A stretch of DNA of 63,976 bases, filler included, from Basidioascus undulatus (lineage: Eukaryota), in NCBI GenBank assembly GCA_000826855.1. It is 3 parts of 3 records of this genome, joined end to end, with 100 filler letters (N's around TTAATTAATTAA, not from the genome) between each part and the next. Parts side by side here need not be neighbours in the genome. Positions count along the whole stretch, not along the records: positions 43,631 to 63,976 come from JTLS01000375.1; 2 more parts are not named here. One strand, given 5' to 3'. Shown one piece after another: positions 1 to 63,976 of this stretch; within the stretch, counting starts at the first letter, position 1; each line of letters begins with the position of its first letter. The notes beneath the pieces were generated by a model. It was not told the origin of the DNA and ran no database searches. It worked only from the letters and a program-made list of their open reading frames with translations. The translations under genes were made by a program, and so were the position numbers.

Positions 1-67
1 ACCCTACGTAGGGTAGGGGGGAGGGGGGATCCTACCCCTACCCGGTAGGGGTAGGGACACCACACTG
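1..67. repeat. Palindromic CCCTAC/GTAGGG repeat cluster, possible DNA-transposon/MITE terminus
   Basis: ccctacgtaggg and cctacccctacccggtaggggtagg are self-complementary; the tract ends in CACACTG (reverse complement CAGTGTG, hAT-like TIR start). Truncated by the window edge. Confidence 0.4.
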
Positions 68-371
68 CAGTCGGGCTGGTTCAAAAGCGCCTCAACCTCA
101 GCAACAGCCATGCCTTGCCCAAGTGCATGACTAGCGACTGGCTCACAGTTTCAAGCTTGAAAGTCGACGATCTTCTTGTCGTCATGCGTCAGTGAATGTA
201 CAGACAAGAGTGGAAGTGAAAGTGAAAGCGCTGCGTGGAGGCCCCTGGAGGCTTTCGGCCTGAGGGCGGAATCCTTTCCGCCCTGCCTGGCGCGCTTGAA
301 GCCGAAAGTCGCAAGTTGCTCGTTGACAGCGTATTCCTCCTTGCTGGACACCCCTTCGCCTATCGCTCCTC

Positions 372-1990
372 ATGTCATCCGAACCCTCAACCGCGCCTAA
401 TCCGGCGCCAACGACAGCCTCAACACCGAGGACGCGCAGCGCCGTCGGTGCAGCCTCCGCGAAGCGCATCAAAGCTCACCAGAACCGGATCTACGCGCAC
501 CCGCTCCCCCTCCTTCTTAACAGTCCTGCCGCACCCTCCGACACTCAATCGACGACTTTCGCCTCTCTTTTATCGCGCCTCTCTCTTTCCCCACGTCCCT
601 CGCTTCTCAACCCCCTATGCGTGGGCGTATACGAGCGCGCGTCTCGCAGCGTCTGGGTCACGAACGAGCGGGACGTGCGCGTGCTTTGGACGAGGGGGTT
701 CTTTGGGAAGGGAAGCCTGAGTAGGAGCGAGCCAACGTGGTTGGATCGAAGGAGAAAATTGATTGCTTCGGCTGAGAGTGGACGTAGGTCCCCTTCCGTT
801 CCCCTTTGTGTGTCCCGGCTGCGGTGAGCATCGCTGACAATGGTAGGAGGATTCCCAGAACTGACCGCCGAGGAGATCACCGCTCGCCGCCGCGTCGAGC
901 GGCGACAGATGAAGGTCGAACGGGCGCGGGCGCTCGCAGAAGCACAGCAAGCAGCCGAAGCGGCCTTGACCGGCGTGACGCCGCCGGCGTCGTCGGCAGC
1001 GATGGTGGCCTCCCCGCCGCCGTCGCCTGCGCGCGCACCAGATGAGGTCGTGCTCAATCCGACCTCGTCGACCCCCGAGACGCCGCCGCCCAAGTGGGAG
1101 CCCCTCGAGCCGTTCCCAGAGATCAAGCCGGAGACACCTGCGAAGGAGGGGGAGAAGTTGGAGAAGCGCGTGCCGGCCGAGGTGGAGAACCTCGAGCATC
1201 TGCAGCTTACGCTCCCGGAGGCGCTGTTCCTCGCTTGGGGAATGGACTGTCTTAAAGTGCTGGATCCCGCTACCGTGCGCCTTCTCACATCGTTCCTTGC
1301 AGTGTATCGTCCTTACCCAAGTCCGCAGAACACCTACCTCCCTGCTCACGCGCTCTGGCGCGAGTTCCTCCTCTCCTCCATCCCCCATCCCTCTCTCCCC
1401 ATACCGACCCAGCAAGACTGCCTCACGCGCTTCGACAATCCGTTCCTCGTCTCCTTCGTCGCGTACTCGCACTTCCGCGCCCTCGGCTGGGTCGTGAAGA
1501 GCGGTATCAAGTTCTGCGTCGACCTCGTGCTATACAAGCGCGGGCCTGTGTTCCACCATGCTGAGTAAGTCTCCCAGCTTGTCCGGTCCCCCCCAAAGGA
1601 GTCTGACTCCAGCGCCCTGCCGCTCCTTTTCACGCAGGTTCGCGGTGGTCGTCTGCCCCCAGTACGAGGACCCCGCCGACAAGGCGAACTCGCCGTTCCG
1701 CCTCGACAACGCCGATCGCCTCTCCTGGCAATGGCTCAACACTATCAATCGTGTGAACTCCCAAGCCAAAAAGGTGCGTCGATTGTTCTAATTTCCGGTG
1801 CATAATTACTGAACGTTTGCTGAACCGGACTTGCGGGCGCCAAACAGACTCTCATTCTCGCCTACGTGACGATTCCGTCTTCCAAACGCGTCTCGCCCGA
1901 CGTGCTGCATGACCCCAGGCGGCTTGGCGAGGCCTACTCGGTCAGGGAGGTCACCGTCCGGAGATTCGTGCCTGCTCGGATGAGAGATTG
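372..1990 (+). CDS. SEN2: tRNA-splicing endonuclease catalytic subunit Sen2 (5 exons)
   Basis: Motifs [100 protein letters not shown]; GT-AG introns near 785, 1275, 1565 and 1773. Confidence 0.93.
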
Positions 1991-2532
1991 ATGACGATCG
2001 TATTTTATACCTTGGCATTGTTGTCTGGAATGTCGAGCGATGCTTGAAGCGTTGCAAGACGGATAAGAAACCGTTATCCGCTAATTTTCGATCACTCCAC
2101 AATGTCAAGCACGCATTCCAACGACGGGGCCCGGGATACGCACCGGTCTTACCGCATGTAATGACGAACATTAAACGATGGTCCACACTGCAGAATAATC
2201 GCTGGAAGTCGAGATACTGTGTGAAACAACCCGGTGCTTGCTGAATATTAGTAGCGCTTAGCACGGCTAGAAGCGGTGGTCGCACGTGCTCCAAGTACTA
2301 GATACTCCCGCTGCAACCCAGGCGCCGTCCGCTCCTCAGACATTCACCTCCTTCGCGATGCTCATTACGAGCGGTTCGCAATCTTGGGGATCGAACGACC
2401 AGAGCACGAATGGACGGTAGAGATGTGCTGGAAGCACCATGACGAAGAGTGCAGGTAAAATTGTCGATGCGGTCTTTATAAAGGCTCCTGCGCCGTGTCC
2501 TGCTCTCTCTTCGCACCGCCCGTCTTCCCACC

Positions 2533-3390
2533 ATGCTCTCCATCAAGCCTCTTATCCTCGTTACCCTCCTTGCTATCGTTACGACTCTCGTTAGCGCAAG
2601 GCATTATTTAACGGTCCAAAATGGCTGTTCTTACACAACGAACCCCACCCTGCCGAGTTTCCCATGCCTGCCGCCGACATCCAGAACGTCGAGGTGCTTA
2701 CTTGAGTGATTCTTCTGAACAGTCAACTCACCGGAGGTTCGGGCACATACGACGGTCTCACCACGGCTACGCTTGCGCCGGGTCAGAGCACTGTTCTTCC
2801 GCCTTCTCTCGAACGGTGGGTACAGCGGACGCATCTACAACCAGAACGGGACCTGCGGCCAAGACTGCGGCTCCAGCCTTGGTAAGTCAACTTTTCTCTG
2901 TACTCTTAACGCTCTTTCTCACACCTCGTTTATCTGGTCAGAGTTCAACTTCGTTCGTAACCTGATCTCGGGCGTCCTTCGCCATGTAAGCTCACCAGAC
3001 AGTCCTCACACATTTTTAGCTATCTAACTGAAATGGTCCTTGTTCTTAGTCCTCAGGTCGCCGTCGCTTGGCCCAGCGCAGGCCTTCTGGACTGCGCCAC
3101 GAAGCGTTGCTACTCTGCTAACTGTCTTGCTGTCGACGCAATTCCCCAGAACAGCCGTACGTTCCCACCTTCCTGGGTTGGTCTTGTAGCTTAAGAAAGG
3201 TAAAAAAAAGTTCTAACGTAAACCTTCCGAATGGCAAATAGAGAACGTCCTCAACACCGCAGTTGTGAGGCATCTGGATCCCCGCCGATTACCGAATAAT
3301 TCCCATAGGTCACACCCACGTGTACGCTTGCGGACACTGGAATCACCCTGTTAGTGTCTTCGTTCAGAATTTCGAGAGTTACATGCTGAT
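2533..3390 (+). pseudogene. Small secreted thaumatin-like protein, apparently degenerate (end approximate)
   Basis: TATA at ~2477; signal peptide MLSIKPLILVTLLAIVTTLVSA; TVQNGCSYT, LAPGQS, GYSGRIYNQNGTCG, EFNF and Cys-rich CATKRCYSANC. PGQS and SGRIY lie in different frames, and the first donor looks mutated (cgagtt). Confidence 0.6.
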
Positions 3391-4846
3391 GTATTGGTGA
3401 TGGTACAAGGTACTACTGCCAGGCGTCGTGACGGCATTTAACCACGTTACAAGCTGGATGGACGATGGAACCATGGCACCTACCAATGTAGCAATACAAT
3501 ACAAAGTGCGGCTTTATGTCTGTAAAGTAAAGGGCAAATCATAGGGTGCCTCTTTTGTGGAATCGATCCATATAGATCTTGTGCACTGCACCCACGACGT
3601 TTATCTTTTCGCATACGCTTCATACAGGTGTATGTCTGCTCACGGCATCTACTATCGCTACCTGGTTGCCGCCGGGTACGGCACCTATCGGAAAGGTCGA
3701 AGCAGGCTGTGGACATTGGCGGTTGCCAGCATTGGCCAGCACGCCACGGGCATTGGGTGTGGAATGTAAACCCTGGTCAAGGGAGTTTCCATTGGGCACT
3801 GAATATTTTCTGGTATGGGGGTATGTGGCCGATAGATATCAAGGACGCAATTGTGAGCACCGGCTCCGGTTTGACTCCCTTGCAATGCAATGCACAGTTG
3901 CATCTGTAGCGCCTCTCTTTCGTGCCATTTCCTTTGGGTGACCATGCATCAGTTGTTCATTAAAGCTCATACGAGATTGAATTGGATCCTCTCTCCATTA
4001 CTTCCACATTATGCCTCTTCTAGCGCATTCTACTATTCCAAGTTGGTCACAAGCCTCCCACAAGGCGGATGAGCTTCTCATCCCCTTGGACTGCTAATTG
4101 CAATGCGTTGTGTTGGATGTGGTACATAGGGCTGAAAAGAATCTTTATTTAAAATAACCGCTGTTTGTGAGCTGATACGGACGCCGGAAGTATGTTGGTG
4201 CTCAAGATGGCGGAACTTGTTCCCTTCGCTAACAACGCCGCAACCTGCGGTCGCGATCGGGCACGGACAGTATTACGCCTGTGAAGCCACTCGGAAGGTT
4301 CGTAACTGTTATTACGAGATAGTTCCTTGTCCATGATATACTTGCGCACTTCTGGCTGCATTGCCGCCGCATACGCGCATGAAAAGCATAACCATGAGGA
4401 TACCGCTGCGAGCGGCAGCACTACTGAACATCGCGCCTTGTTGAAACTCCTTACATGAAGTGACATTTTGAAGCCATTCTAAGAATTAATAATAAATGAC
4501 GCAGAGGTACATAATTGCAATAACTACAACGCTTCAGCAATCTACATACCTGGCGCTTACCCTTGAGGCAAAGTCGTGCGCAGCGTCCTACCGACTAGGG
4601 TGAAACACTTGTGCGCCAGGCGCCTTTTCTGAGACCAACACGCACGCAGCCTGAGCGCTTCCCCTCTTTCCACTCTTCCGCTCCCTCACTCTTTCAAGAC
4701 TCTACTGACGGTACATGCCCCTCCATATGTTCTGGTCCGTCCATCCGCACCACACTTACCGGTGGGCGCCAGACAGGCTCGATTGGTTCTACACTCACTT
4801 GCCCTCACACTCGCTACACCGCATCACACTCTCTTTACACGACGCC

Positions 4847-6949
4847 ATGCGTGCGATCGCATCTGCGTTGATTCTTGCCTCTGCCGCGAGCACGGCACTC
4901 GCCCACGGATACGTCTCGGAGCTCTACGTTGGGGGGAAGTGGTACCCTGGCTCTGAGGTAGGTCGCAGACGGTTCTTACACACACGCACACACACATAAA
5001 GTGCGATGACTCACTGCCATATTCAAACCTCGGCAGGGCGGTTCCTACAAGGACGGGTCTCCCCTGCGGCCTCCCCCCTCCGATCTGGCTTGTAAGTGGG
5101 CAAAGGACGTGATTTGAGGCAACTCGCACTCACATTTCCTCGAAGATGTTCCCTTCTGGAACGCCTTTGATGGTTCTGCGTGAGTACCTTGAGATTGTCC
5201 CATTGGCGTCGCTGACATTGACCGCGTGTTGCATCAAAGGGGCGTCGCATGTGGTTGGAACGGTGCGTACGGCCACGGAGGTGGACGAAAGAACTTGCAT
5301 GGCTAACGGGATCGGTGCAATCGTTGAACAGGAGTCGACCCTGTTCAGGTCACCGCGGAGGTGAGCATTGATTGGAATGCACATTGAGAACTTCAGTACT
5401 GACAGGCCTCGATTCAGATCAATGCGGGGGAAAGCGTCACGGTGCGCTGGAAGGGCGACCGGGGCTGGCCAGGTAGGGGCAAAAAATATAAAACAGTCCC
5501 AGTCCCTGGGATCCCGGCGTCGTGCTCGGAAAGCATGGTTTGAACGCTGTACTGACCATCGTTCTTGGCCAGGCACGGCGCAGGATTGGTGGGGGTATGT
5601 CTTTCCTTTGCTCCTGAAAAGCAACACAAGCTGATGTACGGGGTCCGTAATAAAGTCATTATGAAGGCCCCATCGTCGACTAGTAAGTGAACATTCCCCC
5701 CTCCCCCGTATGCTACTCGAGCTGGCCGCTGACGTCGAGGAAACATCTCAGCCTTATGCCGTGCGACGGCGAGTGCACGAAGTGGAGCGCCGTAAAGCCT
5801 GAATTTTCGTAAATGAAGGCAAGTATCCATGTTTACCTGGAGTTTATACCCAGAACGACCAGAACGCCCGTGTGGTGAAGATTGCCGAGGCAGGCCTCGA
5901 CACGAGCCAGCCTCGGCCGGACCAAGGCTTTTGGCCGACTCGCCCGTCCGGAGCCGGTATGTGGGCACAGGACAAGATGTCCCGCCAGCAGGAATCTTGG
6001 TGGGAGATCAAGGTAGAGCCGAACCATATGCGGTTGATCTGAACAGCGCTGATTAACCCTCGAACAGATTCCCGAGTGGATCGCTCCCGGCGAGGTAATC
6101 AGTTTGTGTCTCCTTTAGAACGAACAGGGCACTGAATCGAAATCCTGACTTGCTTCATAGTACATTTTGAGGTCTGTCCGTTACTGTCCCAACACTCGAA
6201 GCGAACGACTGAATCGTAGAGCAGGCACGAGCTCATCTCGCTCCAGACTGCCAATGAGTGAGTGACTAGCAAGGACTTGCTCTTGGACGGATAAACGTAT
6301 CTGAATCATGCATCCACCTCTTCAGGCCCAACGGCAGCGGTCACACATGGCCCGGCGGAGCTCAGGTGAGAAGCACGCTCAGGTGTAGATTTAGAACCGA
6401 GGCTTACCTCGGCCTGGACTGCGAACAGATGTACCCCGTTTGCATCCGTTCGTTGAATCTCCTGAACTAAATTCGTGCGATTCCTGACACTTTTGTTCGC
6501 CTGCAGAGCTCAAGATCAACGGGAACGGCAATGTTACTCCTGACATGAAGCCAGTCCGCCAGCTCTACACCGCGTGCGTTTCGACTAGTTCTCACAAAAG
6601 AAGGAAGGCTCACATTGCGTCCCTTCAGCGACATTCTCAACATCAACGTATGTTATTTCAGCCCTTTCATCAGTTGTGGAGTTGCTCACAGGCGCCCGGG
6701 TCCTAGATTTACGACGGATCTGACGGCATCAGTGCGTCCACTCTCGGTTTCTTTCCTCAACGCACGTCTGTCTCTGACCAACATCAAATCGCCTTGTTAC
6801 AGCCTCGTACAAAATTCCCGGTCCCCCTGGTCAGGCCTATTCCTCGCTTTTTACTCTCTGCTTTATCTGATTCAGCAAATGCAGTCTTCACCCCTAAGAT
6901 GAAGCGTCACACCCGCCGCGCCGAACAGCTGGGCCACCACGCCCAGTAG
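4847..6949 (+). CDS. AA9 (GH61) lytic polysaccharide monooxygenase, about 20 exons
   Basis: Signal peptide then N-terminal His (ALA|HGYVSELYVGGKWYPG); VACG, INAGESVTVRW, HYEGPIVD, VKIAEAGL, IPEWIAPGEYILRHELISLQTA, GGAQMYPVCIQLKINGNG, YKIPGP, spread over many micro-exons. Confidence 0.88.
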
Positions 6950-7913
6950 GCTAGCTTTTTATTTCCATAGCAACACCACGGGTTCCTGGGCGACCCTTGT
7001 ACCCTGCCTTACCCATTGCCTTTTCGCTCGAGTACATTAATTCCAGTCGGCCCGGCGTCGCGTTTTACTGTCTTTTCTGCTTCTCATTGTCGATATATTG
7101 CCGACCCTCTGGCCGACTTCAAGACGTGATCTATAACTGCAAAGTTCTCTAATCATACACATGTGCTTCTGGCACCTGTCACTCTCCGCAGGAGGCAGCG
7201 GGACACCGCGCGCGAGCGGACAAAACTTTCGAACAAGTTGCCGAGGAGGACGATCGCCCCTGAACCTCTCTTACCAACTCCTACTTCCGGAATTGAACAC
7301 ATATGATTGCAAATACCACTCAAATCTAAGGGAATTCTTATTCACTAACTTTCTTCCTGCCGGTCAGCCCCCCTTCCCCGTCAACGTAAACTGCAGGGCG
7401 ACCAACTCCTCCCTGCCGTAAAGGCGATGACGGTCGCGATCATTGCTGACCATTCCTCGAGCTTGCTCAAGCTCCCGGACACGCCATTGCTGAACCACCT
7501 ACACATCCGCGAACCCGTTCATTCATGGCCAGCCTCTACGTAGCACATACACGCTCTGCTCGTTTTCGTCTTCGAGACTGCGAATCTGGGGGGCTCCGAG
7601 CAGAAGGTGTCGTTAATAACAAACATGCTGAAGAATTTCTTACAGCAGATTATCATCACGAAGCGTTAAATTAGTCAGAGCGAAGTGAAAGCGCATCGAG
7701 TTCGTCGGAACACCATGCGAAGTCTAAGCGGAATATTGATTTCCCCTGGCGGCTGGCGGGGCTCCCCTCCGGAAGTGATCGGCTCCCTTCCCGATCTCGT
7801 CCATGGTGGCCCCCCTGCCCCTTCGAGCTTCTCTCCTGAACAAGTGCCCTTCCCTTCTCATCATCACCTTCGCTTTCTTGGATACCCTTTCGTACTTATA
7901 TATAACCCGTCAA

Positions 7914-9962
7914 ATGAACCGCATTCCCTCTCTCGCTCGCCGTTACGCGACTGCGGCCAAGTCGCTGCCCAAGGCGATCCCCGCGAAGGGCGCGGACGAT
8001 GTTGTCGTTACGAGCGTGCACCGCACGCCGATGTGCAAGGCTTGGAAGGGCGGGTTCAAGGACATGAGGTGCGTATTGATGACCGGTTATGAGGCAATGT
8101 GAGGCCTGGCTGAATGGGACGGTCGGAGATGATAGCCAGCCCGAGCTGCTCACCGAAGTGCTGAAGGTCCATTCACCTTCGGATCCTGCTGGACTACTTC
8201 GGAGCTGACAAGTAGGGTTCCAGACCGCCGTTTCTCGCTTTGGCATTGACCCTGCACTCCTTGATGATATCGCGCTCGGTCAGGCGCTGGGCACGCACGT
8301 TGTTCATGAGGGTCGTGCAGCGGTTCGTCGACCTTCTCTGACCATCAACGATACTATCGCTCATGCTTGGACGATCTTCTGCAGGCGCTTGCTGGTTAGT
8401 CTCCCAGAATGTCGCTGTCGCTTTGGAATCTGACAAGCGGCTATAGCTGGCATCCCCGACAACGTCCCGCTCTTCCAGATCAACCGCCTCTGCTCCTCCG
8501 GTCTCATGGCAGTCACCGCCATTGCGAACCAGATCCGCACGGGACAGACGGAGATTGGTCTCGCCGTTGGCGTTGAGCACATGACTTCCTAGTGCGTCTG
8601 CAGCATTTCCTGATCGGATGACCCTGGTTACTTATCAGACTGCCGCAGCCCGGACAGGTCAATCAAGAAGGTGGACGACGTGATCAAGCAGCATCCGATT
8701 GCTGGTGACTGCCTCAAGGTGTGTTCATCCTTGGCATACTATATAGGCCGGAACTAATGCTTGTCGTGGGCAGCCCATGGGCTGGACTTCCGAGGTACAC
8801 TACCGCTGGCGTATCGCCGCGCAGCTGTAAAGACTTGACATGTCGGGTTACAGAACGTCGCTGCCGACTTCGGCATCACTCGAGAGCGCATGGACGAGCT
8901 TTCCGCACTGTACGTCTCCAACTGGCGTACCATCTCTTTCAGCCCCTGCTAAACGTCCGTCAATCTCTAGGTCCGCCCAGCGTGCCGCTGCTGCGCAGTC
9001 CTCTGGCCGCTTCGACACCGAGATCATGCCCATCACCGCCTTCCAGAAGGTTTTTCCTGAGTCCGAGGAGCGCAAGGAGGTCGTCGTTTCCAAGGACGAC
9101 GGCATCCGCACGGGCACGACCAAGGAGGGTCTCGGCAAGCTCCGCGCTGCTTTCCCGCAGTGGGCTCCGGGTGTCTCCGTACGTTTTCTTCTGCTTATAA
9201 CGAAAGCGCAACGATTGTGTTTATTACTAATGCTGTGGGAGTAGACTGGCGGCAACTCCTCTCAAATCACGGATGGCGGTGCGTACGCCCTGCTGATGAA
9301 GCGCAGCAAGGCTGAGGAGCTCGGCCTCCCTATTGTCGCCCGCCACATCCACACTGCTGTGAGCCGCTTCCTTTTTCTGTGAATGTGCGGAGAGCGAGGC
9401 ACTGAATCTGCCGCTTGCAGGTCTCTGGTCTTGCCCCGCGTATCATGGGCATCGGCCCCGCGCTCGCTATCCCCAAGGTGCTTGAGCAGACCGGCCTGAC
9501 GAAGGAGGACGTCGACTTGTGGGAGGTCAACGAGGCTTTCTCCACGTGCGTTAACTTCATCTTATCCCTGTCTATTCTGTGGACGCTCTGAAGTCTAATA
9601 TCGACGACATGCAGCATGTATGTTTACGTGCTGGAGAAGCTCGGCCTTGACATTGAGAAGGTCAACGTAAATGGCGGTGCTATTGCTCTCGGTGAGTCGC
9701 AAACCGCTTGTAGGAGCGTCGTTTCGTGAATGACAGCTGAAAATCACTTGTTTCATTAGGTCACCCCCTGGGCTGCACTGGTGTCCGTACGCTCGCTACT
9801 GGTCTGCACGAGCTCGCTCGTCGGGACCAGCATGTGTTCGTTTCTTCCATGTGCATTGTGAGTTGTATTGAAGGCGTTCATTTCACAAATTTGTCGCTCA
9901 CCCTACTTCGCTTGCGCCAGGGTGCGGGTATGGGTGCAGCGGCCGTCTTCGTCAGGGATTGA
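7914..9962 (+). CDS. 3-ketoacyl-CoA thiolase (POT1/fadA family)
   Basis: [35 protein letters not shown] (active Cys), [61 protein letters not shown]. Confidence 0.93.
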
Positions 9963-11264
9963 GCGGATTGACGGATATGCATCTGCTTTTTGACATCGAG
10001 CCATGAAATCCTCTTAGCTTGCCGGTGTCGTCGCGACTATCAGTACTATCGTATTCCCAGTGCGAGAACGAATAGGTCACTCGTGAGACGCGGGAGAGGC
10101 CGCAGACTGGGATGGCGAGCAGTGATTCTTGTGCATCGTGCATCGTTGTATCTTCACCGTCCGCATCTCACACAATGTTACCTGGAGGGATTCCTGAGCA
10201 CCAAATGCCTTTTCAAGGGACACGCGGTACGGCTTAGCACCCACTTCCTGCGGATGGGCACGCGCGTTCCAACAGAGGCGGCAACGTGCCGCCGCTGTCC
10301 GGAGAACATTTAAGCTTTTTGGGCTGAACCACCAACATGGTGTTGTTAGAGTGGTGAAGTGGCCGCGAGCAGCATGCAGGTTCAATGCAATGTACGCGTG
10401 AAAGCTGGCAGCAGGGCGGGGACAGCACAAGTGCACACATCCGACGTTTGCGCCATCATGCTGCATGAGCTTTCGAGTATCGACGCGCTTACCCTACGCG
10501 CTGGTTGACCGGCCTTGAACGTACCCCGAGCACCGAGGGAGGTATTAAAAGTATATTTCTCGCATTTGTTTCCCAAACGGGACATGCAAGCAGCAAGCAG
10601 GTGTCGTGCACAGTTATGCACGGTCACCGGCAGCAGGACTAGCGTAGTTGAAGACGGTGCACTGGCTATGCTGGCTGAGTACACCTGCCGGGCCGCTCTG
10701 GTTACCCAGTGCTCGTGCCTTGTGCCTAGGAGCATGAGGCATGGCGTTCTCCGACACCCGAGGTACCGTCACTTAATTTCCCGATCCGGCGCATACGAGA
10801 AGCGTTGTGCATTCCGGAAAACGAGTACTGAGCTCACCTCGTCGCTTTCAGCTGCACCTCCTCCTCTCGCGGCTGTACAGCATGCAAGGTAATGCACATG
10901 GCCGCGGAATGCTCAAAAGTAGGGAGGGAACGCGTGCTCTTCCAAGCCTCTTGCATGCACTCTCGGGCACTGGAGGTTGGGAACCATGCGATGACTGTGA
11001 GGCCGCCGTGCAACCGCCATGTCACCGGGCTGGTCCTGCTGTCTCTCTCTCTCATATTCCTAATTTCTGGTGTGCAGTTCATGTATGATTAGGTGAAATG
11101 CACGGTCATGAACCACATGGGTCGGGCTTGAGCCCGGGCCGATACTGGATCTGCTGCAAGCAGCGTGCAGGCTGGTCATCGGGGCTCACGTCCGCCTTGC
11201 TCAGAACAACATAAAGAGGGATCAGGAGGGATTCCAGGTCCACACATCTACCGCTCTACACCCT

Positions 11265-12385
11265 CTCCGCTCGTTCGCCTTCGCAGCTTTCACCGGCGCA
11301 CTGCTTACCGTGTCTCAAGTCACCCTCGCCTTGCCCGCCGCAGTAAGTTGCCTACTAATTTTCAAGGTTTGTACGTTTGGACAAAATACTAATTCCTACA
11401 TCGCATCTGTCCTTAGGGCCCTCGCGACAGCGGTAAGCTGGGCGGTCCATCGCCGCCCGTGGACCGGCCCCGGAGCTCGCCAACCTGGACAACGTGCACA
11501 TCGAGGCGGCTTACGGCAAGATCCTCAAGGCTGTACTGTCCATCGTCTGTCCAGAGGCTCTCAAGTGGACCTACGAGCAGCTGAAGGAGTACTATGTGAG
11601 TCTCTGCACGCGATCTTCATGGCTCACTGGCTATAGGAACCTGGCACGGCGCTGACATCTCTCTGCAGGACGAGCACATCAAAAACAACTCCCGCCGCGA
11701 GGTTGCAGACCTTGACAATGTTCACAGAGAGCTCGGATACGGCACGATCATCAAAGCCGTCCTCAAGGTCGTCGGCCAGGAGGCGCTCAAGTGGAGCTTC
11801 GAAGAGCTCAAGAAGTTCTATGTGAGTTTGACCCTTTCATAATGTATGGGGCCAGAAGGAAAGGTAAAATGATACTTTACAGGACGAGCTTATCGCAAAC
11901 AACTCATCGCGACATCCAGGGACTTCAAGTTGCGGACCTCGACGACGTACACATCGAGGCTGCCTACGGCGTGATCTCAAGGCCGTCCTCAAGATCGTTG
12001 GGCCGGAGGCCCTTAAATGGAGCTTCGAGGAGCTCAGGAAGTTTTAAGTAAGTACTTTTGAGACTTTTACACCCTAATGCCTCCTTGGAACGGTTGCTGC
12101 AATGAAATGATTGACAGGACGAGCACATCGCGAACAACTCTCGTCGCGACGTTCAAGACGTTCAAGTTCCCGATCTTGGCGACGTGCACATCGAAGCCAC
12201 GTACGGCACGATCCTCAACGCCGTCCTCAAGATTGTCGGTCCTGAGGCGCTCAGGTGGAGCTTCGAGCAGCTCAAGGAGTTCTACGTGCGTTTGTTTCTC
12301 TATGGCGCGTTGCCTCTGTTAGAGAAAAGTTCCTGATTCTTCATTAAGGGCTTTACAGGAGAGCCACATCGCGAACGGAAACTGA
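11265..12385 (+). pseudogene. Tandem-repeat secreted peptide precursor (Kex2-processed repeat protein-like), 4 exon-sized repeats, degenerate
   Basis: Signal-like LRSFAFAAFTGALLTVSQVTLALPAA with no in-frame ATG; four repeats of DEHIxNNSRR..DLD[ND]VHIEAxYGxI[LI]KAVLK[IV]VGPEALKWS[FY]E[QE]LKE[FY]Y, each ending at an intron donor; last exon ESHIANGN*. Repeat 3 has frameshifts and a TAA. Confidence 0.75.
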
Positions 12386-12800
12386 GCAATTTGGAACGAG
12401 CCAGCGGACGATGCCGCAATCTCCTCGACTGTGTTTCTTTTCCCCCTCTTCTCGGTCTCTCTTATGTATCCTATGATTCGAAACAGTGTATTTATCACTG
12501 ATGGTTATATTGTGGACCTTCCTCGACGTCTGCTTTATATTTGACGAACAAAGGCAGCGTTCCCATCGGTCCATAACTGCTAGCAACGCGTTCATGTTGG
12601 GACTTGAGCCGCGTCGCAGGTACTTCGGCTTCTGTAAGAATTGTGACATGCCCGCTACAAACTATACCTGTCCCTGAGTTGCGGTGCAGTTACATCCGAT
12701 AAACATGCACGATGACAGCCCAACTCCTCAACCAAACCACGATGTTCATTGCACCACTGTTTCCCGCGCAACATTCAATATTCTGTGCCACGTCCGGGCC

Positions 12801-13567
12801 CTACTGAAACGTGACGCGACGACGCACCTTCCGATGATTCGCACGATCCTGCTTCTGGTGCTCCAGTCCGCAGTAGAAGGCGCCTTTGCAAGCGCACGCT
12901 TTCGCGCAACGCAGCCCGCAAGCCTCGCAAGAAGAAGACTCCACCGGCAGCAGCATGGTCGACCCAATCGAGCTGGTTCTGCAGGGTGCGCTCGCCGAGC
13001 GGACCCCCGAAAGCTCGCGTGGCGATTTGATTGAGCTCGTCGGAGGACCGCTGGTCTGCCAGTTTGTTGGTGAGGCAGTTTCGCAAGACGAGGCGTGATA
13101 TGTGATCGAGCGGAGGGACCCCGCGGCAGTGCTCCCGAGATTGTATTGACAGTGTGGCTGTGCGGGTGGTCCGAAGAGGAGGGGAAGCTGGAAGAAGGGG
13201 ATGGGTTGAACCTGGTCGGTCTGCGCGGTAGAGGACAGCCAGCTCTTAAGGTCTGGGTCGTTCAAGCACGGGATGGCGATGCTGTTGTGAGTGGTTCGAG
13301 CAGATGGCGTGCAGAGGGCAATCGTGCAAACGAGGGTTGACGGTCACCTGGACGCCCAGCGTGGACTTCGCGAAGGCGTCGTTGAGGATCGACGAACACA
13401 AGCGGGCCTTCTTTGCTGTTGCTTCCTGGTCCTGTGCGGAAGACCACACTGGCATGAAGATTTCCAAATCGAGAGTGGGGGAGGAGAGCATCCTCAGGCC
13501 ACGCGACGAGCTGGCGGATGAGCTCGCCTGCTAGAGGAGCAGTGTGCGCCGCAGCACGGAGGAGCAC
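12801..13567 (-). pseudogene. MYND zinc-finger protein, probably degenerate
   Basis: CEACGLRCAKACACKGAFYCGLEHQKQDRANHRKVR matches zf-MYND, with the usual W and last C altered; upstream coding-like sequence is broken across frames. Confidence 0.55.
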
Positions 13568-14713
13568 GAAGTCCTGGTCGCAACGGCTACGACGACTTCG
13601 CCCGGCTTGAAACTATTGCGCAGAGGTCGTCAAATGGAGATTGGCCGAGACGAAGCCGTAGCACGATGGCCAGATCGAGACGAAGTCTTCGAGTGGTAAT
13701 TCGCTCTGCTTTTCACGAGGATCTATGCGGTCCACCCTGCCTGGGCGCCGTATTCTCGAAGCCAGCGCCTTCGGACTCTCACTCCGTTCAGAACGTCGCC
13801 ACACCGCTATTTGTGGCCTGCAAACATCATCCAGGCCGTAGAGGCGCTCTAGGCAGAGGGCGCGGCTAGCAAGAGTCGCGAGTGGTATTGAAAATCAGCG
13901 ATACAAAGTGGACGTGTGTGGATACTGGAGGTTGGCGCGAACAGTTCGAAATTGCCAAGCGGCATTCTGGGAGGCAACCGAGCTCCGATGCCAAGGACTT
14001 GGGCCACGATGTGTGGCAAAGCTGGCAGAGCTGCTGGAAGCGGAAACAGGCACTGTGAAAGTTGAAGACGACGTCTCGCCTAATCGTCTTGCTCTTGCAT
14101 ACAGCCACTGTGAAGTGCACGTGGCTGGGCCGACTTCTCAGAGTTAAGGTGTGTCGCTGAGAACAGAGAACGCATTTTCGGCCGACTTGGGCCAGCCACG
14201 AGAGCGCGAGCTGATTGAGGCGAGTCGAGGAAGTCGAGGCGCTCAGTCGTTCGAGCCTCGAAACCTTAACGGCTCTGGCATCTCACGAGCTCGCTCGCCC
14301 TCACCCATTCACTGCCAATGTTGAATAATCGCACATTCGCATTGGATAGGAACTTGTACTTAATGAACAGTACAACGCGACTGCTGGTGTGCGGGCGAGA
14401 CGCTGGCGTTCACGATGAGGCTGCCGTGAAAATCAACCGCCTGCCAACGTTCCACAGTTAGGAAGTGCCCGCCTCATTCAAAATGAATGTCCAATGAATG
14501 ACCGGCAAAAGTATAGAGCCGTGGGTTCTGAACACGGCACATGGAGGATCCACCAGGCGGCGACAGCAGGCGCTTCAGTGCATATGACAATGTAGATAGA
14601 ATGAAGTACGATAGAGCAAGCAAAAAATGCGACAAGCATGAGATTTCAAATCGAAGTGTACGGAAAATGTGGGCGAAGTGAATACAACAGAAAGGTACGT
14701 GTCCATCGTCGCT

Positions 14714-17700
14714 CTAGGAAGTGATCATGAACTGGAAAAGGTCCGCAAGGGGAACGAAGCCACGCCCGTTCTTGTCCATGAACCGCTGAACGGTGCGGTA
14801 AAGTTGGGTGAGGACGGGCCGGTTCTGCTCCGCAAGCGCAGAAACTTCGTCTGTACCGAGAGAGTCGAGCAGCGTTAGCGAAGACTACAAACGAAAAAAA
14901 AGAAGCGCAGCCGACTGCACGTACCGAAGCGGGCCGTGCCTGCGGCGGACGAGATGGCGCGGTTGGTGTCGAAAAGCGTGCGGAAGAAGAGAAGTTGGTT
15001 GTAGAGCTTTTGGTCGTCATACTGTGATCGGACAAGCAGGAGGTCAGTCGCGCTGAACATGAACTGGAGAGACAACTTGCAGCGGAGACGAACCTCATAG
15101 CGCATCGAGCCTCGGCAGCCGTTGGCCAAGCATCGCCTGCCGTACACGCTCATCATGCGTGATCGGTTGCCGCACGACGGGTCGTCGCAGACGAGCATGC
15201 CGTCGTAGTACTTTGCGATGTGCGCCCGGATCTGCAGCTCGAGCTGCGTCGCCACCGAGCCCAGGGCGTACGGAGACGAGCAGGCCGGGCAGGCCAGGCC
15301 TGATGGCTTGATGACGCCGGTCTACAAACCAAAGGAGAATGATTAGTCTTCAGGTTGTAAAGAAGAGGGACAGCGGATCGTACAGCATCGTTGCTCAGGC
15401 CGCCGAATGCGAGCGTGACATCGCAGGAGCGGCAGCGCAGTGCGAAGGGCGTCGCCTCGCGGAAGCGCTCCTTGTCCGACAGCTGCGACTGAAGGGTGTG
15501 GAACTCGCGTTCAACGTCGTGCGTGCCGCTCGAAGTCTGGAAGCGCGTCGGATCAAGGCCTGATGGGGTCACCTGGTGATCAGCAATTTGCAGTGCGGTG
15601 AGAACGCTGCGGCGGAAACGGACCGAGGCATTCTGCCAATCGTGCGCGGTCCGTGCCGTCGATGGACTCGCACAGACGCTCGACTGGAGGCAGGACTTGC
15701 AAAGAAAGGTACTGCTCGAAGTCTGCTCTCTCACCCTGTTAGCAGGCGATCGCAGGCCGTGCGTGCATGAGAACAGACACACCGATCTTCAGCTGCGAGT
15801 CCTTGCGCCGCAGGTCGTCCGGGTGGTACGCGTTGTCGGCCTTGGCAGTCTTGCTCGTCTGGCCGTCCTCGCCCAGGCAGAAGACATATGGGATGACGTC
15901 ACCCGCGCGAGCGTGCCCGCCCTTCGCCTTGAGGCGGAGCGCGACCTGGACGTGCGGCTGGCTCTTCGCGTCCGGGTAGTCCTCAGGTTGTTTACCGAGA
16001 CGCTGAAAGAAGGACGTAGCGCGTCAGTCCACGTTATCGATGCAAGGTCGAGATTGAATAGAGAACGTACCTTGTTGATGATGAAATCGTCCAGCGGGAT
16101 CTTGCCGCCGCGAACGTCCTCGCCGACGGTTCGGAGGTACTCGTGGATGCGCTCGACGACAGTCTCGGTGGCCTCGCCGGACAAGATCTGCTGGAGGACG
16201 TAGCTGTTGGAGGCAAAAGAGAGAAGCGTAAGCCAAAACCGCACAGCTACAATGCGAGCGATGCCACACGCACTTCGAGACGTTCTTCGACAGCACCGAG
16301 TACTCGCGGCGTTTCATGTCGAGACCCTTGACCTCGGTGGAGATCGAGCCGTCCTCCTCGACCTTGACGGCGGCGTACTTCTTCTTCTGGAGGAGGAGCA
16401 AGCGCTGGAAGACGCCGTCGAGGTCGATCTCGAGGAGCTTGTACCGCTCGTTCACGTGCTTCTTGAACTCGTTCGCGACCTTGAGCGCCTCGTCGTAGTT
16501 GAGCTCGTTCGAGTTCACGAAGACCGAGTCAGTGTCGCCGTAGACGACCTGCAGCAGAAAGCAAAGCAGTTAATTCGGGACAGTCCGACAGCCAGGTAGT
16601 GAGAGGAGGGGAGTGGAACGGAAGGTGCGTACGTCAAGCTGCATGCTCTCCGCGAGTTCGCGCGTGTGCGTGAGGATCTCGCGTCCCTTGAATGTCGTGA
16701 GGGCGGCGAGCGGGCGAGCGTAGAACCGCGAGCCCTCGAAGCCGAGACAGCCGTACATCGAGTTGGCGGTGAGCTTGAGCGCCTTCTGGCGGATGTCGAG
16801 CTGGAGATCACGCAGAAAAAGCTCAGCCACCCGTGACAAGGAGTAGGTAGGAATGGAGAGAGAAATGCGCACCTGAAGAAGCTGCGCAGGCGTCGCTTTC
16901 TTGTCCTTCATGAGGCCCTTGACCTGCCTGCGGCGGTTGACGAGCGTGGCGATAAGCCGGGGAAGGACGCCCTGCTTGATGTCCGACGACGGAACGTCCG
17001 GCATCTTCTCCTCGCCGTCCTGCTCATCATCCACGTGTAGTCAGCTCTCCGCTCGCTCCTGCCACAGCAGACCAAGCGCAAGAGAGCGGCACGCACCCCG
17101 TCCTGCTCGTCCAGCCGGTCGACAGTCGTGAAGTCGATGTTGAACTCCTGGATGATGCTCGGGTAGAGCGAGTTGAAGTCCATGACGAGGATGAACTTGT
17201 CCCAGAGCCCGCGCTTGGGCTCGAACACGAGGCCGCCCTTGTACTTGTCCTTCTTGCCGCCCTTCTTGCCGCCGCCGTCCTCGCCGCGCTCGGCAGCCGC
17301 CTCCGCCGCGGCGGCCTTCTTGTCCCACTTGTTGAGCTTGTCGGGGCAGACGTACTTCTGCCGATGGAACTCGTGCAGCAGAATGTACTCGTTGCGCTCG
17401 GCGCGACCGCCTGTGAGAGTACGGCCCCTGTGAAACCGAGCAAACAGGTTAAACCGACCCCTTTTTACGAGACACGAGAAGGCGTGTGACGAACCAGGAG
17501 TTTCCGGCGAGGTTGGTGAGTTGGCGGGTGAGCGGGAGGATCTGGACCTTGGAGACAATGGCCATCTGGAAGAACGTGTCGATCTCGCAGTGCTTGACGA
17601 AGTGGAGCAGGCGGTCCGGGCTCGTCGCGTAGTGGTCGAAGAACCCGGCCGTGTCGTCCGGGTCGATATCCTCGCGCTGGATCTTGAGGTGCGTGCCGCA

Positions 17701-20558
17701 CATCTCGGTCAGCGACCACGTCGTCGAGGCGATCATGCCCTACACCCCAAAAAGCCAGGCATCAGCGACCGCATACTTGGAAAGAATATCGAGAGGGAGG
17801 GGGAGGAGGATGGTCCGCACCTTGGCGTTGTCGGACGACAGGTCGCAGATGAGGCGCCCGGTCAAGATGAGCTTGTTCCGCCCGAACTTCGTCCGCGGCC
17901 ACTTGTCGCGGCGGACGCGGCCGATGCGCGACCAGTTGGAGATCTTGTGGTCCGCCATGCGCGTGAGGATCACGTCGAGCGTGTCGCCGAGGAGGTCGTG
18001 CCCGATGATCACGTCCGGGTCGTGCTTCTGGACGATGGCTGGCGGGAACCAAACACGCACGTAAGCGCAGCACGGTCATGAGGAAAGGGCCTTGGGGAAA
18101 AGGAAGGAAGGGGAGAGACGAAGACGAACCGAGGAGGTTGCTGAGCAGGTTCTTCTCGTTCCGCGCAGGTTCGATCTTGCTCCGCTCCTGGCGGGCCTTC
18201 ATCTCAAACCCGGGTGGGAACATCCCGAGGGGTCTGACGACCGTGTGGCTGCTCGACGGCTGCTTCTCGGGCGGTGTTGGGTCCTCAAGGTTGACTGTAA
18301 GATAGCCCAGCGATTGTTCAGATGAGGTCCAGTTTGCGTCTCTCTCCCTAACTCGGCAGGCTCACCGTCCGTCCACGTCCGCGCAGTCGCACAGACGACC
18401 TCGCGGTTGTTGTTCTGGTGGTTGACGATCGATCGCGCCGAGAGGGACATGATCGTGAGCGGCGGGGCGTCCTTCGGCGCCTCCGCGTCTGTCTCGGCGA
18501 AGGGGTTGACGTTCTTGGGTTCGCGAACGATGAACTGGTGTTTGCACCACGTGCTCTGCATGCATGAAGCCAAGTCAGCAGCGTGCCCCCGGAACCAAGG
18601 GAAGAGGATGAGGATGGGATAGGAGGGTGAAAGAACTTACGCCCTTGAGATGCACGTCCGCCTCTTCGATCTTGAGCCAGCAGGGGCCCATGATCTTGCG
18701 CTTGAGGACGAGGAGCTCGAACGGCGAGGTGTTGGTCCCGAAGACGAGCGAGAACGTCTTGCCCGACGCGCCGAGAGGGATCTGGGGTTCTGTTGGTCCT
18801 CCGCGTGTCTCTGAGTCAGTATTGCATTTCTGGAGAGGTGAAACAGCAGGAAGTGGAAGCAAGGAGAAGGCGACGGACGATCAAACGAGTAGACGACCTT
18901 GAGCCACTCGGACTCGCCCTGCGGGACGCCCTTCTCCTCGAACGCGTACTTGCGGTTCACGAACTTTGCGGCCCACGTCTTGATCTTTGCCTTCTGGCGG
19001 AGGCCGTCGAACTCGGCGTGGATCTCTCCGCGCTCGGGCGGCTCGGATGTCTCGTTGCCGGAGTCGTCTGCAATCACACATCGACATCAGCATTGCACTC
19101 CCAAGGCGGGTGGGGGAAAGAAAGAGTAAACGCACCGAGCGCATACGGCCTGGGAAGGACGAACAGGTTCCGCTCGATGCCGTCGACGGTGACGCTCGCG
19201 CTCGTCCACTTCTTGCGCTCGGGGTCGAAGACCTTGCCAAACAAGATGACCTTTCCCGCGTCCTCGAGGTAGTCGAACCAGTAAAGGTGGACGGACCCGT
19301 CGTCCTGATAGATGGGCGAGTCGGTCGGGCTGCCCGCGCGCTCGTACGGCGTCGCAGCCTCCGCGGCCTTGGGGGACAGGGATGGGGACGCCTGGAGGGA
19401 CTCGTGGATCGCGAGCCAGGCGCGCGGGGGCTCGGCCTTTGGCTTGGTCGGGGAGGGTGCGGCGGAGGGAAGGGCGAGGGAGAGGCCTGCGTTCCCGGGG
19501 GGCGGAGGGGACTCCTTCTTGACTGCCGGCGGGGGGGCGGGCTTGACGGCTTTGGAGGAGACGGCGTTGACACGCGGGCGCGGTCCGGTCGTCGCGGCCC
19601 TCAGCGGCGCGCGGACACTGAACCCGTCGGCCTCGTCCTCCGCGTCCTCCTCCTCCTTCTTGACCGGCTCGTCCATCGTCATCGCGTCGCCGAAATCAAA
19701 CTCGAGCCCGCCGTCCGAGATCGGCTCGTCGGCAGCGCGCACCGTCGCCTCGCTTAGGCGCAGCTTCTTGGCCGGGCTCGAGAGCGCGCCGAGGTCGAGT
19801 TTCCTGCGCGCGCGGCTCGCAAAGCTGTCGTCCGAGCTCGGGTGCTCGGGCGGGTCCGAGGACAGCCCCGTACTGTACCCGCTCCCGGACGCGGACGCCG
19901 CAGAGCGGTACGACCTGTACGACGACGTCGGCGGCTTCTTGATGGTGGGGGGCGCGGCGGGCGCGGAGGGGTCGTCGAGGTTGGAGAGGAGCGAGGAGAG
20001 AAAGTCGTCTGCCTTTTCGGACGAGACTTCTTTGCGGTACGGGTTGACGCTCGGCGCAGCGGCAGCGGCGGCGGCGGGCTTGCTGGCGGAGCGCGCAAAG
20101 TACGCTCCGAGCGACTCGGACGCCTTGACCTTTGTCTTTGCGGACTTCTTGGACTTGCGGCGTTTGGGCTGGTCTGTGGGAGGGGGGTGTTCAGACGCGT
20201 CGCCCCTCCGCGAACCCAAGGGGAAGAAAGCGCACCCTGGTCCTCCTCGCTGTTCTCCTGCTCAACCTCGTTGTCCCAGTCGTCCATGCCGTTGTCGACG
20301 TAGCCCGAGCCATCGTCGTCCTCGATAAAGTCGTCGCGGGCAAGGCGGCCCTTGACGATGTTCTTGTACTTGTCCTCGTCGACGACGTCAAAGATGTCCT
20401 CCTCCTCAGTGGCCTGCGGGGTGGGTGTGTGACTAAAGAATGGATGGATTGGATTGAGAAGGGACGGGGACGGGGACGGCGGGCACCTTCCACTGCTTTG
20501 CGCGACCGCCCTGGGCGCGTGCGGCGCGGAGCTGGGCGAGGCGGTCCTTGGAGCTCAT
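14714..20558 (-). CDS. POL1: DNA polymerase alpha catalytic subunit
   Basis: N-terminal [119 protein letters not shown]-terminal Cys clusters; stop TAG at 14714-14716. Confidence 0.97.
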
Positions 20559-20697
20559 GGGGTGCGGAGACTGCTGTGGGGGTATATGCGTGTGATGCGG
20601 TATGAAAAGGGATAGGACAATGTAGGGGGCTGAGAGGGAGGATGGGAGGGTGAGCGGAGGATGAGGATGAGGATGAGGGTGGAAGGGGAAGAGGCAG

Positions 20698-20752
20698 ACA
20701 CGCGAGACGCGTCGAAATGAAAGTCGAGCGGGGCGCGTCGCGGTCGCGTTCA
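20698..20752. promoter_or_regulatory. Cluster of MCB-like (ACGCGT/CGCG) G1/S elements in the POL1 / Pol eta divergent promoter
   Basis: acgcga, acgcgt (20707-20712), gcgcgt and tcgcgt within ~55 bp, ~150 bp upstream of the POL1 ATG. Confidence 0.65.
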
Positions 20753-21011
20753 GCCGTTGGGCGTGGGCTGCGTAGGACTCGCTCGATCTTCGTTCTTTTC
20801 CTCAGGCTGCATGTTGGCAGAATGCAGAACTGTTTTCTACTTTTCTAACTGTTCTAGAGTGATATCATCCACAAGGCATTCCGAGTACTCAAGTCTCCAA
20901 CTCTTCCGCTGACGGTGCGATTCCCACGGGGGCGCGATATCTCCTTCCCCTCCCTGTTCCTGCGTTCGAAGTCGCTCGCTGCCTTCTTTGGTTTCTTTCT
21001 CGAGCACGACG

Positions 21012-21720
21012 ATGTCCGACGCACCAACAGCATCGACCTCATCCCACCCGCCATTCTCTCACGCGCACGCTCCATCGCAGCCAGCGCCCACAGTCACCTA
21101 CCGCCATCTCCTTTCCCCGCAGACCCTCAACCCGAGCAACCCGCTCAGAGTCGTTGCGCACGCGGATCTGGATGCGGGTGCGACTCGATGCTTAGTTTAG
21201 TGCAGGAGATGTTGAGAGCTGAGTGTAGTTAGGGGAACGCAGCCTACGCCCAGTTCGAGCGCAAGCGCCTCAGCCTTGGCCCCGAGAGCCCCATCGTCGT
21301 CCAGCAGTGGCAGGGCCTCATAGCCATCTCGTACCCCGCGCGGGCGTATGGGATCACCCGACATGAGAATGTGACTGAGGTGTGCTTTACCCTTTCTCTT
21401 TCCTCTCATCTCTATTTCCCGCTAGTGCTCAGATCAGGGATGGTGTGCAGGCCCGCAAGAAGTGCCCCGACCTCGTCGCGGTGCATGTCGCGACGTACAA
21501 GCAGGGTGCGAGGGAGGCCGGGTACTGGGACGAAACGCCCAGGCCGGAGACGCACAAGGTGGGTTATCCTTACATGCTTGGAGATGCTGTACCTGTGCTG
21601 AAGGGGAGGAACCCGCAGGTCTCCCTCGACCCCTACCGCCGCGAAGGCGCCAAAGTGCTCAAGTGCTTCCAAGAGACCTTCCCCTCCTCGCTCGACATCT
21701 GGACTGTGTTGACCGCCCTT
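21012..21720 (+). CDS. RAD30: Y-family DNA polymerase eta, N-terminal part, truncated by contig end
   Basis: NPLRVVAHADLDA|AYAQFE, PIVVQQWQGLIAISYPARAYGITRH, ARKKCPDLVAVHVATY, THKVSLDPYRREG. Confidence 0.9.
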
Positions 21721-21820
21721 NNNNNNNNNNNNNNNNNNNNNNNNNNNNNNNNNNNNNNNNNNNNTTAATTAATTAANNNNNNNNNNNNNNNNNNNNNNNN
21801 NNNNNNNNNNNNNNNNNNNN
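21721..21820. other. Artificial contig linker (N44-TTAATTAATTAA-N44)
   Basis: N runs flanking a six-frame stop spacer; identical to the one at 43531-43630. Confidence 0.97.
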
Positions 21821-22679
21821 GATGCGGGTAATGGTGTGGGGCAAGAGGACAAGAAGCGGAGGAGGGGGAAGAGGAGGGGGTGGACCGAAGTATAAGGGAG
21901 GTTATGGGAGGAGGTAGATGGTGGGAGAGGATGGGTGATTTCGTTATGCAGACCTTTGGATGAAAGCTGGGCGTTTGGGGGTTTGCGAGGGGTGAGGGTG
22001 AGGGGTGAGCGAGGCATGACCGGAGTGGTCGCGGATTGAGTAGTCTTGCGTCAGACGACGTGCATCAGACGCGATATCGACGTGCGCTTTGGATGCCTCA
22101 GGAGCGGCAGTGAACCGCTCACAGTCCGAAGGGACGATTGCAGTCGTCGCAACATCTCGCCCTCACAGCCACCACCCATTCCACCTTTCGTCTGATTGCT
22201 GATCATGCTGTGGTATTCCGATTGAATGTATCTCATGTTACGCCACGCAAGGGTGCAGGTGCGTTGCGAGTCTGGTAGACCGCACCCACATCAGCGCAGC
22301 AGCGCCTTCGAGTGCGTGAAGTGGATGTAGGCAAGAAGCATGCGCTGCATGGCACGAGCCCAAGAATTATACAACAGTCAAGAAATCCTCCCATACTCTA
22401 CCTTTCTCCTTAGTTCGTCCGGTTCATGGCGTCCTCAAGGCTCGCCGCCGGCTCCCAGTCCCACACCTCGCCCCTTTTCAGCATGTTCCATACCCACGTC
22501 CATTCGAGGTGCACCCTCTCCAACGGATCCGTGATCATGTACCCGGCAACGAAGCGGACCGACATCTTGATAGGGAGACTCTGCATGGTAGCCCACGCGT
22601 CAGGGGTTGGATGTGATGAACAGGACACGTGCTCAGAGCCGGAAGCTGGCGAAGAGCGGAAGCGAGCGTCCGCCCCTCA

Positions 22680-23315
22680 TTAGAGAGCTTTGGATAGGCT
22701 AGGATCAGCTGCTTGAAAGAGGTGTAGCCGGCGTCTTGCGTTGGGGGGCAGCTGGAAGCTTGAAGTCCTGGACGCAGAGTCGCTCGAGGCGAGCAACGGA
22801 GTATGTGAAAAAGTTGGGTTTGAGTCGCGAGTTCGCTCCCGCCTTGCGTCTCTTCTATTGGTAGGTTGAGGCGGGTTGGAAATCAACACAAGCTCCGAAA
22901 GTTCTAGTGACCGAAGGGGGTTGAACGATCGGTTAAGCAGTCCTTCGTGCCAAGACATGAAGGCAGAGCTTGTCGCTCAGCGCAAGACGACGCACAGAGC
23001 CGTGCGTAGCTTCCAGGAGCTGAGCGAACTCCCGAAGCTCGTGTTGCTCATGCCCCAGAAGTCAGGCGCCGCGGTGACTCCGAAGGACTGCAGGCGAGGA
23101 CAGCGCCAGGCCAGGGTAACAAGCGATGGCGCGGACTATACAATCGTGTGGTGAAGGACGGGGAGCGTGGCAGTATGGACATCCCAAGAGACCTGGGTGA
23201 ACATGAGGAGAGCTTTGAGAACCTCGGGGGCGTGCCCGTAGGCGAGCGGGTGAGCGGGCTGCCCAAGCATTGAGACGATGTGCGCGATCACGTCGAAAGG
23301 AAGAGTTATAGGCAT
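22680..23315 (-). pseudogene. Degenerate F-box-like gene (3' extent uncertain)
   Basis: MPITLPFDVIAHIVSML..LKALLMFTQVSWDVH..LHHTIV resembles a fungal F-box N-terminus and is followed by in-frame stops; CPRLQSF and LRSLEL are LRR-like. Confidence 0.45.
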
Positions 23316-23796
23316 GGCTGGATTAAGTTTGGACGAAAAGGCTCTGGAGTTTTGAGGATTATGAAGGTGGGTAATTGAGGAAGACTTGAAGGAGGAACGG
23401 GGGTGCTGAAGAGGGCTCAGAACGGCAAATTTTCAAGGGGTACATACTACAGAGGGACGTCGGCCGACGCACGGCACACTGACACCACGCGGTGCATGAT
23501 TTGCAGTGACTGCACTGACAGGCTGGGCACACGGAACAATAATTGACATATTGGTCAGAACGTTGCTTGCAACGGAAGGTTCGGCAAGAGGGCGCTGCAA
23601 GTCTCCTGAGCGTGTCTTGGGTTATTCACAGATTCAAACAGTTGATCAAACCCGTCTTCAGAGCAGGGACTGCATAAGAGGCCAGAGAGACTCAGCTTTC
23701 CAAATAATCATCTCTTCATTATCTTCACTAATCACTACTACTACTTTACGGCGGCACTTACACACTCGTTTGTCCGACACACACTCTCCATCCACC

Positions 23797-23907
23797 ATGC
23801 ACACTACCACCATCGTCGTCATTCTAGCCCTCTTCGCGGCCAGCGCTGTCGTCGCGGCTCCGGCGCCTCAGAGCGACATCGAGGACGTTCTGGCCGGATC
23901 CAGATGA
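23797..23907 (+). CDS. Small secreted peptide or first exon of a decayed small secreted protein
   Basis: CCACCATG context; MHTTTIVVILALFAASAVVAAPAPQSDIEDVLAGSR*, a signal peptide plus APAPQ; TATA-like cataagagg at ~23673. Confidence 0.5.
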   Translation: MHTTTIVVILALFAASAVVAAPAPQSDIEDVLAGSR

Positions 23908-24634
23908 TTCACCCGTATACATTTGGTTGTCATTCACGAAAGCCGGTCTCAGAACTTTCATACATCTTCACATGAAGCTGAAAGAAAGATCGCCGAGACA
24001 GACGGAACATCTGTACTTGCGAAGACACACCTTGCAAATTTTCAGTTCGCTCCCTTCTGCTGTCAGCACTTCGTTCACAACAACCAGTCCTGCCTCCTCA
24101 ATAAGCACTTCATGGCAGGAAGATTCAATTGACCTTCAATCTCGCTGCTGGTCAATGTCAGCAAAGCCGCAGCTCGAAGCACCGTAAAGTGGTGCTGTGC
24201 AAAACTGCATTCCCGCACCGGCATGTGGCGGTGGACGCCCAAGCACCGCATCGCGCTGCGCCTGTAGTACTCAACCCCTTCCATCCCCCTTACCCCCTTA
24301 TCTTCAAACATACAACGGTAACCTCCTCAGCAAACGTAGCAGAAAGAAACGCTCTGGAACGCAGCGACGCTGTGTGGAGGGCTGCCACAATTGTCGGCGG
24401 TCATGGGAGTGCCATCACTGCGAGCGCCTGTTCAAATCCTGTTGCTCACCTTCCTCACATGACTTGACACTTGAGCCGGCTTCGGTCATTGCAGCGCCCT
24501 TATCGTCCACTCACACCTCTGCCATTATACGAAAGCAGATCCAATAACTGCTTGATACGAGACCGCGCTTCGCAGCAAGCAATCAGTTGAACATCCTCGC
24601 AGCCTCAACGCCTACGCCTGCCCCAGAAGCGAAC

Positions 24635-25332
24635 ATGTCGTCCGCATTCTTCGAAGGCGAGCGTGAGAGGGCAATCGCGATGCGCCGCCGCTCAGCGGGG
24701 CCTTGCACCTCTAGTCGATGGAGCGACAACGAGCTGTGTTCCCTGAGCGGTGCGCCCTATCCATCTTCCTGCACGCCCCACTCTCTCGCAGCGCTCACCC
24801 TTTTCCCACAGACCTCCCCTCCTCCCCTCCCTCCCACTCGCAAAGGCACTGCAGGATCTGCCTCACACTCGAGTCCAACGCCGTCCTCCTCCCCTGCGCG
24901 CACCTCTGCCTCTGCACCGCCTGCGCAACGCAGCTCTTCCTCCTCTCCTCCTCCTCCTCCCCGCCGCGCAACATCCCCGCATATGCCCTCCGCACGGCGC
25001 GCCTGTCACCCTCGCGCTTGGGGAGCGCGCTGGTCGGGTCGGCGGAGGAGGGCGGGGAGGTCGAGCCTGCTGAGCTGCTGCGGCGGGGGATCGCAGGGCT
25101 CAGCTTGCGGGGGGCGGAGGAGGAGGAGGAGGAGCGGGAGCGGGAGGAGACGCGCAAGGCGAGGTTGAGAAGGTTTGAGGGGAGCCGGGGAGAGAGCGAG
25201 GGAGACAGTTCCGCGAGCTCGCCGGACGACGGGCGGCGGGTCATGGACGACGACGACGGCGCGCCGCTCTTGCCGAGGTGTCCGCTGTGTCGCGGGAGGA
25301 CGGTGAAGTTCTTGAGGGTCTATCGCGGGTGA
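24635..25332 (+). CDS. C3HC4 RING-finger protein (putative E3 ligase) with large intra-RING insertion
   Basis: Exon 1 24635-24749, exon 2 from 24812; CRICLTLESNAVLLPCAHLCLCTACA ... CPLCRGRTVKFLRVYRG*. Confidence 0.75.
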
Positions 25333-25667
25333 TATGTAGGTCGGCGAGTGTGCGGTCGGGACGACCGCCCGCCCTGGTGGTCTCTTGATGACGACATATT
25401 GTCGTTTAACTCCCCAACTATCAACCATGCGCTTCTGCTTGCTTCTGTTATTTGGAAGCAAGTCTCGAACCGCCCAAGCGCAGTCAGCGCGCACCCAGAA
25501 GAGCACAGCCGAGGCGAAAAAAATGCACTTTGTGTCCACCTCCCCGCTCTCCCTTCCTCCCTGCTCCCCTCTCCTCCCCCCACCCTCCCGAGCAATAATC
25601 GTACATACACACGCCGCACACACACGCCTGCTCCTCTCGTGCCCACCGTGCAGTCCCCAGCGAAGCG

Positions 25668-26765
25668 TCAAGTGAACCCCCTCACGCCGAGCACGCGCCG
25701 GACGTCGGTCGTGAAGCGGAGCGAGTCGAGGAAGGGGAGAAGGTCGAGGAGCGCCTCGTCCGAGGGGTCCGAGATCCAGCCGGGGATGGGGATGCCGTTG
25801 GCTGGGTGAAAAGTAAGGAAGGTGCAAGCCAGTGTCAGGCGAGAGCGAAGGACAGGGGAGAGAAGGAGGGCGGGAGACGAACCAGGATTGATAGAGTACG
25901 AGGCGGGCGAGTTGTCGATGAGCGCGACGCGCGAGAGGTCTGAGTCGACCACGTCGAGGTCTTTCATGTACGAGCCGTTAGGGGATTGGGTGCATGACTG
26001 GGCAGAGAAAAACGCAAGAATGTGAGATCTGGTCGAGTCGGGTGGGGTGGGGGGGGGGGGAGGAAGATCGGGACTCACTTCTCGGAAGAGCCGCCGCGTG
26101 AGGATCCCCCGCCCGGCGTCAAGCCAGTCGATCACGGGGTCCGCGTACTCTTGCATCGACGCGGTGAAGATGACGAGGGTGTACCAGGAGGCGACCTTCA
26201 GAGAGATAAGGCATAAAAGTCAGGAAGGGAGAGGAGGTGAGTGAATGGATGGGGCTGGAGACGCACCTTCTTCAAAAAGAAGTCGACATGCGGGCGCTTA
26301 TAGACATGGTAAAGCACGCTCCTCCCCTCCAACACGACCTCGACCATGTGCGCGCTCCCGCCTCCTACGCCGCCCCCGCCAAACCCGAGGCTGAGCAGCC
26401 CGCTGCCCCCGCCCGTGCCGGACGGCGGGCGGGACGTAGAGTGGATGAGCGTCTCGTCGAGGTCGAGCACGAGCGTCTTGGGGAGGTGCAGCCCCGTTAT
26501 GGGCGCGGGTATTCGCGCCTTGGGGGGCGGCGTGCGCCGCCCGGACGCGGATGAGCCGGGCGCGGCAAGGAGGTGGTTCGAGCCGTAGATCGGGCTGGGG
26601 AGGAGGGAGGAGGACGCGGGAGGTTTGGGACGGCGAGCGACGGAAGGGGAGGAGGATAAGGAGGGGATGATCGGTTTGAGGTGACGCGTGGGAGGGGAAC
26701 GGGGCGCGGGTTGCGGTGGGCCGGGGTATGGAGGAGGGGGCGTGTCGGGCGAGTCGACAGACGTG
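25668..26765 (-). CDS. NEM1: NIF/FCP1-like HAD phosphatase, Nem1/CTDNEP1 type; 5' part missing
   Basis: [111 protein letters not shown]. Confidence 0.88.
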
Positions 26766-29700
26766 CGGAGCAGCGCGTCCAGTCGCTCCGCCTCGCGAGC
26801 CTGCTGCTTCTGCTTCTCGACCCCGCCGCTTTCGCCGACCACCTCCAGTCCGCCGAGCCGGGCACCTCCCTCCCCGACGTCTTCATGTCCGTCCTCTTCG
26901 CGTCGAACGCCTTTAGCCCGCACACCCACGCGCGCGCCCTGGAGGAGTACACGCGCCTCGTTCTCAACGAGCTCCCCCCGCACGAGCGCCCGCACAACCT
27001 CCTCGACCCGCCCCTGTACGACACGCTCGCGGACCATGCGACGGACGTTGTCGCGCGCCATGTGCGCATGGAGGTGGACCCCGCTTCGGGCGCGCAGAAG
27101 AAGGACGAGTACGAGAAGCGCGTCAAGACCGAGTGGCTGCGGTTCGCGAGCCTCATCGGCGAGCTCAACGCGCGCGCGCAGTACCCCCTGCACCTCGCAC
27201 TCACCGACCGCGACGCGCTCGTCGTCCAGGCCGAGGCGATCTCCGCCCCCGTCGCGGAAGACCCAACGCAGCTGCTCCACCGCCTGGCGTCCGCCGACCC
27301 GGCTACGCGCGACGCGTTCCTCGACGCCGCGCCCGTGGCCGTCGAGCCGTACGCGCCCGCGCTGGCGCCGCAAGACCGGCGCGCGGCAGTGGTCAACGTC
27401 CTCGGGCTTGCGCAAGCGCTCGTCGGCGCGCTGCCTCTTGACAGACTGCGCGCGCTCGAGGACGCCGTGCAGGCTGTCGCGCGCGGGGAGATGACGGGCG
27501 CGAAGGAGGACGTCCTGCGTCAAGTGTGGAACGAGAAGGGCGCGCCTGTCGTCCCTCCCGCGGTGAGGGAGCAGGTGGCCGGCGCACTCGCGAACGCGCA
27601 GGACCTCGAGCCCTCCGTCGAGGCGGCGCTAGAAGTCCTCGCATCCTCGAGCGTCCTCCCCGGCGCAGGTGGCGGCGGAGCCGACTCCGCGCCCTCCGAC
27701 CTCGGCAACACGCTCATCGCCTCGCACCTCGCCTCGGCGTTCCACGACCGCTACGCCCTCGCGCGGAACGTGCTCTTCCTCGTGTGCTTTGCGCACACGC
27801 TCGACCGCCTCGCCGCGCCCGCCAGGACGCTCAACACGGCCCTCGCCGTCGCGCACACGGCCAGCCTCCTGCGGTGGCTTGCCCAGCGCGGGGCGGCGGA
27901 CGAGCCGGTGGAGGACGAGGACCAAACAGAGGACGAGAACGACGGCCTTGCTGACCGACTCGGCTCTCTCCGCGTCTCTGGCGGCGGCGGCGACTCCGCC
28001 GCCCGCCTCCCTACGACGTCGCTCCTGCACGCGCTCCTGCGGACGCACCAGTTCGGGGTCTCCCTCCCCGCGCAGGCGCCCTCCCCACTCGCGCTCGCAC
28101 AGGCCGCATCGGCGTTTTTGGGCGCGACGGGCGCGCTCGAGCAGCCCACGCTGGCGGCGCGCCCGGTCGACACCCGCCTCGCGTTCGCGCTGTACCGCTT
28201 TAGGTGGGGCACGCTCGCGAGCGAGTTGTGCCGCGCGTTCTGGAAAGGCGGGGTCGGCGTCGCGTATGTGAGGGGCCGCGCGGGGGTCGATGCGGGCCGG
28301 TGGGACGAGGCGAGGGAGGAGCTTGAGAAGGCTGCTGTGGGCGTTGGTGCGTTTCTGTCTCTCCCCCTTGCTATCACCGATACTGTCCCGGGGAGCTGAC
28401 ATCAATCCCGGTAGTCTCCAACGACCCCTCCCTCCGCGAGATCCTCCCCGCGGACGTGGACTCCCTCTCGGCATACTACGCGCACGTCGCGGCCGTGTTT
28501 GACCACGCGGGCGTCGACGCGCATGTCGCGCACTTTGCGCAGCTCGCGATCGACGAGAAGCCGCGCGGCGAGGAGGCCGGCGACGACGCGCGGGAGCTGT
28601 GGTTCAAGGTCTTCCGCGCGCAGGCGGCGCGAGGCAAGTACGAGGACGCGTACGCCGCGCTGATGGGCATGCCGTTTGAGGACCTGTGCGTGCTGTTTTT
28701 CTACTTTCTCTTGGCCTATCACCTTATCCCTTCGTTCGTCGGCTGAAGCAAAGTTCGTCACCGGTTGCAGGAAGCGCGAATCCCTCCGCCACCTCATCTC
28801 GGTCATGTGCGAGTCGGGCGACGTCGCGCGCCTGACGCAGTTCAGCTTTGTCGGGCTCCAACCCGAGGTTGAGCGCACACTCGCCTTCAAGGCGCGTAAC
28901 TCGGACCCGCTCGCGCGGCCAAACTATTACGAGGTCCTGCACGCTTACCATGTCTTCCGTGGCGACTTCCGGAGCGGTACGCGGTGTTCAGCCTCCCTTC
29001 TTATTAATTTTAGGAGTTCGCTGACGTGCCGGGTGGTCGATACGACAGCGGGCGCGATCATGTACCAGCAGGGACGGCGCCTGGCGGAAGTCCAATGTCG
29101 GCCTGGGGAGTTCGGGGACATTGCGACGCTCCAGGCGCAGAGTTACCTCGCTGCGATCAACGCGCTTGCGCTCGTCGAAAAGCAGCACGCTTGGGTCGCA
29201 CTGCCCGTTGCGCCCGAGGCCGCTCTGCGAGTGCGTTCCACGCTATTCTGACTTGCTCGACCGCGAGAACGCGCAGAGAGCTGACAGTGGGTTGGTGGCT
29301 ATGAACAGACACGCAAGCGCCGCAAGTTGACTGTGCACCTGCCCGAGTCCGAGTTCGCTCCCGAGACGAAGGACCTCGAGGTCGTGAAGCTCGACGACAT
29401 GCGGCGCGAGTACACGCTCGTCCTCGCCCGGCTCCAGCTCTCCCAGCACTTCCCCGAGCTCGCCTCGTCCAGTGCGTCGTTCGCATCCCGTCCCTCCCTC
29501 ATCCGACTAGACTCGGCTAACGGCACGCCGCCGCTCGCTGTGTAGATCTCTCCCTGGCAGCTGAGGACGTCGTCGCGCTCTTTGTTCAGCGCGGGCTGTT
29601 CGGCCTCGCCATCTCGTCAGCGCGCACGCTCGACGTCGACATGACTGGGCTTTTCGCGTCTCTGACGATGCGGTGCGTGCAGCTCTCGAAGTTGGGCGAC

Positions 29701-30404
29701 TTTGCGGAGTACGTGTCGTTTTAGCTGTTTGTCACTTTTGTCCACATACTGATGAAGCCGTCTTGGATATAAGGGAATCCGAACTTGGATTATGGATCCT
29801 CCTCGACGACCAGGCCTCGTGCTGGGAGGGCTCGCTCGCGGACCGCGCGTGGCGGTACCTCCAGCTCGCGCTCGAGCGGCACGACACGCCCGAGGCGGAG
29901 CACCGGTACCGCTCTGTTGTGCTCGAGCAGATTCTGGAGCTTGACAGAAGGTTCGGGATCCCGGCTTGGCTGTTACGGATGTTCGAGGTGAGTTCGCTTT
30001 CGATCTGTCTGTGAGCGAGGGAATCAGTGGACCGACGACCCGATGTCGACGCCCAGTATGACCCTGCCCATCTTATCCGGGCGTTCGCGCGATATGAGCT
30101 GTACGAGGACGCGCTGCAGACGGCGATTGCGATGGTGCGGAAGGTGCGTGTAGCGTTCATCAGACGTTGGTTACAACACATAACGGCGTAACTGATTTTT
30201 CCGTTCTGGTTACAGACCACGAGCTCGCTGCAGCAGAAGCCGACCCGCCACGCCGCGGGGACGTGGCTGCCGTACGCGCTCATCGACCAGCTCGTTGCGT
30301 CTGCGCGTGGAGTCGAGGACCCGCGCGTGCGGGAACTGGTGCGGGAGCTGGAGGGTGAGATAAGGAGACGGGTGGGCGCCGTGGAGAGGGTGTGGGGGTC
30401 TTGA
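26765..30404 (+). CDS. NUP160: Nucleoporin Nup160/Nup120, helical region; N-terminal beta-propeller absent
   Basis: VLFASNAFSPHTHARALEEY, YYAHVAAVFD, LWFKVF..KYEDAYAALMGMPF, LRHLISVMCE..FSFVGLQPEVERTLAFKARN, YYEVLHAYHVFRGDFRSAGAIMYQQ, VVKLDDMRREY, TWLPYALIDQL; stop at 30402-30404. Confidence 0.85.
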
Positions 30405-31550
30405 ATTGTTATTATACGTACGCACTGCGAAAGACCTGAAGCTGTGGATTGCAATGCCATCGCGCGCCGGCGGGAAGGGGGATGTCTATTGTGCGGCGCG
30501 TGCGCTGTGGACCGGAATGGCATCAACCGTCTCGAGACGACGACCTCGGTCAATGGGGCGCTCATCATGTCATCTTTCATGGTTGCGTAAAAAAATATAG
30601 ATTACGGGCTGGCAGACGTGCCCAGTGCCATGCCGAAGGCAGACTCGCTGTCGTGTTCACTTCGCGACGCACTCGGAGAGCACCCGTGCAAACTGAACTC
30701 GGCTAGAGGCTTGACGAAAGCTTGCAGCGGATTTCGGTGTGAAAGGGTCGAGAAATTGCGCTCAGATGATTCTCGCTGAGATATAGTTCAAAGGAGCGCT
30801 TCTCAGAAAATCCTTCCGACTCTCGTCTCGGCGTGGCCCCTGCTAGGCTTCAGGCTCAATATCTTTGTTAGACGGAACACTTCAAAAAAAGAAAAAAGGG
30901 GATATTGTGAAATGCTTGGTCGGCTTCCGATGGACCGTCGAAGCGGAGAGACCAACAGAGACTGAGGTCGTGCGCGAACTCCTTTCAAGTCAACAGCATG
31001 CTCGGACTGTCCGAAACATGTCTGAAATGCGTTATGTAATCGCAACACAGGAACTGGAGCGCCGAGAGCCCGGGAGAGAAGGACAGCAACAGGAATGGGA
31101 GATCGTAAATGCGGGAAGCAAGACAACTGAATAAAAGTGTTCTTGTGGGGAGGCGAGGAATAACATTGAGAGGCTATGCGAGTGCTATGAGGGCAACAAC
31201 AGAACAGAAAAGGCGGGAAAATGAGGACAAGAAAGGGACGAGTTGGGATGCTGAAACAACAGGAGAACGACGATTGAGCTGAGACGATGAGGGGAGAAAT
31301 TAGGGATCGGAAGGTGTAGAGCCAGAAAAAGAATACGAAAAGAATTATCGTTGAGGAAACTCGGGTATAGCTTAACGAACTCGAACCGCAGTTAAAAGAC
31401 GAAGGCGACTACGACGGAGCTTCCATCAACCTTCCTACACATCTCCCTCCTCCTTCCTTCCCTTTTTCTTCCTCCTTCTCCTCCATCTCTCCAATAGTCT
31501 CCACCCCCAGTGAGTTATATGCGCAAGTCAACTACACCGCGAGCTCGCGC

Positions 31551-33281
31551 TCACGGCGCGGAAACAGCGCTGCCGCCCCGGACACTGCGCGCACTGGCAG
31601 CCATCGCGGCCTTCCGGCCCCGCTTGCCGCCTTTGCCCCCGCCGCCACCGCCGCGGTAAGAAGCCGCCGTGGTGGAGAACGTTCGCTTGGAGGGAGTCTT
31701 TTGGCGTGGTCTGTTGTGCTGGCGCTCGTACAGCTGCGGGGGGAGATGGAGGGGATGTCAGAGGAGATGGGACGGAGGGAAGTATAGCGGGCATGGAGAG
31801 ATTGTGTGAGATGGAGAAGGGATATAGGAAGGCTGAAGAAGAAGGGGAAAGGGCCACAGGGGAAGGGGAAAATAGGGAGACGTACTCCGCAGGCGTTGCA
31901 GGACTTCGCACCGGGCACGAGGCACGACCGGCGCCAGAAGGGAGAGCTGTCTGTCCCGCAGTTCTGCGACAACAAAATCGATTCAGGACTGGGTTTATGG
32001 GAAGAAATGCGTAGAAACGGACATAGCAGACGCTCGAGTCGAGAGTGAGAGGGATCTTGCGGGCCGAGGGCGCAGAGGTGGCCGAAAGGGAGGGAGAAGG
32101 GGAAGGGGAGCGCGGAGAGGTGGAGATGGAGGAGCGCCGGCGCGTATGCGGGCTGTTTGAGGGGAGATGTTGGGTCAGTGATGGTCGTCTGTAGTGTAGG
32201 ACGGCGTTGAAATGCTTGAGATGAACGGCACTCACCGAGGATTGCTGTCCTCCATCCTGATTTCACTAATGCGCCTCCCCAGCACCCTCGCTTCCCTAGC
32301 GTCCGCCTCAGAAGGAGAATACTCGCTCCCATCCTCGTCGCTCCCATCACCCTCATCCATCTCATCTCCCGCCGCGCCCTCGTCGAGCCCCATCTCCCGC
32401 TCAGGCGACGGCGTCCACGCAGCCCCGCTCCCACAGCCCCAGTCGTCCTCGAGCGCCCCGACGCCCCAGGTCGAGCACGAAATGCTGCTCGGCGAGGGGC
32501 TGGCCGGCTGGGCGTAGGGCTCGGGGAAAGGCAGAGAGCGCAGGAGATGGGTCGAGCGCGGCGTCCAGGTCGCGAGGAGCATCGGGGAAGCGGGCGCTGC
32601 AACGGGGTGAATGTCGGAAGAGGAGGTCGTTGTGCGGAGGGAGGAGAGTGGGCGCGTCGTGTTGGGATATGGGTAGGCAGTTGGAAGGAGCTCCATGGTG
32701 TTTGGGAAAAATGGGCGGGGGGAGATGGTCGGAGAGATGGGCGGAGCGAGGAAGCCAGACCCGGTCGGGGGCGAAATCGCTGTTGGCAATGTGCCTGTGG
32801 AAAGATGGAGGAGCGCGGCTTCTGTTGCCGCTGTCGTGAAAACGGTGCGTCTGAAAGATAAACATTTGTTAGCAGTAGTACTACGAGATAGCGCTCAGCA
32901 AAGAAGGTCACTGACGTCTCACACCGAGCGGAAGCCGAAACTCGAACCTGCAATGCGGGACCACGGTGTGTGCGGGGCTGTGCGGAGGCTGAAGGAAAGA
33001 TGGTGGAAGAGGAAGGAGAGATTCTGTGCAGGCGATCGTCGTGTATTTCAGCCCAGAGCGGAGAGCGTGTTTGCTGCAAGGAGCGAGCAGATCGTGGCAT
33101 GCGGGCTAGATCTCACCCGCTGCAGTCGCTGGTGGAATTGCGCGTATGGAGAGTTGCGCAAGCTGGGCCCTGAGATACTAGGAACCGAATATCCACTGCG
33201 ATAGAGTTTCAGCCCTCGGGCCCAAGCGGGGGGGCGAACGGAAAGCGGAGAGGATGCAGCGGCATTGCTGGCGGCCGTCAT
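31551..33281 (-). CDS. GATA-type zinc-finger transcription factor (copy 1; start uncertain)
   Basis: Spliced finger VCY|NCGTDSSPFWRRSCLVPGAKSCNACG|LYERQHNRPR after a long Ser/Pro-rich and acidic region; stop at 31551-31553. Confidence 0.8.
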
Positions 33282-35336
33282 TGCCTTCGTTGCCACGTCT
33301 CCTTCTCTATCTGGGGGCTTCTGTGTAGAGTCTCAGGAGTAACAGAGATCCAGAAGCATATAGGAAGATATTCATATAAGGAGAATAGCGTCTGCTTATC
33401 GCAATGTCCCCATTGCGAATGGAAGGTCGATTGCAATCCTCGACAGCACAGTCCGCAACGGCCCGCTGCGAGTGAACGATGTGTAAGCGAAACTATCGCG
33501 TCAACAAGTCCACATCGTCACCTCAATCAAAATGATAATAACGAATTATCACTCCCTACATGGTATACAGCATCATTGTCGTTCATGTGACGGCGATTGG
33601 CCGTTGACGCAGCACAAGTGGGTACCAGGGTTTTATGTTCGTTGCGCACTCTGGGCGCGAGAAGATGGTCTTCAGCGGGTGATAGCTCCCTTGAAACCCA
33701 CCGGCATATTACTCAAGTGTCCACCAAGTATCTCTTCTGAATGTCCGTGTCATCGTGGACGAATAGGTTCGGCGATCTTGCAGTGGCCGGTGCCCAAACC
33801 ACCGCCCAATTCCGGGGATGCAATTGCACCTTGGCGCATTCGTGAACCATCCACTGCACAAAGGATAAGACACTTTTAATTTCCGTCGTATTCGGTTAAA
33901 TGCACAAAGTTTGCACTCCTCCGAGGATGATCTGCACAGATTTCCCGGGCTGTTCCGAGCTGTGCCGGACCGAAAGTTTGTTGTGGCAGACAAATTAAAC
34001 GAGGCTTAAAGTATGAGTATACGTTTCAGAGAAGCGGGATGGCTCACACTTCCTCAGGTGGAAGAGAAAGGCAAGTGGTTGAAGCACAGTCTCGTATCCG
34101 CTCGCCCACGCACTCGGTGCTCGCACTGCGATGCGCAAGTTGTGCGAAACGATTCGAAAGATTTGGTAGTTATCCACATGCTTTAAACCGTTCGTGGAAC
34201 CTTGGCGATGCGATTACGACCTCACCTTCTGGCTTTCAGGCATGTTTGCGCGACTACAGGCTGTGAGCAGCCTCGGATCGTCGACAACACCGTGTGACTG
34301 GCGCAATGGTGAGGAAGTGACAGGTATAAACAACTAGAGTAGAACATGATTTGGATTACTGAGCATTCAATCAGGAAGGTTCGGTACACCCTCCGCTTAC
34401 AGTCGGAAGCGCACGTTGCGGCTGTGGTCGCCAGCAGTCAGCCTTCTCCATCTTGGGCCTCCCAAGACTGGACCGGTACATACAGGAAGGATGGTTCTGA
34501 GATACTATTTAGATAAATGCGCAGGAGTCTCGACAGTCCGAGGAGACAGCCGGTGTTCAGTGCTACTGAGCGCGGAGTACTGCTGTCCCTGCACACAACA
34601 GGCCCTGAGATGTTACGCTGGTGACCTGCTTGTATACCTCACAATGCAGAGTCAGGAATAATTATGAATTTTTCAATCATGTAATTATCTTGCAAACACG
34701 AGAGACGCCCTATCTAAAATTGCACTGAGAGCGGTGAGTCCAGGGACCACGTCAGCCAAGTGGATCGGACGAAGGTAGCAGTCAGTTGCTAGCACACCCG
34801 ACTTGAGCAGCCCTTCTTGTTTGCTTTGTGCTCAGCAGAGGCGCCCTAGACGCCCAGGTTCACCACTGAGAGGATGGACACGCAGCGTACGCTGCGAAAC
34901 TCGACCCGACTGCCACAGTGGCGACCTGTGCTCGTCCGCCATAGGGAGTCTACTACCTGCAACCGCCAAAAGACAGATTTTTTTTAACTCTCAGTTCTTC
35001 TTATCCATGACTGTGGCAACGTCTCAGAGACTGAAACTTGCCACTCTGCTTCTCACCTCGATGCTCTTGTTCTGTTTCACGTTCACGGAAGCAATGGCAT
35101 ACGTGACCAAGCTGACACGCCTGCTACCCCAGCCTGAATGGACCTCGTCTGGAGTCTGGAGCCCGCCTTGACCTCCCACCACCGTCTTGATTCCCCTCTT
35201 CATTGCTCCCGCCAAGCACACATACACACACGAGACGCTCGCTATACAGCTTGCATAGACCCCATTTGCTCTTTCACCTAGACCGACACACCCTCTCTCC
35301 ACCCCATCACCAGCAGTTCCGGCGTCTTCTCCGGCC

Positions 35337-36365
35337 ATGTTTACCGGTCTTGTGCGTCTTCTTCGATGCACGCGACCGATTGGCCGCACGCTGATTCGAG
35401 GGGATCAGATTGAGCTCGTAGGAAGGGTTTCTGGTATCGAGGAGAGGGATACTTCCTCGGAGGGTGGCGGCGGGTGGACCATCACCATTAGCGACGCGAG
35501 CGAGATTCTGGGGGACTGCCACAACGGGGACTCGATTGCGGTCAACGGTGAGTGCGCATGTACGGTCGCGCATTCTTCGGCGCTAGCTGACAGGCGTAGA
35601 TGTGGGGGCGGTGCAGGCACTTGTTTGACTGTGACGAGCTTCACCGAGAACAGCTTCAAGGTCGGCCTCGCACCTGAGACGCTCAACCGGACAAACCTTG
35701 GCTCCTTGACGGTGGGAAGCAAGGTCAACCTGGAGCGGGCGATGCTGCCTAATACGCGACTTGGAGGTCATCTGGTTCAGGTTCGTCTCCAGCCCCTGTG
35801 TGCCGGAAGCGCTGCGGTGGATGGGGCTTACATGTGGCGGACAGGGTCACGTTGACACGACAGCGACGATCGTCTCCTCCACGCCCGACGGAAACTCTCT
35901 CCGCCTCACCTTCTCTTTCCCTTCCGGTACCTCCGAGATTCCCTCCATCGCGCCGTACCTCATCCCGAAGGGGTACATCACGCTGGACGGCGCGTCGCTC
36001 ACGCTCACGGCCGTCTCGCCCCCGGAGCGCACGTTCAGCGTCATGCTCGTCTCGTACACGCAGGGCAAGATCACGCTGCCCTCCAAAAACGTCGGGGACA
36101 AGGTGAACGTCGAGGTGGACATGGTCGGCAAGTACGTCGAGCGCAGCGTCGAGGCGCTCTTTGCGGACGAGGCCGCCGACGACGGCGAGGAGGGCGAGGG
36201 CAAGGTCCGCGCGCTCGAGGGCTTTGTCGAGCGCGCCGTGGAGAGGGTGCTGGAGCGCAAGGGCTTGACCGGGAAGGCCGTACGTCTCTTTGGCCTGTTT
36301 ACGTGTCCTCGAGCTGGTCTTGCTGACCGCTTGCGTTGATGCAGGCTTACGTCCTTGGCCGTTGA
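35337..36365 (+). CDS. RIB5: Riboflavin synthase
   Basis: MFTGL|IELVG, GDSIAVNG|TCLTVT, GLAPETLNRTNLG, VNLERAM, RLGGHLVQ|GHVD, PKGYITLDGASLT, VNVEVDMVGKY. Confidence 0.96.
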
Positions 36366-37476
36366 ACTTCTTCTCCTTTCCGGCTTCCTTCGGGTTTCCT
36401 CGTCACGAGGCTCGAATGCACGTATACCTGTGATTCTGCGCTGCTCTGCTCTTCTTGTACCCTCCTCGACTGCGGCCACCCGAATGTGGTAGAATTTTTG
36501 TCGATATAATATGTATGCGTTGGGATCGGGTCGTCCGTACAGCCGTCATTCAAGTCATATCGGATGCACTCGCAGCGTCGTGCCAAGGTGTCGGTCATCC
36601 ATCGCGTCATCAGTCCTCTGCCTCATCGCGCGGGTTCCTGCTTAATGCCACCGAAGGTCGCCTAAAAATGATATCGTGTTATATGCTATACGTTCGACTT
36701 CACGTCCGTGCCTCAGACCTCACCTTCCACATCTCGTGCACTTATGCCGTCTGGCCACGGCGAGACCTAGCTCAATATTTCTGCTACAGTACACCAGCAC
36801 GATTCAAGATCCCAAATCACCACGAACGACAGCGAGACGCCTTCGATGGTCCAAAATTCAAGAACCGGACTCCTGCAAGTCCACTCATATCTTGGACTCT
36901 TCCGCGAAGATGAAACAGACTGACAACACCTCTTCGCGCAGACCTGGTACTGTACAAGTGTTCCACTGTCAGGCGTACAGTACCTGTAACGCCCGTCTCT
37001 CCAGGGAGGTTGCTCGAACATAGAAGGAACATGCATAGGCGGTGTGCACACTTTCGAGGTTACGTGCTTCCGTGGCCCTGATTCAATGAGTCGGCTGGTG
37101 GCTGAGGAGAAGACGCAAGTCCCCCGGTCACCTTGACACCCAGGACCGCTCGCACCGAAACCGTCTACTCAGAAATTAAATGTAGTATGCACTCGAGAAC
37201 AAAAGGGCTGGCCAACGTTCAGTGAACGAAAAGAGAAACTGCGAGCGGCGTTGAGAAAAGGGGTGAAGAATGACGACGGCCCGTGGGAATCCGTGCGCAC
37301 TCCTCCGTCGTCGCCGCCGTGTCGTGCCTCGCCCTTTCGTGCCTTGGTCCCCTCTCCCTCTCACCATCTTCCGCTACATGAACCATTCCAAATCTCACGT
37401 CCGCATCGATTCCTTTCTTTCTTAAGCTTACCGATCCCAATTCCGACTCTCTAATTCCCACCCCACCACTCCGACA

Positions 37477-38341
37477 ATGGACCCACCGCCGTACCCACAC
37501 CCACAGCAGGAGAACCAGCCGCCGACGCTCCCGCTCTTCCCCTCGCTCGCGCCCCCCAAGCGCCCCACATCCTCCACCTCCTCCCCGCGCGCCCTCCGCC
37601 CGCTCAAGCTCGAGGAGATCCTCCATGCGCAGGGGGTGAGCCCCGCGAAGGCACGGCGCACGCCGGCGAGAGGACGGAGCAGGCTCAATGCGGGGCAGGG
37701 GGAGCTCGAGGGTGAGTCGCAGGCGTGGACAGTTGGGGAGAGTGGGAAGCTGACTGGGTGAGGTGGTTGTCAGAGTTGGTGAGGAGCGCGCAGATGGAGG
37801 CAGAGGAGGAGAGGAAGGCGAACGTGCCTGAGTCGCCTCTCCAGGCAGCCCGACGCGCGAACGGCGTGCCCGCGTCCCTGCTCTCCTCGCCCCCACGCGC
37901 CAGCGCGTCTGCGTCCGCGTCTGCGTCCCCATACCCATGCTCCACCCGTACGTCCCCCTCTCCCTCTTCAACCTCACCCCACCGCGCACGCTCACCCCCT
38001 CCCGATCCCAAGCGCTCCGCACCTCCCCCTCGCCCCCCCGCCGCGCGCGCGTCTCCCCCCACCCGCACACGCCCACCGACCCCCTGAGCCTCGCGATCCT
38101 CGCCGCCGCCGCCGCTGGGTCGAAGTCTCCCTCCCCGCCCTCGCGCATCCGCAAAGAGCGCGAGAAGGCCAGCGCCCGCGCGCCCACGCTCACGCGCTTG
38201 CCCGGCATCGCGAGCTCGCCTGGCCCGGCGCGGACGCGCAGGCGCGTGGGAGGAGGGGAGGAGGACGACGCGGAGGATATGGTTGGGGAGGGGGCGAGGA
38301 GGCTCCTGTTTAGGAGGAAAAGCTTTGCCGGGCTGCGCTGA
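37477..38341 (+). CDS. Hypothetical Ser/Pro-rich protein with many S/T-P sites (frame ambiguity near 37920-38087)
   Basis: GC-rich coding-like tract, intron 37712-37773; exon 2 frame ends at 38087, and an overlapping frame ends ...GEGARRLLFRRKSFAGLR*. Confidence 0.55.
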
Positions 38342-39370
38342 GCGCTAGGCAGGCGCCTTCGTTCTTCCTTAGCCGCGCAGAGGAATCGCCTTCTTCCTCC
38401 ACTTCTTCTTCGTTTCAAACCGCAAACCCACATTCCCTGCCTTTCATATTCCACCACACATCTCACGACCCTAACGCCCCATGACGACCCCTCGCATCCG
38501 CATCAGTAGTTCCCGCATCCCATCTTATCCCGTCCCGTTCCATTTCGTATTCGCGTCCGTTTCCGCGTCTGTTTTCTTTTCATAAGTTGTGTCGTTTAGC
38601 GTCGTGCTCGCATTTCCTCCCCTCTGTTCTTTTCGCAACTCACCCAACAGTTCTTCGTATAATTTCGCGCACACTTGCCCTCTTCTAAACATACGTTTCC
38701 TTTTCAAAGTCTTGTGCGCTTCGTGTTTCACATGTTTCGCATATCCACATTCTCCTTTTGCTTCAGAGGCGATTTTTATTGGACGTATACTTGGCGGAAG
38801 GTACAGACAGGCACAAGATGCCACAGGCGTGAACGAGACCGAATAACCACCTGCTCAAACCTGCTGGTTGCTGCACCGTTGCCGTCGTTCAGGAACGTAC
38901 GACAGACACACAGTACTTGTGTTATCTTGCATTTCCAAGCCGGCAGGATCTCGGTCGACACTAACCGACGTGCGGGGGTTCTATTTGGGAGGAGAAGCAG
39001 CGAGATTCTGAGTCGCAAGCAGCGTGAGCAGGGGCCAGGCGTCATACTGTCATACTGTATTCTGGCGCTCACCCTTGACAATGAAGTGGCCACCTATGGT
39101 TCCGTCAGTTCCAAGACTATGATCATATAAATGAATATTTAATGTATAGCCAGGACACAAAAAAACTGTGAAACACGCAACGAGGATCTCGGCCAGTCCT
39201 CTCGGAGGTGCTCGGCACGCTGCGACGGGGCACGACGTTCCGGACCGGACCTGGGGCGCCCGAGTCCTCCCGCGCAAGTCCTCTCCCTCGCTCTTGCCAA
39301 CCGACCTCGCGCTCTTCCCCACGCCACCACCACCACCTCCTCCTCGTCTCGCTTCCCGCACCCGCTCATC

Positions 39371-40162
39371 ATGGTCCGTGTCGCTGTTGCTAAAATTGGG
39401 ACGGAAAAACAGGGAGAGCGGAATTGCTGATCTTTGGGATTTGGACGGATACAGCACCCCTCCGTCCGCCGTCTCGCCCAGCAGGCGTCCCAGCAGAAGC
39501 TCACGCCGTTCCAGCAGGGTCAGTCTCCCATCCACCGCCGTCCCCTCACTTTCCTCCTGCCCCATTCCTGCCGCGCCGCACTCTCCTTCTTTGGTGGCGA
39601 GCGGCGTCGCTGACATGCTGGCCGGGCGTGGGACAATCGGACAATGGTAGCGTGGAAGACTTGGTACGTCTGTATTCGATCATTCTTGCGAGTGAGCGAG
39701 CGTTGCTGACGAGTGGCGTCCGCCGAACGTACAGGTACGAGCCGGCGGCGATCCCCATCTACGTCGTCATCGGCGTTGCCGTCGGCGGCGCTGGCTGGTA
39801 CCTCACCCGCCTTGCGCGCGGGCCGGACGTCGTCTGGGACCGCAAGGGCAACGTGCGTTTTCCCCCTCCCCTCACTCTCTCGAATGAAGAAGAAGGCTGA
39901 CATGATGCGTCTGCTTCGATCGGACAGCCCCACCCTTGGCTCCACGTCGGCGCCGTGCGTCTTTGCGCTTTCCCCCCGTCCGCGCTTGAGGGCGTGTGAG
40001 AGCTGACGACGCGATATGTTCCGCCTGCAGAACGACAATACCAAGATGCACTCCGTCTCTCACCAGTTTGACAAGGCACGTCCTGTTCCAGTCCTCCCCA
40101 CATCCCAACCAGCAGCTTACCCCTTCTCTCCCACACAGAGCTGGAGCCGCGACCGTTTCTAA
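39371..40162 (+). CDS. NDUFA4/MLRQ (COXFA4)-family mitochondrial subunit
   Basis: Spliced M|HPSVRRLAQQ..AWKTW|YEPAAIPIYVVIGVAVGGAGWYLTRLARGPDVVWDRKGN|PHPWLHVGA|NDNTKMHSVSHQFDK|SWSRDRF*. Confidence 0.88.
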
Positions 40163-40930
40163 GCGCCTTCTCCCTCCCCTTCCTCTTCTCTCTTCTCTTT
40201 TCTTCTCTTTTCCCCCATCGGCGGACGGCTCCCCTTCTCTTCTCCGACTCCGACTTCAGCGGCTATAGAAACACTTCACACTCGCTTTGCGCGGCGGTCT
40301 CTTGCGGGCGTGGACATGGGCGCGCGCGCAGCACGGGTCGGGACAGGTCGTGTTGTGCGTTCGTCCTGCGCTTGGAACGGGACTGTCGGACTTGCGCGCG
40401 GTTGGTTGGATACCATGGAGTCTGTCTTTTTTGCGCCTTCTTCGAGGTCGTGCGAGTGCGGGAGGAGGCGTGCTCGGCGCTCGGTCTGCATGCGTGAGAA
40501 GGGAAGGTGAACGGAGCGCGACAGCGGCGCTCGATTGTGCTCGACGTCGATCGTACGTTGGGTTACTAGACCGAGGAGCACGGCGCAAGAGTGCTTGAAG
40601 TTCGCTTCGAGGTGCGGATTTAAGAAGACAACGTCGTCGCTGCTCGCAGGGAACATCTCCCTTACAAGGCTCTGGGGAGGAGTGGAAAGCAAATGCGCCT
40701 ATGTCTCTCGAATTTCTGGCATTACATGGGCTTCGGTAGGCTCACAATGCACCGAATAACGAAAATGGTTAGAAGAGTGTTCGAAAGACAACTGTGTTGC
40801 GGCCAGCCGCATGTTCGCGTGCGACAACAGGTACAAGTACAAAGCTAGCCAGCGTTCTGGTAAGTCTAACCACCCCTCAATATCTGATTGCAAGTCCCCT
40901 GCGAAATGCCGATGTGCTGCTCATCCGGCC

Positions 40931-41739
40931 TCAGTCGAAGCTGCTGACGGACGACTTGCGGCGGCGAGGCATCGCACGCTGGCTGCTGCGGTATGGCCGC
41001 GGTCGTTTGTGCTGCTTCTCGCTATAGGGCAAAGCGGCAGGTAGGGATAATATCGGTCGGTAGATGTGAGAACGCGGTCGGGAAGAGGAGAAGGGAATGG
41101 AGGAGGGCATTGAGGAACGCACTATAGTCCGCACGCATTGCCTGCGCGGGCCGAGGATGGGTCAGTTGGCGTGCTCTTTCGTGCTCTCTCCAACCCCCAC
41201 AGGACCGAATGCCAGACCAAAGGGGACTCACAAACTAGAACCCCTTCCGAGAGACTTGATCGTCTCCGGCAAGGCGTATCGTCCGCATTGCAGTTCTGAA
41301 AACGAGCGGGACGCAGTGAGCGCGGGGTGGGAGAGGCGGGGCTCGGAAGCAGGGAGGATAGAGAAGGAAGACGCACCGGACAGACCATCTTCTCCTTCGG
41401 CTTGCGCACGGGCTTCGTCATGGCCGGTAGCGAGAGCGACTCGACCGACGAGGACGAGCTGAAGCTGCCGATGCTGTCCGCGGAGGAGATGGAGAGCTTG
41501 CGATTGCGCGGCGCATGAGGGGATAGTTCTCGTCTGGGTGTCGGGGGTGGGCCGCACTGGGACTCGGATGGCGTCTCGGGGGAAGAGGAAGAGTGGAAAG
41601 GAAAGGCAGTGAAGCGCGTCCGGAGGTAGTTGCAGAGCGGCTCAACCTCGACCTCGGGCTGCTTGCGAGCCGGCGACGACGGAATAAAAGCAGTGAACGA
41701 GAGTCGGTGGCTGCGCAGGTAAGAGAGAGGGGCGTCCAT
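40931..41739 (-). CDS. GATA-type zinc-finger transcription factor (copy 2)
   Basis: Spliced MVCP|NCNADDTPCRRRSSLSEGVLV|CNACGLY|EKQHKRPRP...SSFD*; TATA-like gatataagag ~80 bp upstream. Confidence 0.78.
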
Positions 41740-43530
41740 GGTGGCTTATTCGGTGTGGGAAACGATGTGACGGCGGTCGCAGACGAGGGAAAAGGGAAGA
41801 CTGCAGCACCCACCCGACTCTTATATCCCGAGCACCCAGCGCATGTCCACGACACCCGACCCACCGACCAATGGAGCCGGTAGTGGGGATCCCAACCTTG
41901 TCATAATTGGCCGTGCGGATCATGTTCCAACCATCAAAATACACGATGGCCCGACTGTGCGTGGGGATCATTTCCACGACGGCGGGCCCGTCTGCAAAGT
42001 TCGACATCGTCGGTTGTATTTCTTGCGCATCTGTACCCGCGGAACCAAACACTCCTCGCATCGGGCCGTTGTACACGACACCACCTCCGCTTTTTGCCGC
42101 TCATCGAACCCAGGGACGGGAACATTAAAAGGAAAGTCTCTCGGAGGTTTGTGAGGAGCAGCGAGCAATGTAGGTATCAATGAAGCTGCTGGCAGAAGCC
42201 TGCCTAACTGAAGTGCCAATTCCGCTGCGGATGGGGACGCACCTCTTGGGACTCTGAATGCCGTTTAAATGTGATTTGAATAGATCCTACCTCAAACATG
42301 CGCTCTCACACTACGGGCTCATGGCAACGGACTTTCTGATACTGCGCCCATCCAGCGCGAGCTCGAGCTCGAGCACGCGCACGCGCACGACCACGCGGTA
42401 CGGGCAATCCCAAACGACATCATTCTAGGGCGACAGCCGAGCAGGCCGCACAATATCCCAGAAGTATGGTCAGGATTCAATAGATCATGCTCCCTCGGTA
42501 CCGAGTAGATCAGCAGGACCGCCAGTGTTGCGCCATACGATGATCCCGGCAGAGCGTTGTGGGATGCGTGTTGAGGTGCTTGAAGAGCCGCACTGATCTC
42601 GGGCGGGAGCTCGAGCGGGTTTCTGAAGGTTGGGAACGGCCAGTGATGAATATCGTGCACGATGGGCGGAGGGGACCTAGGAACGCATACAGGGAGTGCA
42701 TAACCGAGCTTCAGCGCATTCCGCATTTGATGAACGGTTTTAATGAATATTCCTGTCCCGGACAGGTCTTGAGAGCATGAATTCGCCCCCTAATCCAGGT
42801 TTTGTACAATATGCTGCGGCGCACAGCCATTCGCGAATGCCCATTACGTCAGACCATCTCTCAAACATAAGCATGCGTGTATGATTCTCGAGCAGTAATT
42901 TACCCTCTAAATCTGTGCAAGCCCTGCTTTAGGTGATTCGAATTCATCTTGTCGGAGCATCACTCTTGTGTATGTGTTCCTCGCCTTTCTCTATCACTAC
43001 TCCAATCTACCGCTCATCAGAGGCATTGTATTCGTCCCTCAGTATACAAAATACCACAAAACTTCTTGTGCATCGACCTGAATCTGCACCTCTGGGTGTT
43101 GATTATTATATGCCGCCTGAGTGCTAATGTGCCGCATGCTGCGAGACTGCCCTAGTCAGCAGTTGGGTCTTCGAGAGAACACATTGGAGTATATATAGTC
43201 AATTGAATCCTTCCATATTTCCTGCGACATACAATATGCCAAAGAGCCTTGCGCACAGCGCACTGACATCTGCTCACCGGTTCGAACAAGCGGTGCGCGC
43301 GCAATGCGCCGCTCATAACTTTGGAGTGAGAAGCTGGTGGGGATTTCAAGTATCTGCGGGCGAAAGTAGAGATGTATCAAGTTAATTTTGGGGATGGCAA
43401 CATAAGGTAGCTGTAGGGAGAGGTGGAAAGTTTGCGAATGTCCTGGTTATCTGTCAGGATCCGGCAGAGCGAAGCAGACCGCAACGGGGGCTACCCGGGG
43501 CTTGTGGGGGCAATGGTTGATTACGAGACG

Positions 43531-43630
43531 NNNNNNNNNNNNNNNNNNNNNNNNNNNNNNNNNNNNNNNNNNNNTTAATTAATTAANNNNNNNNNNNNNN
43601 NNNNNNNNNNNNNNNNNNNNNNNNNNNNNN
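43531..43630. other. Artificial contig linker
   Basis: N44-TTAATTAATTAA-N44. Confidence 0.97.
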
Positions 43631-44109
43631 CCCCGCCAGCATCCCGCCCCCACCAGCATCCAGCATCCAGCAACGGATCAACCCAGCCACCACATCGTCT
43701 CCTCCTCCCCCTTTAAACATCCGGCCAGTTTAATCGAGAAGGCAGATGAAAACAAAGCTGTCTACCAAGGAAGGGTGCAATCAGATGGCGGAAGGTGATC
43801 AGACGAGACCGGAAGGGGGCCATAGCAACTCACCAGGGCTCCCTGAACTGTCCCTGCTTATGCGCATCAAAGAACGATAGCTGTTTCTGCGTATATGGGT
43901 TTTCGTGTTGGAGTGGTGAGGTGAAAGTCAATGAGAGGTGATGTTGGAAGGAAGAAGAGAGAGGTGATGAGCGACGCCGCTTGCACCAGACTGCTTCAGG
44001 GCCGGCTCAGGAGAATTTAGGGTGTGTTCTGACAAGTTCCGTTGGTGGAGAATGAAGAGATTTTGTTTATGACTTTTAGTTGCGAGAGAACGGTGAGTGG
44101 CTACTGGAC

Positions 44110-44305
44110 TGTGATGCTGAAACTGAGCTGCTTCAATCAGCAGCCCGGCGGCTTACTCGTGTGCCACTGGAATTCAGTTGTTTAAAACAGTAGTTTGGTA
44201 GCTGGTTTGTGAATACTGAATTTCAGCACCCAAATAAGCAGCCCTGAATTCAGCAGCCTGGCTGCTGAAGGTTGAAATTCAGTTGCCCAGCGGCTGAAAT
44301 TCATG
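44110..44305. repeat. Cluster of CTGAA(A/T)TTCAG palindromic repeats, possible transposon subterminal region
   Basis: ctggaattcag, ctgaatttcag, ctgaattcag, tgaaattcag, ctgaaattca; perfect inverted repeat TTCAGCAGCC-T-GGCTGCTGAA at 44249-44269; close to a contig end. Confidence 0.5.
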
Positions 44306-45842
44306 CGCCCCACTTCCCGCAGTTAAGGGCTCCCATTAACAGCGCCGCCGGCAAGCCTGAATCACAATGCTTGAGCTGCCATTGTCACACGGACTTGGTA
44401 TACTGGTGGACACTATTACAGATTACAGATGTATTAACCGACTTCGCCGAGTACAAAGCTCGGCTTAGGTCTGCGCGGTGGCAAGGACCACTCTGAGCCC
44501 GCCTGCCTGCGGCCCTCCTCCAGCCAAAAACACCTCCCCATACGCCCCTACCCCTGCCCCCACAGAGAGCCTTCGGCCCGTGAACGAGTGCGTGAGGTCA
44601 GGCGGTCGGGGGACGTACCTCCGCTTGTCGTTCCTCTGCCTGTCGTACTTTAAAAGCTGCTTTTTGGTGGGTGCCCCAGATCTATGCAGCAGAGAGCCCT
44701 TGTAGTGTGCGGAGCGGGAAGCCCGGAATATATAGGATCTTCGGGACTAACCGGAGGTAGTATACGCTCCGGCCCAACGGCCACACCGGGCCATCTTGGA
44801 ACAGCGAAACTGCCATGGCCTGCATCGTGTGTACCTTGTCCGGGGGATGTCTGCTTGCTCGAGAAGCGAGCGGGTCATACGTTGGATATCATCACTTGCT
44901 TTTTCCCTAATCGCGCTGTAGTGCCCACATTCCACAAAGACATGATGCTCGTCTTCGACCTCGCCGCAGTGTGGGGCTCGTCTTCAGGCCGCAGGCGGTC
45001 TGCTTCCCACGGTCTAGTTGCCAGTGATCCTGTGCGCGCTTGTAACTGGACCTGGACCTGAGCCGTGTATGCACTGACTGTTCTAGTGTACAGGTATTCT
45101 GGCGGGGCAGTACTGTCGTATAGGCTTGCGTTGACGCGGGACAGGGTTTTTGGCGGGAGGCTGTCTTGCTGCCGAATGGTCATGCAGTGCTGTGTCTAGT
45201 CTTTTATGTTCAACTCAACAAAACCGTCGCGGTCGTGGTAGGGAGTGTATGCGTCCATGTGGAAAGTTGCCCAGGGGACCATCAGAGTGGTGGGCGTGCG
45301 GGCCTGCTTTGCTGCCTGGTCCGCTGCGGCTGCTGCGAGTGCCGGCTCCCCTGTGCGCCTTCTCATGTTGCAGACTTACATGAGGATACCGCTCAGTTAG
45401 ACTTTTCAGCCAACGGTAGAAACTCCGTCTGTAGAGTGTGCCCCAAGTGTACGACAGGAATCCGTGGTCGCTAGCCTCCGCTAAGATGCGGCATGTGTTG
45501 AGTGATCCGTGTGCAGGATGGTGGTGGCGTACCGCTGTGGATTCCTGGCGAGCGGCCGCGTTGAGGCCTCTTCAAGGAGCTGCGAGGGGTACACGTGAAC
45601 GAGTGAGGTGGCAAAGTGGCGCAAGGCTCACTAGAAGGTGCTTTTCAACTCTAGCGAGGTGACTGGCACTGCGCTGTCATAAAGCACGGGATAGTAGATT
45701 AGAGGGGCTCTGACTGACTCAACAGAGTGCGTCAGCCTGTTTGGAGGTGTCCATATTTTGCTTTGCAGTGGTTGAGTAAATGTGAACCTGTGGTTCAAAA
45801 ATAATTTACTGATGTCCGGTCTAATAGCCGGATGGCAGCGAA

Positions 45843-45922
45843 ATGGTGAGGTCGGTTGTTCAATCCAGCCAGGGGGCATCTCAATTGCCCCTTTAGCTCA
45901 GTGGTAGAGCGCGCCACTCGTA
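45843..45922 (+). tRNA. Circularly permuted tRNA-Thr(CGT): 3' half 45843-45878 precedes 5' half 45887-45922
   Basis: Reassembled cloverleaf: acceptor GCCCCTT/AGGGGGC+A73, D arm GCTC-AGTGGTA-GAGC, anticodon stem CGCCA/TGGTG with loop CT-CGT-A|A, variable loop AGGTC, T arm GGTTG-TTCAATC-CAGCC. The break is at the canonical 37/38 position. Confidence 0.9.
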
Positions 45923-45927
45923 CTGTC

Positions 45928-45932
45928 TTTTT
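45928..45932 (+). terminator. Pol III oligo(dT) terminator of the permuted tRNA
   Basis: TTTTT 5 nt after position 37 of the 5' half. Confidence 0.75.
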
Positions 45933-47188
45933 ACTTGTTTTGCAGCCTTCTTTGCTGCTCCTGTAGGTCCAGGCCAGGGTTCTCATTTCCATAATCGAGC
46001 TTCGGGCATGAAGCGTTGATCTATTCAAACTGGCGGGTTGACCGTGATCTTGCGTTGGATTCTTCTGCAAGATAGAAGCTGCGATGGAGTTAAACAAGTT
46101 AATACGTCGGAATGAACAGTCTCCACAGATGCGACAGGTAATCCGAACACATGGGAGTTTTCATCTCATTCCTGCTCTCAAACGACAGAGTGTGTCTGTC
46201 TTGTGTCCACCGAGCTCCTGGGATTCCCTCACGATCATCCTTTTCGACTTCCCGGAAATCATAAATATTGGGTTGCATGCACATGTAGTCTGTATTCAGT
46301 GTGCCCCTATAGGGGGGCAATGTCGTTGCCAGGCTCAACTGCCCTTGAGGCCAGCACCGAAGCTGTTTCCACTAGCGGTTGTAAAGATGGCCGCCTTCCT
46401 TTCCTCCTACATGCAATCCGGACCTTTGACCTGGAACATTCCACGTATTTCCCGATTGATGAACAACCTTCGTGATTGCCTCGTTTCCACAGCTTCAGAC
46501 CGGACTTGCCCGTCCCGATGCGGGCTGGGGCCGCTTCAGTCCGAGTCTCTCTTCCTCCTCGCACAACCTGCCAACCAGCCAGTGAACTTTTGTTGTCGAC
46601 AGTCTTGGTATCAGCTCCAGCGCTCTCCTTTTCGTGCACAAGCGTTCGACATGTGCAGTCTGCTCAAGGTTGCCCTCCCTAAGATATGCGCAGGTAGCTT
46701 AAGCCTGCGATGGATCCTCCTGTCCGAGGTCCAAGTTGGAGTGTTACACCTGCTGTTTGAACGTGCTCAAAGATCCAATGAGTAAACGGCATGCATAGAC
46801 CCTACATTGGATTCCCCTCACGACACAGTGTGTCTGCCGAGCTTCCGTGGTTCACGCCATCACGACCGCCTACTGCACATGCCGCGTGATCTCAATGCAT
46901 TGTACAGACAGAGGTGGTGGTTGCGCAGGACGGTGACCTCAGAAAGAGATGTGAGCAGAAAATACGTGAAAAAGGAAACGGAGAGAAAACATAGGCCCTG
47001 GCCGATATCAAGAGCTTAGGCGCGGGTGGGTGACAGGGAACGGCCGTCGAGATCAGAACAGAGAGCAGGCAAGACCCAGCATGCGCGCGCGCTTGTGGTT
47101 GTTGAGAAAGAGAAAAAGAAAAGGTATTCATAGGCGTGAGAGGAGAAGAAGGAGGAGAGTGTGTTTGAGATTGTGAGATTTTAGACTC

Positions 47189-48689
47189 TTAAGCGAGCGA
47201 GGGGAAGGCCTTCTCGTCGTCGAGCGCGACCTGCGACTGCGCAACCGTCACGCGGGCGGGGGCAGCGCCCCGGCGAGCCTCGAAGCCGCCACGGGCAGCA
47301 CCGCGGCCGCCACGGCCGCCGCGGCCGCCGCGGGCACCGCGGGGAGCGCCGCGTTCCGAACCGGCGGGGCGCGAGAACTGGCCGTCGATCTCGATGGTGA
47401 CCTTCTCCTTGCGGGCCTTGGCGGCGCGGGCCTTGGCCTCCTACAAGGTGTACACATCAACGGCAGGAGAGTGAGCAGATGCGCGGGGCGCGAAGACGGA
47501 ACGGAACAGCCGCCAAGATGGGTGACGACAAACCTTGGGAGTGATGAACTCCTCATCGGCTTTCTTGACGAGGGGGACGGCGTCCTTCCACTGGGACTCG
47601 TCGACGCCCTCGTTGGCCTTGCGGGCCTCGGGGAGGTCAACGTTCAGCGCGGCCTTGGCGCGCTCGGCGAGGTACTCGTCAAGGGTCTTGACGTTCTCCT
47701 CATCCTCGGCGGGCTCGCCGTTGGGAGTGCCGGGGACGGTAGGAGCGGCCGCGGCGGCGGCGTCGGTCTGCAGAAGGCAACCACCAAGTGTCAGAGGGCG
47801 CACACTCTCGCTCGCAAGAGGATGAAGCCGCACCTTGCCAGCCTCCTCGGCGGCAAGCTCCTTCTTGCCGTCCTCACCGCCCCAGCCCTGGGCCTCCTGC
47901 TTGGCGGAGTCGCTTTGGGAGTGAACCGTCCTCGTTAGCCAAGCGAGAAGAAGGAGCGCCGGAGAAGTTCGAAGACGGCTTACATGTGGCCGGTCTGGGA
48001 GTGACGGTCAAAGACACGGCCACGACCGCCGGCAGCACCGCCGCGGCCACCGCGGCCACGGGTGCTCTTGGGGCCGCGCTCGCCACGAGGGACTGCGAAG
48101 AGAGAAGGCAGAGCGTGTCAGCGCCCGTCTGCTTTGACGCGTGTTCGCGGATCTTCTCCCAGATCCAACCGCGGCCCAACGCGACGTTCTTAGCCGCCCA
48201 CTCCGCAACATGCTGTCGAATACCGGCGCTGACGAAAGGGACGCACTCTTCTCCTCGGCCTGCACGCCGGTCTCCTCAGAGCGAGGGGCGTTGCGCTGGG
48301 CACCGCCGCGGGCGGGGTACCGTCCGGCTTGGCGACCCTGGGGCTTGGCCTGCTGCTTGGGCGCGGTGGGCGCGGGGGCAGGGGCCGGGGCGGGGGCGGC
48401 CTGAGGCTTGGTGACGGCCTCGAAGTCGGTGTCCTCAGCTGTGAGTGTGTCCCACGCCAGTCAGTTCCCGCACGCTTTGGAAGGCGATCCAAGAGAGGGC
48501 TGACACAGGAGCGCGAAGGGGTTGGCGGAGCGGACGGCGGCGGACCTGGGAGGTGTTGGGGGGGAAGGGGGAAAGAAGGGGAAGGAGGAAGAGCAGGTGG
48601 GTGTCAGAGCACGTCGTGTGCGACGTCCAGCACAGGGATTTTAATGGGAAAAACGGGGGTTCTGGCGGGGTGGGTCTGGCGGCGTACAT
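47189..48689 (-). CDS. STM1: Stm1/SERBP1 (HABP4_PAI-RBP1) ribosome/RNA-binding protein
   Basis: MSAAVRSANPFALL, RGG repeats, FDRHS, QGWG, KTLDEYLAE, ARKANEG..QW, C-terminal LDDEKAFPSLA*. Confidence 0.85.
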
Positions 48690-49109
48690 TATGGGCGCTG
48701 CTGTTGGTCGGAGCTTTGTCCCTCCGAAGGACTGAGAGTGCAGCTGGCGGCGAGTGTGCTGGGCGAAGGGGTCGCGACAGGCAGGCGAGGGCAAGCTCGA
48801 AGAAAGAAGCAAGGCGAGTCGCACAGGTCAGCAGCTTTTTTCATGAATCTTGCTCGCCCCGGCTTTCCGCCTCCGCCGTCCGCGAACCTTCGCTGCCAGT
48901 CTGCGCCTGCCTGCCTGCCTTTCTTCCCTTGCCTTCATGCTAGAATTCAATTCAAGGGAATTTATTGCAGCAGAATAATGCAGAATGAAATCATCCAAGA
49001 AGCAAAAAGAAGTGGCTTCCTGACAAGACGGTGGACACTCATGAACAGCCGCCAGCCTGCCCTCGAGCGGGCCTCGGATTCAAGTCCGAGCAAAATTAAC
49101 CAAAAGAAA

Positions 49110-49183
49110 TGGCCACTGCAGGGGTCGAACCTGCGACTTTGGAGTTATTAGCTCCACACTCTAACCAACTGAGTTAAGCGGCC
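49110..49183 (-). tRNA. tRNA-Ile(AAT), intronless
   Basis: GGCCGCTTAACTCAGTTGGTTAGAGTGTGGAGCT-AAT-AACTCCAAAGTCGCAGGTTCGACCCCTGCAGTGGCCA folds to a standard cloverleaf, followed by TTTCTTTT. Confidence 0.95.
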
Positions 49184-50299
49184 AACATAAGAACAATTGA
49201 ATTGAAAATCCATCTTGTGCAGCCATCAAGGGCTTCACGCAGTCCAGTCGGACCCACCAGTTCAGGTGCAGTGACAAGATGAAATGCTCTATTGAGAGTC
49301 TCAATACTAAGATAATCACCTAAAGAACGAATAAAGGTGTTCAGAAAGGAGGTCTGGAGCTGACAGTCAACCAACTCACTGCCTCGCTTTCGTCGGTAAG
49401 CACTGCAGCCTATAGCTTGAAGGTAGACAGAATTTACAACCATACTATTTAACTTAGAGGTGGACCGGTGCTTGGCCGTAGACCGGCCCCGCTTTACTAC
49501 ACATGTGTTGAAACTGCGGTGTGTATGGCTGTGGCAGATTGCGCCAGACTGGGCTGGCAGGAGGAAGCAAAAGTTATTGATCGGCACGGTTTTAATTGAC
49601 TGGAATCCCTTTTGAACATACAGTTCAGAGCTAAATGTGGCAAACTCGGATAAGCACTCTGTGGCATGAACGACCGTTGAGGACTTGGAACGCTGGCAGT
49701 CTTTGGATCGCTTTGTTCAGCGGCGGGGAGCTAAAATACAAATGTCCCATTTTTGGAGAAGAAAAGTCTTCGTAAAGTGTTTGGGAAGTGCGCGAGCTCC
49801 GAGTGAACGAGTGAGGTGGAACGCACAACTCGCATTAGCAGGCGAGTGCATGCATTTAAACCGTGAATGGGTGTGGCTGCTGTCACTCTCTTACAAGCTG
49901 CTCTCCTCTGACCAGGCGTAGTCTTTGGAAATCTAATATTCTCTTCTGGGTAAACATCTCCCGAAGCAGTCAATCAGATTGTTCGTGAAGTCGAGGTTGC
50001 TCCTGCTCGCTGGAGGCGGAAACACAGTCTGCCTGGCTAACGACGCATCTCGTTGATAATGCTGATTCTGAGGAGAGCGGTTCCAAGTTTGATTACCAGT
50101 TTTTGAAGGTAGTTTAAGGTAAATGTTGTTTTTTTGGGAGCGAAACGAAAAGACGGGGTCAAGCTGCTGAAGTACGGGACCGGCCGGCCCTAAAGCAGCC
50201 ATCCGCGGTAGGGCCCTGGAGACCGTCCCGGTCTTCTCCCTTCCCCCCGCACCCTCCATCACTCCTCCTCCCTAGTTTATTCCACCCGCGTCGCTCACC

Positions 50300-51060
50300 A
50301 TGTCAGCGCCCGCTGTTATCCCGACCGCAAGATCGGTTCTGTCCTCCGTTCGCTCTCCGGTGATCCGCCGCTTCTTCGAGCGCGAGTCGCAGCGCTGGAC
50401 CCCGAAGCCGGCCGGGCGCTTCACTCGCAACCCCGAGGGTTCCGTAATCCACCTGCTCGACCCCTCCGTCTCCCCGACCTCCGCCGGCCCCTTCCCGAAC
50501 CCCTTCGTCACGCACCGACACCCGCACACGCAGCGCATCATCCGGCCGTTCTACTCGTTGCGGGAGCAGGCGGACCTCGTGAAGGCTGCGCAGGAGGAGG
50601 GCGTGCTCGGCCTACTCCCGCCGGGGAAGAAGAGCGGGTCGCTGGAGGAACTGGAGGGCGAGGCGCGCGCGAAGGGCGTCTTGAGGGAGATGATCTGGGT
50701 TGGGGGGGAGGAGGGCCCCGGAGCGAAGAGGCCGTTGAACCAGAGGAGGGGCAAGGAGTTCAAAGGCAAGAAGAGCGAGCGGGAGCGCCCGGCGAAGCTC
50801 AAGCTCAGGAAGGAGCGCATGGACGGGATGGAGAAGCGCATTGAGGAATGGAAGAAGGTGAGTTGGATTGTATCTCGTCGGTGTCTGCGTTGCCAGGGCG
50901 GTTTGAAGGACAGGCAATGCTGTGTCTTTCTTGAGTCGTGGCGTGCAGACACAGGCGATTGCAGCACGTCTTTGGGGAACAAAGGCTGATCATTTCGTGC
51001 TGCATCCCACAGGCGAAGGCGGCCGAGAAGGCAAAGATCAAGGCGACGTTGCCATTCTGA
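50300..51060 (+). CDS. MRPL25: Mitochondrial ribosomal protein mL59 (MRPL25)
   Basis: PNPF..PFYSLREQADLVKAA..LLPPGKK..FKGKKSERE..MDGMEKRIEEWKK|AKAAEKAKIKATLPF*. Confidence 0.85.
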
Positions 51061-52437
51061 TCCTACATAACCTGTGTATCCTCGTCGCATTCGTTTTCGC
51101 AACCGCATCTTCTCGCCTCGGGTGTGTGCGCGAGCGCAAACCGGCTTCGCTTGCATCCTTGCTCTCCGCTGCAGGTCATGCAGCGGGGCCTGCTTCGCGT
51201 ACTTTATGTGGAAGCCGCTCACACAGCCCGACACTTCTTATGGCCATCTTTTATCTAACGCCTGACATTGTTGCCACCCCGATATCAGCTAGCTGCGGTC
51301 TCCTTGTCAGCCGCGTTCAGAGCATGGCATGCGAGAGAATTGGTGCAGCAGCGGGGACAGGCGAGGCGGATAGGCGACCTTCAAGGATGACTGCTCGCAG
51401 TGCGCAGATTGATATCGCCCGACGTTAGCCCAAGATTTTGAGTCCTGTGATCAAGGTCGGTCGTTAACTTATATTAATGGAACTCGCAGTCTCAACGGCC
51501 GAATGTACTCATCCCCATTTGGACGGTGCGTTCCGCGGGCAGCGGTAGCCGAAACAGGGCAATCGAGAAGCGACAACCAGCACACGCCGCAGCTTCACAC
51601 TACTTCGGTCAAAGTTGAAGGACACCAGTATGAAGATGTTGGTGTATATGCTGGATGCATACGTCTAGTTGAATCCTTAATAGCGATCAGGCTTCCAATG
51701 TTGATAGTCGATTGTGAAAGGTCCTCTTGGACCAGCGCTGGCCGTGGCCTGCAACCTCCACTTCCAACCACTCACGTGTCTGCAATCTACGTTGAAGTCT
51801 ACGACAGCCGAGGTACCTACGTCAAGTGCTTCGGCTGCGTGCTGCTAATTCGCTTAGATCGACTGCAACGGACTCTTGGAAAGACATCGGGAATGAATGG
51901 GGTGCGGGTGATCTCGCCGAGGGCAGCCTCGTGCGCATGTGTCGTTAGCCTCGCAGCCAGCAGTGGTGGGGGCTTTTACACTGCCGTCGCTGCATCTGAA
52001 GCGACACTGCGACTGTCGGCAAGGCTGATGGTCGTTGGTATCAATTTATAGCACTCATCTCTCTGAGAATGCGTAGCATGGCCAAAGCAAAGGGCTGTGT
52101 GGGGGCCGAAAACTGCGAATCGTGCACGGAGGCTGGAGTGGAGCGGAGAGGTCACAGGAACAGACTCGAGTTCGTTTAGGCGAGACACCACAGACCACCC
52201 ACCACCGCCCGCAAGCGTTCTCGCTGCTGAGCGTCCGCCTCCCTGATCATGCTTGGGCGTCTGAACTCTTTCGATGGCTGGCCCAGGGCATGGCCATCCT
52301 TGCCCCGCACCTGGGCGTCTTCTTCCCCGCAACTTCCATCCCTTTACTTGCCAGCAACGACGACATCAAGCACCACGAGTTATCGCAATCGCATTTACCA
52401 TTATCGAATACTTCACTCAACCTGATATCCGCTTGTC

Positions 52438-55400
52438 ATGACACTCCCCTCCAACAACAACGATAACGCTCTAGATTGGAGCAACATCCTGGCGGACGAG
52501 TCCTTTGGCGTACGGCTGCCGCAGCCGACATCTGGGAATGCACAGGATCCTCAATCACTGCTGGTGTGTTCCCCTTCCGAAGTTTGGCAGCGGAAAGTTC
52601 CGTGCTCATGGCAACGATATCGCAGGCTTCCTTTCTGGCGCAGTCGGGCGGGGAAGCTGGGTCGCCCATAAGCAGCTCCGAGGTGGGTCCGCTCATTGAA
52701 CCCTTCAGGCACATCGCATTGAAAGGAAGACGGTAATCATCCAGAGCACCAACATCGCCACCCCACCCAACGACCACTCCGTGCTTTCCTCCTTCCTCGG
52801 CCCTTCGCACACGCCGCACACCCCGGCACAAACTCTACCAGCACTTTCGCCCTTCGACAACTCGCTTCATCTCTTCCACCAGCCCGGATCTCTCGAACTC
52901 GATGACCATTCCTTCCCGTTCAACAATCCCGCATTCCAGTTGCCGCCCGGCAGCGGGAGCGACGATGTCGCGGCCGCGGCCGACTTCAGCTCGCTTGCCG
53001 GCCTCCTCGGCCTGCCCGAGTCCGAGGCTGGATCGCCGTCTGCGAAGCGCCGGAAGCTGTCGTCCGCATCTAGCAAGTCGGAGAGCACGAGTGCACCTGC
53101 GGAAGGGAAGAAGAAGGAGAAGCAGCCTCGTAGCGCGAGGGCTTGCCTCGTCTGTCGTCGTCTCAGTGAGCGAATCTCTGTCCACACTGCCTCTTCACAG
53201 CCACTCACTGTCGATGTCCACAGAAATGCGATGCGTTGGAGGCGAGAACCCCCCTTGCAAACGCTGCGTCTCGGGAGGGCACGGTAAGTCGCTCCACGCG
53301 AACGACATGTGTTGGCTTCTTTCACTGACGCCTGTCGAGCTCTACAGAGTGCATTTTCGCCGAGGGTACTACCTCGAAGCGTTCCCGAGCGTAAGTTCAG
53401 CAGGGTACTGTGTTCCACTACGGCTCCCTGATCATAAACCCTCGCACAGACGGCATAACGAGGAGAAGATGGAGCGCAGTCTTGAAGAGATGAAGCGGAC
53501 GCTGGGACTGGTACGCCGTCCGAGCCCCTCCTTAGTCGTTCAGCAGACTGACTGCTCCACAAACAGGTCGTACGCCAAATCACCCGACCTGGCTCCGTGT
53601 CTCTGACTCCCGAAGTCGCGGATGCCGTCCGCCGCTCTTTTGGGCCTGAGCCCGCCGAGGCGATGTCGGAACCCGGCTGGCCAGCGATCCCTGTCGTGGA
53701 GGCTGCACCGAGTATGGAGGACAAACATTCTTCCTTACCACCGGCCCCCTCAACTCTCACTCTCAGATCGAGCGACAGTGCGTGTTATCCCATCTATCGC
53801 TGTCTTGACCGCCAATCTTGACCGCCAATTCACACGACCCGTACAGGCGCGTTGCAACTATCGCCTCCTCGTCTGCCGCGGTCGCTCGAGCAACACGAGG
53901 TGCCGGACATGATGAGCTTCATGACTTCGCAAGATGTCGAGGAGCTTTTTAGGATATTCTTTCGACGCGTGAATGGTACGTGATGCTTTCAGTTGCAGGC
54001 CGGCCGCCTGCTTACAGCGTGTTTCCAGTCAACTTCGCGTTGCTGCAGGAAGACTTCCACACCCCGCAACTCGTCTGCGCTCGCTCGCCTTTCCTCCTCG
54101 CCGCGAGTAAGTCCTCCCATTTTGATCTAGAGGAATATTATTACTCACAGTATACTTCCAGTTTGTGCGACCGCGTCCAAATTCTATCCCGAAAAGCCGG
54201 ATTTGCAGTCGAAGCTGCACGCTGTTGCGCGGAGAGACGCCTTCAACGTTCTCGCCCAAGGTCGGAAGACCGTGGAGACCGTCCAGGCGTACAGTAAGTG
54301 AATATACTTGGAGCGCTCATCACGAATGAACGCTCACAGTTCGCTGTAGTGCTCCTTGCCATGTGGGCTGTCGGGGCCATTCGGGACAACGAAGACATGG
54401 CCTGGCTTCTCACCTGGTTCGCCTGCCGGTACGCTTTCATTGCCATAGTTAAATTCGCCCAAACATGCTGATGGTTCTCTTTCTACAGGATCGCCACCGA
54501 CCTGAACCTCCACAAGGCTGTCCCTGCTGGAACGTATGCAGGAATTAGCCCGCATGCGCGCGTGAAGGAGTGTCTGAACCGCGAGAGGACATGGTAGGCA
54601 GCTCAATACCGCGAAAGACATCGCAGTCGAGGTTCTGACAACCATGAACAGGCTCATGTGCTTCATCCTCGACCGAAGGTTGGCAGACTTTCTCGTAGGA
54701 CTCATCCTCGTGCCGAGACTGACTCGCCCAATCGCAGCTACTCTGCACAGCGCGGCAAGCCTGCGTCGCTGTCTGTCCGCGAGGACAGCATCATCCGCAA
54801 CAGCCTGTCGTGGTGCGAAGGCAAGCCTGATTCTATCGGCATGGCGGCGTATACGGTAAGATCCCAATATCATGACATCTCGTGTCCGTGACTCACACTT
54901 GTTGGGACCTATCCCAGGAACTGCAAAACATCTCCTCTCGCACGATCGATATCATCCACAGCAGCTCGAACCGCCCAGGAGGGTGCGATTTCGACAGCGT
55001 GACGAGCACGTTTGTGACGCAGACGCAGGCCTGGCGGGACCACTTCCTCGCTTTCGTCGAGTACGTTTCGTCTGCCGTTCATGCTAGGCTGGCTGGCCTG
55101 TGCTTACAACGTACGACTCTCCTGCAGCTCTCCCCAAGCGGTGAAGACCCTTTCACAAGAGAGCCGGCAGTTCTTCCGCTCCATCGCCAACTTCTACTTC
55201 TACTGTACGTCCCGTTCATCCCTCCTGGCCCGGTCGCAGTGCGTCGGCTGACGCCCGACCTTGACAGACTGGAACCTTGCCATCTTCTCCTTCGGTTTGC
55301 AAAATGCTCTTGACCAGAAGACCAAGAATCTTCCCTATTGTACGCTTCTGCTTTTTACACGCAAGGGCTTCGTCTAACGCTCGTGCACAGTCTTCTACAA

Positions 55401-56230
55401 GTGCTCGACCTTCGCGAACAACCTCCTACGCGTTGCCGGAGACGAGCTGCTCAAGCAAGAGCTGTTCCGTCACAGCCTCGACTCCCACTTCGTCTTCTTG
55501 ACTTACGCTTGTGTACGCAGAAACACCTAATGATTCCGCCAGCCGGACTGACCCACCAGCGTCATGTATACAGGTTTCGCTCCTCCGACTCGCCCGACCA
55601 CAGTTCCAGAAGTTCCGCACCGAGCGCTCGGGCATGACCGCTGCTGCCGTCGCGGACAAGGTCCTGAACATCGCGAACCTGCTCGACAAGATCGCCGTCA
55701 ACACGCGTCACATGCCCGCGCTGTGCTCGACGTTCCTCCGCGCGCTCGTCAAGGAGATGCCCGACCTCTCTCCTAGCAGGCAGAACGCTACGGCATCGCC
55801 TCCGTCGACCGTCCAGGCGCCCGCCGCAGAATCTCCCGCTGCCTCCGAAGACTCGGAGAAGACGGATAGCGCCGCCACGGCGGACGCGCCTGCTGCCGAC
55901 CCGCTACAAGCTGGCGTCACAACGGTCGTGATCGTTCGCTCGCTCGTAGCAACGTGTGGCTTCTGGGATGTGAGTACCAACTGATTCCCATACCGGTACC
56001 GTCTCGCGCTGACACGGCCCTTGCAGAACGTTGTTCTTCCTGGGTTCGATGGCCGAAATGACGCTTCATGCGGGGACTTCCTTCGTGAGTGCGGTCGCGG
56101 CGGCCCTACCCCAAGTTTATGGTTTAATGAAATGTTGACGCTCCCAAACTCAGGTTCGAGCTATCTTAGTGGTTGTATTGATACTTCCGTTCCGTCTTCC
56201 TCGTACGCTTCTATCGCCTGTGCCTTCTAG
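52438..56230 (+). CDS. Zn(II)2Cys6 transcription factor with fungal middle homology region (ends approximate)
   Basis: RSARACLVCRRL|KMRCVGGENPPCKRCVSGGH|ECIF; FHTPQLVCARSPFLLA, KTVETVQAY, EDMAWLLTWFAC|RIATDLNLH, NRERTW|LMCFILDR, FWD|NVVLPGF. Confidence 0.88.
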
Positions 56231-57001
56231 CTTAATCAACGTAGATGTATCTGTTGTACTGTAAACGACCTGCCCGAGCACTGTTTACTTCGTGTGACAA
56301 TCTCCGTGAAACCAAGCCAGGCTCATCTCTGTGCTTGCATGGCCACTCGGCAGCATCTCTCGACCGGCTTTCGCGGCCTGTCCTTGCAGTCTCGCCCTGC
56401 CCACCACCCGCAGTCTTGTGTATTCAGAAATCTTTCGAGAGAACATGCGTTTTTCTATTAATTTTTTTCAGATTAATTAGTTACGGCCATAGCCTCAAGT
56501 TGCACTGCAGATGCAGCACCGCAAATCCCGCCGCACAAATTTTGCTTAGTCTCACGTGCAGGACGCGAACTGCGTCCTGAAACTGAATCCTGGAAAACTC
56601 TTGCAACTCTGCATTAATATGCTTTGGTCAGTCAGCGATAGTATGACTGGTGGGCGCTCGAGGCTCGTACCGTGTCAGCGACCAGACCCGATGTCGTACA
56701 CGCTCGAAGTGAAAGATACGACTGTCCTCTCCAACAGCCCTCTCTTGCCCTTGTCGATCGCCCAAATGGGATAATAGACCACTACAAAAGACAAGTACGT
56801 ACCTGTCAGAATGCCTGCTTCTCTGTCTACCGAAATCATCGTCGTATTGACTCCTCCATTCGGTGACGCAAGATGCACCGCTTTGCAGTCTTCCTCAGGC
56901 TCCCTCACCTCCTCCGTCTCTTCCACATCTTCGACGATCAGTCAAACCTCGCGCACATAAAGATATAAGTTTCACCCGTCCATAGCGCATTCAGCAGCAG
57001 A

Positions 57002-57343
57002 ATGTACGCGGCCCGCACCCTCGCCTTCCGCCGGACCGTCCCCCGTCTCGCGCAGTCCTCAGCAGGGACGCCCGAGCCTCCGAAGCCCACGAAAGCCGTC
57101 CGTATCCTCCTCTCACATCCCCATCTCCCCCCCTCCCCCCCTCTTCCCAGCTAAACAGAATTGCCCCGCCAACAGGTAAACACCCCCCTCCTCCTCATCG
57201 GCGGCGCGGCGGCCCTGTGGGCGACGTACACGGTCGTGCACAACACCGCGGGGTCCAAGGACACGCGCGGGAGCGCGGTCGACGAGGAGAAGGCCATCAC
57301 TCCCGGGAGCAAGTCGAGCGCTAGCCCGAGCGGGGAGAAGTGA
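57002..57343 (+). CDS. Small single-TM protein with mitochondrial-type presequence
   Basis: TATA-like at ~56963; MYAARTLAFRRTVPRLAQSSAGTPEPPKPTKA|VNTPLLLIGGAAALWATYTVV..GEK*. Confidence 0.65.
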
Positions 57344-58791
57344 AGCGGTGCGGTGGGTCTGGATTAGAGGAAGAAGGATGAGGGGTTGGAACGGGTATGG
57401 ACGCTGCGGGGCGCATCGAGCAGACGGGAGGGGACAGCTTGAGCGATGTCTGGTTTACGATCTTATTATTGCCTGTTTTGAAGTCCTGGGCGTCGAGTGG
57501 AGTTCGTCCAGCCCGCAGGCCAGGCGTGCGCCCCGACATTTACCGGTACTGCACCTAAGCGTGTCTGTAGAATGTGCTGTCAGAAAACTGGATATCATCC
57601 TCATACATGGCGAGGCCTAGGCGGAATGTAGCCATGCATTGTGGTCAATCACCAGAGCACAAGCACCGTCGCTTATCAGCCTGTGTGCGGGTGTAAAGCA
57701 ACGGGACAGGTGGGCACTGCAACCCAACAGGATAACTATTGCTGCGAGTTTCTCACTTGGAGGTGGTTGCTCTGCAAGCTTAGGCTTTTCCAGATCGGGC
57801 GCCCATGGCCTTCATGCGGCGCGGGCCGACCTAGGATTCCCAGCTCACTACGAGCTGGAAGATGTCTGCTAGTCAGACGGACTGCTTGAACTCGCTGCAA
57901 ACTTGCTGATAGAAGGAACCCTCGAGCCCGCCATATGTTGCGCGCCCTGCTTCCTGCTTCAAGCCGGCGCGCACAGGACGGTACATCGTGCAGCGCAAGC
58001 GCAAGTCAGATAGATAGGCGTGAGCCTGAGCTTGGGCAGGCGGTGCAGGAGGATCCCGCACTGACTGTGTGGAACGTGAATTGATCGAGTGTACGGTGGG
58101 TCAGGGAAGCGAGGAGCATGGCGCCACGCATGGCGACCGGTGAGAATACCATCCAAGACGTTCACGTCCGTCTGAATGAACGTACGGGCCCCCGCGCGTA
58201 TGCTTCGATGAGACCCCTCGGGCGAAAGTACCGACTGCGAAGCAAACAGTCCCCGCAGCATGCATTGCGCACACCGTACACAGAACACAACGACGAGTGA
58301 GCAGAGGTGACTTTGGAAAAGGAGCACGTCGACTTTCGAAATGGCCCGTTCGAAGCTGGTCTCGGAATGCGCATGATCAGCGTGGTGGGCATCATTAGCC
58401 GCCGATACCTCATGTCCAGCTTCGGCCGTCCTTCGAAATGGACGATCGAAAGTTTGATCCGCGCGCTCGAGATAGTAGAACTAGCGGAGAAGATGAGGAT
58501 GGGTTCGATGCGGATGTCCGGACGGCGGACCGACAGCTTCGAATGCGTTAGTTCTGACCCGCTGTACGAACGTGTAAGGATAGAAGGGAGGCAAGCGATC
58601 CAGTCGTGCCTGCGTGGGGAATTGTACAAGTGGTGCGTGTGTGTGTGTGTGTCCATCGCTCCTCACTCCCACACCTCATCCGCCAACCTGTGATAGTCCC
58701 TCAAATTAGCCAAACATTTCCTAGCGCAACCCCGCACACAAAGCCCGCTCACCTCAACCTCAACCCTCCACCGTCCTCCCCTTCCCTGACC

Positions 58792-59038
58792 TCAGAACGC
58801 CGGCACCTGCCGATCCCCACGCGCCTCAGCGTCCCGCCTCATAGACGTCGCAACGCGGTTGAAAACACACCAGGAGGTCCCCGGCGACGCGGACAAAGAC
58901 GATGCTGGCGGCAAAGAAGCCGACGGGCCAGGCGAGGGCGATGGTGTCGGGGTTGCGGAGGAAGCGGGTGATGGCGGACTGCTTGGGCGCCGGGCCGGTC
59001 GACGGCAGGTAGGCGCGCTGCTGCTGGGCACTGTTCAT
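58792..59038 (-). CDS. Tom6-like small mitochondrial outer-membrane translocase subunit (start uncertain)
   Basis: ..ITRFLRNPDTIALAWPVGFFAASIVFVRVAGDLL|VPAF* resembles the fungal Tom6 C-terminal TM motif. Confidence 0.55.
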
Positions 59039-59635
59039 TGTCGGCGAGTGTTTTGGGTGTGTGTGGGTGCGTGTGATTGGGCGGGGAGATGGGAATGGCA
59101 GGAGACAAGCAAGTGGAGCGGGAAGGCGAAGACGAGAGGAGCGTGGGAGAGTTGCGACGCTGAAGGCCGGAGAAGACCATCACCTGCAGGCTCTGAATTA
59201 TTGACTGCTCGACATTTACCTGCAGATGGGAAACTTGGATAGCAAAGTACGAAACAAATGGAAATGTAGATGCAGTTGTCAACAAGTCAGAGGCTTGTTG
59301 CGAAGTTGCAGGCCAGAGACGAAGTTGGTCACGCTCGTTTACCCAAGTTCAACACGGCGAACTAGATGTTTCCCAGTTTTAGTGGGTGAACATGGTGGGA
59401 AGGCAATTCACATGTGATCGTCGCAGGTAACCAAGGTCAAGTTAGGATCGTTTCGAAACAGTGCGGCTCAGCCAGCGGGGGATTAGCACATAGAAAGTAG
59501 TTGTGCATAGACCGCCGTCGCGCACAAAACGCGAGCAGCACGTTAGGATGCAGCGTACAGCACATGACATGGAGAGGAACAAGAACAAGCTCGCAGCAGA
59601 ACGACATAACCCCACCCGCGCCCAGCCCGATCCGC

Positions 59636-60904
59636 TTAACGGTAGCGGCGGAGCTGGAGGGTGTTGTTCCGCTTCCAGGTCGCCCGCGCCGCTGCATACC
59701 GCCGAGAACGGACGCGCCGTCATCGTCAGCTTGAAGGAGCGAGAGGTGGAAGAGGCGGTGGGAGGATAAGAAGCACGACGCACGGGTGTGGTTGTAGCGA
59801 TGGCCCTTGCCGAGGCCGCGGTTGCGCTTGCCCTCGGCGGTGAGGCCGCGGGACTCGCGGTGCTTGTGCACGGGGTTCGCGATCCAGTTGATGCGGGCGT
59901 CGCGGCGAACGGCCTTGTGGTTGGGGTCCACAAGGATGACCTCGTAGTACTGTCACATCGCAAGAGGGGTACTTCTTCGGTTGGCGCCGCGCATAGGGGT
60001 GGGAGCAAAGAGGGAACGCACCTTGTAGACACCGTCCTGGTTGATCCAGTACGAGTTAAGCACGCGGAGGTTCGCGCAGCGGCGGCCGACACGCTCCTCA
60101 GCGACCGACTGGAGGCCGCGCTGGAACTTCAGGTGGTTCACACCCTGGCGGACCGGCTTGCCGTAGGTGGCACCTGAATCCCAACAAACGACCGGCCGTC
60201 ACGTCAGCCGACCCGTTCTCCAGCACCGGTCGCCCCGTATCACCCCTCCCGATAGCCAACTAGTCCGGAGTGAAGCAGCGCCTCGGAAGCGCGGGACCCA
60301 CCCTTGGGAACGGGCTTCTTGCGGTTGCCACGACGGACGCGGATGCGGTAGATGACGTAGCCCTGCTTGGCCTTGTAGCCAAGGCGGCGAGCCTTGTCCG
60401 GGCGCGACGGGCGCGACGCGCGGTGGATCACGTTGAGCTGGCGGTACTCCCAGCAGCTGATGCCCCGACCGTCCGCACCCCGTCAGCACCCCCAATCCCC
60501 TGTGGCCGCATTCAAGCCCAAATCGAAAGAGTGCCGCACCGAACGCGGAGGAGGAAGCGCAGCACGTCGGACTGCTTCCTGTAGAGCGAGGAGCAAGGAG
60601 GCAGATTTGTGAGCCGGGCCGCCCCCACCAGATGAACGGACTCGCAACGAAAGCACGCACTTCTTCCAGAGCTCCTCAACGTACTTCTGTATACGCGGGA
60701 GGGAAAGCGCAGGGGATGCGCAAAGTCAGTAGTGTGCAGTGAGGGGAGCGACCCGCCCCGAGCAAGCGAGCGAGCTCCGGGGCAGGTCGGTCGAGGCTGG
60801 GGAGAAGACGAACGTAGGCACCCCTGTGTACACGCGATCCCCACCGCATCAGCCATTATTCCATCCCAGAACATGCCCCTCATATACTGAGAATTGACGT
60901 ACAT
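59636..60904 (-). CDS. RPL15: 60S ribosomal protein L15 (eL15)
   Basis: [100 protein letters not shown]. Confidence 0.98.
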
Positions 60905-62899
60905 CTTGAACTAGGAGTGGGTCGTGAGGAGCGGGGTGCGAGAGGGCGGTCACGGACGAGGGGAGAAGAGGGCAAGCCAGGGTCAGCGCAAGTACTCTCG
61001 CCTGCGCTCATGCGCCCGAAAAAATTGGGACGCCGCCCTGCCCCTCCGTTAGACTGCGCCCCTCGGCCAGCATTTCCTTCCGCCTCGCATCTACGCCTGC
61101 TGTGTTTTCGTAAACTCACCTTGCTGTCGCTGCTACAATGACGGCGCGAGCAGCCCTGCTAGAAGTTGCGCAAATCCACCCTTGCAAGAAGGTACTTAAG
61201 GGCAGGCTCCAGTTTCCGGCGGATGGCCGTGGAATTGCGCTGTACTTTCACGTACCTTTTTCATTTTTGCAACGCTTTCATTTACCCAACTATAGCGATT
61301 AAGTAACGATGGTCAAAGGATCGTAATGATTGAGCGGTATGAAGTCTTACGCATACAGCTAACGCTCAAAAGTTATTGAAGGTGACAGCGAGTAGTCATC
61401 GCTTATCGGATGCCGCCTCTTTCACTTGCTAGACTTCAGTACTGGGGATCTCCAAGCATGGCTTAAGTTAAAGGAGCCCTCACAAAAAGGTCAAATAATG
61501 CTGTACTTTGGGTATAACTCTCGTGGTAAAGAACTCGTCCCCCATCTACGCTTTCGAGATTTGCTGAACGCCACGCAATCGCTCAGTGAGTCAATCCTGG
61601 CGTTGCATTCACAGCCAGCTGCTGCTTGCTTCAACGATGCCGAGTGGAAAGTTTCATATGATTAAATTCCAAGATCCTAAGAAAGGTAGCAGCTCCTGGG
61701 CAACAGAAACGGTACACATGACTGCACACGATACCAGGGCAGTACACTTCCGATCGAGAGTGCCAATGCAATGGGGCACTTCGCTTGCATGAGTAAGTGC
61801 CAACTGAATAAGTACAAGATAATCATGTGGTCGTCCACTGGTGCGGCCTGCTGAATCTTGAGTACACGCTGCATCGTTTGTGTAAGCCCGGCGGGCGTCT
61901 GACCTCGCAAGGTCCTTGGGTACGAGTTCCTTAAACCTCAAAGATACCAGCTCAGCGTAGTTCGCATTTTCAGACTCTACAGTACGGGTTTGGGGAAACT
62001 ATCAAATCTAATCCCCTTGGGAAGGAGGTCTGGGAGAAAGGGCAGACAAGGACTCATCGCAGCGGTCGATTCTGCGGCCCTCGCTGGCGAGCAGTCGGGG
62101 CCGTGGATTTTCGTCCGTCATGTCTTCTTGCGAGCCGTTCCGTGGCCTGGGTCATGAAAAGAAGTCCCAACGCAGGTTCTCTCAAATGGCCACACGCCGA
62201 ATACTGTGAGACGGCACTCAGGCGCTCAGGTAAGCCGATGTTCTAGACGTCAGGCCCACGATAACGGAGCAATTAGTTCTCCTCGTTCTCCTGATTAGAA
62301 CGGGTGAGTATACTGCCGCCAAGCTCATCACTGCATCATATCCTTATCCTGGTGTACGTTTTCGAGAGAGGAATGGTGGATAGTCGTGCAAGTTCGGACT
62401 TACGCCCGCCTACGATTCTCCCACGCGGGCGTCGTTGCGCCATTTTTCTTCTTCTTTGACGCGTGTTTCGTCTCCTCCTTCACCTTCTTACCCTACCACT
62501 CTTCGAACGACTCAACTGACATTGCTCGACGGACCTCTCTCAAATCAGAATCATTTCCCGGCTCTTTTCACCGGCTCTCACTGAAGGTTCATCTTCGAAC
62601 TTCCGTATACGCGCTCCCCAAAGGTCCGCATTCAGCTGCTTGCCATCCACTGCAGGCGTCCGCAGCGTTTCGATTGCCATCTCAAACCCCCACTCAATTG
62701 TCTCGAGCTTATAGTTATTCTTCCATCTTTCATGTCGGATCCCCGTACGAGCGTGTGGGCGAACCTTGTCACGCATATTCAGCGTGAGGCAGAGAAGTCG
62801 GGGGAGGCGACCGATATCCCTGTTGAATGGAAACAAATTGCCGGTTCGTCCACTTTTTATCTTGCTCAAAAGTTTGACAGTATGCTCTAATATCTTCCT

Positions 62900-63976
62900 T
62901 GGCCTTAGGCGCCGGACGTGGACTCGTGGCAACTCGAAACATCCTTGTGCGCAGCGATCGACCGTCGTGTCCAGCATACGTCTCTCAAACGTGACCTCAC
63001 AGCCCTCAGAAACCCTCTTCCTCATCCCGCCAAGCGCACTGCTTCACGTCCACTCTCGCTCCATCTCGGAAACGTTCCCACCGAGCTTCATTCCGCGAAC
63101 GACGTTGCCCTCGCCCGGCGCGCTCACCGCGACCCAACTGCTGTCGACGTACTTGGCTCTGCACCATCGCGAAGCCGACCGCCGGGATGCCTTCTTCCGG
63201 ACCCTTCCAGCAGACTTCGACTCCCATCCCCTCAGCTGGGTGACGGAGCGCGGCCAGGCGAGCGGATGGACACGCCTGCGGCAGCTGTTGCCGAGGGCGG
63301 TTGCGCGGCTCGTGGACGACGTGGAACGGCGCTTCAAGGAGGACTTGGCGGTCGTTCTGAAGGCTTTGGTGCGTGCCTTCCCATTCTTCCGCTGGAGAGG
63401 TCGCTGACAATCTGGCGCTCATCCAGCGAGGTCATCCGACTGTCCTCAAGAATCGATCGCTGGCGGACGTTGAGGCGGGCTTTCTCTGGGCATGGCTTAA
63501 CGGTGCGGCTATTTCCCGACCCGAACAACCAGGCTTTCGTCTGACGCTAAAAACAAAAAGTCAACACCCGGTGTCTCTTCTACCCTTTCCCCCTGCCCCA
63601 ACCCTCCAACCTCACGCTCGCGCCCCTCCTCGACCTGATCAACCATGCGACGCCGCTCCCTCCCGCCACGCCTCTCCCCAAGCCCCTCGTGCCCGCAGGC
63701 GGAGGGTACAAGCTCGTCGCCCCGTCGACGGGGTACAAAAAGGGCGAGCAGGTCTTCTTCACTTACGGCAGCCACTCGTGCGCATTCCTTCTCGCCGAGT
63801 ACGGGTTCGTGCTCGGCGCGGAGAAGAACGCGTACGCCGAGGCGGACGTGGGCGAAATCGTCGAGCGCTGGTTCAAGGACCTGGGGAAGGAGGGCAAGTG
63901 GAAGAAGGAGGTGCTGGAAGATCACAAGGTGTAGTCCGCCGCGCTCTTCAAGTTGTAGATGCCGCTGCCGGAGACG
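62900..63976 (+). CDS. SET-domain lysine methyltransferase (Rkm2/SETD4-like), start uncertain and running off the window
   Basis: LFLIPPSALL, TQLLSTYLAL, TLPADFDSHPLSW, FLWAWL|VNTRCLFY, LTLAPLLDLINHA, KKGEQVFFTYGSHSCAFLLAEYGF. Confidence 0.82.

What the first reader, a model, noticed from the sequence alone, without database searches (positions are those of the whole stretch)
45790..45935. Circularly permuted tRNA-Thr(CGT) gene in a fungal genome
Seen: a complete tRNA 3' half (positions 38-73; 45843-45878), an 8-nt spacer TCTCAATT, then the matching 5' half (positions 1-37; 45887-45922), then CTGTC and TTTTT. The acceptor and anticodon stems pair across the two halves. The break is exactly at 37/38, and I see no second 5' half upstream or 3' half downstream. 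Known: permuted tRNA genes mature via a circular intermediate (splicing-endonuclease cleavage and ligation, then RNase P/tRNase Z removal of the acceptor spacer). They are described in Cyanidioschyzon merolae, some green algae and nucleomorphs, and Thermofilum. I am not aware of a fungal case. Inference: this is a functional permuted tRNA that standard tRNA scanners would miss, and it may supply ACG decoding.
Basis: partly seen in the sequence, partly recalled or inferred. Interest (0 to 1): 0.95.

Follow-up and report, generated by a model that had tools for sequence, protein, structure and literature searches.

The report
Back-to-front threonine tRNA gene, fungus
A basidiomycete fungus carries a threonine tRNA gene written with its back half in front of its front half, apparently one of several such copies, a layout so far described only in a few algae and archaea.

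Summary
Window 45843-45878 is tRNA positions 38-73, 45879-45886 is an 8-nt spacer, and 45887-45922 is positions 1-37. Joined in the normal order, ARAGORN calls a perfect tRNA-Thr(CGT). ARAGORN and Rfam both miss the native locus.

- **Intact halves:** outside three acceptor-stem positions they are identical to conventional tRNA-Thr(CGT) genes on 25 metagenome contigs, none of which is permuted.
- **Flanking signals:** a rare 12-nt A/T block lies 35-46 nt upstream and a T5 run lies 5 nt downstream. The leader pairs with the trailer and the anticodon loop, giving a relaxed splice-site fold.
- **Host:** a basidiomycete, by DNA polymerase alpha hits, with the fungal mL59 gene on the same contig.
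- **Paralogues:** contigs from two independent DNA studies of this genome hold at least three or four more loci in the same 3'half-spacer-5'half order. Their spacers differ (8, 10, 12 nt), acceptor-stem changes keep pairing in the two paralogues found in both studies, and no change is listed in the tRNA body.

My best reading (0.75) is a family of working type II (37/38) permuted tRNA-Thr(CGU) genes, the first I can find for fungi.

Not shown: any RNA evidence, whether conventional copies also exist, and the window's own spacer in independent contigs.

The parts
45797..45808 (+). A/T-only block AAAAATAATTTA, candidate upstream TATA-like Pol III promoter element, 35-46 nt before the 3' half
   Evidence: One search gives the sequence. 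One search finds only 9 A/T-only runs of 12 nt or more in 63976 nt (two of them artificial linkers), so a given 50-nt stretch overlaps one with chance about 0.009. Its function is inferred by analogy with C. merolae permuted genes and with TATA-dependent fungal tRNA genes (PMC3978253 passages).
45814..45833 (+). Leader hairpin (7 bp, 6-nt loop) of unknown role; may or may not be transcribed
   Evidence: Seen in the MFE fold of 45814-45928. A 977-nt contig from another locus aligns from 45814 to 45868 with 3 differences in both X1 and X2 (records 2 and 10), so this leader is shared by at least one paralogue.
45834..45842 (+). Leader segment GGCAGCGAA: GGCAG pairs with the trailer CTGTC, CGA pairs with U33-C34-G35, and the final A lies just 5' of the predicted 3' splice site
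   Evidence: MFE and centroid folds. G at -3 could instead pair with C32, the anticodon-intron pair. 8 of 11 intron-bearing conventional relatives also have G at -3 (read).
45843..45878 (+). 3' half of tRNA-Thr(CGU), positions 38-73: anticodon-stem 3' strand, variable loop, T arm (B box), acceptor 3' strand and discriminator A73; no encoded CCA
   Evidence: Differs only at position 68 from conventional genes L001, L004, L012 and L018/L021/L023.
45879..45886 (+). 8-nt intervening sequence TCTCAATT closing the acceptor stem, to be removed by RNase P and tRNase Z; contains no T4 run
   Evidence: In the paralogous loci this is the most variable stretch, with lengths of 8, 10 and 12 nt worked out from the tables.
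45887..45922 (+). 5' half of tRNA-Thr(CGU), positions 1-37: acceptor 5' strand, D arm (A box), anticodon-stem 5' strand and C32 U33 C34 G35 U36 A37
   Evidence: Positions 8-37 (29 nt) match 25 metagenome loci exactly.
45923..45927 (+). Trailer CTGTC, pairs with leader GGCAG; removed at the predicted 5' splice site after A37
   Evidence: Other loci of the genome keep CTGT or CTGTC after A37 (loose ends behind 45926 and 45927).
45928..45932 (+). T5 run, candidate RNA polymerase III terminator; a T4 run follows at 45937-45940
   Evidence: One search finds 34 T5+ runs on the + strand, so one starts within 10 nt of a given point with chance about 0.005. In one search, 3 loose ends behind the 5' half also run into T runs within 10 nt.

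Best explanation
This is a working, circularly permuted (type II, junction 37/38) nuclear gene for tRNA-Thr(CGU) in a basidiomycete, and one member of a small family of such genes in that genome.

Inferred pathway:
1. RNA polymerase III starts upstream of the 3' half. It is probably directed by the A/T-rich TATA-like block, because the B box here lies upstream of the A box.
2. It reads 3' half, 8-nt spacer, 5' half and CTGTC, then stops at the T5 run.
3. The transcript folds into a normal cloverleaf whose acceptor stem is closed by the spacer loop.
4. The anticodon arm is extended by leader-trailer pairing, which mimics an intron-containing pre-tRNA cut open within its intron.
5. The ordinary Sen endonuclease cuts after A37 and before A38, and the tRNA ligase joins A37 to A38.
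6. RNase P and tRNase Z remove the spacer, and CCA is added.

If splicing comes first, the intermediate is a circle, as in Cyanidioschyzon. If end-processing comes first, as in budding yeast where it precedes cytoplasmic splicing, the intermediate is a base-paired two-piece tRNA. Either order gives the same mature tRNA.

Shown here: the gene layout, intact halves, flanking signals, the predicted fold, the paralogues and the fungal host. Inferred: transcription, every processing step and their order.
For: 1. **Layout and cloverleaf** are exact, and the locus is unique against controls.
2. **No decay.** All 58 positions outside the acceptor stem equal those of conventional tRNA-Thr(CGT) genes L001, L004, L012 and L018/21/23. 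The differences at positions 5, 6 and 68 keep 7 of 7 acceptor pairs.
3. **Paralogues in the same genome, from two studies.**
   - Single contigs at single-copy depth align across the 3' half, spacer and 5' half.
   - Paralogue A: X1 record 4 (10857 nt) and X2 record 11.
   - Paralogue B: internal to X1 record 5 (28968 nt, positions 14351-14438) and to X2 record 13 (12390 nt).
   - Two further 60-nt contigs occur in X1.
   - Every listed difference falls in the spacer (7 of 8 positions, plus indels) or in acceptor positions 4-6 and 67-69.
   - In A, pair 4:69 goes C-G to T-A and 6:67 goes T.G to T-A. In B, 5:68 goes C-G to G.T and 6:67 goes to C-G.
   - No difference is listed in the D, anticodon, variable or T regions.
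4. **Signals.** A rare A/T block lies 35-46 nt upstream and T5 lies 5 nt downstream, with chances of about 0.009 and 0.005. There is no T4 run inside the unit. Three other loci show the 5' half followed by a short trailer and a T run (loose ends).
5. **Fold.** The MFE equals the centroid. It keeps the cloverleaf and adds GGCAG:CTGTC and CGA:UCG helices, which place both junctions in bulges.
6. **Conventional relatives** often carry 37/38 introns of 7-31 nt (11 of 16 versions). The splice machinery and an intron-derived origin are therefore at hand in this lineage.
7. **Demand.** ACG is the most used Thr codon in 8 Pfam-backed ORFs, 64 of 164.
8. **Precedent.** PMC3978253 (section 4 and passages read) describes the same layout, spacers of 1-74 nt, an upstream TATA-like sequence, a downstream T stretch and maturation through a circular RNA.
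Against: - There is no RNA evidence of any kind. No precursor, circle or mature tRNA has been seen.
- The central helix and bulges are not the canonical 3-4-3 BHB. In the canonical register only 2 of 4 pairs form (C32:G-3 and C34:G-5). The MFE register gives bulges of 2 nt.
- Fold stability is not exceptional: z = -1.85, with 10 of 200 shuffles folding as well.
- The A and B boxes are in inverted order, which is unsuitable for normal TFIIIC-directed initiation. Fungi are expected to use TFIIIC (general knowledge).
- T5 is a weak terminator in budding yeast (recalled).
- One paralogue, seen in X2 only (88-nt contig), would have a C.A mismatch at pair 5:68.
- Both searches for permuted relatives in metagenomes came back empty. 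The permuted pattern gave 0 hits, and the 25 loci found with the 5' half are all in conventional order.
- Depth tables hint at further copies of each half whose layout I could not see, so conventional copies may exist and make these copies dispensable.
- The window's own spacer is not displayed in independent contigs.
Confidence: 0.75

Rival explanations
1. Silent relics. A tandem duplication of an intron-containing tRNA-Thr(CGT) gene lost its outer halves, the remnant was copied a few times, and none of the copies yields a tRNA. Conventional genes elsewhere do the decoding.
For: - Conventional relatives commonly have 37/38 introns (11 of 16 versions), so the raw material for such a duplication exists.
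- A weak D-loop-like match lies upstream at 45756-45776.
- Inverted A/B box order argues against easy transcription.
- No RNA evidence exists.
- Depth tables allow further copies of each half elsewhere.
Against: - Relics should decay. Here 58 of 58 non-acceptor positions equal working relatives.
- Among the paralogues, listed changes are confined to the spacer and to acceptor-stem positions, and they keep pairing in the two paralogues found in both studies.
- A T run directly after the 5' half recurs at several loci.
- The upstream and downstream relic matches are not significant: 56 of 1000 and 213 of 1000 dinucleotide shuffles reach them.
Confidence: 0.13
2. A tRNA-derived dispersed repeat (SINE-like or retroposed copy of a circular or dimeric tRNA transcript) that spreads as a unit and is not a decoding tRNA gene.
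For: There are several copies at unrelated loci. They share about 29 nt of leader (alignment from 45814) and 17-20 nt of trailer (alignments to 45939 and 45942) in some copies. PMC3978253 (passages) discusses reverse transcription of circular pre-tRNA as a possible origin.
Against: - The unit is only about 120 nt, with no tail or body beyond the tRNA.
- The spacer diverges strongly while no change is listed in the tRNA body and the acceptor changes mostly keep pairing. That is the pattern of selection on a tRNA, not of a decaying repeat.
- The window holds a single copy.
Confidence: 0.06
3. A tRNA-like non-coding RNA that works in the permuted, unspliced form (as the tRNA-like module of bacterial YrlA does) rather than as a decoding tRNA.
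For: Rfam's only sub-threshold match is YrlA over 45825-45932, at 21.8 bits and E = 0.054. That match reflects the same T arm, acceptor, D arm order.
Against: - The score is far below the gathering score of 69.
- Both halves of a full anticodon loop and stem are kept and equal a real tRNA-Thr(CGU).
- YrlA is bacterial.
- A complete anticodon arm split at 37/38 is what splicing needs, not what a mimic needs.
Confidence: 0.03
4. Assembly artefact: a collapsed or mis-joined tandem of ordinary genes.
For: The locus sits in repeated tRNA sequence where short-read graphs break. The flank contigs stop inside the halves, and the window's own spacer is not among the laid contigs.
Against: - The left flank runs without a 5' half straight into the 3' half. 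The 5' half runs straight into the trailer, T5 and unique right flank, with 0 differences in both runs (records 1, 8, 9, 16).
- Paralogous loci with the same order lie inside long contigs in two independent studies, from 2014 and 2025.
Confidence: 0.03

Closest known systems
Type II (junction 37/38) circularly permuted tRNA genes of Cyanidioschyzon merolae, including its tRNA-Thr(CGT) and Thr(AGT) (Soma et al. 2007; Table 1 of PMC3978253, read)
   Same: - The 3' half lies upstream of the 5' half on one strand.
- The break is at 37/38.
- A short intervening sequence closes the acceptor stem (7-74 nt there, 8 nt here).
- A TATA-like sequence lies within 50 nt upstream and a T stretch lies downstream.
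- The leader and trailer pair at the junction.
- There is no encoded CCA.
- Even the same isoacceptor is involved.
   Different: - The host is a basidiomycete fungus, not an alga.
- C. merolae lacks recognisable TFIIIC A/B-box-binding subunits and has an endonuclease that accepts many BHB positions. A fungus is expected to have the standard TFIIIC, Sen and Trl1 set (general knowledge, not tested here).
- The junction fold here is a relaxed, not a canonical, BHB.
- Here there are several paralogous permuted copies of one isoacceptor.
- The circular intermediate is demonstrated in the alga and untested here.
Permuted tRNA genes of Mamiellophyceae (Ostreococcus, Micromonas) and the Bigelowiella natans nucleomorph (Maruyama et al. 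2010; Table 1 of PMC3978253)
   Same: They are nearly all type II (37/38), have spacers of 5-64 nt, and lack extra introns, as here.
   Different: The isoacceptors differ (mostly Ser, Leu, Cys, iMet, Arg, Asn; no Thr), and they belong to the green algal lineage.
Permuted tRNA-iMet and tRNA-Tyr of the archaeon Thermofilum pendens (Chan, Cozen and Lowe 2011; cited in PMC3978253)
   Same: The gene order is permuted and maturation is BHB-dependent.
   Different: The junction is at 59/60, these genes carry extra introns, and both the promoter and the endonuclease are archaeal.
Conventional intron-containing fungal tRNA-Thr(CGT) genes (metagenome loci L001-L025)
   Same: The tRNA body is the same and the splice position is the same (37/38). 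G at -3 of the sequence preceding A38 occurs in 8 of 11 intron versions. A T run follows the gene.
   Different: The exon order is normal and the intron is continuous (0 or 7-31 nt). In the window the 'intron' is opened into a trailer and a leader, and the acceptor ends are joined by a spacer.
Split tRNA genes of Nanoarchaeum equitans (PMC4090602 passages)
   Same: The halves are separated at 37/38, and complementary leader and trailer form a relaxed BHB. If RNase P and tRNase Z act before splicing, the fungal precursor would pass through an equivalent two-piece state.
   Different: There the halves are separate transcription units. Here they form one unit of about 120 nt.

Membership tests
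Circularly permuted tRNA genes (type II, junction 37/38) | 3' half encoded upstream of the 5' half on the same strand, separated only by a short intervening sequence | tested here: met
   45843-45878, 8-nt spacer, 45887-45922.
Circularly permuted tRNA genes (type II, junction 37/38) | The two halves reassemble into a canonical cloverleaf with the usual eukaryotic conserved nucleotides and no encoded CCA | tested here: met
   ARAGORN calls tRNA-Thr(cgt), 72 nt. U8, G18G19, U33, T54-T55-C56 and A73 are visible in the sequence. The body equals conventional genes.
Circularly permuted tRNA genes (type II, junction 37/38) | Leader and trailer pair to give a BHB or BHB-like motif at the junction | tested here: inconclusive
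   GGCAG:CTGTC and CGA:UCG helices flank both junctions, but the bulges are 2 nt. The canonical register gives only 2 of 4 central pairs, so the form is relaxed. Eukaryotic Sen uses a ruler mechanism and does not require a strict BHB (PMC4090602 passages).
Circularly permuted tRNA genes (type II, junction 37/38) | Upstream TATA-like sequence and downstream T stretch, with no terminator in the intervening sequence | tested here: met
   the A/T block is at 45797-45808 and T5 at 45928-45932, and no T4 run lies in 45814-45927.
Circularly permuted tRNA genes (type II, junction 37/38) | Expression: linear precursor, circular intermediate, and mature CCA-tailed tRNA | not testable with these tools
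   One search listed 3 DNA runs and no RNA run.
Circularly permuted tRNA genes (type II, junction 37/38) | The permuted gene is needed to complete the decoding set (no conventional gene for that anticodon) | not testable with these tools
   No genome is held for this window. One search shows other copies of each half, but not the layout of all of them.
Dimeric or tandem tRNA genes (two complete tRNAs with a short spacer) | A complete tRNA on each side of the spacer | tested here: not met
   No 5' half lies upstream to the contig end at 43631, and no 3' half lies in the 18 kb downstream.
YrlA / Y RNA-like (Rfam RF02553) | Score at or above the family's gathering threshold | tested here: not met
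   21.8 bits against a gathering score of 69.

The most novel reading that the evidence does not exclude
In this basidiomycete the whole tRNA-Thr(CGU) isoacceptor is encoded only by permuted genes. Reading ACG, its commonest threonine codon in the ORFs I counted, would then depend on circular or two-piece tRNA maturation by the ordinary opisthokont Sen-Trl1 machinery. It would also depend on Pol III initiation that bypasses the normal A-box-then-B-box geometry. That would be the first permuted tRNA system in fungi or any opisthokont, and it would have arisen independently of the algal and archaeal ones.
Probability: 0.35. Interest if true: 0.9.

Novelty: new member of a known kind. Interest (0 to 1): 0.8.

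Why it matters
Permuted tRNA genes have been treated as a curiosity of a few unicellular algae, one nucleomorph and one archaeon. They are often linked to unusual transcription factors or to broad-specificity endonucleases (PMC3978253; PMC13578239 passages).

A fungal case, in several maintained copies, would change that picture in four ways:
- It would show that the standard eukaryotic tRNA machinery can carry such genes.
- It would give a culturable fungal host in which to test how Pol III transcribes a gene whose B box precedes its A box.
- It would allow a test of whether maturation runs through a circle or through a two-piece intermediate.
- It would warn that fungal tRNA gene sets built with standard scanners can silently lack isoacceptors.

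The paralogues also offer a natural series for asking how permuted genes arise and spread.

Tried and rejected
- **Whole genome.** None is held, so I could make no census of conventional against permuted Thr genes.
- **RNA evidence.** No RNA holder was listed. This says nothing either way.
- **Metagenome scan for the permuted order** (T arm, gap, D arm). It gave 0 hits, so I have no relative with the same layout. The collection holds few fungal contigs, so this is weak.
- **Other permuted tRNAs in the window.** None was found (type II only, because ARAGORN allows introns only in the anticodon loop).
- **Relics of the lost outer halves.**
  - 5' half against the 150 nt upstream: best match at 45756-45776, reached by 56 of 1000 shuffles.
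  - 3' half against the 150 nt downstream: reached by 213 of 1000 shuffles.
  - Cross-controls: 358 and 658 of 1000 (one search is similar). These are not significant, so the tandem-duplication origin stays a hypothesis.
- **mL59 ORF** in the search for homologous proteins gave no hit at E <= 0.001.
- **Earlier findings of the scan.** There are none on this genome, none by sequence and none fungal.
- **ARAGORN on the 25 metagenome loci** (no intron option). It called 9 as tRNA-Thr(cgt) and miscalled or missed the intron-bearing ones, so I parsed those by hand. L002 and L020 were dropped there because their 5' ends are cut. L014 has an aberrant 3' part.
- **Window's own spacer** is not covered by a laid contig. 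It may have been filtered, so I do not count it for or against.
- **Run X3** (same sample as X1, share 0.34) added only a 263-nt low-depth contig, which I did not use.
Full report
**1. The observation**

- the 3' half (tRNA positions 38-73) at 45843-45878;
- the spacer TCTCAATT at 45879-45886;
- the 5' half (positions 1-37) at 45887-45922;
- CTGTC at 45923-45927 and TTTTT at 45928-45932.

When a script joined the 5' half to the 3' half, ARAGORN called a 72-nt tRNA-Thr(cgt). All four stems were intact and the MFE fold was the cloverleaf. In its native order the locus is invisible to ARAGORN and to Rfam at gathering scores. Each of those finds only a conventional tRNA-Ile(AAT) at 49109-49184 on the minus strand.

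In Rfam's permissive mode the only match over the locus is YrlA, at 21.8 bits against a gathering score of 69. YrlA is a bacterial RNA whose tRNA-like module has the same T arm, acceptor, D arm order. I read this as an echo of the permuted topology, not as membership.

I also ran a scan of my own: every 7-bp acceptor-type hairpin with a loop of up to 81 nt, rotated and given to ARAGORN with introns allowed. It hit only this locus, with 2 overlapping hits among 3567 + strand candidates. There were no hits among 3596 - strand candidates or among 3564 and 3599 candidates from two control sequences, the window reversed and the window complemented without reversal. The arrangement is real and not a chance product.

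**2. The host**

The window is three contigs joined by N44-TTAATTAATTAA-N44 linkers at 21721-21820 and 43531-43630. The locus lies on the third contig, 43631-63976.
- That contig also encodes a mitochondrial ribosomal protein mL59 (Pfam E = 1.8e-32). Its nearest Atlas clusters are ascomycete and basidiomycete.
- A DNA polymerase alpha exon on the first contig finds, among the named rows of the 120 listed hits, only Basidiomycota. Examples are Atractiella, Wallemia, Rhizoctonia and many Agaricomycetes, at 40-80% identity. None is near-identical.

The host is therefore a basidiomycete without a close relative in that protein collection. Its GC content is 58%, and the contigs of each run total about 35 Mb.

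**3. The halves are those of a working fungal tRNA**

The 29 bases of positions 8-37 occur exactly on 25 metagenome contigs.
- In all 25 the 5' half is followed by the rest of the gene, either directly or after an intron at 37/38. In 24 the 3' half is intact. L014 has an aberrant 3' part.
- I could parse 23 loci, giving 16 distinct versions. L002 and L020 are cut at the 5' end.
- 11 versions carry an intron of 7-31 nt and 5 carry none.
- 15 versions keep 7 of 7 acceptor pairs.
- The window's tRNA equals L001, L004, L012 and L018/L021/L023 at every position outside the acceptor stem. It differs at positions 5, 6 and 68 in a way that keeps all seven pairs.

Neither half has decayed. A pattern demanding the permuted order found nothing in the same collection.

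**4. Signals and fold**
- A 12-nt A/T-only block lies at 45797-45808, 35-46 nt before the 3' half. The window has only nine such runs, two of them the artificial linkers.
- The T5 run starts 5 nt after A37 and is followed by a T4 run.
- No T4 run lies inside 45814-45927.

This matches the review of permuted genes (PMC3978253; section 4 part 1 read in full plus passages). It reports a TATA-like sequence within 50 bp upstream of the 3' half, a T stretch after the 5' half, and none in the intervening sequence.

For the RNA, the MFE and centroid structures coincide. The fold has these parts:
- the cloverleaf, with its acceptor stem closed by the spacer;
- GGCAG (45834-45838) paired with CTGTC (45923-45927);
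- CGA (45839-45841) paired with U33-C34-G35;
- U36 and A37 bulged on one strand, and A(-1) and A38 bulged on the other.

Both predicted cut sites therefore lie at bulges flanking a short central helix. This is not the canonical 3-4-3 BHB, because in the canonical register only C32:G(-3) and C34:G(-5) pair. The G at -3 could instead form the anticodon-intron pair with C32, leaving a 3-nt bulge around the 3' site. The position of that pair (32 with -3) is recalled from Baldi et al. 1992. PMC3978253 says only that yeast endonuclease recognises A.I base pairs.

The same G at -3 is present in 8 of 11 intron versions of the conventional relatives (read).

According to PMC4090602 (passages), eukaryotic Sen measures from the mature domain, can also cut BHB substrates, and does not need anticodon-intron helices. 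A permuted precursor that keeps the full mature domain should therefore be an acceptable substrate.

The fold energy is unremarkable: z = -1.85, with 10 of 200 shuffles as stable.

**5. Paralogues: the strongest evidence**

No genome is held for this window. Three DNA runs hold the region, from two studies dated 2014 and 2025. No RNA run was listed.

Laying their contigs on 45300-46400 gave the following.
- *Flanks.* The unique left flank runs without any 5' half into the 3' half (records 1 and 9, 0 differences, ending at 45863 and 45862). The 5' half runs into the trailer, T5 and unique right flank (records 8 and 16, 0 differences).
- *Paralogue A.* Other contigs of the same genome, at single-copy depth and with unrelated flanks, align across the whole 3' half, spacer and 5' half. 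Paralogue A is X1 record 4 (10857 nt) and X2 record 11. Its spacer is 10 nt, pair 4:69 changes from C-G to T-A, and pair 6:67 changes to T-A.
- *Paralogue B.* This one is internal to X1 record 5 (28968 nt, its positions 14351-14438) and to X2 record 13 (12390 nt). Its spacer is 12 nt, pair 5:68 changes to G.T, and pair 6:67 changes to C-G. The two runs' indel tables for B describe one and the same sequence.
- *Further contigs.* Two 60-nt contigs in X1 have two spacer changes. An 88-nt contig in X2 would carry a C.A mismatch at pair 5:68.
- *Where the differences fall.* All differences listed in tables 3 and 4 lie in the spacer (7 of its 8 positions, plus insertions) or at acceptor positions 4-6 and 67-69. 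None is listed in the other 58 positions. Records 4 and 5 each count one or two more differences than are listed, and I cannot place them.
- *Trailers elsewhere.* Loose ends show three further places where the 5' half is followed by 0-5 nt of trailer and then a T run. None of the 14 loose ends shown (6 more were not shown) continues from A37 into a 3' half.

Divergent spacers, together with an unchanged body and acceptor changes that keep pairing in the two paralogues seen in both studies, are the mark of selection on the mature tRNA. Long contigs from two independent studies exclude an assembly artefact for the layout as such.

There are two caveats. At spacer position 45882 every laid contig carries another letter, so all the depth there belongs to paralogous loci and the window's own spacer is not independently shown. 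The tool also warns that short or human-like records are filtered.

**6. Mechanism**

I take this to be a type II permuted tRNA-Thr(CGU) gene. Transcription must begin upstream of the B box, so the normal TFIIIC geometry (A box at 8-19, B box at 52-62; PMC3978253) cannot place TFIIIB correctly. A TATA-directed start is the likeliest solution. The review notes that upstream TATA boxes matter for tRNA genes in some fungi, and that yeast tRNA genes with a TATA box can be transcribed without TFIIIC in vitro.

Sen cleavage at 37/+1 and -1/38 leaves the same ends as ordinary splicing, so the fungal ligase pathway should join them (Trl1 and Tpt1, recalled). RNase P and tRNase Z would then remove the 8-nt spacer, and CCA would be added.

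In budding yeast, splicing is cytoplasmic (PMC4090602). That it follows nuclear end-processing is my recollection. If this fungus is similar, the spacer would be cut first and the precursor would travel as two base-paired pieces, like a split tRNA, rather than as a circle. Which order applies is open.

ACG is the commonest Thr codon in eight Pfam-backed ORFs (64 of 164), so the isoacceptor is in demand. That tRNA-Thr(CGU) is a single essential gene in budding yeast is recalled, not checked.

**7. Origin**

The abundance of 37/38 introns in conventional relatives fits the tandem-duplication model discussed in PMC3978253. However, I found no significant relic of the lost outer halves.

**8. Novelty**

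Four full-text searches found no fungal or opisthokont permuted nuclear tRNA gene. They were 'permuted tRNA' with 'fungi', 'permuted tRNA' from 2015 onward, 'permuted' with 'tRNA' and 'Basidiomycota', and 'permuted pre-tRNA' with 'yeast'. For most of these papers I saw titles and abstract starts only.

The 2014 review lists 34 genes in red and green algae, a nucleomorph and Thermofilum. A 2026 review still confines them to algae and archaea (PMC13578239 passages). The tRNAscan-SE 2.0 paper mentions permuted tRNAs only for archaea.

Subscription journals and supplements not held may contain a report that I cannot see.

**9. Verdict**

This is a new member of a known kind in an unexpected lineage. 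Expression and indispensability remain to be shown.

Noticed in passing
window 21721-21820 and 43531-43630: Two N44-TTAATTAATTAA-N44 blocks (six-frame stop linkers) show that the window is three separate contigs pasted together: 1-21720, 21821-43530 and 43631-63976. Distances across them mean nothing.
   Followed up: partly
window 828-1568 (+): This ORF ends in the start of a tRNA-intron endonuclease catalytic domain (Pfam PF01974, E = 4.3e-09). Its best solved relatives are Sen2 subunits. It is the enzyme expected to cut the permuted precursor's 5' site, but it lies on a different contig, so the co-occurrence is a coincidence of window building.
   Followed up: partly
window 49109-49184 (-): A conventional intron-less tRNA-Ile(AAT) lies 3.2 kb from the permuted gene on the same contig. 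It is followed by TTTCTTTTG and has no clear TATA-like block upstream.
   Followed up: partly
window 45756-45776 (+): A stretch resembling positions 6-24 of the 5' half (D arm) lies about 70 nt upstream of the 3' half. It could be a relic of a lost upstream 5' half, but 56 of 1000 shuffles reach its score.
   Followed up: yes
window 45814-45833 (+): A leader hairpin (7 bp) sits just before the pairing segment, and it is shared with at least one paralogous locus (records 2 and 10). Its role is unknown. It loosely resembles the T arm of the 3' half, but not significantly (358 of 1000 shuffles).
   Followed up: partly
window 15153-20554 (-): Exons of the DNA polymerase alpha catalytic subunit (Pfam DNA_pol_alpha_N, DNA_pol_B, zf-DNA_Pol). 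I used them only to place the host among Basidiomycota.
   Followed up: partly
L014:401-500: This metagenome locus has an exact 5' half of tRNA-Thr(CGT), but its 3' part departs after the variable loop and only 2 of 7 acceptor pairs form. It may be a pseudogene or a gene with an intron in the T arm.
   Followed up: no
window 45825-45932 (+): There is a sub-threshold Rfam match to bacterial YrlA (21.8 bits, E = 0.054). Such weak YrlA hits may be a cheap flag for permuted tRNA genes in eukaryotic genomes.
   Followed up: no

Follow-up and report, generated by a model that had tools for sequence, protein, structure and literature searches.

A genuine circularly permuted tRNA-Thr(CGU) gene of type II, with its junction between positions 37 and 38, lies on the third contig of the window, as we call the whole stretch of 63,976 nucleotides analysed here. 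Its parts follow one another on the plus strand as leader, 3′ half, 8-nt spacer, 5′ half, trailer and T5. The 3′ half (45843-45878, +) comprises tRNA positions 38-72 together with the discriminator A73 and contains the B box, the 8-nt intervening sequence which closes the acceptor stem and in which most of the paralogue differences fall occupies 45879-45886 (+), and the 5′ half (45887-45922, +) comprises positions 1-37 with the anticodon CGT and the native A box. Rejoining 45887-45922 (positions 1-37) and 45843-45877 (positions 38-72) gives a 71-nt sequence that forms a perfect cloverleaf at -24.9 kcal/mol and is identified by ARAGORN as tRNA-Thr(cgt). The locus therefore presents both attributes of the type II class, a 3′ half lying 5′ of the 5′ half on one strand and a canonical cloverleaf after rejoining.

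Architecture, fold and genomic setting of the permuted gene

Neither ARAGORN nor Rfam calls a tRNA at the permuted locus in the window as written, where tRNA-Ile alone reaches the Rfam threshold; if fungi do possess a family of permuted genes, standard finders would undercount fungal tRNA sets. The native A box TAGCTCAGTGG (45894-45904) matches TRGCNNAGTGG with no mismatch. The B-box core GTTCAATC is found at 45858-45865, tRNA positions 52-62 corresponding to 45857-45867; GTTCAATCC at 45858-45866 satisfies the core GTTCRANNC, and positions 52 and 62 of the box differ from GGTTCGANNCC. The coordinates and sequences given for both boxes by the first-pass annotation, as well as those of the leader element, hairpin and A/T run discussed below, proved exact. 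Inside 45843-45922 there is no run of four or more T, and hence no terminator between the halves, while the trailer (45923-45932, +) consists of CTGTC, the BHB partner, followed by T5, the Pol III terminator.

The RNA fold of 45812-45932 comprises the tRNA body and a leader/trailer helix of GGCAG (45834-45838) with CTGTC (45923-45927), the leader CGA pairing with U33-C34-G35 as a 3-bp helix and 2-nt bulges being placed at both predicted cut sites. The MFE structure is the same as the centroid, at -46.2 kcal/mol with z = -3.07, and 2 of 200 shuffles equal it. Leader and trailer thus form a BHB-like junction, albeit of a relaxed motif unlike the strict 3-4-3 form, whose leader strand (45834-45842, +) has its predicted cut at 45842/45843. 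On this predicted fold the last nine leader bases (45834-45842) are a processing element. Elsewhere in the window an open frame (828-1565, +) carries the tRNA-intron endonuclease catalytic C-terminal domain (PF01974, E 4.3e-09), from the family of enzymes that would be expected to cut a permuted precursor.

A bacterial Y-RNA-like candidate, YrlA, at 45825-45932 (+) was rejected, scoring 21.8 bits (E 0.4) where the gathering score is 69; the weak match arises because the tRNA-like module of YrlA has the same order of T-arm, acceptor and D-arm. A scan for bacterial promoters and terminators gave no match and is irrelevant to Pol III.

The window joins three contigs through artificial linkers, with two 44-N blocks around a 12-nt all-frame stop spacer at each of 21721-21820 and 43531-43630; the third contig, from 43631 onward, carries the permuted tRNA. 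It is intron-rich with few long ORFs. Pfam identifies exons of DNA polymerase alpha, Nup120/160, riboflavin synthase and NIF phosphatase, a tRNA-splicing endonuclease domain and the mitoribosomal protein mL59 (E = 1.8e-32). The Atlas clusters nearest to mL59 are from Ascomycota and Basidiomycota, and those nearest to the polymerase exon are from Basidiomycota. Among solved structures mL59 matches three chains alone, all of mitoribosomes (6ywe, 5mrc and 3j6b), which we take to be those of the Neurospora and yeast mitoribosomes; a homologue search with the mL59 frame gave no match at E <= 1e-5. From these protein affinities the host is read as a fungus, probably one of the Dikarya.

A family of permuted paralogues

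Two DNA runs, X1 and X2, share 96-97% of the words of the locus, and their contigs, aligned to 44800-47000, reveal four or more additional permuted tRNA genes in the same organism. The count, based on the 20 of 70 contig pieces and the 13 of 27 loose ends listed, is a minimum, and short tRNA-like contigs may have been filtered out as well. X1 records 4 and 5 and X2 records 12, 13 and 14 span 45838/45840 to 45920/45923 with 4-9 differences and 2-4 gaps relative to the locus, while X1 records 6 and 7 span 45850-45909 with 2-3 differences. The pieces thereby cover the 3′ half, the spacer and the 5′ half, with 2-9 differences overall, and the listed differences concentrate in the intervening sequence and at paired positions of the acceptor stem. 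In pair 4-69 C-G is replaced by T-A, in pair 6-67 T.G gives way to either T-A or C-G, and in pair 5-68 G.T takes the place of C-G; a T4-T5 run lies within 10 nt in each of the three distinct loose ends on the trailing side. As judged from these aligned pieces, the locus is one of a family of permuted genes whose ability to fold has been preserved by compensatory changes. The paralogue alignments start at 45833-45840, which makes 45834-45842 the part of the leader common to the family.

The cloverleaf, the BHB-like junction, the A/T run, T5 and the compensatory paralogues together support a selected arrangement, and so lend good support to the original suggestion of selection for expression over a chance scramble. 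Both the gene and its permuted family are real, and they are probably expressed; passage through a circular RNA intermediate to a mature tRNA is predicted, with indirect support from the compensatory changes. No RNA run was among those listed as sharing the words of the locus. A search for orthologous loci, by a metagenome scan with a permuted-Thr(CGT) pattern, returned 48 loci and no relative. These loci were rejected as orthologues, with 7/7 acceptor-stem complementarity across the gap in none of the 48 and 6/7 in six; they resemble ordinary tandem arrays, in many of which CCA is encoded.

Leader sequences and the start of transcription

The statistically solid transcription signals of the locus are an A/T run upstream and T5 downstream, both of which exceed chance. 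The former, a pure 12-nt run (AAAAATAATTTA, 45797-45808), bears out the AT-rich sequence noted earlier before the leader element. It is rare in the window, whose 64 kb contain 15 A/T runs of at least 10 nt, including two artificial linkers; arithmetic from this frequency gives a chance of about 1-2% for such a run within 60 nt upstream. The T5 run (45928-45932) is to be compared with 34 runs of T5 or longer on the plus strand of the window, from which less than 1% is obtained for the chance that such a run falls within 10 nt of where the 5′ half ends. The locus thus possesses the upstream AT-rich/TATA-like element and the downstream T-stretch of type II genes. The wider AT-rich tract with its TTCAA motif (45795-45816, +) is a candidate TFIIIB/TBP (TATA-like) site or start-site region and fits at least as well a TATA-like element of the sort proposed in the literature for permuted tRNA genes in algae.

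Our preferred reading, which we hold at slightly less than an even chance, is that this AT-rich/TATA-like tract and the B box constitute the promoter and that the A-like motif of the leader is incidental. The upstream tract (45795-45816) would bind TFIIIB and recruit Pol III, TFIIIC on the intact B box (45857-45867) would probably assist recruitment, and Pol III would read through both halves to T5. A splicing endonuclease would cut at 45842/45843 and 45922/45923 and a ligase would circularise the RNA, and RNase P and tRNase Z would then open the acceptor stem, removing the 8-nt spacer, if the algal pathway applies (PMC3978253; this paper, PMC3728597, PMC11724288 and PMC4090602 are cited throughout from excerpts). 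The leader 11-mer TAGCCGGATGG would not be a sequence-specific requirement; it would represent a chance or vestigial likeness and at most a landing place for the weakly specific tauA module of TFIIIC, or a weak helper.

This differs from the proposal of the first-pass annotation, in which the 11-mer is the substitute A box of a type-2 promoter. An A-box-like element is indeed present at 45825-45835 (+), with two mismatches to TRGCNNAGTGG. TAGCCGGATGG nevertheless matches only three of the four conserved positions of TNGNNNANNNG, being without the conserved A at motif position 7, and so falls short of an A box with its conserved positions (TRGCNNAGTGG; core T-G-A-G of TNGNNNANNNG). Nor is the match at this single locus any better than chance. 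Both strands of the window hold 275 matches with at most two mismatches, against 306.7 +/- 16.9 in shuffles, of which 98 of 100 reached 275 or more; the plus strand alone matches at 160 of about 63,966 positions (0.0025 per position), a rate that gives a 35-45-nt leader a chance of about 8% of one such match. A second 2-mismatch match at 45836-45846 directly adjoins the first, so that tRNA-related sequence evidently yields A-like matches readily. An exact match to the A-box consensus occurs at 45609-45619 (+), about 230 nt 5′ of the permuted gene, within a GTGAG...CTCAC hairpin and with a T4 run about 25 nt further 3′; chance alone would yield one or two exact matches over the window.

Fungi depend on TFIIIC. 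In yeast the B box governs TFIIIC binding and tauA touches mainly the DNA backbone, while the A box is still needed to place tauA and recruit TFIIIB (PMC11724288), so that a permuted gene without a usable upstream A box is a problem under TFIIIC dependence. TFIIIC-independence of the kind argued for C. merolae cannot be assumed in a fungal-type genome. These considerations favour a surrogate A box, a reading to which we give a clearly smaller though still appreciable probability, in which tauB would sit on the B box, tauA on the leader at 45825-45835 and TFIIIB on the AT tract. The A-then-B order would be restored, the start would lie at about 45806-45816 and selection would maintain the motif, which may be an A box that survived from the upstream member of a tandem pair in an ancestor. 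Such a reading draws on the TFIIIC expected in a fungal-type genome and on the yeast requirement for an A box in TFIIIB recruitment, with tauA as a ruler (PMC11724288).

The geometry of the leader bears on this reading in two opposite ways. The look-alike stands 21 nt (45836-45856) from the B box, which places it outside the 31-93 nt that separate the A and B boxes of natural yeast genes and 10 nt under their minimum (PMC11724288); the ordinary tRNA-Ile(AAU) gene at 49109-49184 (-), our in-genome comparator for promoter geometry (n = 1), has a spacing of 34 nt. Conversely, the AT-rich tract of tRNA-Ile, which also carries TTCAA motifs, extends from -26 to -1 relative to the mature end, or from 33 to 8 nt before its A box, and the AT tract of the permuted gene (45795-45816) lies 30 to 9 nt before the A-like motif, an agreement that a surrogate A box predicts. 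The predicted distance of about 45-60 nt from start to B box is likewise near the estimate for tRNA-Ile, 60-70 nt. On the other hand, tRNA-Ile has no AT-rich element around -30 relative to a plausible start.

The leaders of the paralogues provide further evidence on both sides. Paralogue B (record 3) aligns over 45814-45868 with three differences, none of them listed in 45814-45835, so that hairpin and A-like motif are most likely unchanged there, beside unrelated upstream sequence; a homology starting exactly at 45814 is what a surrogate A box predicts. Four other leaders depart from that of the locus at 45833, 45838, 45840 and 45843, i.e. before the motif is reached, and three of these (starts 45838, 45833 and 45843) have, when read by eye, an A-like 11-mer with two mismatches. 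By the same inspection these 11-mers precede position 38 by 8-23 nt, and one shares the register of the motif at the locus. The fourth leader, a 65%-agreement consensus of two contigs, has a match with three mismatches, or one that overlaps the junction strand. The rough chance of A-like 11-mers in the diverged leaders is 0.001-0.05, according to the number of leaders counted as independent, in an estimate that covers 30 letters of each leader, draws on partly homologous leaders among the 13 of 27 loose ends listed, and uses a test picked after the data were seen. The tRNA-flanking background is, moreover, richer in A-like motifs than the window average, and tRNA-related sequence inflates such matches. 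The conserved A is missing in the motif of the locus and in that of one paralogue, the G is missing in another and one motif is complete, so that among the three paralogue motifs two likewise fall short by one conserved position, which is not the same in both. Such scattered loss is not the pattern expected from selection on contact bases.

A pseudo-A box in the yeast tRNA-His gene, six bases 5′ of the real A box, was no replacement for the real one (PMC11724288), which also counts against a surrogate. Considering this failure together with the chance frequency, the missing conserved A and the short spacing, the central part of the earlier proposal is unproven, and TAGCCGGATGG is not established as a substitute A box.

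Duplication offers a different account of the sequences flanking the gene, one that we regard as improbable. The locus would be the relic of a tandem duplicate of an intron-bearing tRNA-Thr whose outer halves have decayed, leaving functionless fragments on either side, like an A box or D arm upstream and like a T arm or acceptor downstream. A duplication model has been published for permuted tRNA genes (PMC3978253), and in one basidiomycete at least, Cryptococcus neoformans, most tRNA genes (132 of 143) contain introns (PMC4090602). Upstream, a D-loop-like 11-mer at 45766-45776 (+) shares 10 of 11 bases with the native D loop, and downstream a T-stem/acceptor-like 12-mer lies at 45968-45979 (+). 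Both similarities are however marginal, with 105 and 116 respectively of 2969 random window segments scoring equally (about 3.5-4%), and the crossed controls are at chance (3′ half against upstream sequence, 1026/2969; 5′ half against downstream sequence, 1310/2969). Furthermore, the best upstream match is not the A-like element of the leader, and that element is merely 18 nt from position 38, so that the relic account must assume deletions. The combined proposition, that a fungal permuted family survives by a surrogate A box in a transcribed leader which is itself the remnant of a tandem duplicate, giving a hybrid type 2 promoter whose A box is discarded with the leader and whose B box stays in the mature tRNA, we consider rather unlikely.

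The A-like element had also been described as sitting in a hairpin. The inverted repeat TCCGG/CCGGA (45815-45819 and 45828-45832) is present as described, yet it is at chance level, perfect 5-bp hairpins with 3-10-nt loops numbering 584 in the window, or 9.1 per kb. In the RNA fold it extends over 45814-45833 (+) with seven pairs, G-U included, and a 6-nt loop, and it would be present in the RNA solely if transcription starts 5′ of 45814.

Fungal zinc-cluster factors bind inverted CGG triplets, and the CGG-N8-CCG palindrome at 45817-45830 might thus be read as the regulator site of a divergent Pol II gene unrelated to the tRNA. A spliced minus-strand gene does end near 45562-45613, 5′ of the permuted locus. 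We nonetheless judge this reading very improbable, as the palindrome is at chance frequency and paralogue B has the same 22 nt beside different upstream sequence, so that the segment moves with the tRNA unit. The spliced gene is seen in a third run, X3, a contig of which omits 45196-45379 with CT..AC ends, corresponding to a GT-AG intron on the minus strand (45035-45562). X3 therefore behaves like a transcriptome, and the gene is divergent from the tRNA. Depth in X3 stops after the bin 45540-45613 and is zero over 45614-45835, which is uninformative on the expression of a small Pol III RNA. The 112-nt stretch at 45181-45292 has a copy about 82% alike (20 differences) in the same organism, on a different large contig.

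Comparison with known permuted genes and Pol III promoters

To our knowledge, permuted tRNA genes have so far been described only in algae and one archaeon. A literature search on permuted tRNA in fungi and basidiomycetes found, among the papers listed, no report of such fungal genes, and neither PMC8450103 nor PMC4090602 discusses permuted tRNA genes in the excerpts concerned. The fungal setting thus looks new, and the promoter question gains interest from it. Permutation reverses the order in which the A and B halves of the internal Pol III promoter stand, and if the host is a fungus the permuted form exists where TFIIIC is the rule. The loci would then be a natural experiment on the A-box sequence and the A-B geometry needed by TFIIIC, and a fungal permuted family, if true, widens the known range of these genes.

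The closest likeness is to the type II permuted genes of C. merolae, which share the 37/38 junction and a BHB-like junction of leader and trailer (Soma et al. 2007; reviewed in PMC3978253). The spacer closing the acceptor stem measures 8 nt here, against 7-74 nt in C. merolae (PMC3978253), and both have an AT-rich/TATA-like element within 50 bp upstream and a T-stretch downstream (PMC3978253, PMC3728597). The host here is fungus-like, however, whereas C. merolae is a red alga. C. merolae is also reported to be without the TFIIIC subunits that bind the A and B boxes, a lack that is not to be assumed here and that makes the promoter problem of the present locus the sharper. The locus was also considered as the Thr(CGT) gene of C. 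merolae itself, an identity ruled out by the intervening sequence of 31 bp there (PMC3978253), as opposed to 8 nt here, and by the intron-rich window. For C. merolae it has been argued that the inverted A and B boxes are unable to serve TFIIIC and, homologues of TFC1 and TFC3 being missing, that transcription is TFIIIC-independent; a TATA-like sequence within 50 bp 5′ of the 3′ half, together with the T-stretch, has been proposed as the signal (PMC3978253, PMC3728597).

Yeast tRNA-His resembles the permuted locus in having an A-box-like 11-mer upstream of the B box and within the reach of tauA, though its pseudo-A box matches four of the four conserved positions, against three of four here, and coexists with a real A box, which in the permuted gene lies 3′ of the B box (PMC11724288). 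By this analogy the yeast results may be taken to cut both ways, in that an A-like element would be expected upstream of the B box while the look-alike failed in the one case tested.

The yeast genes RPR1 and SNR52 carry their type 2 Pol III promoter elements in a transcribed leader which is later removed. Both are Pol III genes (PMC5095917). Were the leader motif a surrogate A box, the permuted gene would share their logic of Pol III elements in a discarded leader; it differs from them in that the leader here would hold a weak A-like motif alone, the B box being part of the mature tRNA.

What the first reader, a model, noticed from the sequence alone, without database searches (positions are those of the whole stretch)
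45834..45927. Leader and trailer mimic a split tRNA intron (TSEN substrate)
Trailer CTGTC (45923-45927) can pair with leader GGCAG (45834-45838). The leader ends ...GAA|A38, so G45840 is the antepenultimate 'intron' base able to form the anticodon-intron pair with C32 that the eukaryotic splicing endonuclease requires. Inference: the gene arose from an intron-containing tRNA broken inside its intron and is processed by Sen2/Sen34 and Trl1.
Basis: partly seen in the sequence, partly recalled or inferred. Interest (0 to 1): 0.75.

Follow-up and report, generated by a model that had tools for sequence, protein, structure and literature searches.

The report
Back-to-front threonine tRNA gene in fungus
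A basidiomycete fungus carries a threonine tRNA gene written back half first, whose flanking sequences rebuild an intron-like structure, so the tRNA-splicing enzymes probably have to cut and rejoin the RNA; this gene layout was so far reported only in algae and one archaeon.

Summary
GGCAG (45834-45838) can pair with CTGTC (45923-45927), with one G-U pair. G45840 lies at -3 from the 3' cut and C32 (45917) at -6 from the 5' cut, which is the published anticodon-intron pair geometry.

They flank a circularly permuted tRNA-Thr(CGU) gene with its junction at 37/38. Its parts are:
- 3' half, 45843-45878
- 8-nt spacer
- 5' half, 45887-45922
- T5 terminator, 45928-45932

ARAGORN and Rfam miss the gene as written. 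After the halves are swapped, ARAGORN calls a clean tRNA-Thr.

The host is a basidiomycete, and the window also encodes Sen2. DNA contigs of two public runs show several further permuted copies. Their leaders end in the same GAA, most trailers start with CTGT(C), and each trailer is followed by a T-run.

The leader-trailer helix alone is not beyond chance: 223 of 2000 random flanks do as well. Folding pairs G45840 with C34, not C32. No RNA data and no relatives' genomes were available, so processing by TSEN and ligase is inferred from the algal model.

Verdict: a new member of a known kind. Six literature searches found no report of one in a fungus.

The parts
45797..45808 (+). AT-rich, TATA-like run (AAAAATAATTTA), 26-37 nt upstream of G45834. 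It is a possible upstream Pol III promoter element.
   Evidence: Read directly from the sequence. Its function is inferred by analogy with the upstream TATA-like elements of algal permuted tRNA genes (PMC3978253, sections 4 and 5) and was not tested.
45814..45833 (+). 7-bp hairpin in the far leader (GUCCGGU...GCCGGAU). It may or may not be transcribed.
   Evidence: It is in the minimum-energy fold of 45806-45932. One other genomic copy shares the sequence from exactly 45814 onward (X1 record 2).
45834..45842 (+). Leader GGCAGCGAA, the intron-3'-end equivalent. GGCAG pairs with the trailer. G45840 is the purine at -3 from the 3' cut (45842/45843).
   Evidence: The last 10 leader bases are shared by two other copies and GAA by a fourth.
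45843..45878 (+). 3' half of tRNA-Thr(CGU), A38 to discriminator A73. It holds the anticodon-stem 3' strand, variable loop, T arm with the B box, and acceptor 3' strand. No CCA is encoded.
   Evidence: ARAGORN on the swapped halves, the cloverleaf in all folds, and a single occurrence in the window.
45879..45886 (+). 8-nt intervening sequence TCTCAATT that closes the acceptor stem as a loop. [quoted passage not shown]
   Evidence: It has no T-run. Its length lies within the 1-74 nt range of known permuted genes (PMC3978253, Table 1).
45887..45922 (+). 5' half of tRNA-Thr(CGU), G1 to A37. It holds the acceptor 5' strand, the D arm with a perfect A box (TAGCTCAGTGG, 45894-45904), the anticodon-stem 5' strand, C32 (45917) and the anticodon CGT (45919-45921).
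45923..45927 (+). Trailer CTGTC, the intron-5'-end equivalent. It pairs with GGCAG 45834-45838. The 5' cut lies at 45922/45923.
   Evidence: CTGT or CTGTC opens 4 of the 5 distinct trailers seen in the genome's contigs.
45928..45941 (+). Pol III terminator: T5 at 45928-45932 and a second T4 at 45938-45941.
   Evidence: There is no T run of 4 or more between 45781 and 45927. Every distinct trailer of the other copies is also followed by a T4-T5 run within 2-10 nt.

Best explanation
This is a working, circularly permuted (type II, junction 37/38) gene for tRNA-Thr(CGU) in a basidiomycete fungus, and one member of a small dispersed family.

Proposed pathway:
1. RNA polymerase III transcribes leader, 3' half, 8-nt spacer, 5' half and trailer as one RNA and stops in the T5 run.
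2. The two halves fold into a normal cloverleaf whose acceptor stem is closed by the spacer.
3. At the open anticodon side, the leader and trailer pair with each other (GGCAG/CUGUC) and with the anticodon loop. This rebuilds what an intron-containing pre-tRNA looks like with its intron broken open.
4. The splicing endonuclease, positioned by the mature tRNA body, cuts at 45842/45843 and 45922/45923.
5. The tRNA ligase joins A37 to A38, giving an 80-nt circle.
6. RNase P and tRNase Z remove the spacer, and CCA is added.

Shown here: the gene anatomy, the fold, the terminator, the multicopy family and the presence of Sen2. Inferred: transcription, both cuts, ligation, the circle and the order of steps.
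For: - ARAGORN and Rfam see nothing here as written. After swapping the halves in a script, ARAGORN returns tRNA-Thr(cgt) with a 7-bp acceptor stem, U8, G18G19, U33, TTC loop and A73.
- The cloverleaf plus a flank helix is the minimum-energy fold for three transcript lengths. Only 3 of 200 and 2 of 200 shuffles fold as well for the two longer-leader-independent forms.
- It is the only permuted tRNA candidate in the window (1 of 1421 filtered candidates).
- There is no T run of 4 or more inside the unit and a T5 lies 5 nt after A37.
- The A-I geometry fits: a pyrimidine at -6 from the 5' site and a purine at -3 from the 3' site.
- DNA contigs of two runs from two studies join unique flanks to the 3' half (45600-45863, 0 differences) and to the 5' half (45903-46150, 0 differences).
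- The same contigs show further copies. Two 60-nt contigs and one 88-nt contig span the 3' half, spacer and 5' half with 2-4 substitutions. There are at least 3 other left flanks and at least 4 other right flanks. Each distinct trailer carries its own T4-T5 run. The last 3-10 leader bases and first 4-5 trailer bases are shared while the sequence beyond differs.
- The window encodes Sen2 (Pfam tRNA_int_endo; best named hits Wallemia Sen2 at 45-47% identity).
- The pathway is the one shown experimentally for algal permuted tRNAs (PMC3978253, section 6).
Against: - No RNA evidence of any kind was available, so expression, both cuts and the junction are untested.
- The leader-trailer stabilisation is matched by 223 of 2000 random and 500 of 2000 shuffled flanks.
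- With a start at 45826 the whole-molecule fold is unremarkable (z -1.07; 30 of 200 shuffles fold as well), and the trailer pairs with GGAUGG instead.
- G45840 is predicted to pair with C34, not C32. The bulges around the central helix are then 2 nt, not the 3 nt of a textbook bulge-helix-bulge.
- One other copy has only TC between A37 and its T-run, so the helix cannot be universal.
- One 88-nt variant carries changes that would leave a C-A mismatch at 5-68, so some copies may be decaying.
- The A and B boxes are in reversed order. How Pol III is recruited upstream is unknown, and the TATA-like run is only a resemblance.
Confidence: 0.72

Rival explanations
1. Same gene and same cuts, but a different order and no circle. 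As in budding and fission yeast, end processing occurs in the nucleus and splicing later in the cytoplasm. RNase P and tRNase Z would first remove the spacer and CCA would be added. This leaves a two-piece pre-tRNA held together by the acceptor stem, the anticodon stem and the leader-trailer helix. TSEN and the ligase then trim and join it, much like an archaeal split tRNA.
For: TSEN sits on the mitochondrial outer surface in both Saccharomyces and Schizosaccharomyces (PMC10485636, passages read). Soma 2014 notes that the order of steps should follow enzyme location. In this route a leader-trailer helix of 5 bp plus 3 bp would have a clear role in holding the pieces together.
Against: Circular intermediates were found in every alga tested (PMC3978253, section 6). 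TSEN localisation in basidiomycetes is unknown. Nothing in the sequence distinguishes the two orders.
Confidence: 0.2
2. A non-functional relic or repeat. The permuted unit would be debris of tandem tRNA duplications, or a tRNA-derived short repeat that has spread through the genome and is not made into a decoding tRNA.
For: The unit is multicopy and homology between copies stops close to the unit's ends. One variant has a likely acceptor-stem mismatch. A weak D-arm-like relic lies upstream at 45756-45776 (13 of 1000 random segments score as high). Expression is not shown.
Against: Every invariant tRNA position and all four stems are intact. Independent, dissimilar trailers each keep a T-run within 2-10 nt of A37, which relics have no reason to do. 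There is no internal terminator. No contig showed the two halves in canonical order (no joint), though this is weak because contigs cannot show absence.
Confidence: 0.1
3. A tRNA mimic of the Y RNA-like (YrlA) type: a permuted tRNA-like module that binds a protein and does not decode.
For: At a permissive threshold, the only Rfam match over the locus is YrlA at 45825-45932, 21.8 bits, E 0.024.
Against: The score is far below the family's gathering score of 69 bits. The match rests on the shared T arm, D arm and acceptor-like stem. Unlike YrlA, this RNA keeps both strands of a full anticodon stem, U33, a Thr anticodon and A37. The host is a fungus, whereas YrlA is bacterial and phage.
Confidence: 0.02
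4. Only the 5' half is transcribed. The internal A box (45894-45904) would place the start in the spacer, giving a tRNA-half RNA and no full tRNA.
For: In ordinary tRNA genes the start lies a fixed short distance upstream of the A box (recalled textbook knowledge). Here that position falls in or near the spacer.
Against: The A box alone, without a downstream B box, is a poor promoter (recalled). The 3' half, the leader and the anticodon-stem complementarity between the two halves would then be unconstrained, yet they are intact in several copies.
Confidence: 0.04

Closest known systems
Type II (junction 37/38) circularly permuted tRNA genes of unicellular algae: Cyanidioschyzon merolae (which also has a permuted Thr(CGT)), Ostreococcus, Micromonas, the Bigelowiella natans nucleomorph (Soma 2007; Maruyama 2010; reviewed in PMC3978253) and Auxenochlorella (PMC12633428)
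   Same: The 3' half lies upstream of the 5' half on one strand. The intervening sequence is short (8 nt here, 1-74 nt known). The junction is at 37/38. Leader and trailer can pair next to the anticodon stem. There is a T-stretch after the 5' half and no terminator inside. No CCA is encoded. An AT-rich run lies upstream.
   Different: The host is a basidiomycete fungus, not an alga. The gene belongs to a dispersed multicopy family, whereas the listed algal cases are mostly single genes. The predicted junction motif is relaxed, with 2-nt bulges around a 3-4 bp helix. The circular intermediate is not shown here.
Canonical eukaryotic intron-containing pre-tRNA as TSEN substrate, e.g. yeast pre-tRNA-Phe with the C32:G54 A-I pair (PMC8479045; PMC10485636)
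   Same: The mature body is intact. The cuts are at 37/38. There is a pyrimidine at -6 from the 5' site and a purine at -3 from the 3' site, AA before the 3' cut in a bulge-like position, and anticodon bases able to pair with the intron-equivalent.
   Different: The 'intron' is open, since its two ends are the ends of the transcript, and the acceptor end is closed. G(-3) is predicted to pair with C34 rather than C32.
Permuted tRNA genes of Thermofilum pendens (Chan, Cozen and Lowe 2011, PMC3218864; seen as a search listing and through Soma's review)
   Same: The gene order is circularly permuted and processing depends on the splicing endonuclease.
   Different: The archaeal genes have their junction at 59/60, encode CCA, use the archaeal BHB-only enzyme and also carry introns.
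YrlA / Y RNA-like tRNA mimics (Rfam RF02553)
   Same: The order of tRNA-like arms is permuted, with a stem formed by the two ends of the RNA.
   Different: The locus is below the family threshold (21.8 against 69 bits). It keeps a complete anticodon arm and anticodon.

Membership tests
Circularly permuted tRNA gene (Soma type II) | The 3' half lies upstream of the 5' half on the same strand, separated by a short intervening sequence that joins the acceptor-stem ends. | tested here: met
   3' half 45843-45878, 8-nt spacer, 5' half 45887-45922.
Circularly permuted tRNA gene (Soma type II) | The swapped halves give a canonical cloverleaf with the conserved eukaryotic tRNA elements. | tested here: met
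   ARAGORN returns tRNA-Thr(cgt). U8, G18G19, U33, T54T55C56 and A73 are present.
Circularly permuted tRNA gene (Soma type II) | The junction lies at 37/38, with flanks able to form a BHB or hBH-type motif. | tested here: inconclusive
   The junction is at 37/38. A 5-bp outer helix plus a 3-4 bp central helix is predicted, but the bulges are 2 nt and the stabilisation is not beyond chance (223 of 2000).
Circularly permuted tRNA gene (Soma type II) | There is no terminator in the intervening region, a T-stretch follows the 5' half, and CCA is not encoded. | tested here: met
   There is no T run of 4 or more in 45781-45927, a T5 lies at 45928-45932, and A73 is followed by TCT.
Circularly permuted tRNA gene (Soma type II) | A TATA-like element lies within about 50 bp upstream. 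| tested here: inconclusive
   An AT-rich run lies at 45797-45808. This is a resemblance only, and the upstream stretches of the other copies shown carry no obvious equivalent.
Circularly permuted tRNA gene (Soma type II) | A circular RNA intermediate and a mature CCA-tailed tRNA with the halves in normal order. | not testable with these tools
   No RNA run holds the locus and only DNA contigs could be laid.
Eukaryotic TSEN substrate | [quoted passage not shown] | tested here: inconclusive
   C45917 and G45840 are at the right positions, and G(-3) is kept in 4 of 4 leaders seen. The pair has probability 0.000 in the thermodynamic ensemble, where G45840 pairs with C34.
Eukaryotic TSEN substrate | A folded mature domain (acceptor, D and T arms) for the ruler mechanism. 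| tested here: met
   All four stems are present in every fold. The acceptor end is closed by an 8-nt loop.
Eukaryotic TSEN substrate | Cleavage by Sen2/Sen34 and joining by the tRNA ligase. | not testable with these tools
   Only the presence of a Sen2 gene in the window was shown.
YrlA (Rfam RF02553) | A score at or above the family's gathering threshold. | tested here: not met
   21.8 bits against 69.

The most novel reading that the evidence does not exclude
In this basidiomycete lineage every gene for tRNA-Thr(CGU) is circularly permuted, forming a dispersed family of at least four loci. Decoding of ACG would then depend on the yeast-type TSEN-ligase pathway rejoining (circularising) the RNA, which would be the first such case outside algae and archaea. 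The family would have spread by reverse transcription of the permuted or circular precursor, which would explain why similarity between copies ends near the ends of the transcript.
Probability: 0.15. Interest if true: 0.8.

Novelty: new member of a known kind. Interest (0 to 1): 0.6.

Why it matters
Permuted tRNA genes have been reported only from a handful of unicellular algae and one crenarchaeon. The main review states that most eukaryotes have none (PMC3978253), and a 2026 review still lists only algae among eukaryotes (PMC13578239, passages read).

A fungal case would show four things:
- The layout arises independently wherever 37/38 introns are common. In the basidiomycete Cryptococcus, 132 of 143 tRNA genes have introns (PMC4090602, passage read).
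- The opisthokont TSEN and ligase can handle a substrate with an open intron and a closed acceptor end.
- Standard tRNA finders can silently miss an isoacceptor in fungal genomes, since ARAGORN and Rfam found nothing here.
- A natural family of variants exists in which the A-I pair and the leader-trailer helix can be tested.

Tried and rejected
- **RNA evidence.** No RNA holder was listed for the locus, so expression and the junction could not be examined.
- **Whole genome.** None is held. I could not ask whether a canonical tRNA-Thr(CGU) exists or pair each leader with its own trailer.
  - By script, 90 of 120 continue as ordinary tRNAs (tandem arrays).
  - Only 2 of 120 (L018, L021) looked permuted. 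ARAGORN showed both to be tandem ordinary tRNA-Thr(AGT) genes followed by another tRNA.
  - So 0 of 120 are true relatives.
- **Earlier findings of this scan.** There was nothing for this genome, this sequence or its look-alikes. There was no fungal permuted tRNA by words.
- **Organism.** The Nup120 ORF search gave nothing. Placement rests on two other searches.
- **Vestiges of a tandem duplication.** Of four alignments, three are not significant:
  - 3' half against downstream: 95 of 1000 random segments score as high.
  - 3' half against upstream: 93 of 1000.
  - 5' half against downstream: 584 of 1000.
  - 5' half against upstream (45756-45776): 13 of 1000, the only hint.
- **A-box-like TAGCCGGATGG in the leader (45825-45835).** It has 2 mismatches. 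Such matches occur 2.15 times per kb per strand in the window, so I rejected it as evidence.
- **A first brute-force permutation scan** produced 300-MB files and was replaced by a filtered scan.
- **YrlA reading.** Rejected on score.
- **Leader-trailer covariation across copies.** By hand, one divergent leader and one divergent trailer would form 6 pairs in the same register, and another pair would extend the helix to 7 bp. The contigs do not say which leader belongs to which trailer, and C-to-T changes keep G-U pairs automatically, so I do not count this as evidence.

Full report
**What is there.** Between 45834 and 45932 the + strand reads, in order:
- a 9-nt leader ending GAA;
- 36 nt that are the 3' half of a tRNA (A38 to discriminator A73, 45843-45878);
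- the 8 nt TCTCAATT;
- 36 nt that are the 5' half of the same tRNA (G1 to A37, 45887-45922);
- CTGTC;
- TTTTT.

ARAGORN and Rfam at gathering thresholds find only an ordinary tRNA-Ile(AAT) at 49109-49184 on the minus strand and nothing here. When a script swapped the two halves by coordinates, ARAGORN called a clean tRNA-Thr(cgt). It has a 7-bp acceptor stem, a 4-bp D stem, 5-bp anticodon and T stems, and the usual invariant bases. This is a circularly permuted tRNA gene with the break between positions 37 and 38.

**Is it more than chance?** For the gene, yes.
- A scan of both strands for acceptor-type hairpins left 1421 candidates after a T-arm-or-D-arm filter. Exactly one had both arms, and it was this locus.
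- Among the 22 candidates with a T arm, ARAGORN hits after permutation came only from this locus and from the ordinary tRNA-Ile gene, which is an artefact of including nearly the whole real tRNA.
- Each half occurs once in the window at up to 3 mismatches, and 0 of 100 shuffles gave a match.

- GGCAG/CTGTC does form 5 pairs. It is in the minimum-energy structure of transcripts starting at 45834 or 45806, with pair probabilities of 0.71-0.98.
- With the tRNA body held constant, 223 of 2000 random leader/trailer pairs from the window and 500 of 2000 shuffles of the real flanks stabilise the RNA at least as much (-7.6 kcal/mol).
- With a start at 45826 the trailer pairs instead with GGAUGG at 45830-45835, and the whole-molecule z-score is only -1.07.

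[quoted passage not shown] It is needed for the 3' cut (PMC8479045, passages read).

The energy model prefers a 3-bp helix: U33-A45841, C34-G45840, G35-C45839 (probabilities 0.90-0.97). It gives the C32-G45840 pair probability 0.000.

In the preferred fold both cut sites lie in 2-nt bulges flanking a 3-4 bp helix. This is a relaxed rather than textbook bulge-helix-bulge. Which conformer the enzyme uses cannot be decided here.

**Transcription signals.**
- There is no run of four or more T between 45781 and 45927.
- T5 follows the trailer at 45928-45932, and T4 follows at 45938-45941.
- The A box is perfect (45894-45904), but it lies downstream of the B box. An upstream element is therefore needed.
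- An AT-rich run at 45797-45808 lies 26-37 nt before G45834. This is a resemblance to the TATA-like elements described for algal permuted genes (PMC3978253, sections 4 and 5), not a test.

**Host.**
- A DNA polymerase alpha exon finds only basidiomycete proteins among its best 120 hits. The top hits are Atractiella and Wallemia.
- An ORF at 828-1565 carries the tRNA-intron endonuclease catalytic domain. Its best named hits are Sen2 of Wallemia ichthyophaga and W. mellicola at 47% and 45% identity, followed by many Agaricomycotina Sen2 proteins.
- The organism is therefore a basidiomycete without a close sequenced relative in that database, and it has the catalytic subunit that makes the 5' cut.

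**Other copies in the same genome.** Two DNA runs from two studies hold the locus. One may be the source of the assembly, so they are not fully independent.

Laid on 45600-46150, contigs with unique flanks run into the 3' half (45600-45863, 0 differences) and out of the 5' half (45903-46150, 0 differences). This supports the arrangement at this locus.

Further contigs come from other loci:
- Two 60-nt contigs (45850-45909, 2 and 3 differences) and one 88-nt contig (45839-45922, 4 substitutions and 4 inserted letters, mostly in the spacer) cross from the 3' half through the spacer into the 5' half. The permuted order is therefore repeated elsewhere.
- Other left flanks join at 45814, 45833 and 45840. 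All four leaders seen therefore keep GAA at -3..-1, and three keep the last 10 bases.
- Other right flanks leave at 45922, 45926, 45927 and 45939. Four of the five distinct trailers begin with CTGT or CTGTC, and one has only TC.
- Each distinct trailer then has its own T4-T5 run within 2-10 nt, in otherwise unrelated sequence.
- None of the upstream stretches shown contains a 5' half. No contig showed the halves in canonical order, which is weak evidence because contigs cannot show absence.

I read this as a dispersed family of permuted Thr genes under selection to terminate just after the 5' half. Its intron-equivalent ends are conserved, as introns are among copies of ordinary tRNA gene families. 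The contigs do not link leaders to trailers, so covariation could not be counted.

**Mechanism.** The best-supported reading is the algal pathway (PMC3978253, section 6):
1. One Pol III transcript is made.
2. It folds into a cloverleaf with a closed acceptor end.
3. The splicing endonuclease removes the leader and trailer at 37/38.
4. The tRNA ligase joins A37 to A38, giving an 80-nt circle.
5. RNase P and tRNase Z open the acceptor loop.
6. CCA is added.

Because the eukaryotic enzyme measures from the mature body (the ruler mechanism; PMC10485636 and PMC3978253, section 8), the leader-trailer helix may help but need not be essential. The TC-only copy points the same way.

A real alternative for a fungus follows from TSEN location. 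TSEN sits on mitochondria in both budding and fission yeast. Nuclear end processing might therefore come first, giving a two-piece intermediate held together partly by the leader-trailer helix, and no circle.

**Origin.** A break at 37/38 with complementary flanks is what the duplication-and-loss model predicts for an intron-containing ancestor (PMC3978253, section 10). The only trace I found is a weak D-arm-like stretch at 45756-45776 (13 of 1000 random segments score as high). The other three vestige tests were not significant. Introns of Thr(CGT) genes in relatives could not be fetched.

**Relatives and literature.**
- The one metagenome scan gave 120 loci and no true permuted relative.
- 'permuted tRNA' is held by 74 papers (30 listed) and by 40 papers from 2017 on (36 listed).
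- With 'fung' it is held by 22 papers (18 listed). With 'basidiomyc' it is held by 2 (1 listed, a ligase review).
- 'permuted' + 'tRNA' + 'Wallemi' is held by 0.
- No listed title or abstract start reports a fungal case.
- Soma's 2014 review lists 34 genes in six algae and one archaeon. A 2025 preprint adds Auxenochlorella. A 2026 review still names only algae among eukaryotes.
- Subscription-only papers are outside this library, so 'not in print' holds only for these searches.

**Verdict.** The larger point is that a fungus carries a family of permuted tRNA genes. That makes this a new member of a known kind, in a kingdom where none was reported.

Noticed in passing
window 828-1565 (+): An exon of a Sen2 homologue, the catalytic subunit of the tRNA-splicing endonuclease. 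It has the Pfam tRNA_int_endo domain, cut off by an intron, and its best named hits are Wallemia Sen2 at 45-47% identity. It is the enzyme that would make the 5' cut, and it lies 45 kb from the permuted gene by coincidence.
   Followed up: partly
window 49109-49184 (-): An ordinary, intron-less tRNA-Ile(AAT) gene followed by TTTCTTTT. It is the only tRNA that the standard tools find in the window. Its upstream region is AT-rich (TTTTCAATTCAATTG) without a clear TATA box.
   Followed up: partly
window 45756-45776 (+): A stretch resembling the D arm and A box of the 5' half, about 70-85 nt upstream of the 3' half. Of 1000 random segments, 13 score as high. It may be a vestige of the lost outer 5' half of a tandem duplication.
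   Followed up: partly
window 45825-45932 (+): A weak match to the bacterial Y RNA-like family YrlA (21.8 bits, E 0.024, threshold 69). It arises because YrlA is itself a permuted tRNA-like fold.
   Followed up: yes
other loci of the same genome (contigs): One leader variant differs from the window's leader mainly by C-to-T and G-to-A or G-to-T changes (positions -4, -5, -7, -12, -13). This could reflect repeat-induced point mutation acting on this repeated family.
   Followed up: no
window 21721-21820 and 43531-43630: Two pairs of 44-N runs (176 N in all), so the assembly is a draft with small gaps. None is near the locus.
   Followed up: no
window 14600-20600 (-), 26660-29250 (+), 25670-27630 (-), 35260-36340 (+), 50276-50986 (+), 31535-33112 (-): Ordinary housekeeping genes split by short introns: DNA polymerase alpha catalytic subunit, Nup120/160 nucleoporin, an NIF-type phosphatase, riboflavin synthase (lumazine-binding repeats), mitochondrial ribosomal protein mL59 and a GATA zinc-finger protein (Pfam).
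   Followed up: no
L018 1250-1645; L021 1563-1635: Metagenome contigs with closely spaced tRNA genes: Gln, Thr(AGT) and a 97-nt tRNA with an insert. The Thr acceptor stem matches that of the next gene, so the pair imitates a permuted gene in a pattern search. This is a caution for such scans.
   Followed up: yes

Follow-up and report, generated by a model that had tools for sequence, protein, structure and literature searches.

Results

Organization of the locus

The sequence under study is a window of 63,976 nt from Basidioascus undulatus (the whole stretch of DNA that was analysed, filler included). It contains the two halves of a tRNA-Thr gene in permuted order, with the 3' half, a linker and the 5' half following one another on one strand, linked through their acceptor ends. 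The features are as follows:

45797-45808, plus strand: AT-rich stretch AAAAATAATTTA resembling a TATA element, 35-46 nt ahead of the 3' half (sequence)
45814-45833, plus strand: leader hairpin, 7-bp stem and 6-nt loop (MFE fold)
45834-45842, plus strand: leader segment GGCAGCGAA, ending at the predicted 3' splice site 45842/45843 (folds, pair counts)
45843-45878, plus strand: tRNA-Thr 3' half, positions 38-73, 36 nt (sequence, joined-halves call, covariance model)
45879-45886, plus strand: linker (intervening sequence) TCTCAATT, 8 nt (sequence, folds, covariance model)
45887-45922, plus strand: tRNA-Thr 5' half, positions 1-37, 36 nt (sequence, joined-halves call, covariance model)
45923-45927, plus strand: trailer CTGTC, starting at the predicted 5' splice site 45922/45923 (folds, pair counts)
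45928-45932, plus strand: T5 run, presumed RNA polymerase III terminator (sequence)

The 3' half comprises the 3' strand of the anticodon stem, the variable loop, the T arm with a B box (approximately 45857-45867), the 3' strand of the acceptor stem and the discriminator A. The 5' half supplies the acceptor 5' strand, the D arm with an A box (45894-45904), the 5' strand of the anticodon stem, and a loop with the anticodon CGT (45919-45921) and A37. The gene is broken between A37 (45922) and A38 (45843), and the T5 run begins 5 nt after position 37, as expected of a T-stretch terminator. On re-reading the sequence, all coordinates and letters given in the preliminary description for the halves, linker, CTGTC and T5 proved correct, as did its placement of the break at exactly 37/38. 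Its claim that neither a second 5' half upstream nor a second 3' half downstream is present also held, as a blastn-short search of the 63,976 bases returned no further match of more than 12 nt to either half.

The joined tRNA and its detection by models

When the halves were joined by script in the conventional order, ARAGORN returned a clean call of a 72-nt tRNA-Thr(cgt), with 7/7 acceptor, 4/4 D, 5/5 anticodon and 5/5 T stem pairs. The acceptor and anticodon stems thus pair across the two halves, as had been described; none of the 21 stem pairs is broken, and the conserved loop nucleotides are all in place. Joining restores a perfect 7-nt anticodon loop that contains T33 and CGT and has A37/A38 exactly where the gene is broken.

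For comparison, a generic junction-pattern scan of metagenomes yielded 44 loci, of which 31 passed a strict pairing test and the other 13, which failed it, were dropped. All 31 comparators were Cys(GCA) and none Thr, and a Thr-specific junction pattern matched 0 metagenome contigs. Linkers of the 31 comparators are 5-28 nt long (median 8; fungal locus, 8 nt), and their trailers before the T-run measure 0-10 nt, limits that the search pattern itself imposed (fungal locus, 5 nt). The strict comparators represent 26 distinct genes. Since these 26 rows had been selected beforehand for perfect pairing, a covariation figure of '100% paired' is circular, and what can be learned from them is limited to the variety of pair types.

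A covariance model (R1) was built from these 26 environmental permuted tRNA-Cys(GCA) genes, with nothing taken from the window. It matched 45843-45923 with 64.2 bits (E 4.4e-16) across model positions 1-80 of 80, and the alignment was free of flagged non-standard pairs; the next-best match in the window scored 16.2 bits. The joined cloverleaf, the native fold (below) and the full-length R1 match all bear out the type II (37/38) permuted topology originally proposed. A permutation scan of the window, in which ARAGORN was run on doubled 170-nt tiles in 40-nt steps on both strands, found a junction-spanning tRNA at the permuted locus only; ARAGORN misplaced the artificial 90-nt intron of the doubled tile and named the locus Ser(cga). 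The tRNA likeness of the split halves is far beyond chance. A chance origin of the pattern was rejected on two grounds, this being the sole locus with a junction-spanning tile and the R1 match reaching 64.2 bits.

In native order, neither ARAGORN nor Rfam at its gathering score made a conventional tRNA call at the locus. Both reported tRNA-Ile(aat) at 49109-49184 (minus strand) as the sole tRNA of the window, so that standard scanners do overlook the permuted gene, as had been predicted. The 5' half alone matched the Rfam tRNA model RF00005 over model positions 1-36, cut at its 3' end, with 19.9 bits (E 0.011), which falls below the gathering score of 29, and the 3' half alone gave no RF00005 match at E values up to 10. 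All that Rfam returned for the 3' half was a match to Plastid-ycf2 on the opposite strand (11.3 bits).

Predicted transcript fold and splice junction

Two transcripts, of 107 and 133 nt, were folded, and the MFE structure of both is the permuted cloverleaf, with the linker forming the loop that closes the acceptor stem. The predicted stability of the folds is unremarkable: for the 107-nt transcript z was -1.07 (30/200 shuffles as stable), and for the 133-nt transcript -2.30 (2/200 shuffles). In the folds, leader GGCAG pairs with trailer CUGUC, and leader CGA pairs with U33-C34-G35.

A canonical bulge-helix-bulge (BHB) was not found around the junction, as the central helix in that register (32-35 with leader -3 to -6) has 2/4 pairs. 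When the register is shifted by one nucleotide, 3/3 and 5/5 pairs form around a 2-nt bulge (U36, A37). Among the environmental permuted genes, 22 of 30 have the full 4/4 central helix that is missing from the fungal locus; one comparator was left out of this count because its leader is too short. An alternative pairing joins leader G(-3) with C32, which are complementary. Position 32 and intron position -3 are what we take to be the partners of the A-I pair. Both predicted cut sites are unpaired and adjoin helices in the MFE fold and, together with the C32/G(-3) complementarity, this gives the locus a eukaryote-type splice-site context as set out in PMC4090602.

Putative promoter elements

Fungi have, and depend on, the factor TFIIIC. 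In the permuted order the B box stands upstream of the A box. A motif in the leader (45825-45835), picked post hoc, resembles an A box, agreeing at 7/9 specified positions with what we take to be the consensus. The AT-rich AAAAATAATTTA, judged by its composition and position, is a candidate upstream Pol III promoter element. It is not seen in the 30-letter upstream consensus of three paralogous contigs, and such a role is doubtful because the element is not visible in these three paralog leaders. In its discussion of permuted genes, PMC3978253 calls a B-before-A order unsuitable for TFIIIC binding.

Support from read sets and a paralogous family

De Bruijn contigs from two public read sets of separate studies, X1 and X2, were compared with the locus. 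A 3,694-nt contig of X1 reproduces 45400-45863 and a 2,240-nt contig of X2 reproduces 45400-45862, both with zero differences, so that unique sequence leads, by way of the leader, to a 3' half that no 5' half precedes. On the other side, a 3,221-nt contig of X1 equals 45903-46300, passing from the 5' half across trailer and T5 to unique sequence; 45927-46300 is matched by a 1,353-nt contig of X2, and both matches again have zero differences. A linker was counted as bridged when a contig held at least 31 letters on both sides. The window's own linker falls short of this, being spanned by two 60-nt contigs only, which have 29 and 23 letters aside and 2-3 differences. The flanks, however, are exact in contigs of both sets.

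An 88-nt contig of X2, at about 2.5 times single-copy depth, covers 45839-45922 with a different linker; it bridges the permuted succession of 3' half, linker and 5' half, having 40 and 36 letters on the two sides. This variant has 4 extra letters and 2 substitutions in and beside the linker. It carries G>A at 45873 and T>C at 45892, changes that are not compensatory, because they result in a C5.A68 mismatch and a C6-G67 pair.

Besides the window's own context, at least three other upstream contexts occur in X1 and X2, joining at 45814, 45833 and 45840, and at least five other downstream contexts, seen as loose ends at 45922, 45926, 45927 and 45939 and as a 447-nt contig reaching 45942. One paralogous contig of 977 nt resembles the window exactly from 45814 onward in both runs. 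GAA directly precedes position 38 in 4/4 leaders, and in the five readable downstream contexts a T-run of 4-5 begins no more than 10 nt after position 37; that of the 447-nt contig was deduced from the depth of a 39-nt contig. This 39-nt contig, at about three times single-copy depth, is an exact match to 45897-45932, so that approximately three copies are identical over this interval; just beyond it, two of them show 3 and 4 differences within 7-10 nt. One paralog copy diverges right after A37. No X1 or X2 contig matching the locus contained a joint from a 5' half to a 3' half. In the upstream context joining at 45840, TCGTA occurs 27 nt ahead of position 38 and could mark where the 5' half of an ordinary Thr(CGT) gene with an intron ends; the upstream part of that contig gave no 5'-half match.

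These contexts suggest that the permuted tRNA-Thr gene belongs to a small family of such genes. The pattern of the paralogs, with halves and terminator kept and linkers and flanks varying, looks selection-like.

Host contig and codon demand

The locus lies 2.2 kb inside its contig. The same contig carries a gene for fungal mL59 (Pfam Mitoc_mL59, 1.8e-32), and the nearest Atlas clusters are of Ascomycota and Basidiomycota. Judged by these matches, the host contig is fungal; a Nup120 exon used as second Atlas query was uninformative on phylum. In three ORFs, ACG accounts for 29/51 Thr codons.

Discussion

Interpretation of the locus

This study focused on two halves of a tRNA-Thr that lie in reverse order in a fungal contig. 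We interpret them as a functional nuclear type II (37/38) permuted gene for tRNA-Thr(CGU), one of a small family, and on the sequence evidence give this reading a probability of about two in three (0.68). RNA polymerase III would make a single RNA of approximately 100-120 nt, composed of leader, 3' half, 8-nt linker, 5' half and trailer, and ending in the T5 run. This RNA would fold as a cloverleaf with the acceptor stem closed by the linker, and the anticodon stem would be lengthened where the leader pairs with the anticodon loop and with the trailer. The tRNA splicing endonuclease, measuring from the tRNA body, would then cut on the leader side of A38 and on the trailer side of A37, tRNA ligase would seal A37 to A38, and RNase P and tRNase Z would excise the linker, after which CCA would be added. 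If ligation came first, an 80-nt circular intermediate would be formed; if end processing came first, the product would be a two-piece, base-paired tRNA spliced in trans. End processing ahead of splicing is the usual order in yeast.

A further proposal, which we hold tentatively and at somewhat less than even odds, is that much or all tRNA-Thr(CGU) of the fungus, the decoder of its commonest Thr codon, comes from the permuted family, and that the family arose independently of the algal genes, by tandem duplication of an intron-containing gene. On this view, transcription would call for an unconventional Pol III promoter arrangement, in which the B box of the 3' half possibly works together with the A-box-like leader remnant.

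Alternative explanations

The locus might instead be a non-functional relic, in which tandem intron-containing tRNA-Thr(CGT) genes lost their outer halves to leave a duplicated pseudogene, the tRNA being supplied by conventional genes elsewhere. PMC3978253 presents an origin model in which a gene is duplicated in tandem and the outer segments are then lost, and the TCGTA in one paralog might mark a conventional intron-containing copy. By eye, the window's leader and the context joining at 45840 share TGATG, CTAAT and GAA in the same order. The uncompensated acceptor change in the 88-nt variant and the unclear promoter would also suit a decaying gene. However, a relic would hardly be expected to retain every stem pair and conserved loop nucleotide, or to belong to a set of copies that keep their halves while linker and flanks vary, with the T-run within 10 nt of position 37 throughout the contexts shown. 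The identity of the approximately three copies stops just past T5, and the conventional 5'-to-3' joint occurs in no matching contig. Nor have the supposedly lost halves left a significant remnant in the flanks, where Smith-Waterman alignments were equalled by 7.8% and 15.9% of 628 random tiles. We therefore consider the relic unlikely.

It is very unlikely that the locus specifies a non-decoding Pol III product, either a YrlA-like RNA with paired ends or a 5' tRNA-half RNA driven by the downstream A box. YrlA (RF02553) was the sole Rfam match in native order (45825-45932, 21.8 bits, E 0.02), and its module has the same topology of T arm, closed acceptor stem and D arm. The bacterial YrlA thus shares both a permuted tRNA-like topology and paired RNA ends with the fungal locus. 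The score is far under the gathering score of 69, however, and tRNA likeness accounts for the match. To our knowledge, YrlA is without a complete anticodon loop, a structure that the ends of the fungal RNA recreate perfectly and that a Y-like stem would not need. Moreover, the end stem is not conserved in the paralog trailers, one copy diverging right after A37. Transcription that starts near the linker, the A box lying 3' of the B box, might yield only the 5' half and trailer, but such a product leaves unexplained a 3' half that is conserved ahead of the 5' half in several copies.

An assembly artefact, a repeat-driven misjoin of ordinary tRNA copies in a fragmented short-read assembly, is scarcely credible. 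In its favour, N44-TTAATTAATTAA-N44 linkers join contigs into the pseudomolecule that forms the window, the de Bruijn contigs of X1 and X2 both break inside the tRNA, and none has 31 letters on both sides of the window's own linker. Against it, long contigs of both sets reproduce the flanks (in X1, 45400-45863 and 45903-46300) without difference, the 88-nt contig carries the permuted order across the join, and the locus is 2.2 kb inside its contig.

Relationship to known permuted tRNA genes

Permuted tRNA genes, as covered in the accessible text of reviews to August 2026, are known from one red alga, a few prasinophyte green algae, a nucleomorph and a crenarchaeon, and are regarded in those texts as a peculiarity of 'early-branching' algae and archaea. 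The preliminary description knew of no fungal precedent, and none was found in the literature available to us, including parts of reviews of 2014 and August 2026, which list algae, a nucleomorph and Thermofilum only. The functional permuted gene proposed here most resembles in layout the type II genes of Ostreococcus, Micromonas and the Bigelowiella natans nucleomorph (Maruyama et al. 2010, as listed in PMC3978253 Table 1). With these prasinophyte and Bigelowiella genes it has in common the gene order, the 37/38 break, a short trailer followed by a T-run, and a leader complementary to the anticodon loop, but its host is a fungus and not an alga. The green algal genes entered in that table specify Ser, Leu, Cys, Arg, Asn and iMet, in contrast to Thr(CGT) here. 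Unlike the algae, a fungal host would be expected to use TFIIIC-dependent Pol III and a yeast-type Sen complex and ligase.

The red alga Cyanidioschyzon merolae has type II genes for Thr(CGT) and Thr(AGT) (Soma et al. 2007; PMC3978253 Table 1), the first of which agrees with the fungal gene in isoacceptor, 37/38 junction and absence of an intron. Their intervening sequences are given as 31 and 24 bp in PMC3978253, compared with 8 nt at the fungal locus; the linkers of the published permuted genes in its Table 1 span 1-74 bp. Maturation through a circular intermediate was established experimentally for the C. merolae genes (Soma et al. 2007; PMC3978253). According to the same review, C. merolae has no recognisable TFC1 or TFC3, an upstream TATA-like element being used instead. 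As the lineages are distant, an independent origin of the fungal and C. merolae genes is assumed.

The tRNA-iMet and tRNA-Tyr genes of Thermofilum pendens also have the 3' half upstream, with intervening sequences of 7 and 1 nt (PMC3978253), but they are archaeal, with a 59/60 junction (type IV), a gene-encoded CCA and processing by the archaeal BHB endonuclease (Chan et al. 2011). Tandem or dimeric intron-containing tRNA genes (PMC3978253, section 10) share the succession of 3' half, a few nucleotides and 5' half, and the leader and trailer of the fungal gene act like the two ends of a 37/38 intron in such a precursor state. In contrast to that state, no outer half is present within the 64-kb window, and the terminator follows 5 nt past position 37.

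Significance

If the reading as a functional permuted gene is true, a family in a fungus would extend the phenomenon to Opisthokonta. It would mean that an opisthokont ruler-type Sen endonuclease and yeast-type ligase can mature a permuted precursor that is without a BHB motif. It would also pose the question of how Pol III reads a B-before-A gene in a TFIIIC-dependent lineage. How permuted genes originate could then be studied in a genetically tractable kingdom, in a gene whose leader and trailer still resemble intron ends. Because standard scanners are blind to them, permuted genes could be overlooked elsewhere in fungi, and fungal tRNA inventories from such scanners may list too few genes and give isoacceptors as missing when they are not.

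Results

Structure and Detection of the Permuted Locus

The preliminary description had claimed a circularly permuted tRNA-Thr(CGT) gene, and the sequence reads exactly as it set out, with the 3' half, linker, 5' half, CTGTC and T-run at these coordinates.

Features of the permuted locus, read from the sequence
directly upstream of the 3' half, +: leader, ending in GGCAGCGAA
45843-45878, +: tRNA 3' half, positions 38-73
45879-45886, +: linker TCTCAATT, 8 nt
45887-45922, +: tRNA 5' half, positions 1-37
45923-45927, +: trailer CTGTC, 5 nt
45928-45932, +: T5 run

With the halves joined in normal order by script, a check of the kind proposed earlier, ARAGORN called a tRNA-Thr(cgt) of 72 nt with every stem paired. 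In the native window, the sole find of ARAGORN, and of Rfam at gathering score, was a conventional tRNA-Ile(aat) at 49109-49184(-), so the permuted locus is invisible to routine annotation, as had been predicted for standard scanners. This tRNA-Ile gene is intron-less (Rfam, 65.1 bits) and is followed by TTTCTTTT instead of a T5 run, and short T-runs may therefore suffice as terminators in this fungus. Searched by itself, the 5' half matched Rfam tRNA positions 1-36 (19.9 bits, E 0.011), and the 3' half gave no Rfam tRNA match. A blastn-short search of the window found no further match of more than 12 nt to either half, in agreement with the claim that no second half lies nearby. Every 170-nt tile of the window (40-nt steps, both strands) was also doubled, so that a permuted gene mimics an 'intron-containing' gene across the joint. 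ARAGORN then reported a joint-spanning tRNA at the permuted locus only, mislabelled Ser(cga) because the artificial 90-nt intron was misplaced.

Comparison with Environmental Permuted Genes

A Thr-specific junction pattern gave zero finds in the metagenome collection. A generic pattern (T-loop, 19-49 nt, common D arm, anticodon loop, ≤10 nt, T5) retrieved 44 metagenome loci, of which 31 showed strict pairing in permuted order (acceptor 7/7, T-stem 5/5, anticodon-stem 5/5); the 13 that failed were excluded as comparators. All 31 carry the anticodon GCA, in 26 distinct sequences, and since Ostreococcus and Micromonas are listed as hosts of permuted type II (junction 37/38) Cys(GCA) genes (Table 1, PMC3978253), they serve as a positive control. 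A covariance model trained on the 26 matched the window full-length at 45843-45923 (64.2 bits, E 4.4e-16); its runner-up, the 3' part of the tRNA-Ile plus downstream sequence, scored 16.2 bits. At 8 and 5 nt, the linker and trailer of the fungal locus are mid-range for the comparators, whose linkers span 5-28 nt (median 8) and whose trailers span 0-10 nt, the trailer limits being set by the search pattern.

Among the strict loci, both members of each of the seven acceptor pairs vary, and the set is far more diverse than the Cys(GCA) genes of the 2014 review (PMC3978253), whose table has three. Three retrieved loci (L007, L011 and L034) have the anticodon-loop letters TTCCCAG and fail the fixed-geometry anticodon-stem test. 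The first two pair well in permuted order (acceptor 6-7/7, T-stem 5/5) and L034 poorly (4/7, 4/5, 0/5); all three may represent tandem genes or permuted genes with a different geometry.

Junction Fold, Candidate Promoter Elements and Proposed Maturation

The minimum-energy structure of both transcripts folded (107 and 133 nt) was the permuted cloverleaf, with unremarkable energies (z -1.07 and -2.30, respectively). In the 133-nt fold, leader GGCAG pairs with trailer CUGUC and leader CGA with U33-C34-G35, leaving U36-A37 bulged at the predicted 5' cut site and the predicted 3' cut site within a small internal loop facing C32; in the 107-nt fold, the leader-trailer and leader-anticodon pairs are in a slightly different register. 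C32 may instead pair with G(-3), giving a 3-nt bulge of A(-2), A(-1) and A38. The canonical BHB central helix (positions 32-35 with leader -3 to -6) forms only 2/4 pairs at the fungal locus, whereas 22/30 environmental comparators form 4/4. As modelled, so weak a helix is in keeping with an endonuclease of the eukaryotic ruler type and not with BHB recognition.

The B box (~45857-45867) lies upstream of the A box (45894-45904). Pol III would transcribe the unit as far as the T5 run, Sen would cleave at leader/A38 and A37/trailer, and tRNA ligase would seal A37 to A38; RNase P and tRNase Z would excise the 8-nt linker, with CCA addition last. The order of steps would set the intermediate, an 80-nt circle or a nicked two-piece tRNA; a circular intermediate has been shown for algae (PMC3978253).

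An AT-rich stretch at 45797-45808 is absent from the paralog leaders shown, and a leader motif at 45825-45835, noticed post hoc, is A-box-like at 7/9 specified positions of the consensus. A search of the flanks for decayed outer halves gave no significant result. Just upstream of the permuted gene, 45756-45802 holds two box-like motifs about 30 nt apart, CAGTGGTTGAG (A-box-like) and GGTTCAAAAAT (B-box-like); no tRNA was called there and similarity to the 5' half was not significant. The stretch may be what is left of a tRNA or of a Pol III promoter.

Read-Set Contigs

Two public sequencing runs from two studies, X1 (2025) and X2 (2014), had word shares of 0.96 and 0.95 for the region, and the assembly may derive from one of them. 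Contigs of both break within the tRNA, as expected of repeated sequence. The upstream flank is exact over 45400-45863 (X1, 3,694-nt contig) and 45400-45862 (X2, 2,240-nt contig), and the downstream flank over 45903-46300 (X1, 3,221-nt contig) and 45927-46300 (X2, 1,353-nt contig); thus the leader enters the 3' half without a 5' half before it, and the 5' half continues via CTGTC and T5 into unique DNA. Two 60-nt X1 contigs (45850-45909) cross the linker, but with arms of just 29 and 23 letters and 2-3 differences from the window, at unlisted sites, so that the proposed confirmation by reads held for both flanks and fell below the bridging rule for the window's own linker join.

An 88-nt X2 contig at ~2.5x single-copy depth covers 45839-45922 and extends 40 and 36 letters to either side of the linker. 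It has four extra letters and two substitutions within and beside the linker, and two substitutions in the acceptor stem, which makes it another form of this permuted arrangement. Partial contig attachments revealed three other upstream contexts, joining at 45814, 45833 and 45840, and five other downstream contexts, four leaving at 45922, 45926, 45927 and 45939 and the fifth a 447-nt contig reaching 45942. GAA ends every leader, and a run of 4-5 T follows within 10 nt of position 37 in every readable downstream context. A 39-nt contig at ~3x single-copy depth matches 45897-45932 exactly, while a 16-kb contig has three differences by 45939 and the 447-nt contig four by 45942, from which we infer that the identity of about three copies stops just behind the terminator. 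No back-joint from 45922 to 45843 occurs among the X1 and X2 contigs; hence, they gave no sign of a conventional copy with similar sequence.

Host Contig and Codon Demand

Two stretches of N, at 21721-21820 and 43531-43630, read N44-TTAATTAATTAA-N44. These are six-frame-stop contig linkers, so the window is a pseudomolecule in which at least three contigs are strung together. On the locus contig (43631-63976) lies a gene for the mitochondrial ribosomal protein mL59 (Pfam 1.8e-32). Its closest Atlas clusters come from ascomycetes and basidiomycetes, which upholds the fungal host. Exons of Nup120 and of a NIF-phosphatase occur on other contigs.

Protein-coding exons
50276-50986, +: mL59
26660-28396, +: Nup120/160-type nucleoporin
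26198-27625, -: NIF/FCP1-like phosphatase

ACG was the commonest Thr codon (29/51) in three ORFs (mL59, nucleoporin and 19074-20258(-)), a small stop-to-stop sample with the phosphatase ORF left out. Such usage agrees with a demand for several Thr(CGU) genes.

Discussion

The joined cloverleaf, the 64.2-bit covariance match and the flanks recovered in X1 and X2 confirm the original observation and support its reading as a permuted gene. We consider the locus to be a functional type II permuted tRNA-Thr(CGU) gene of a small family, with a probability of roughly two-thirds.

A family of relic pseudogenes is an unlikely explanation. Some observations do count against the functional reading. The two acceptor changes of the 88-nt variant are not compensatory (C5.A68 and C6-G67), and the context joining at 45840 has TCGTA 27 nt before position 38, which might mark where the 5' half of a conventional gene ends, ahead of an intron of 27 nt. 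TCGTA has a chance of about 1 in 6 of occurring in one of seven distinct 30-letter consensus sequences, and the upstream part of that contig gave no match to the 5' half. Compared by eye, this context and the window leader share TGATG, CTAAT and GAA in the same order, which would fit descent of the window leader from the 3' part of an intron. Across the copies, the halves are conserved and the terminator keeps its place while linker and flanks vary freely. Such a pattern would be expected of a working gene family and is difficult to square with one accidental relic.

That the locus specifies another RNA product is quite improbable. A permissive Rfam scan of 45700-46000 gave two weak matches in all, a chance-level snoRNA and the bacterial Y RNA-like RNA YrlA at 45825-45932 (21.8 bits, E 0.02, against a gathering score of 69). 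The tRNA-like module of YrlA has the same permuted topology as the locus, and the weak match is a side effect of this. An assembly artefact is scarcely credible, both flanks being exact in two read sets.

The 34 permuted genes counted in the 2014 review (PMC3978253) come from C. merolae, four prasinophytes, the B. natans nucleomorph and T. pendens, the C. merolae set including a type II Thr(CGT). The same lineages are named in the parts consulted of PMC4033280, the tRNAscan-SE 2.0 paper (PMC8450103) and an August 2026 review (PMC13578239). In full-text literature searches, with subscription journals outside their coverage, none of the papers listed dealt in title or abstract with a permuted tRNA gene of a fungus. 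As far as these sources extend, the kind of gene is already known, and the Basidioascus undulatus locus would place a permuted tRNA gene in a kingdom without an earlier report of one.
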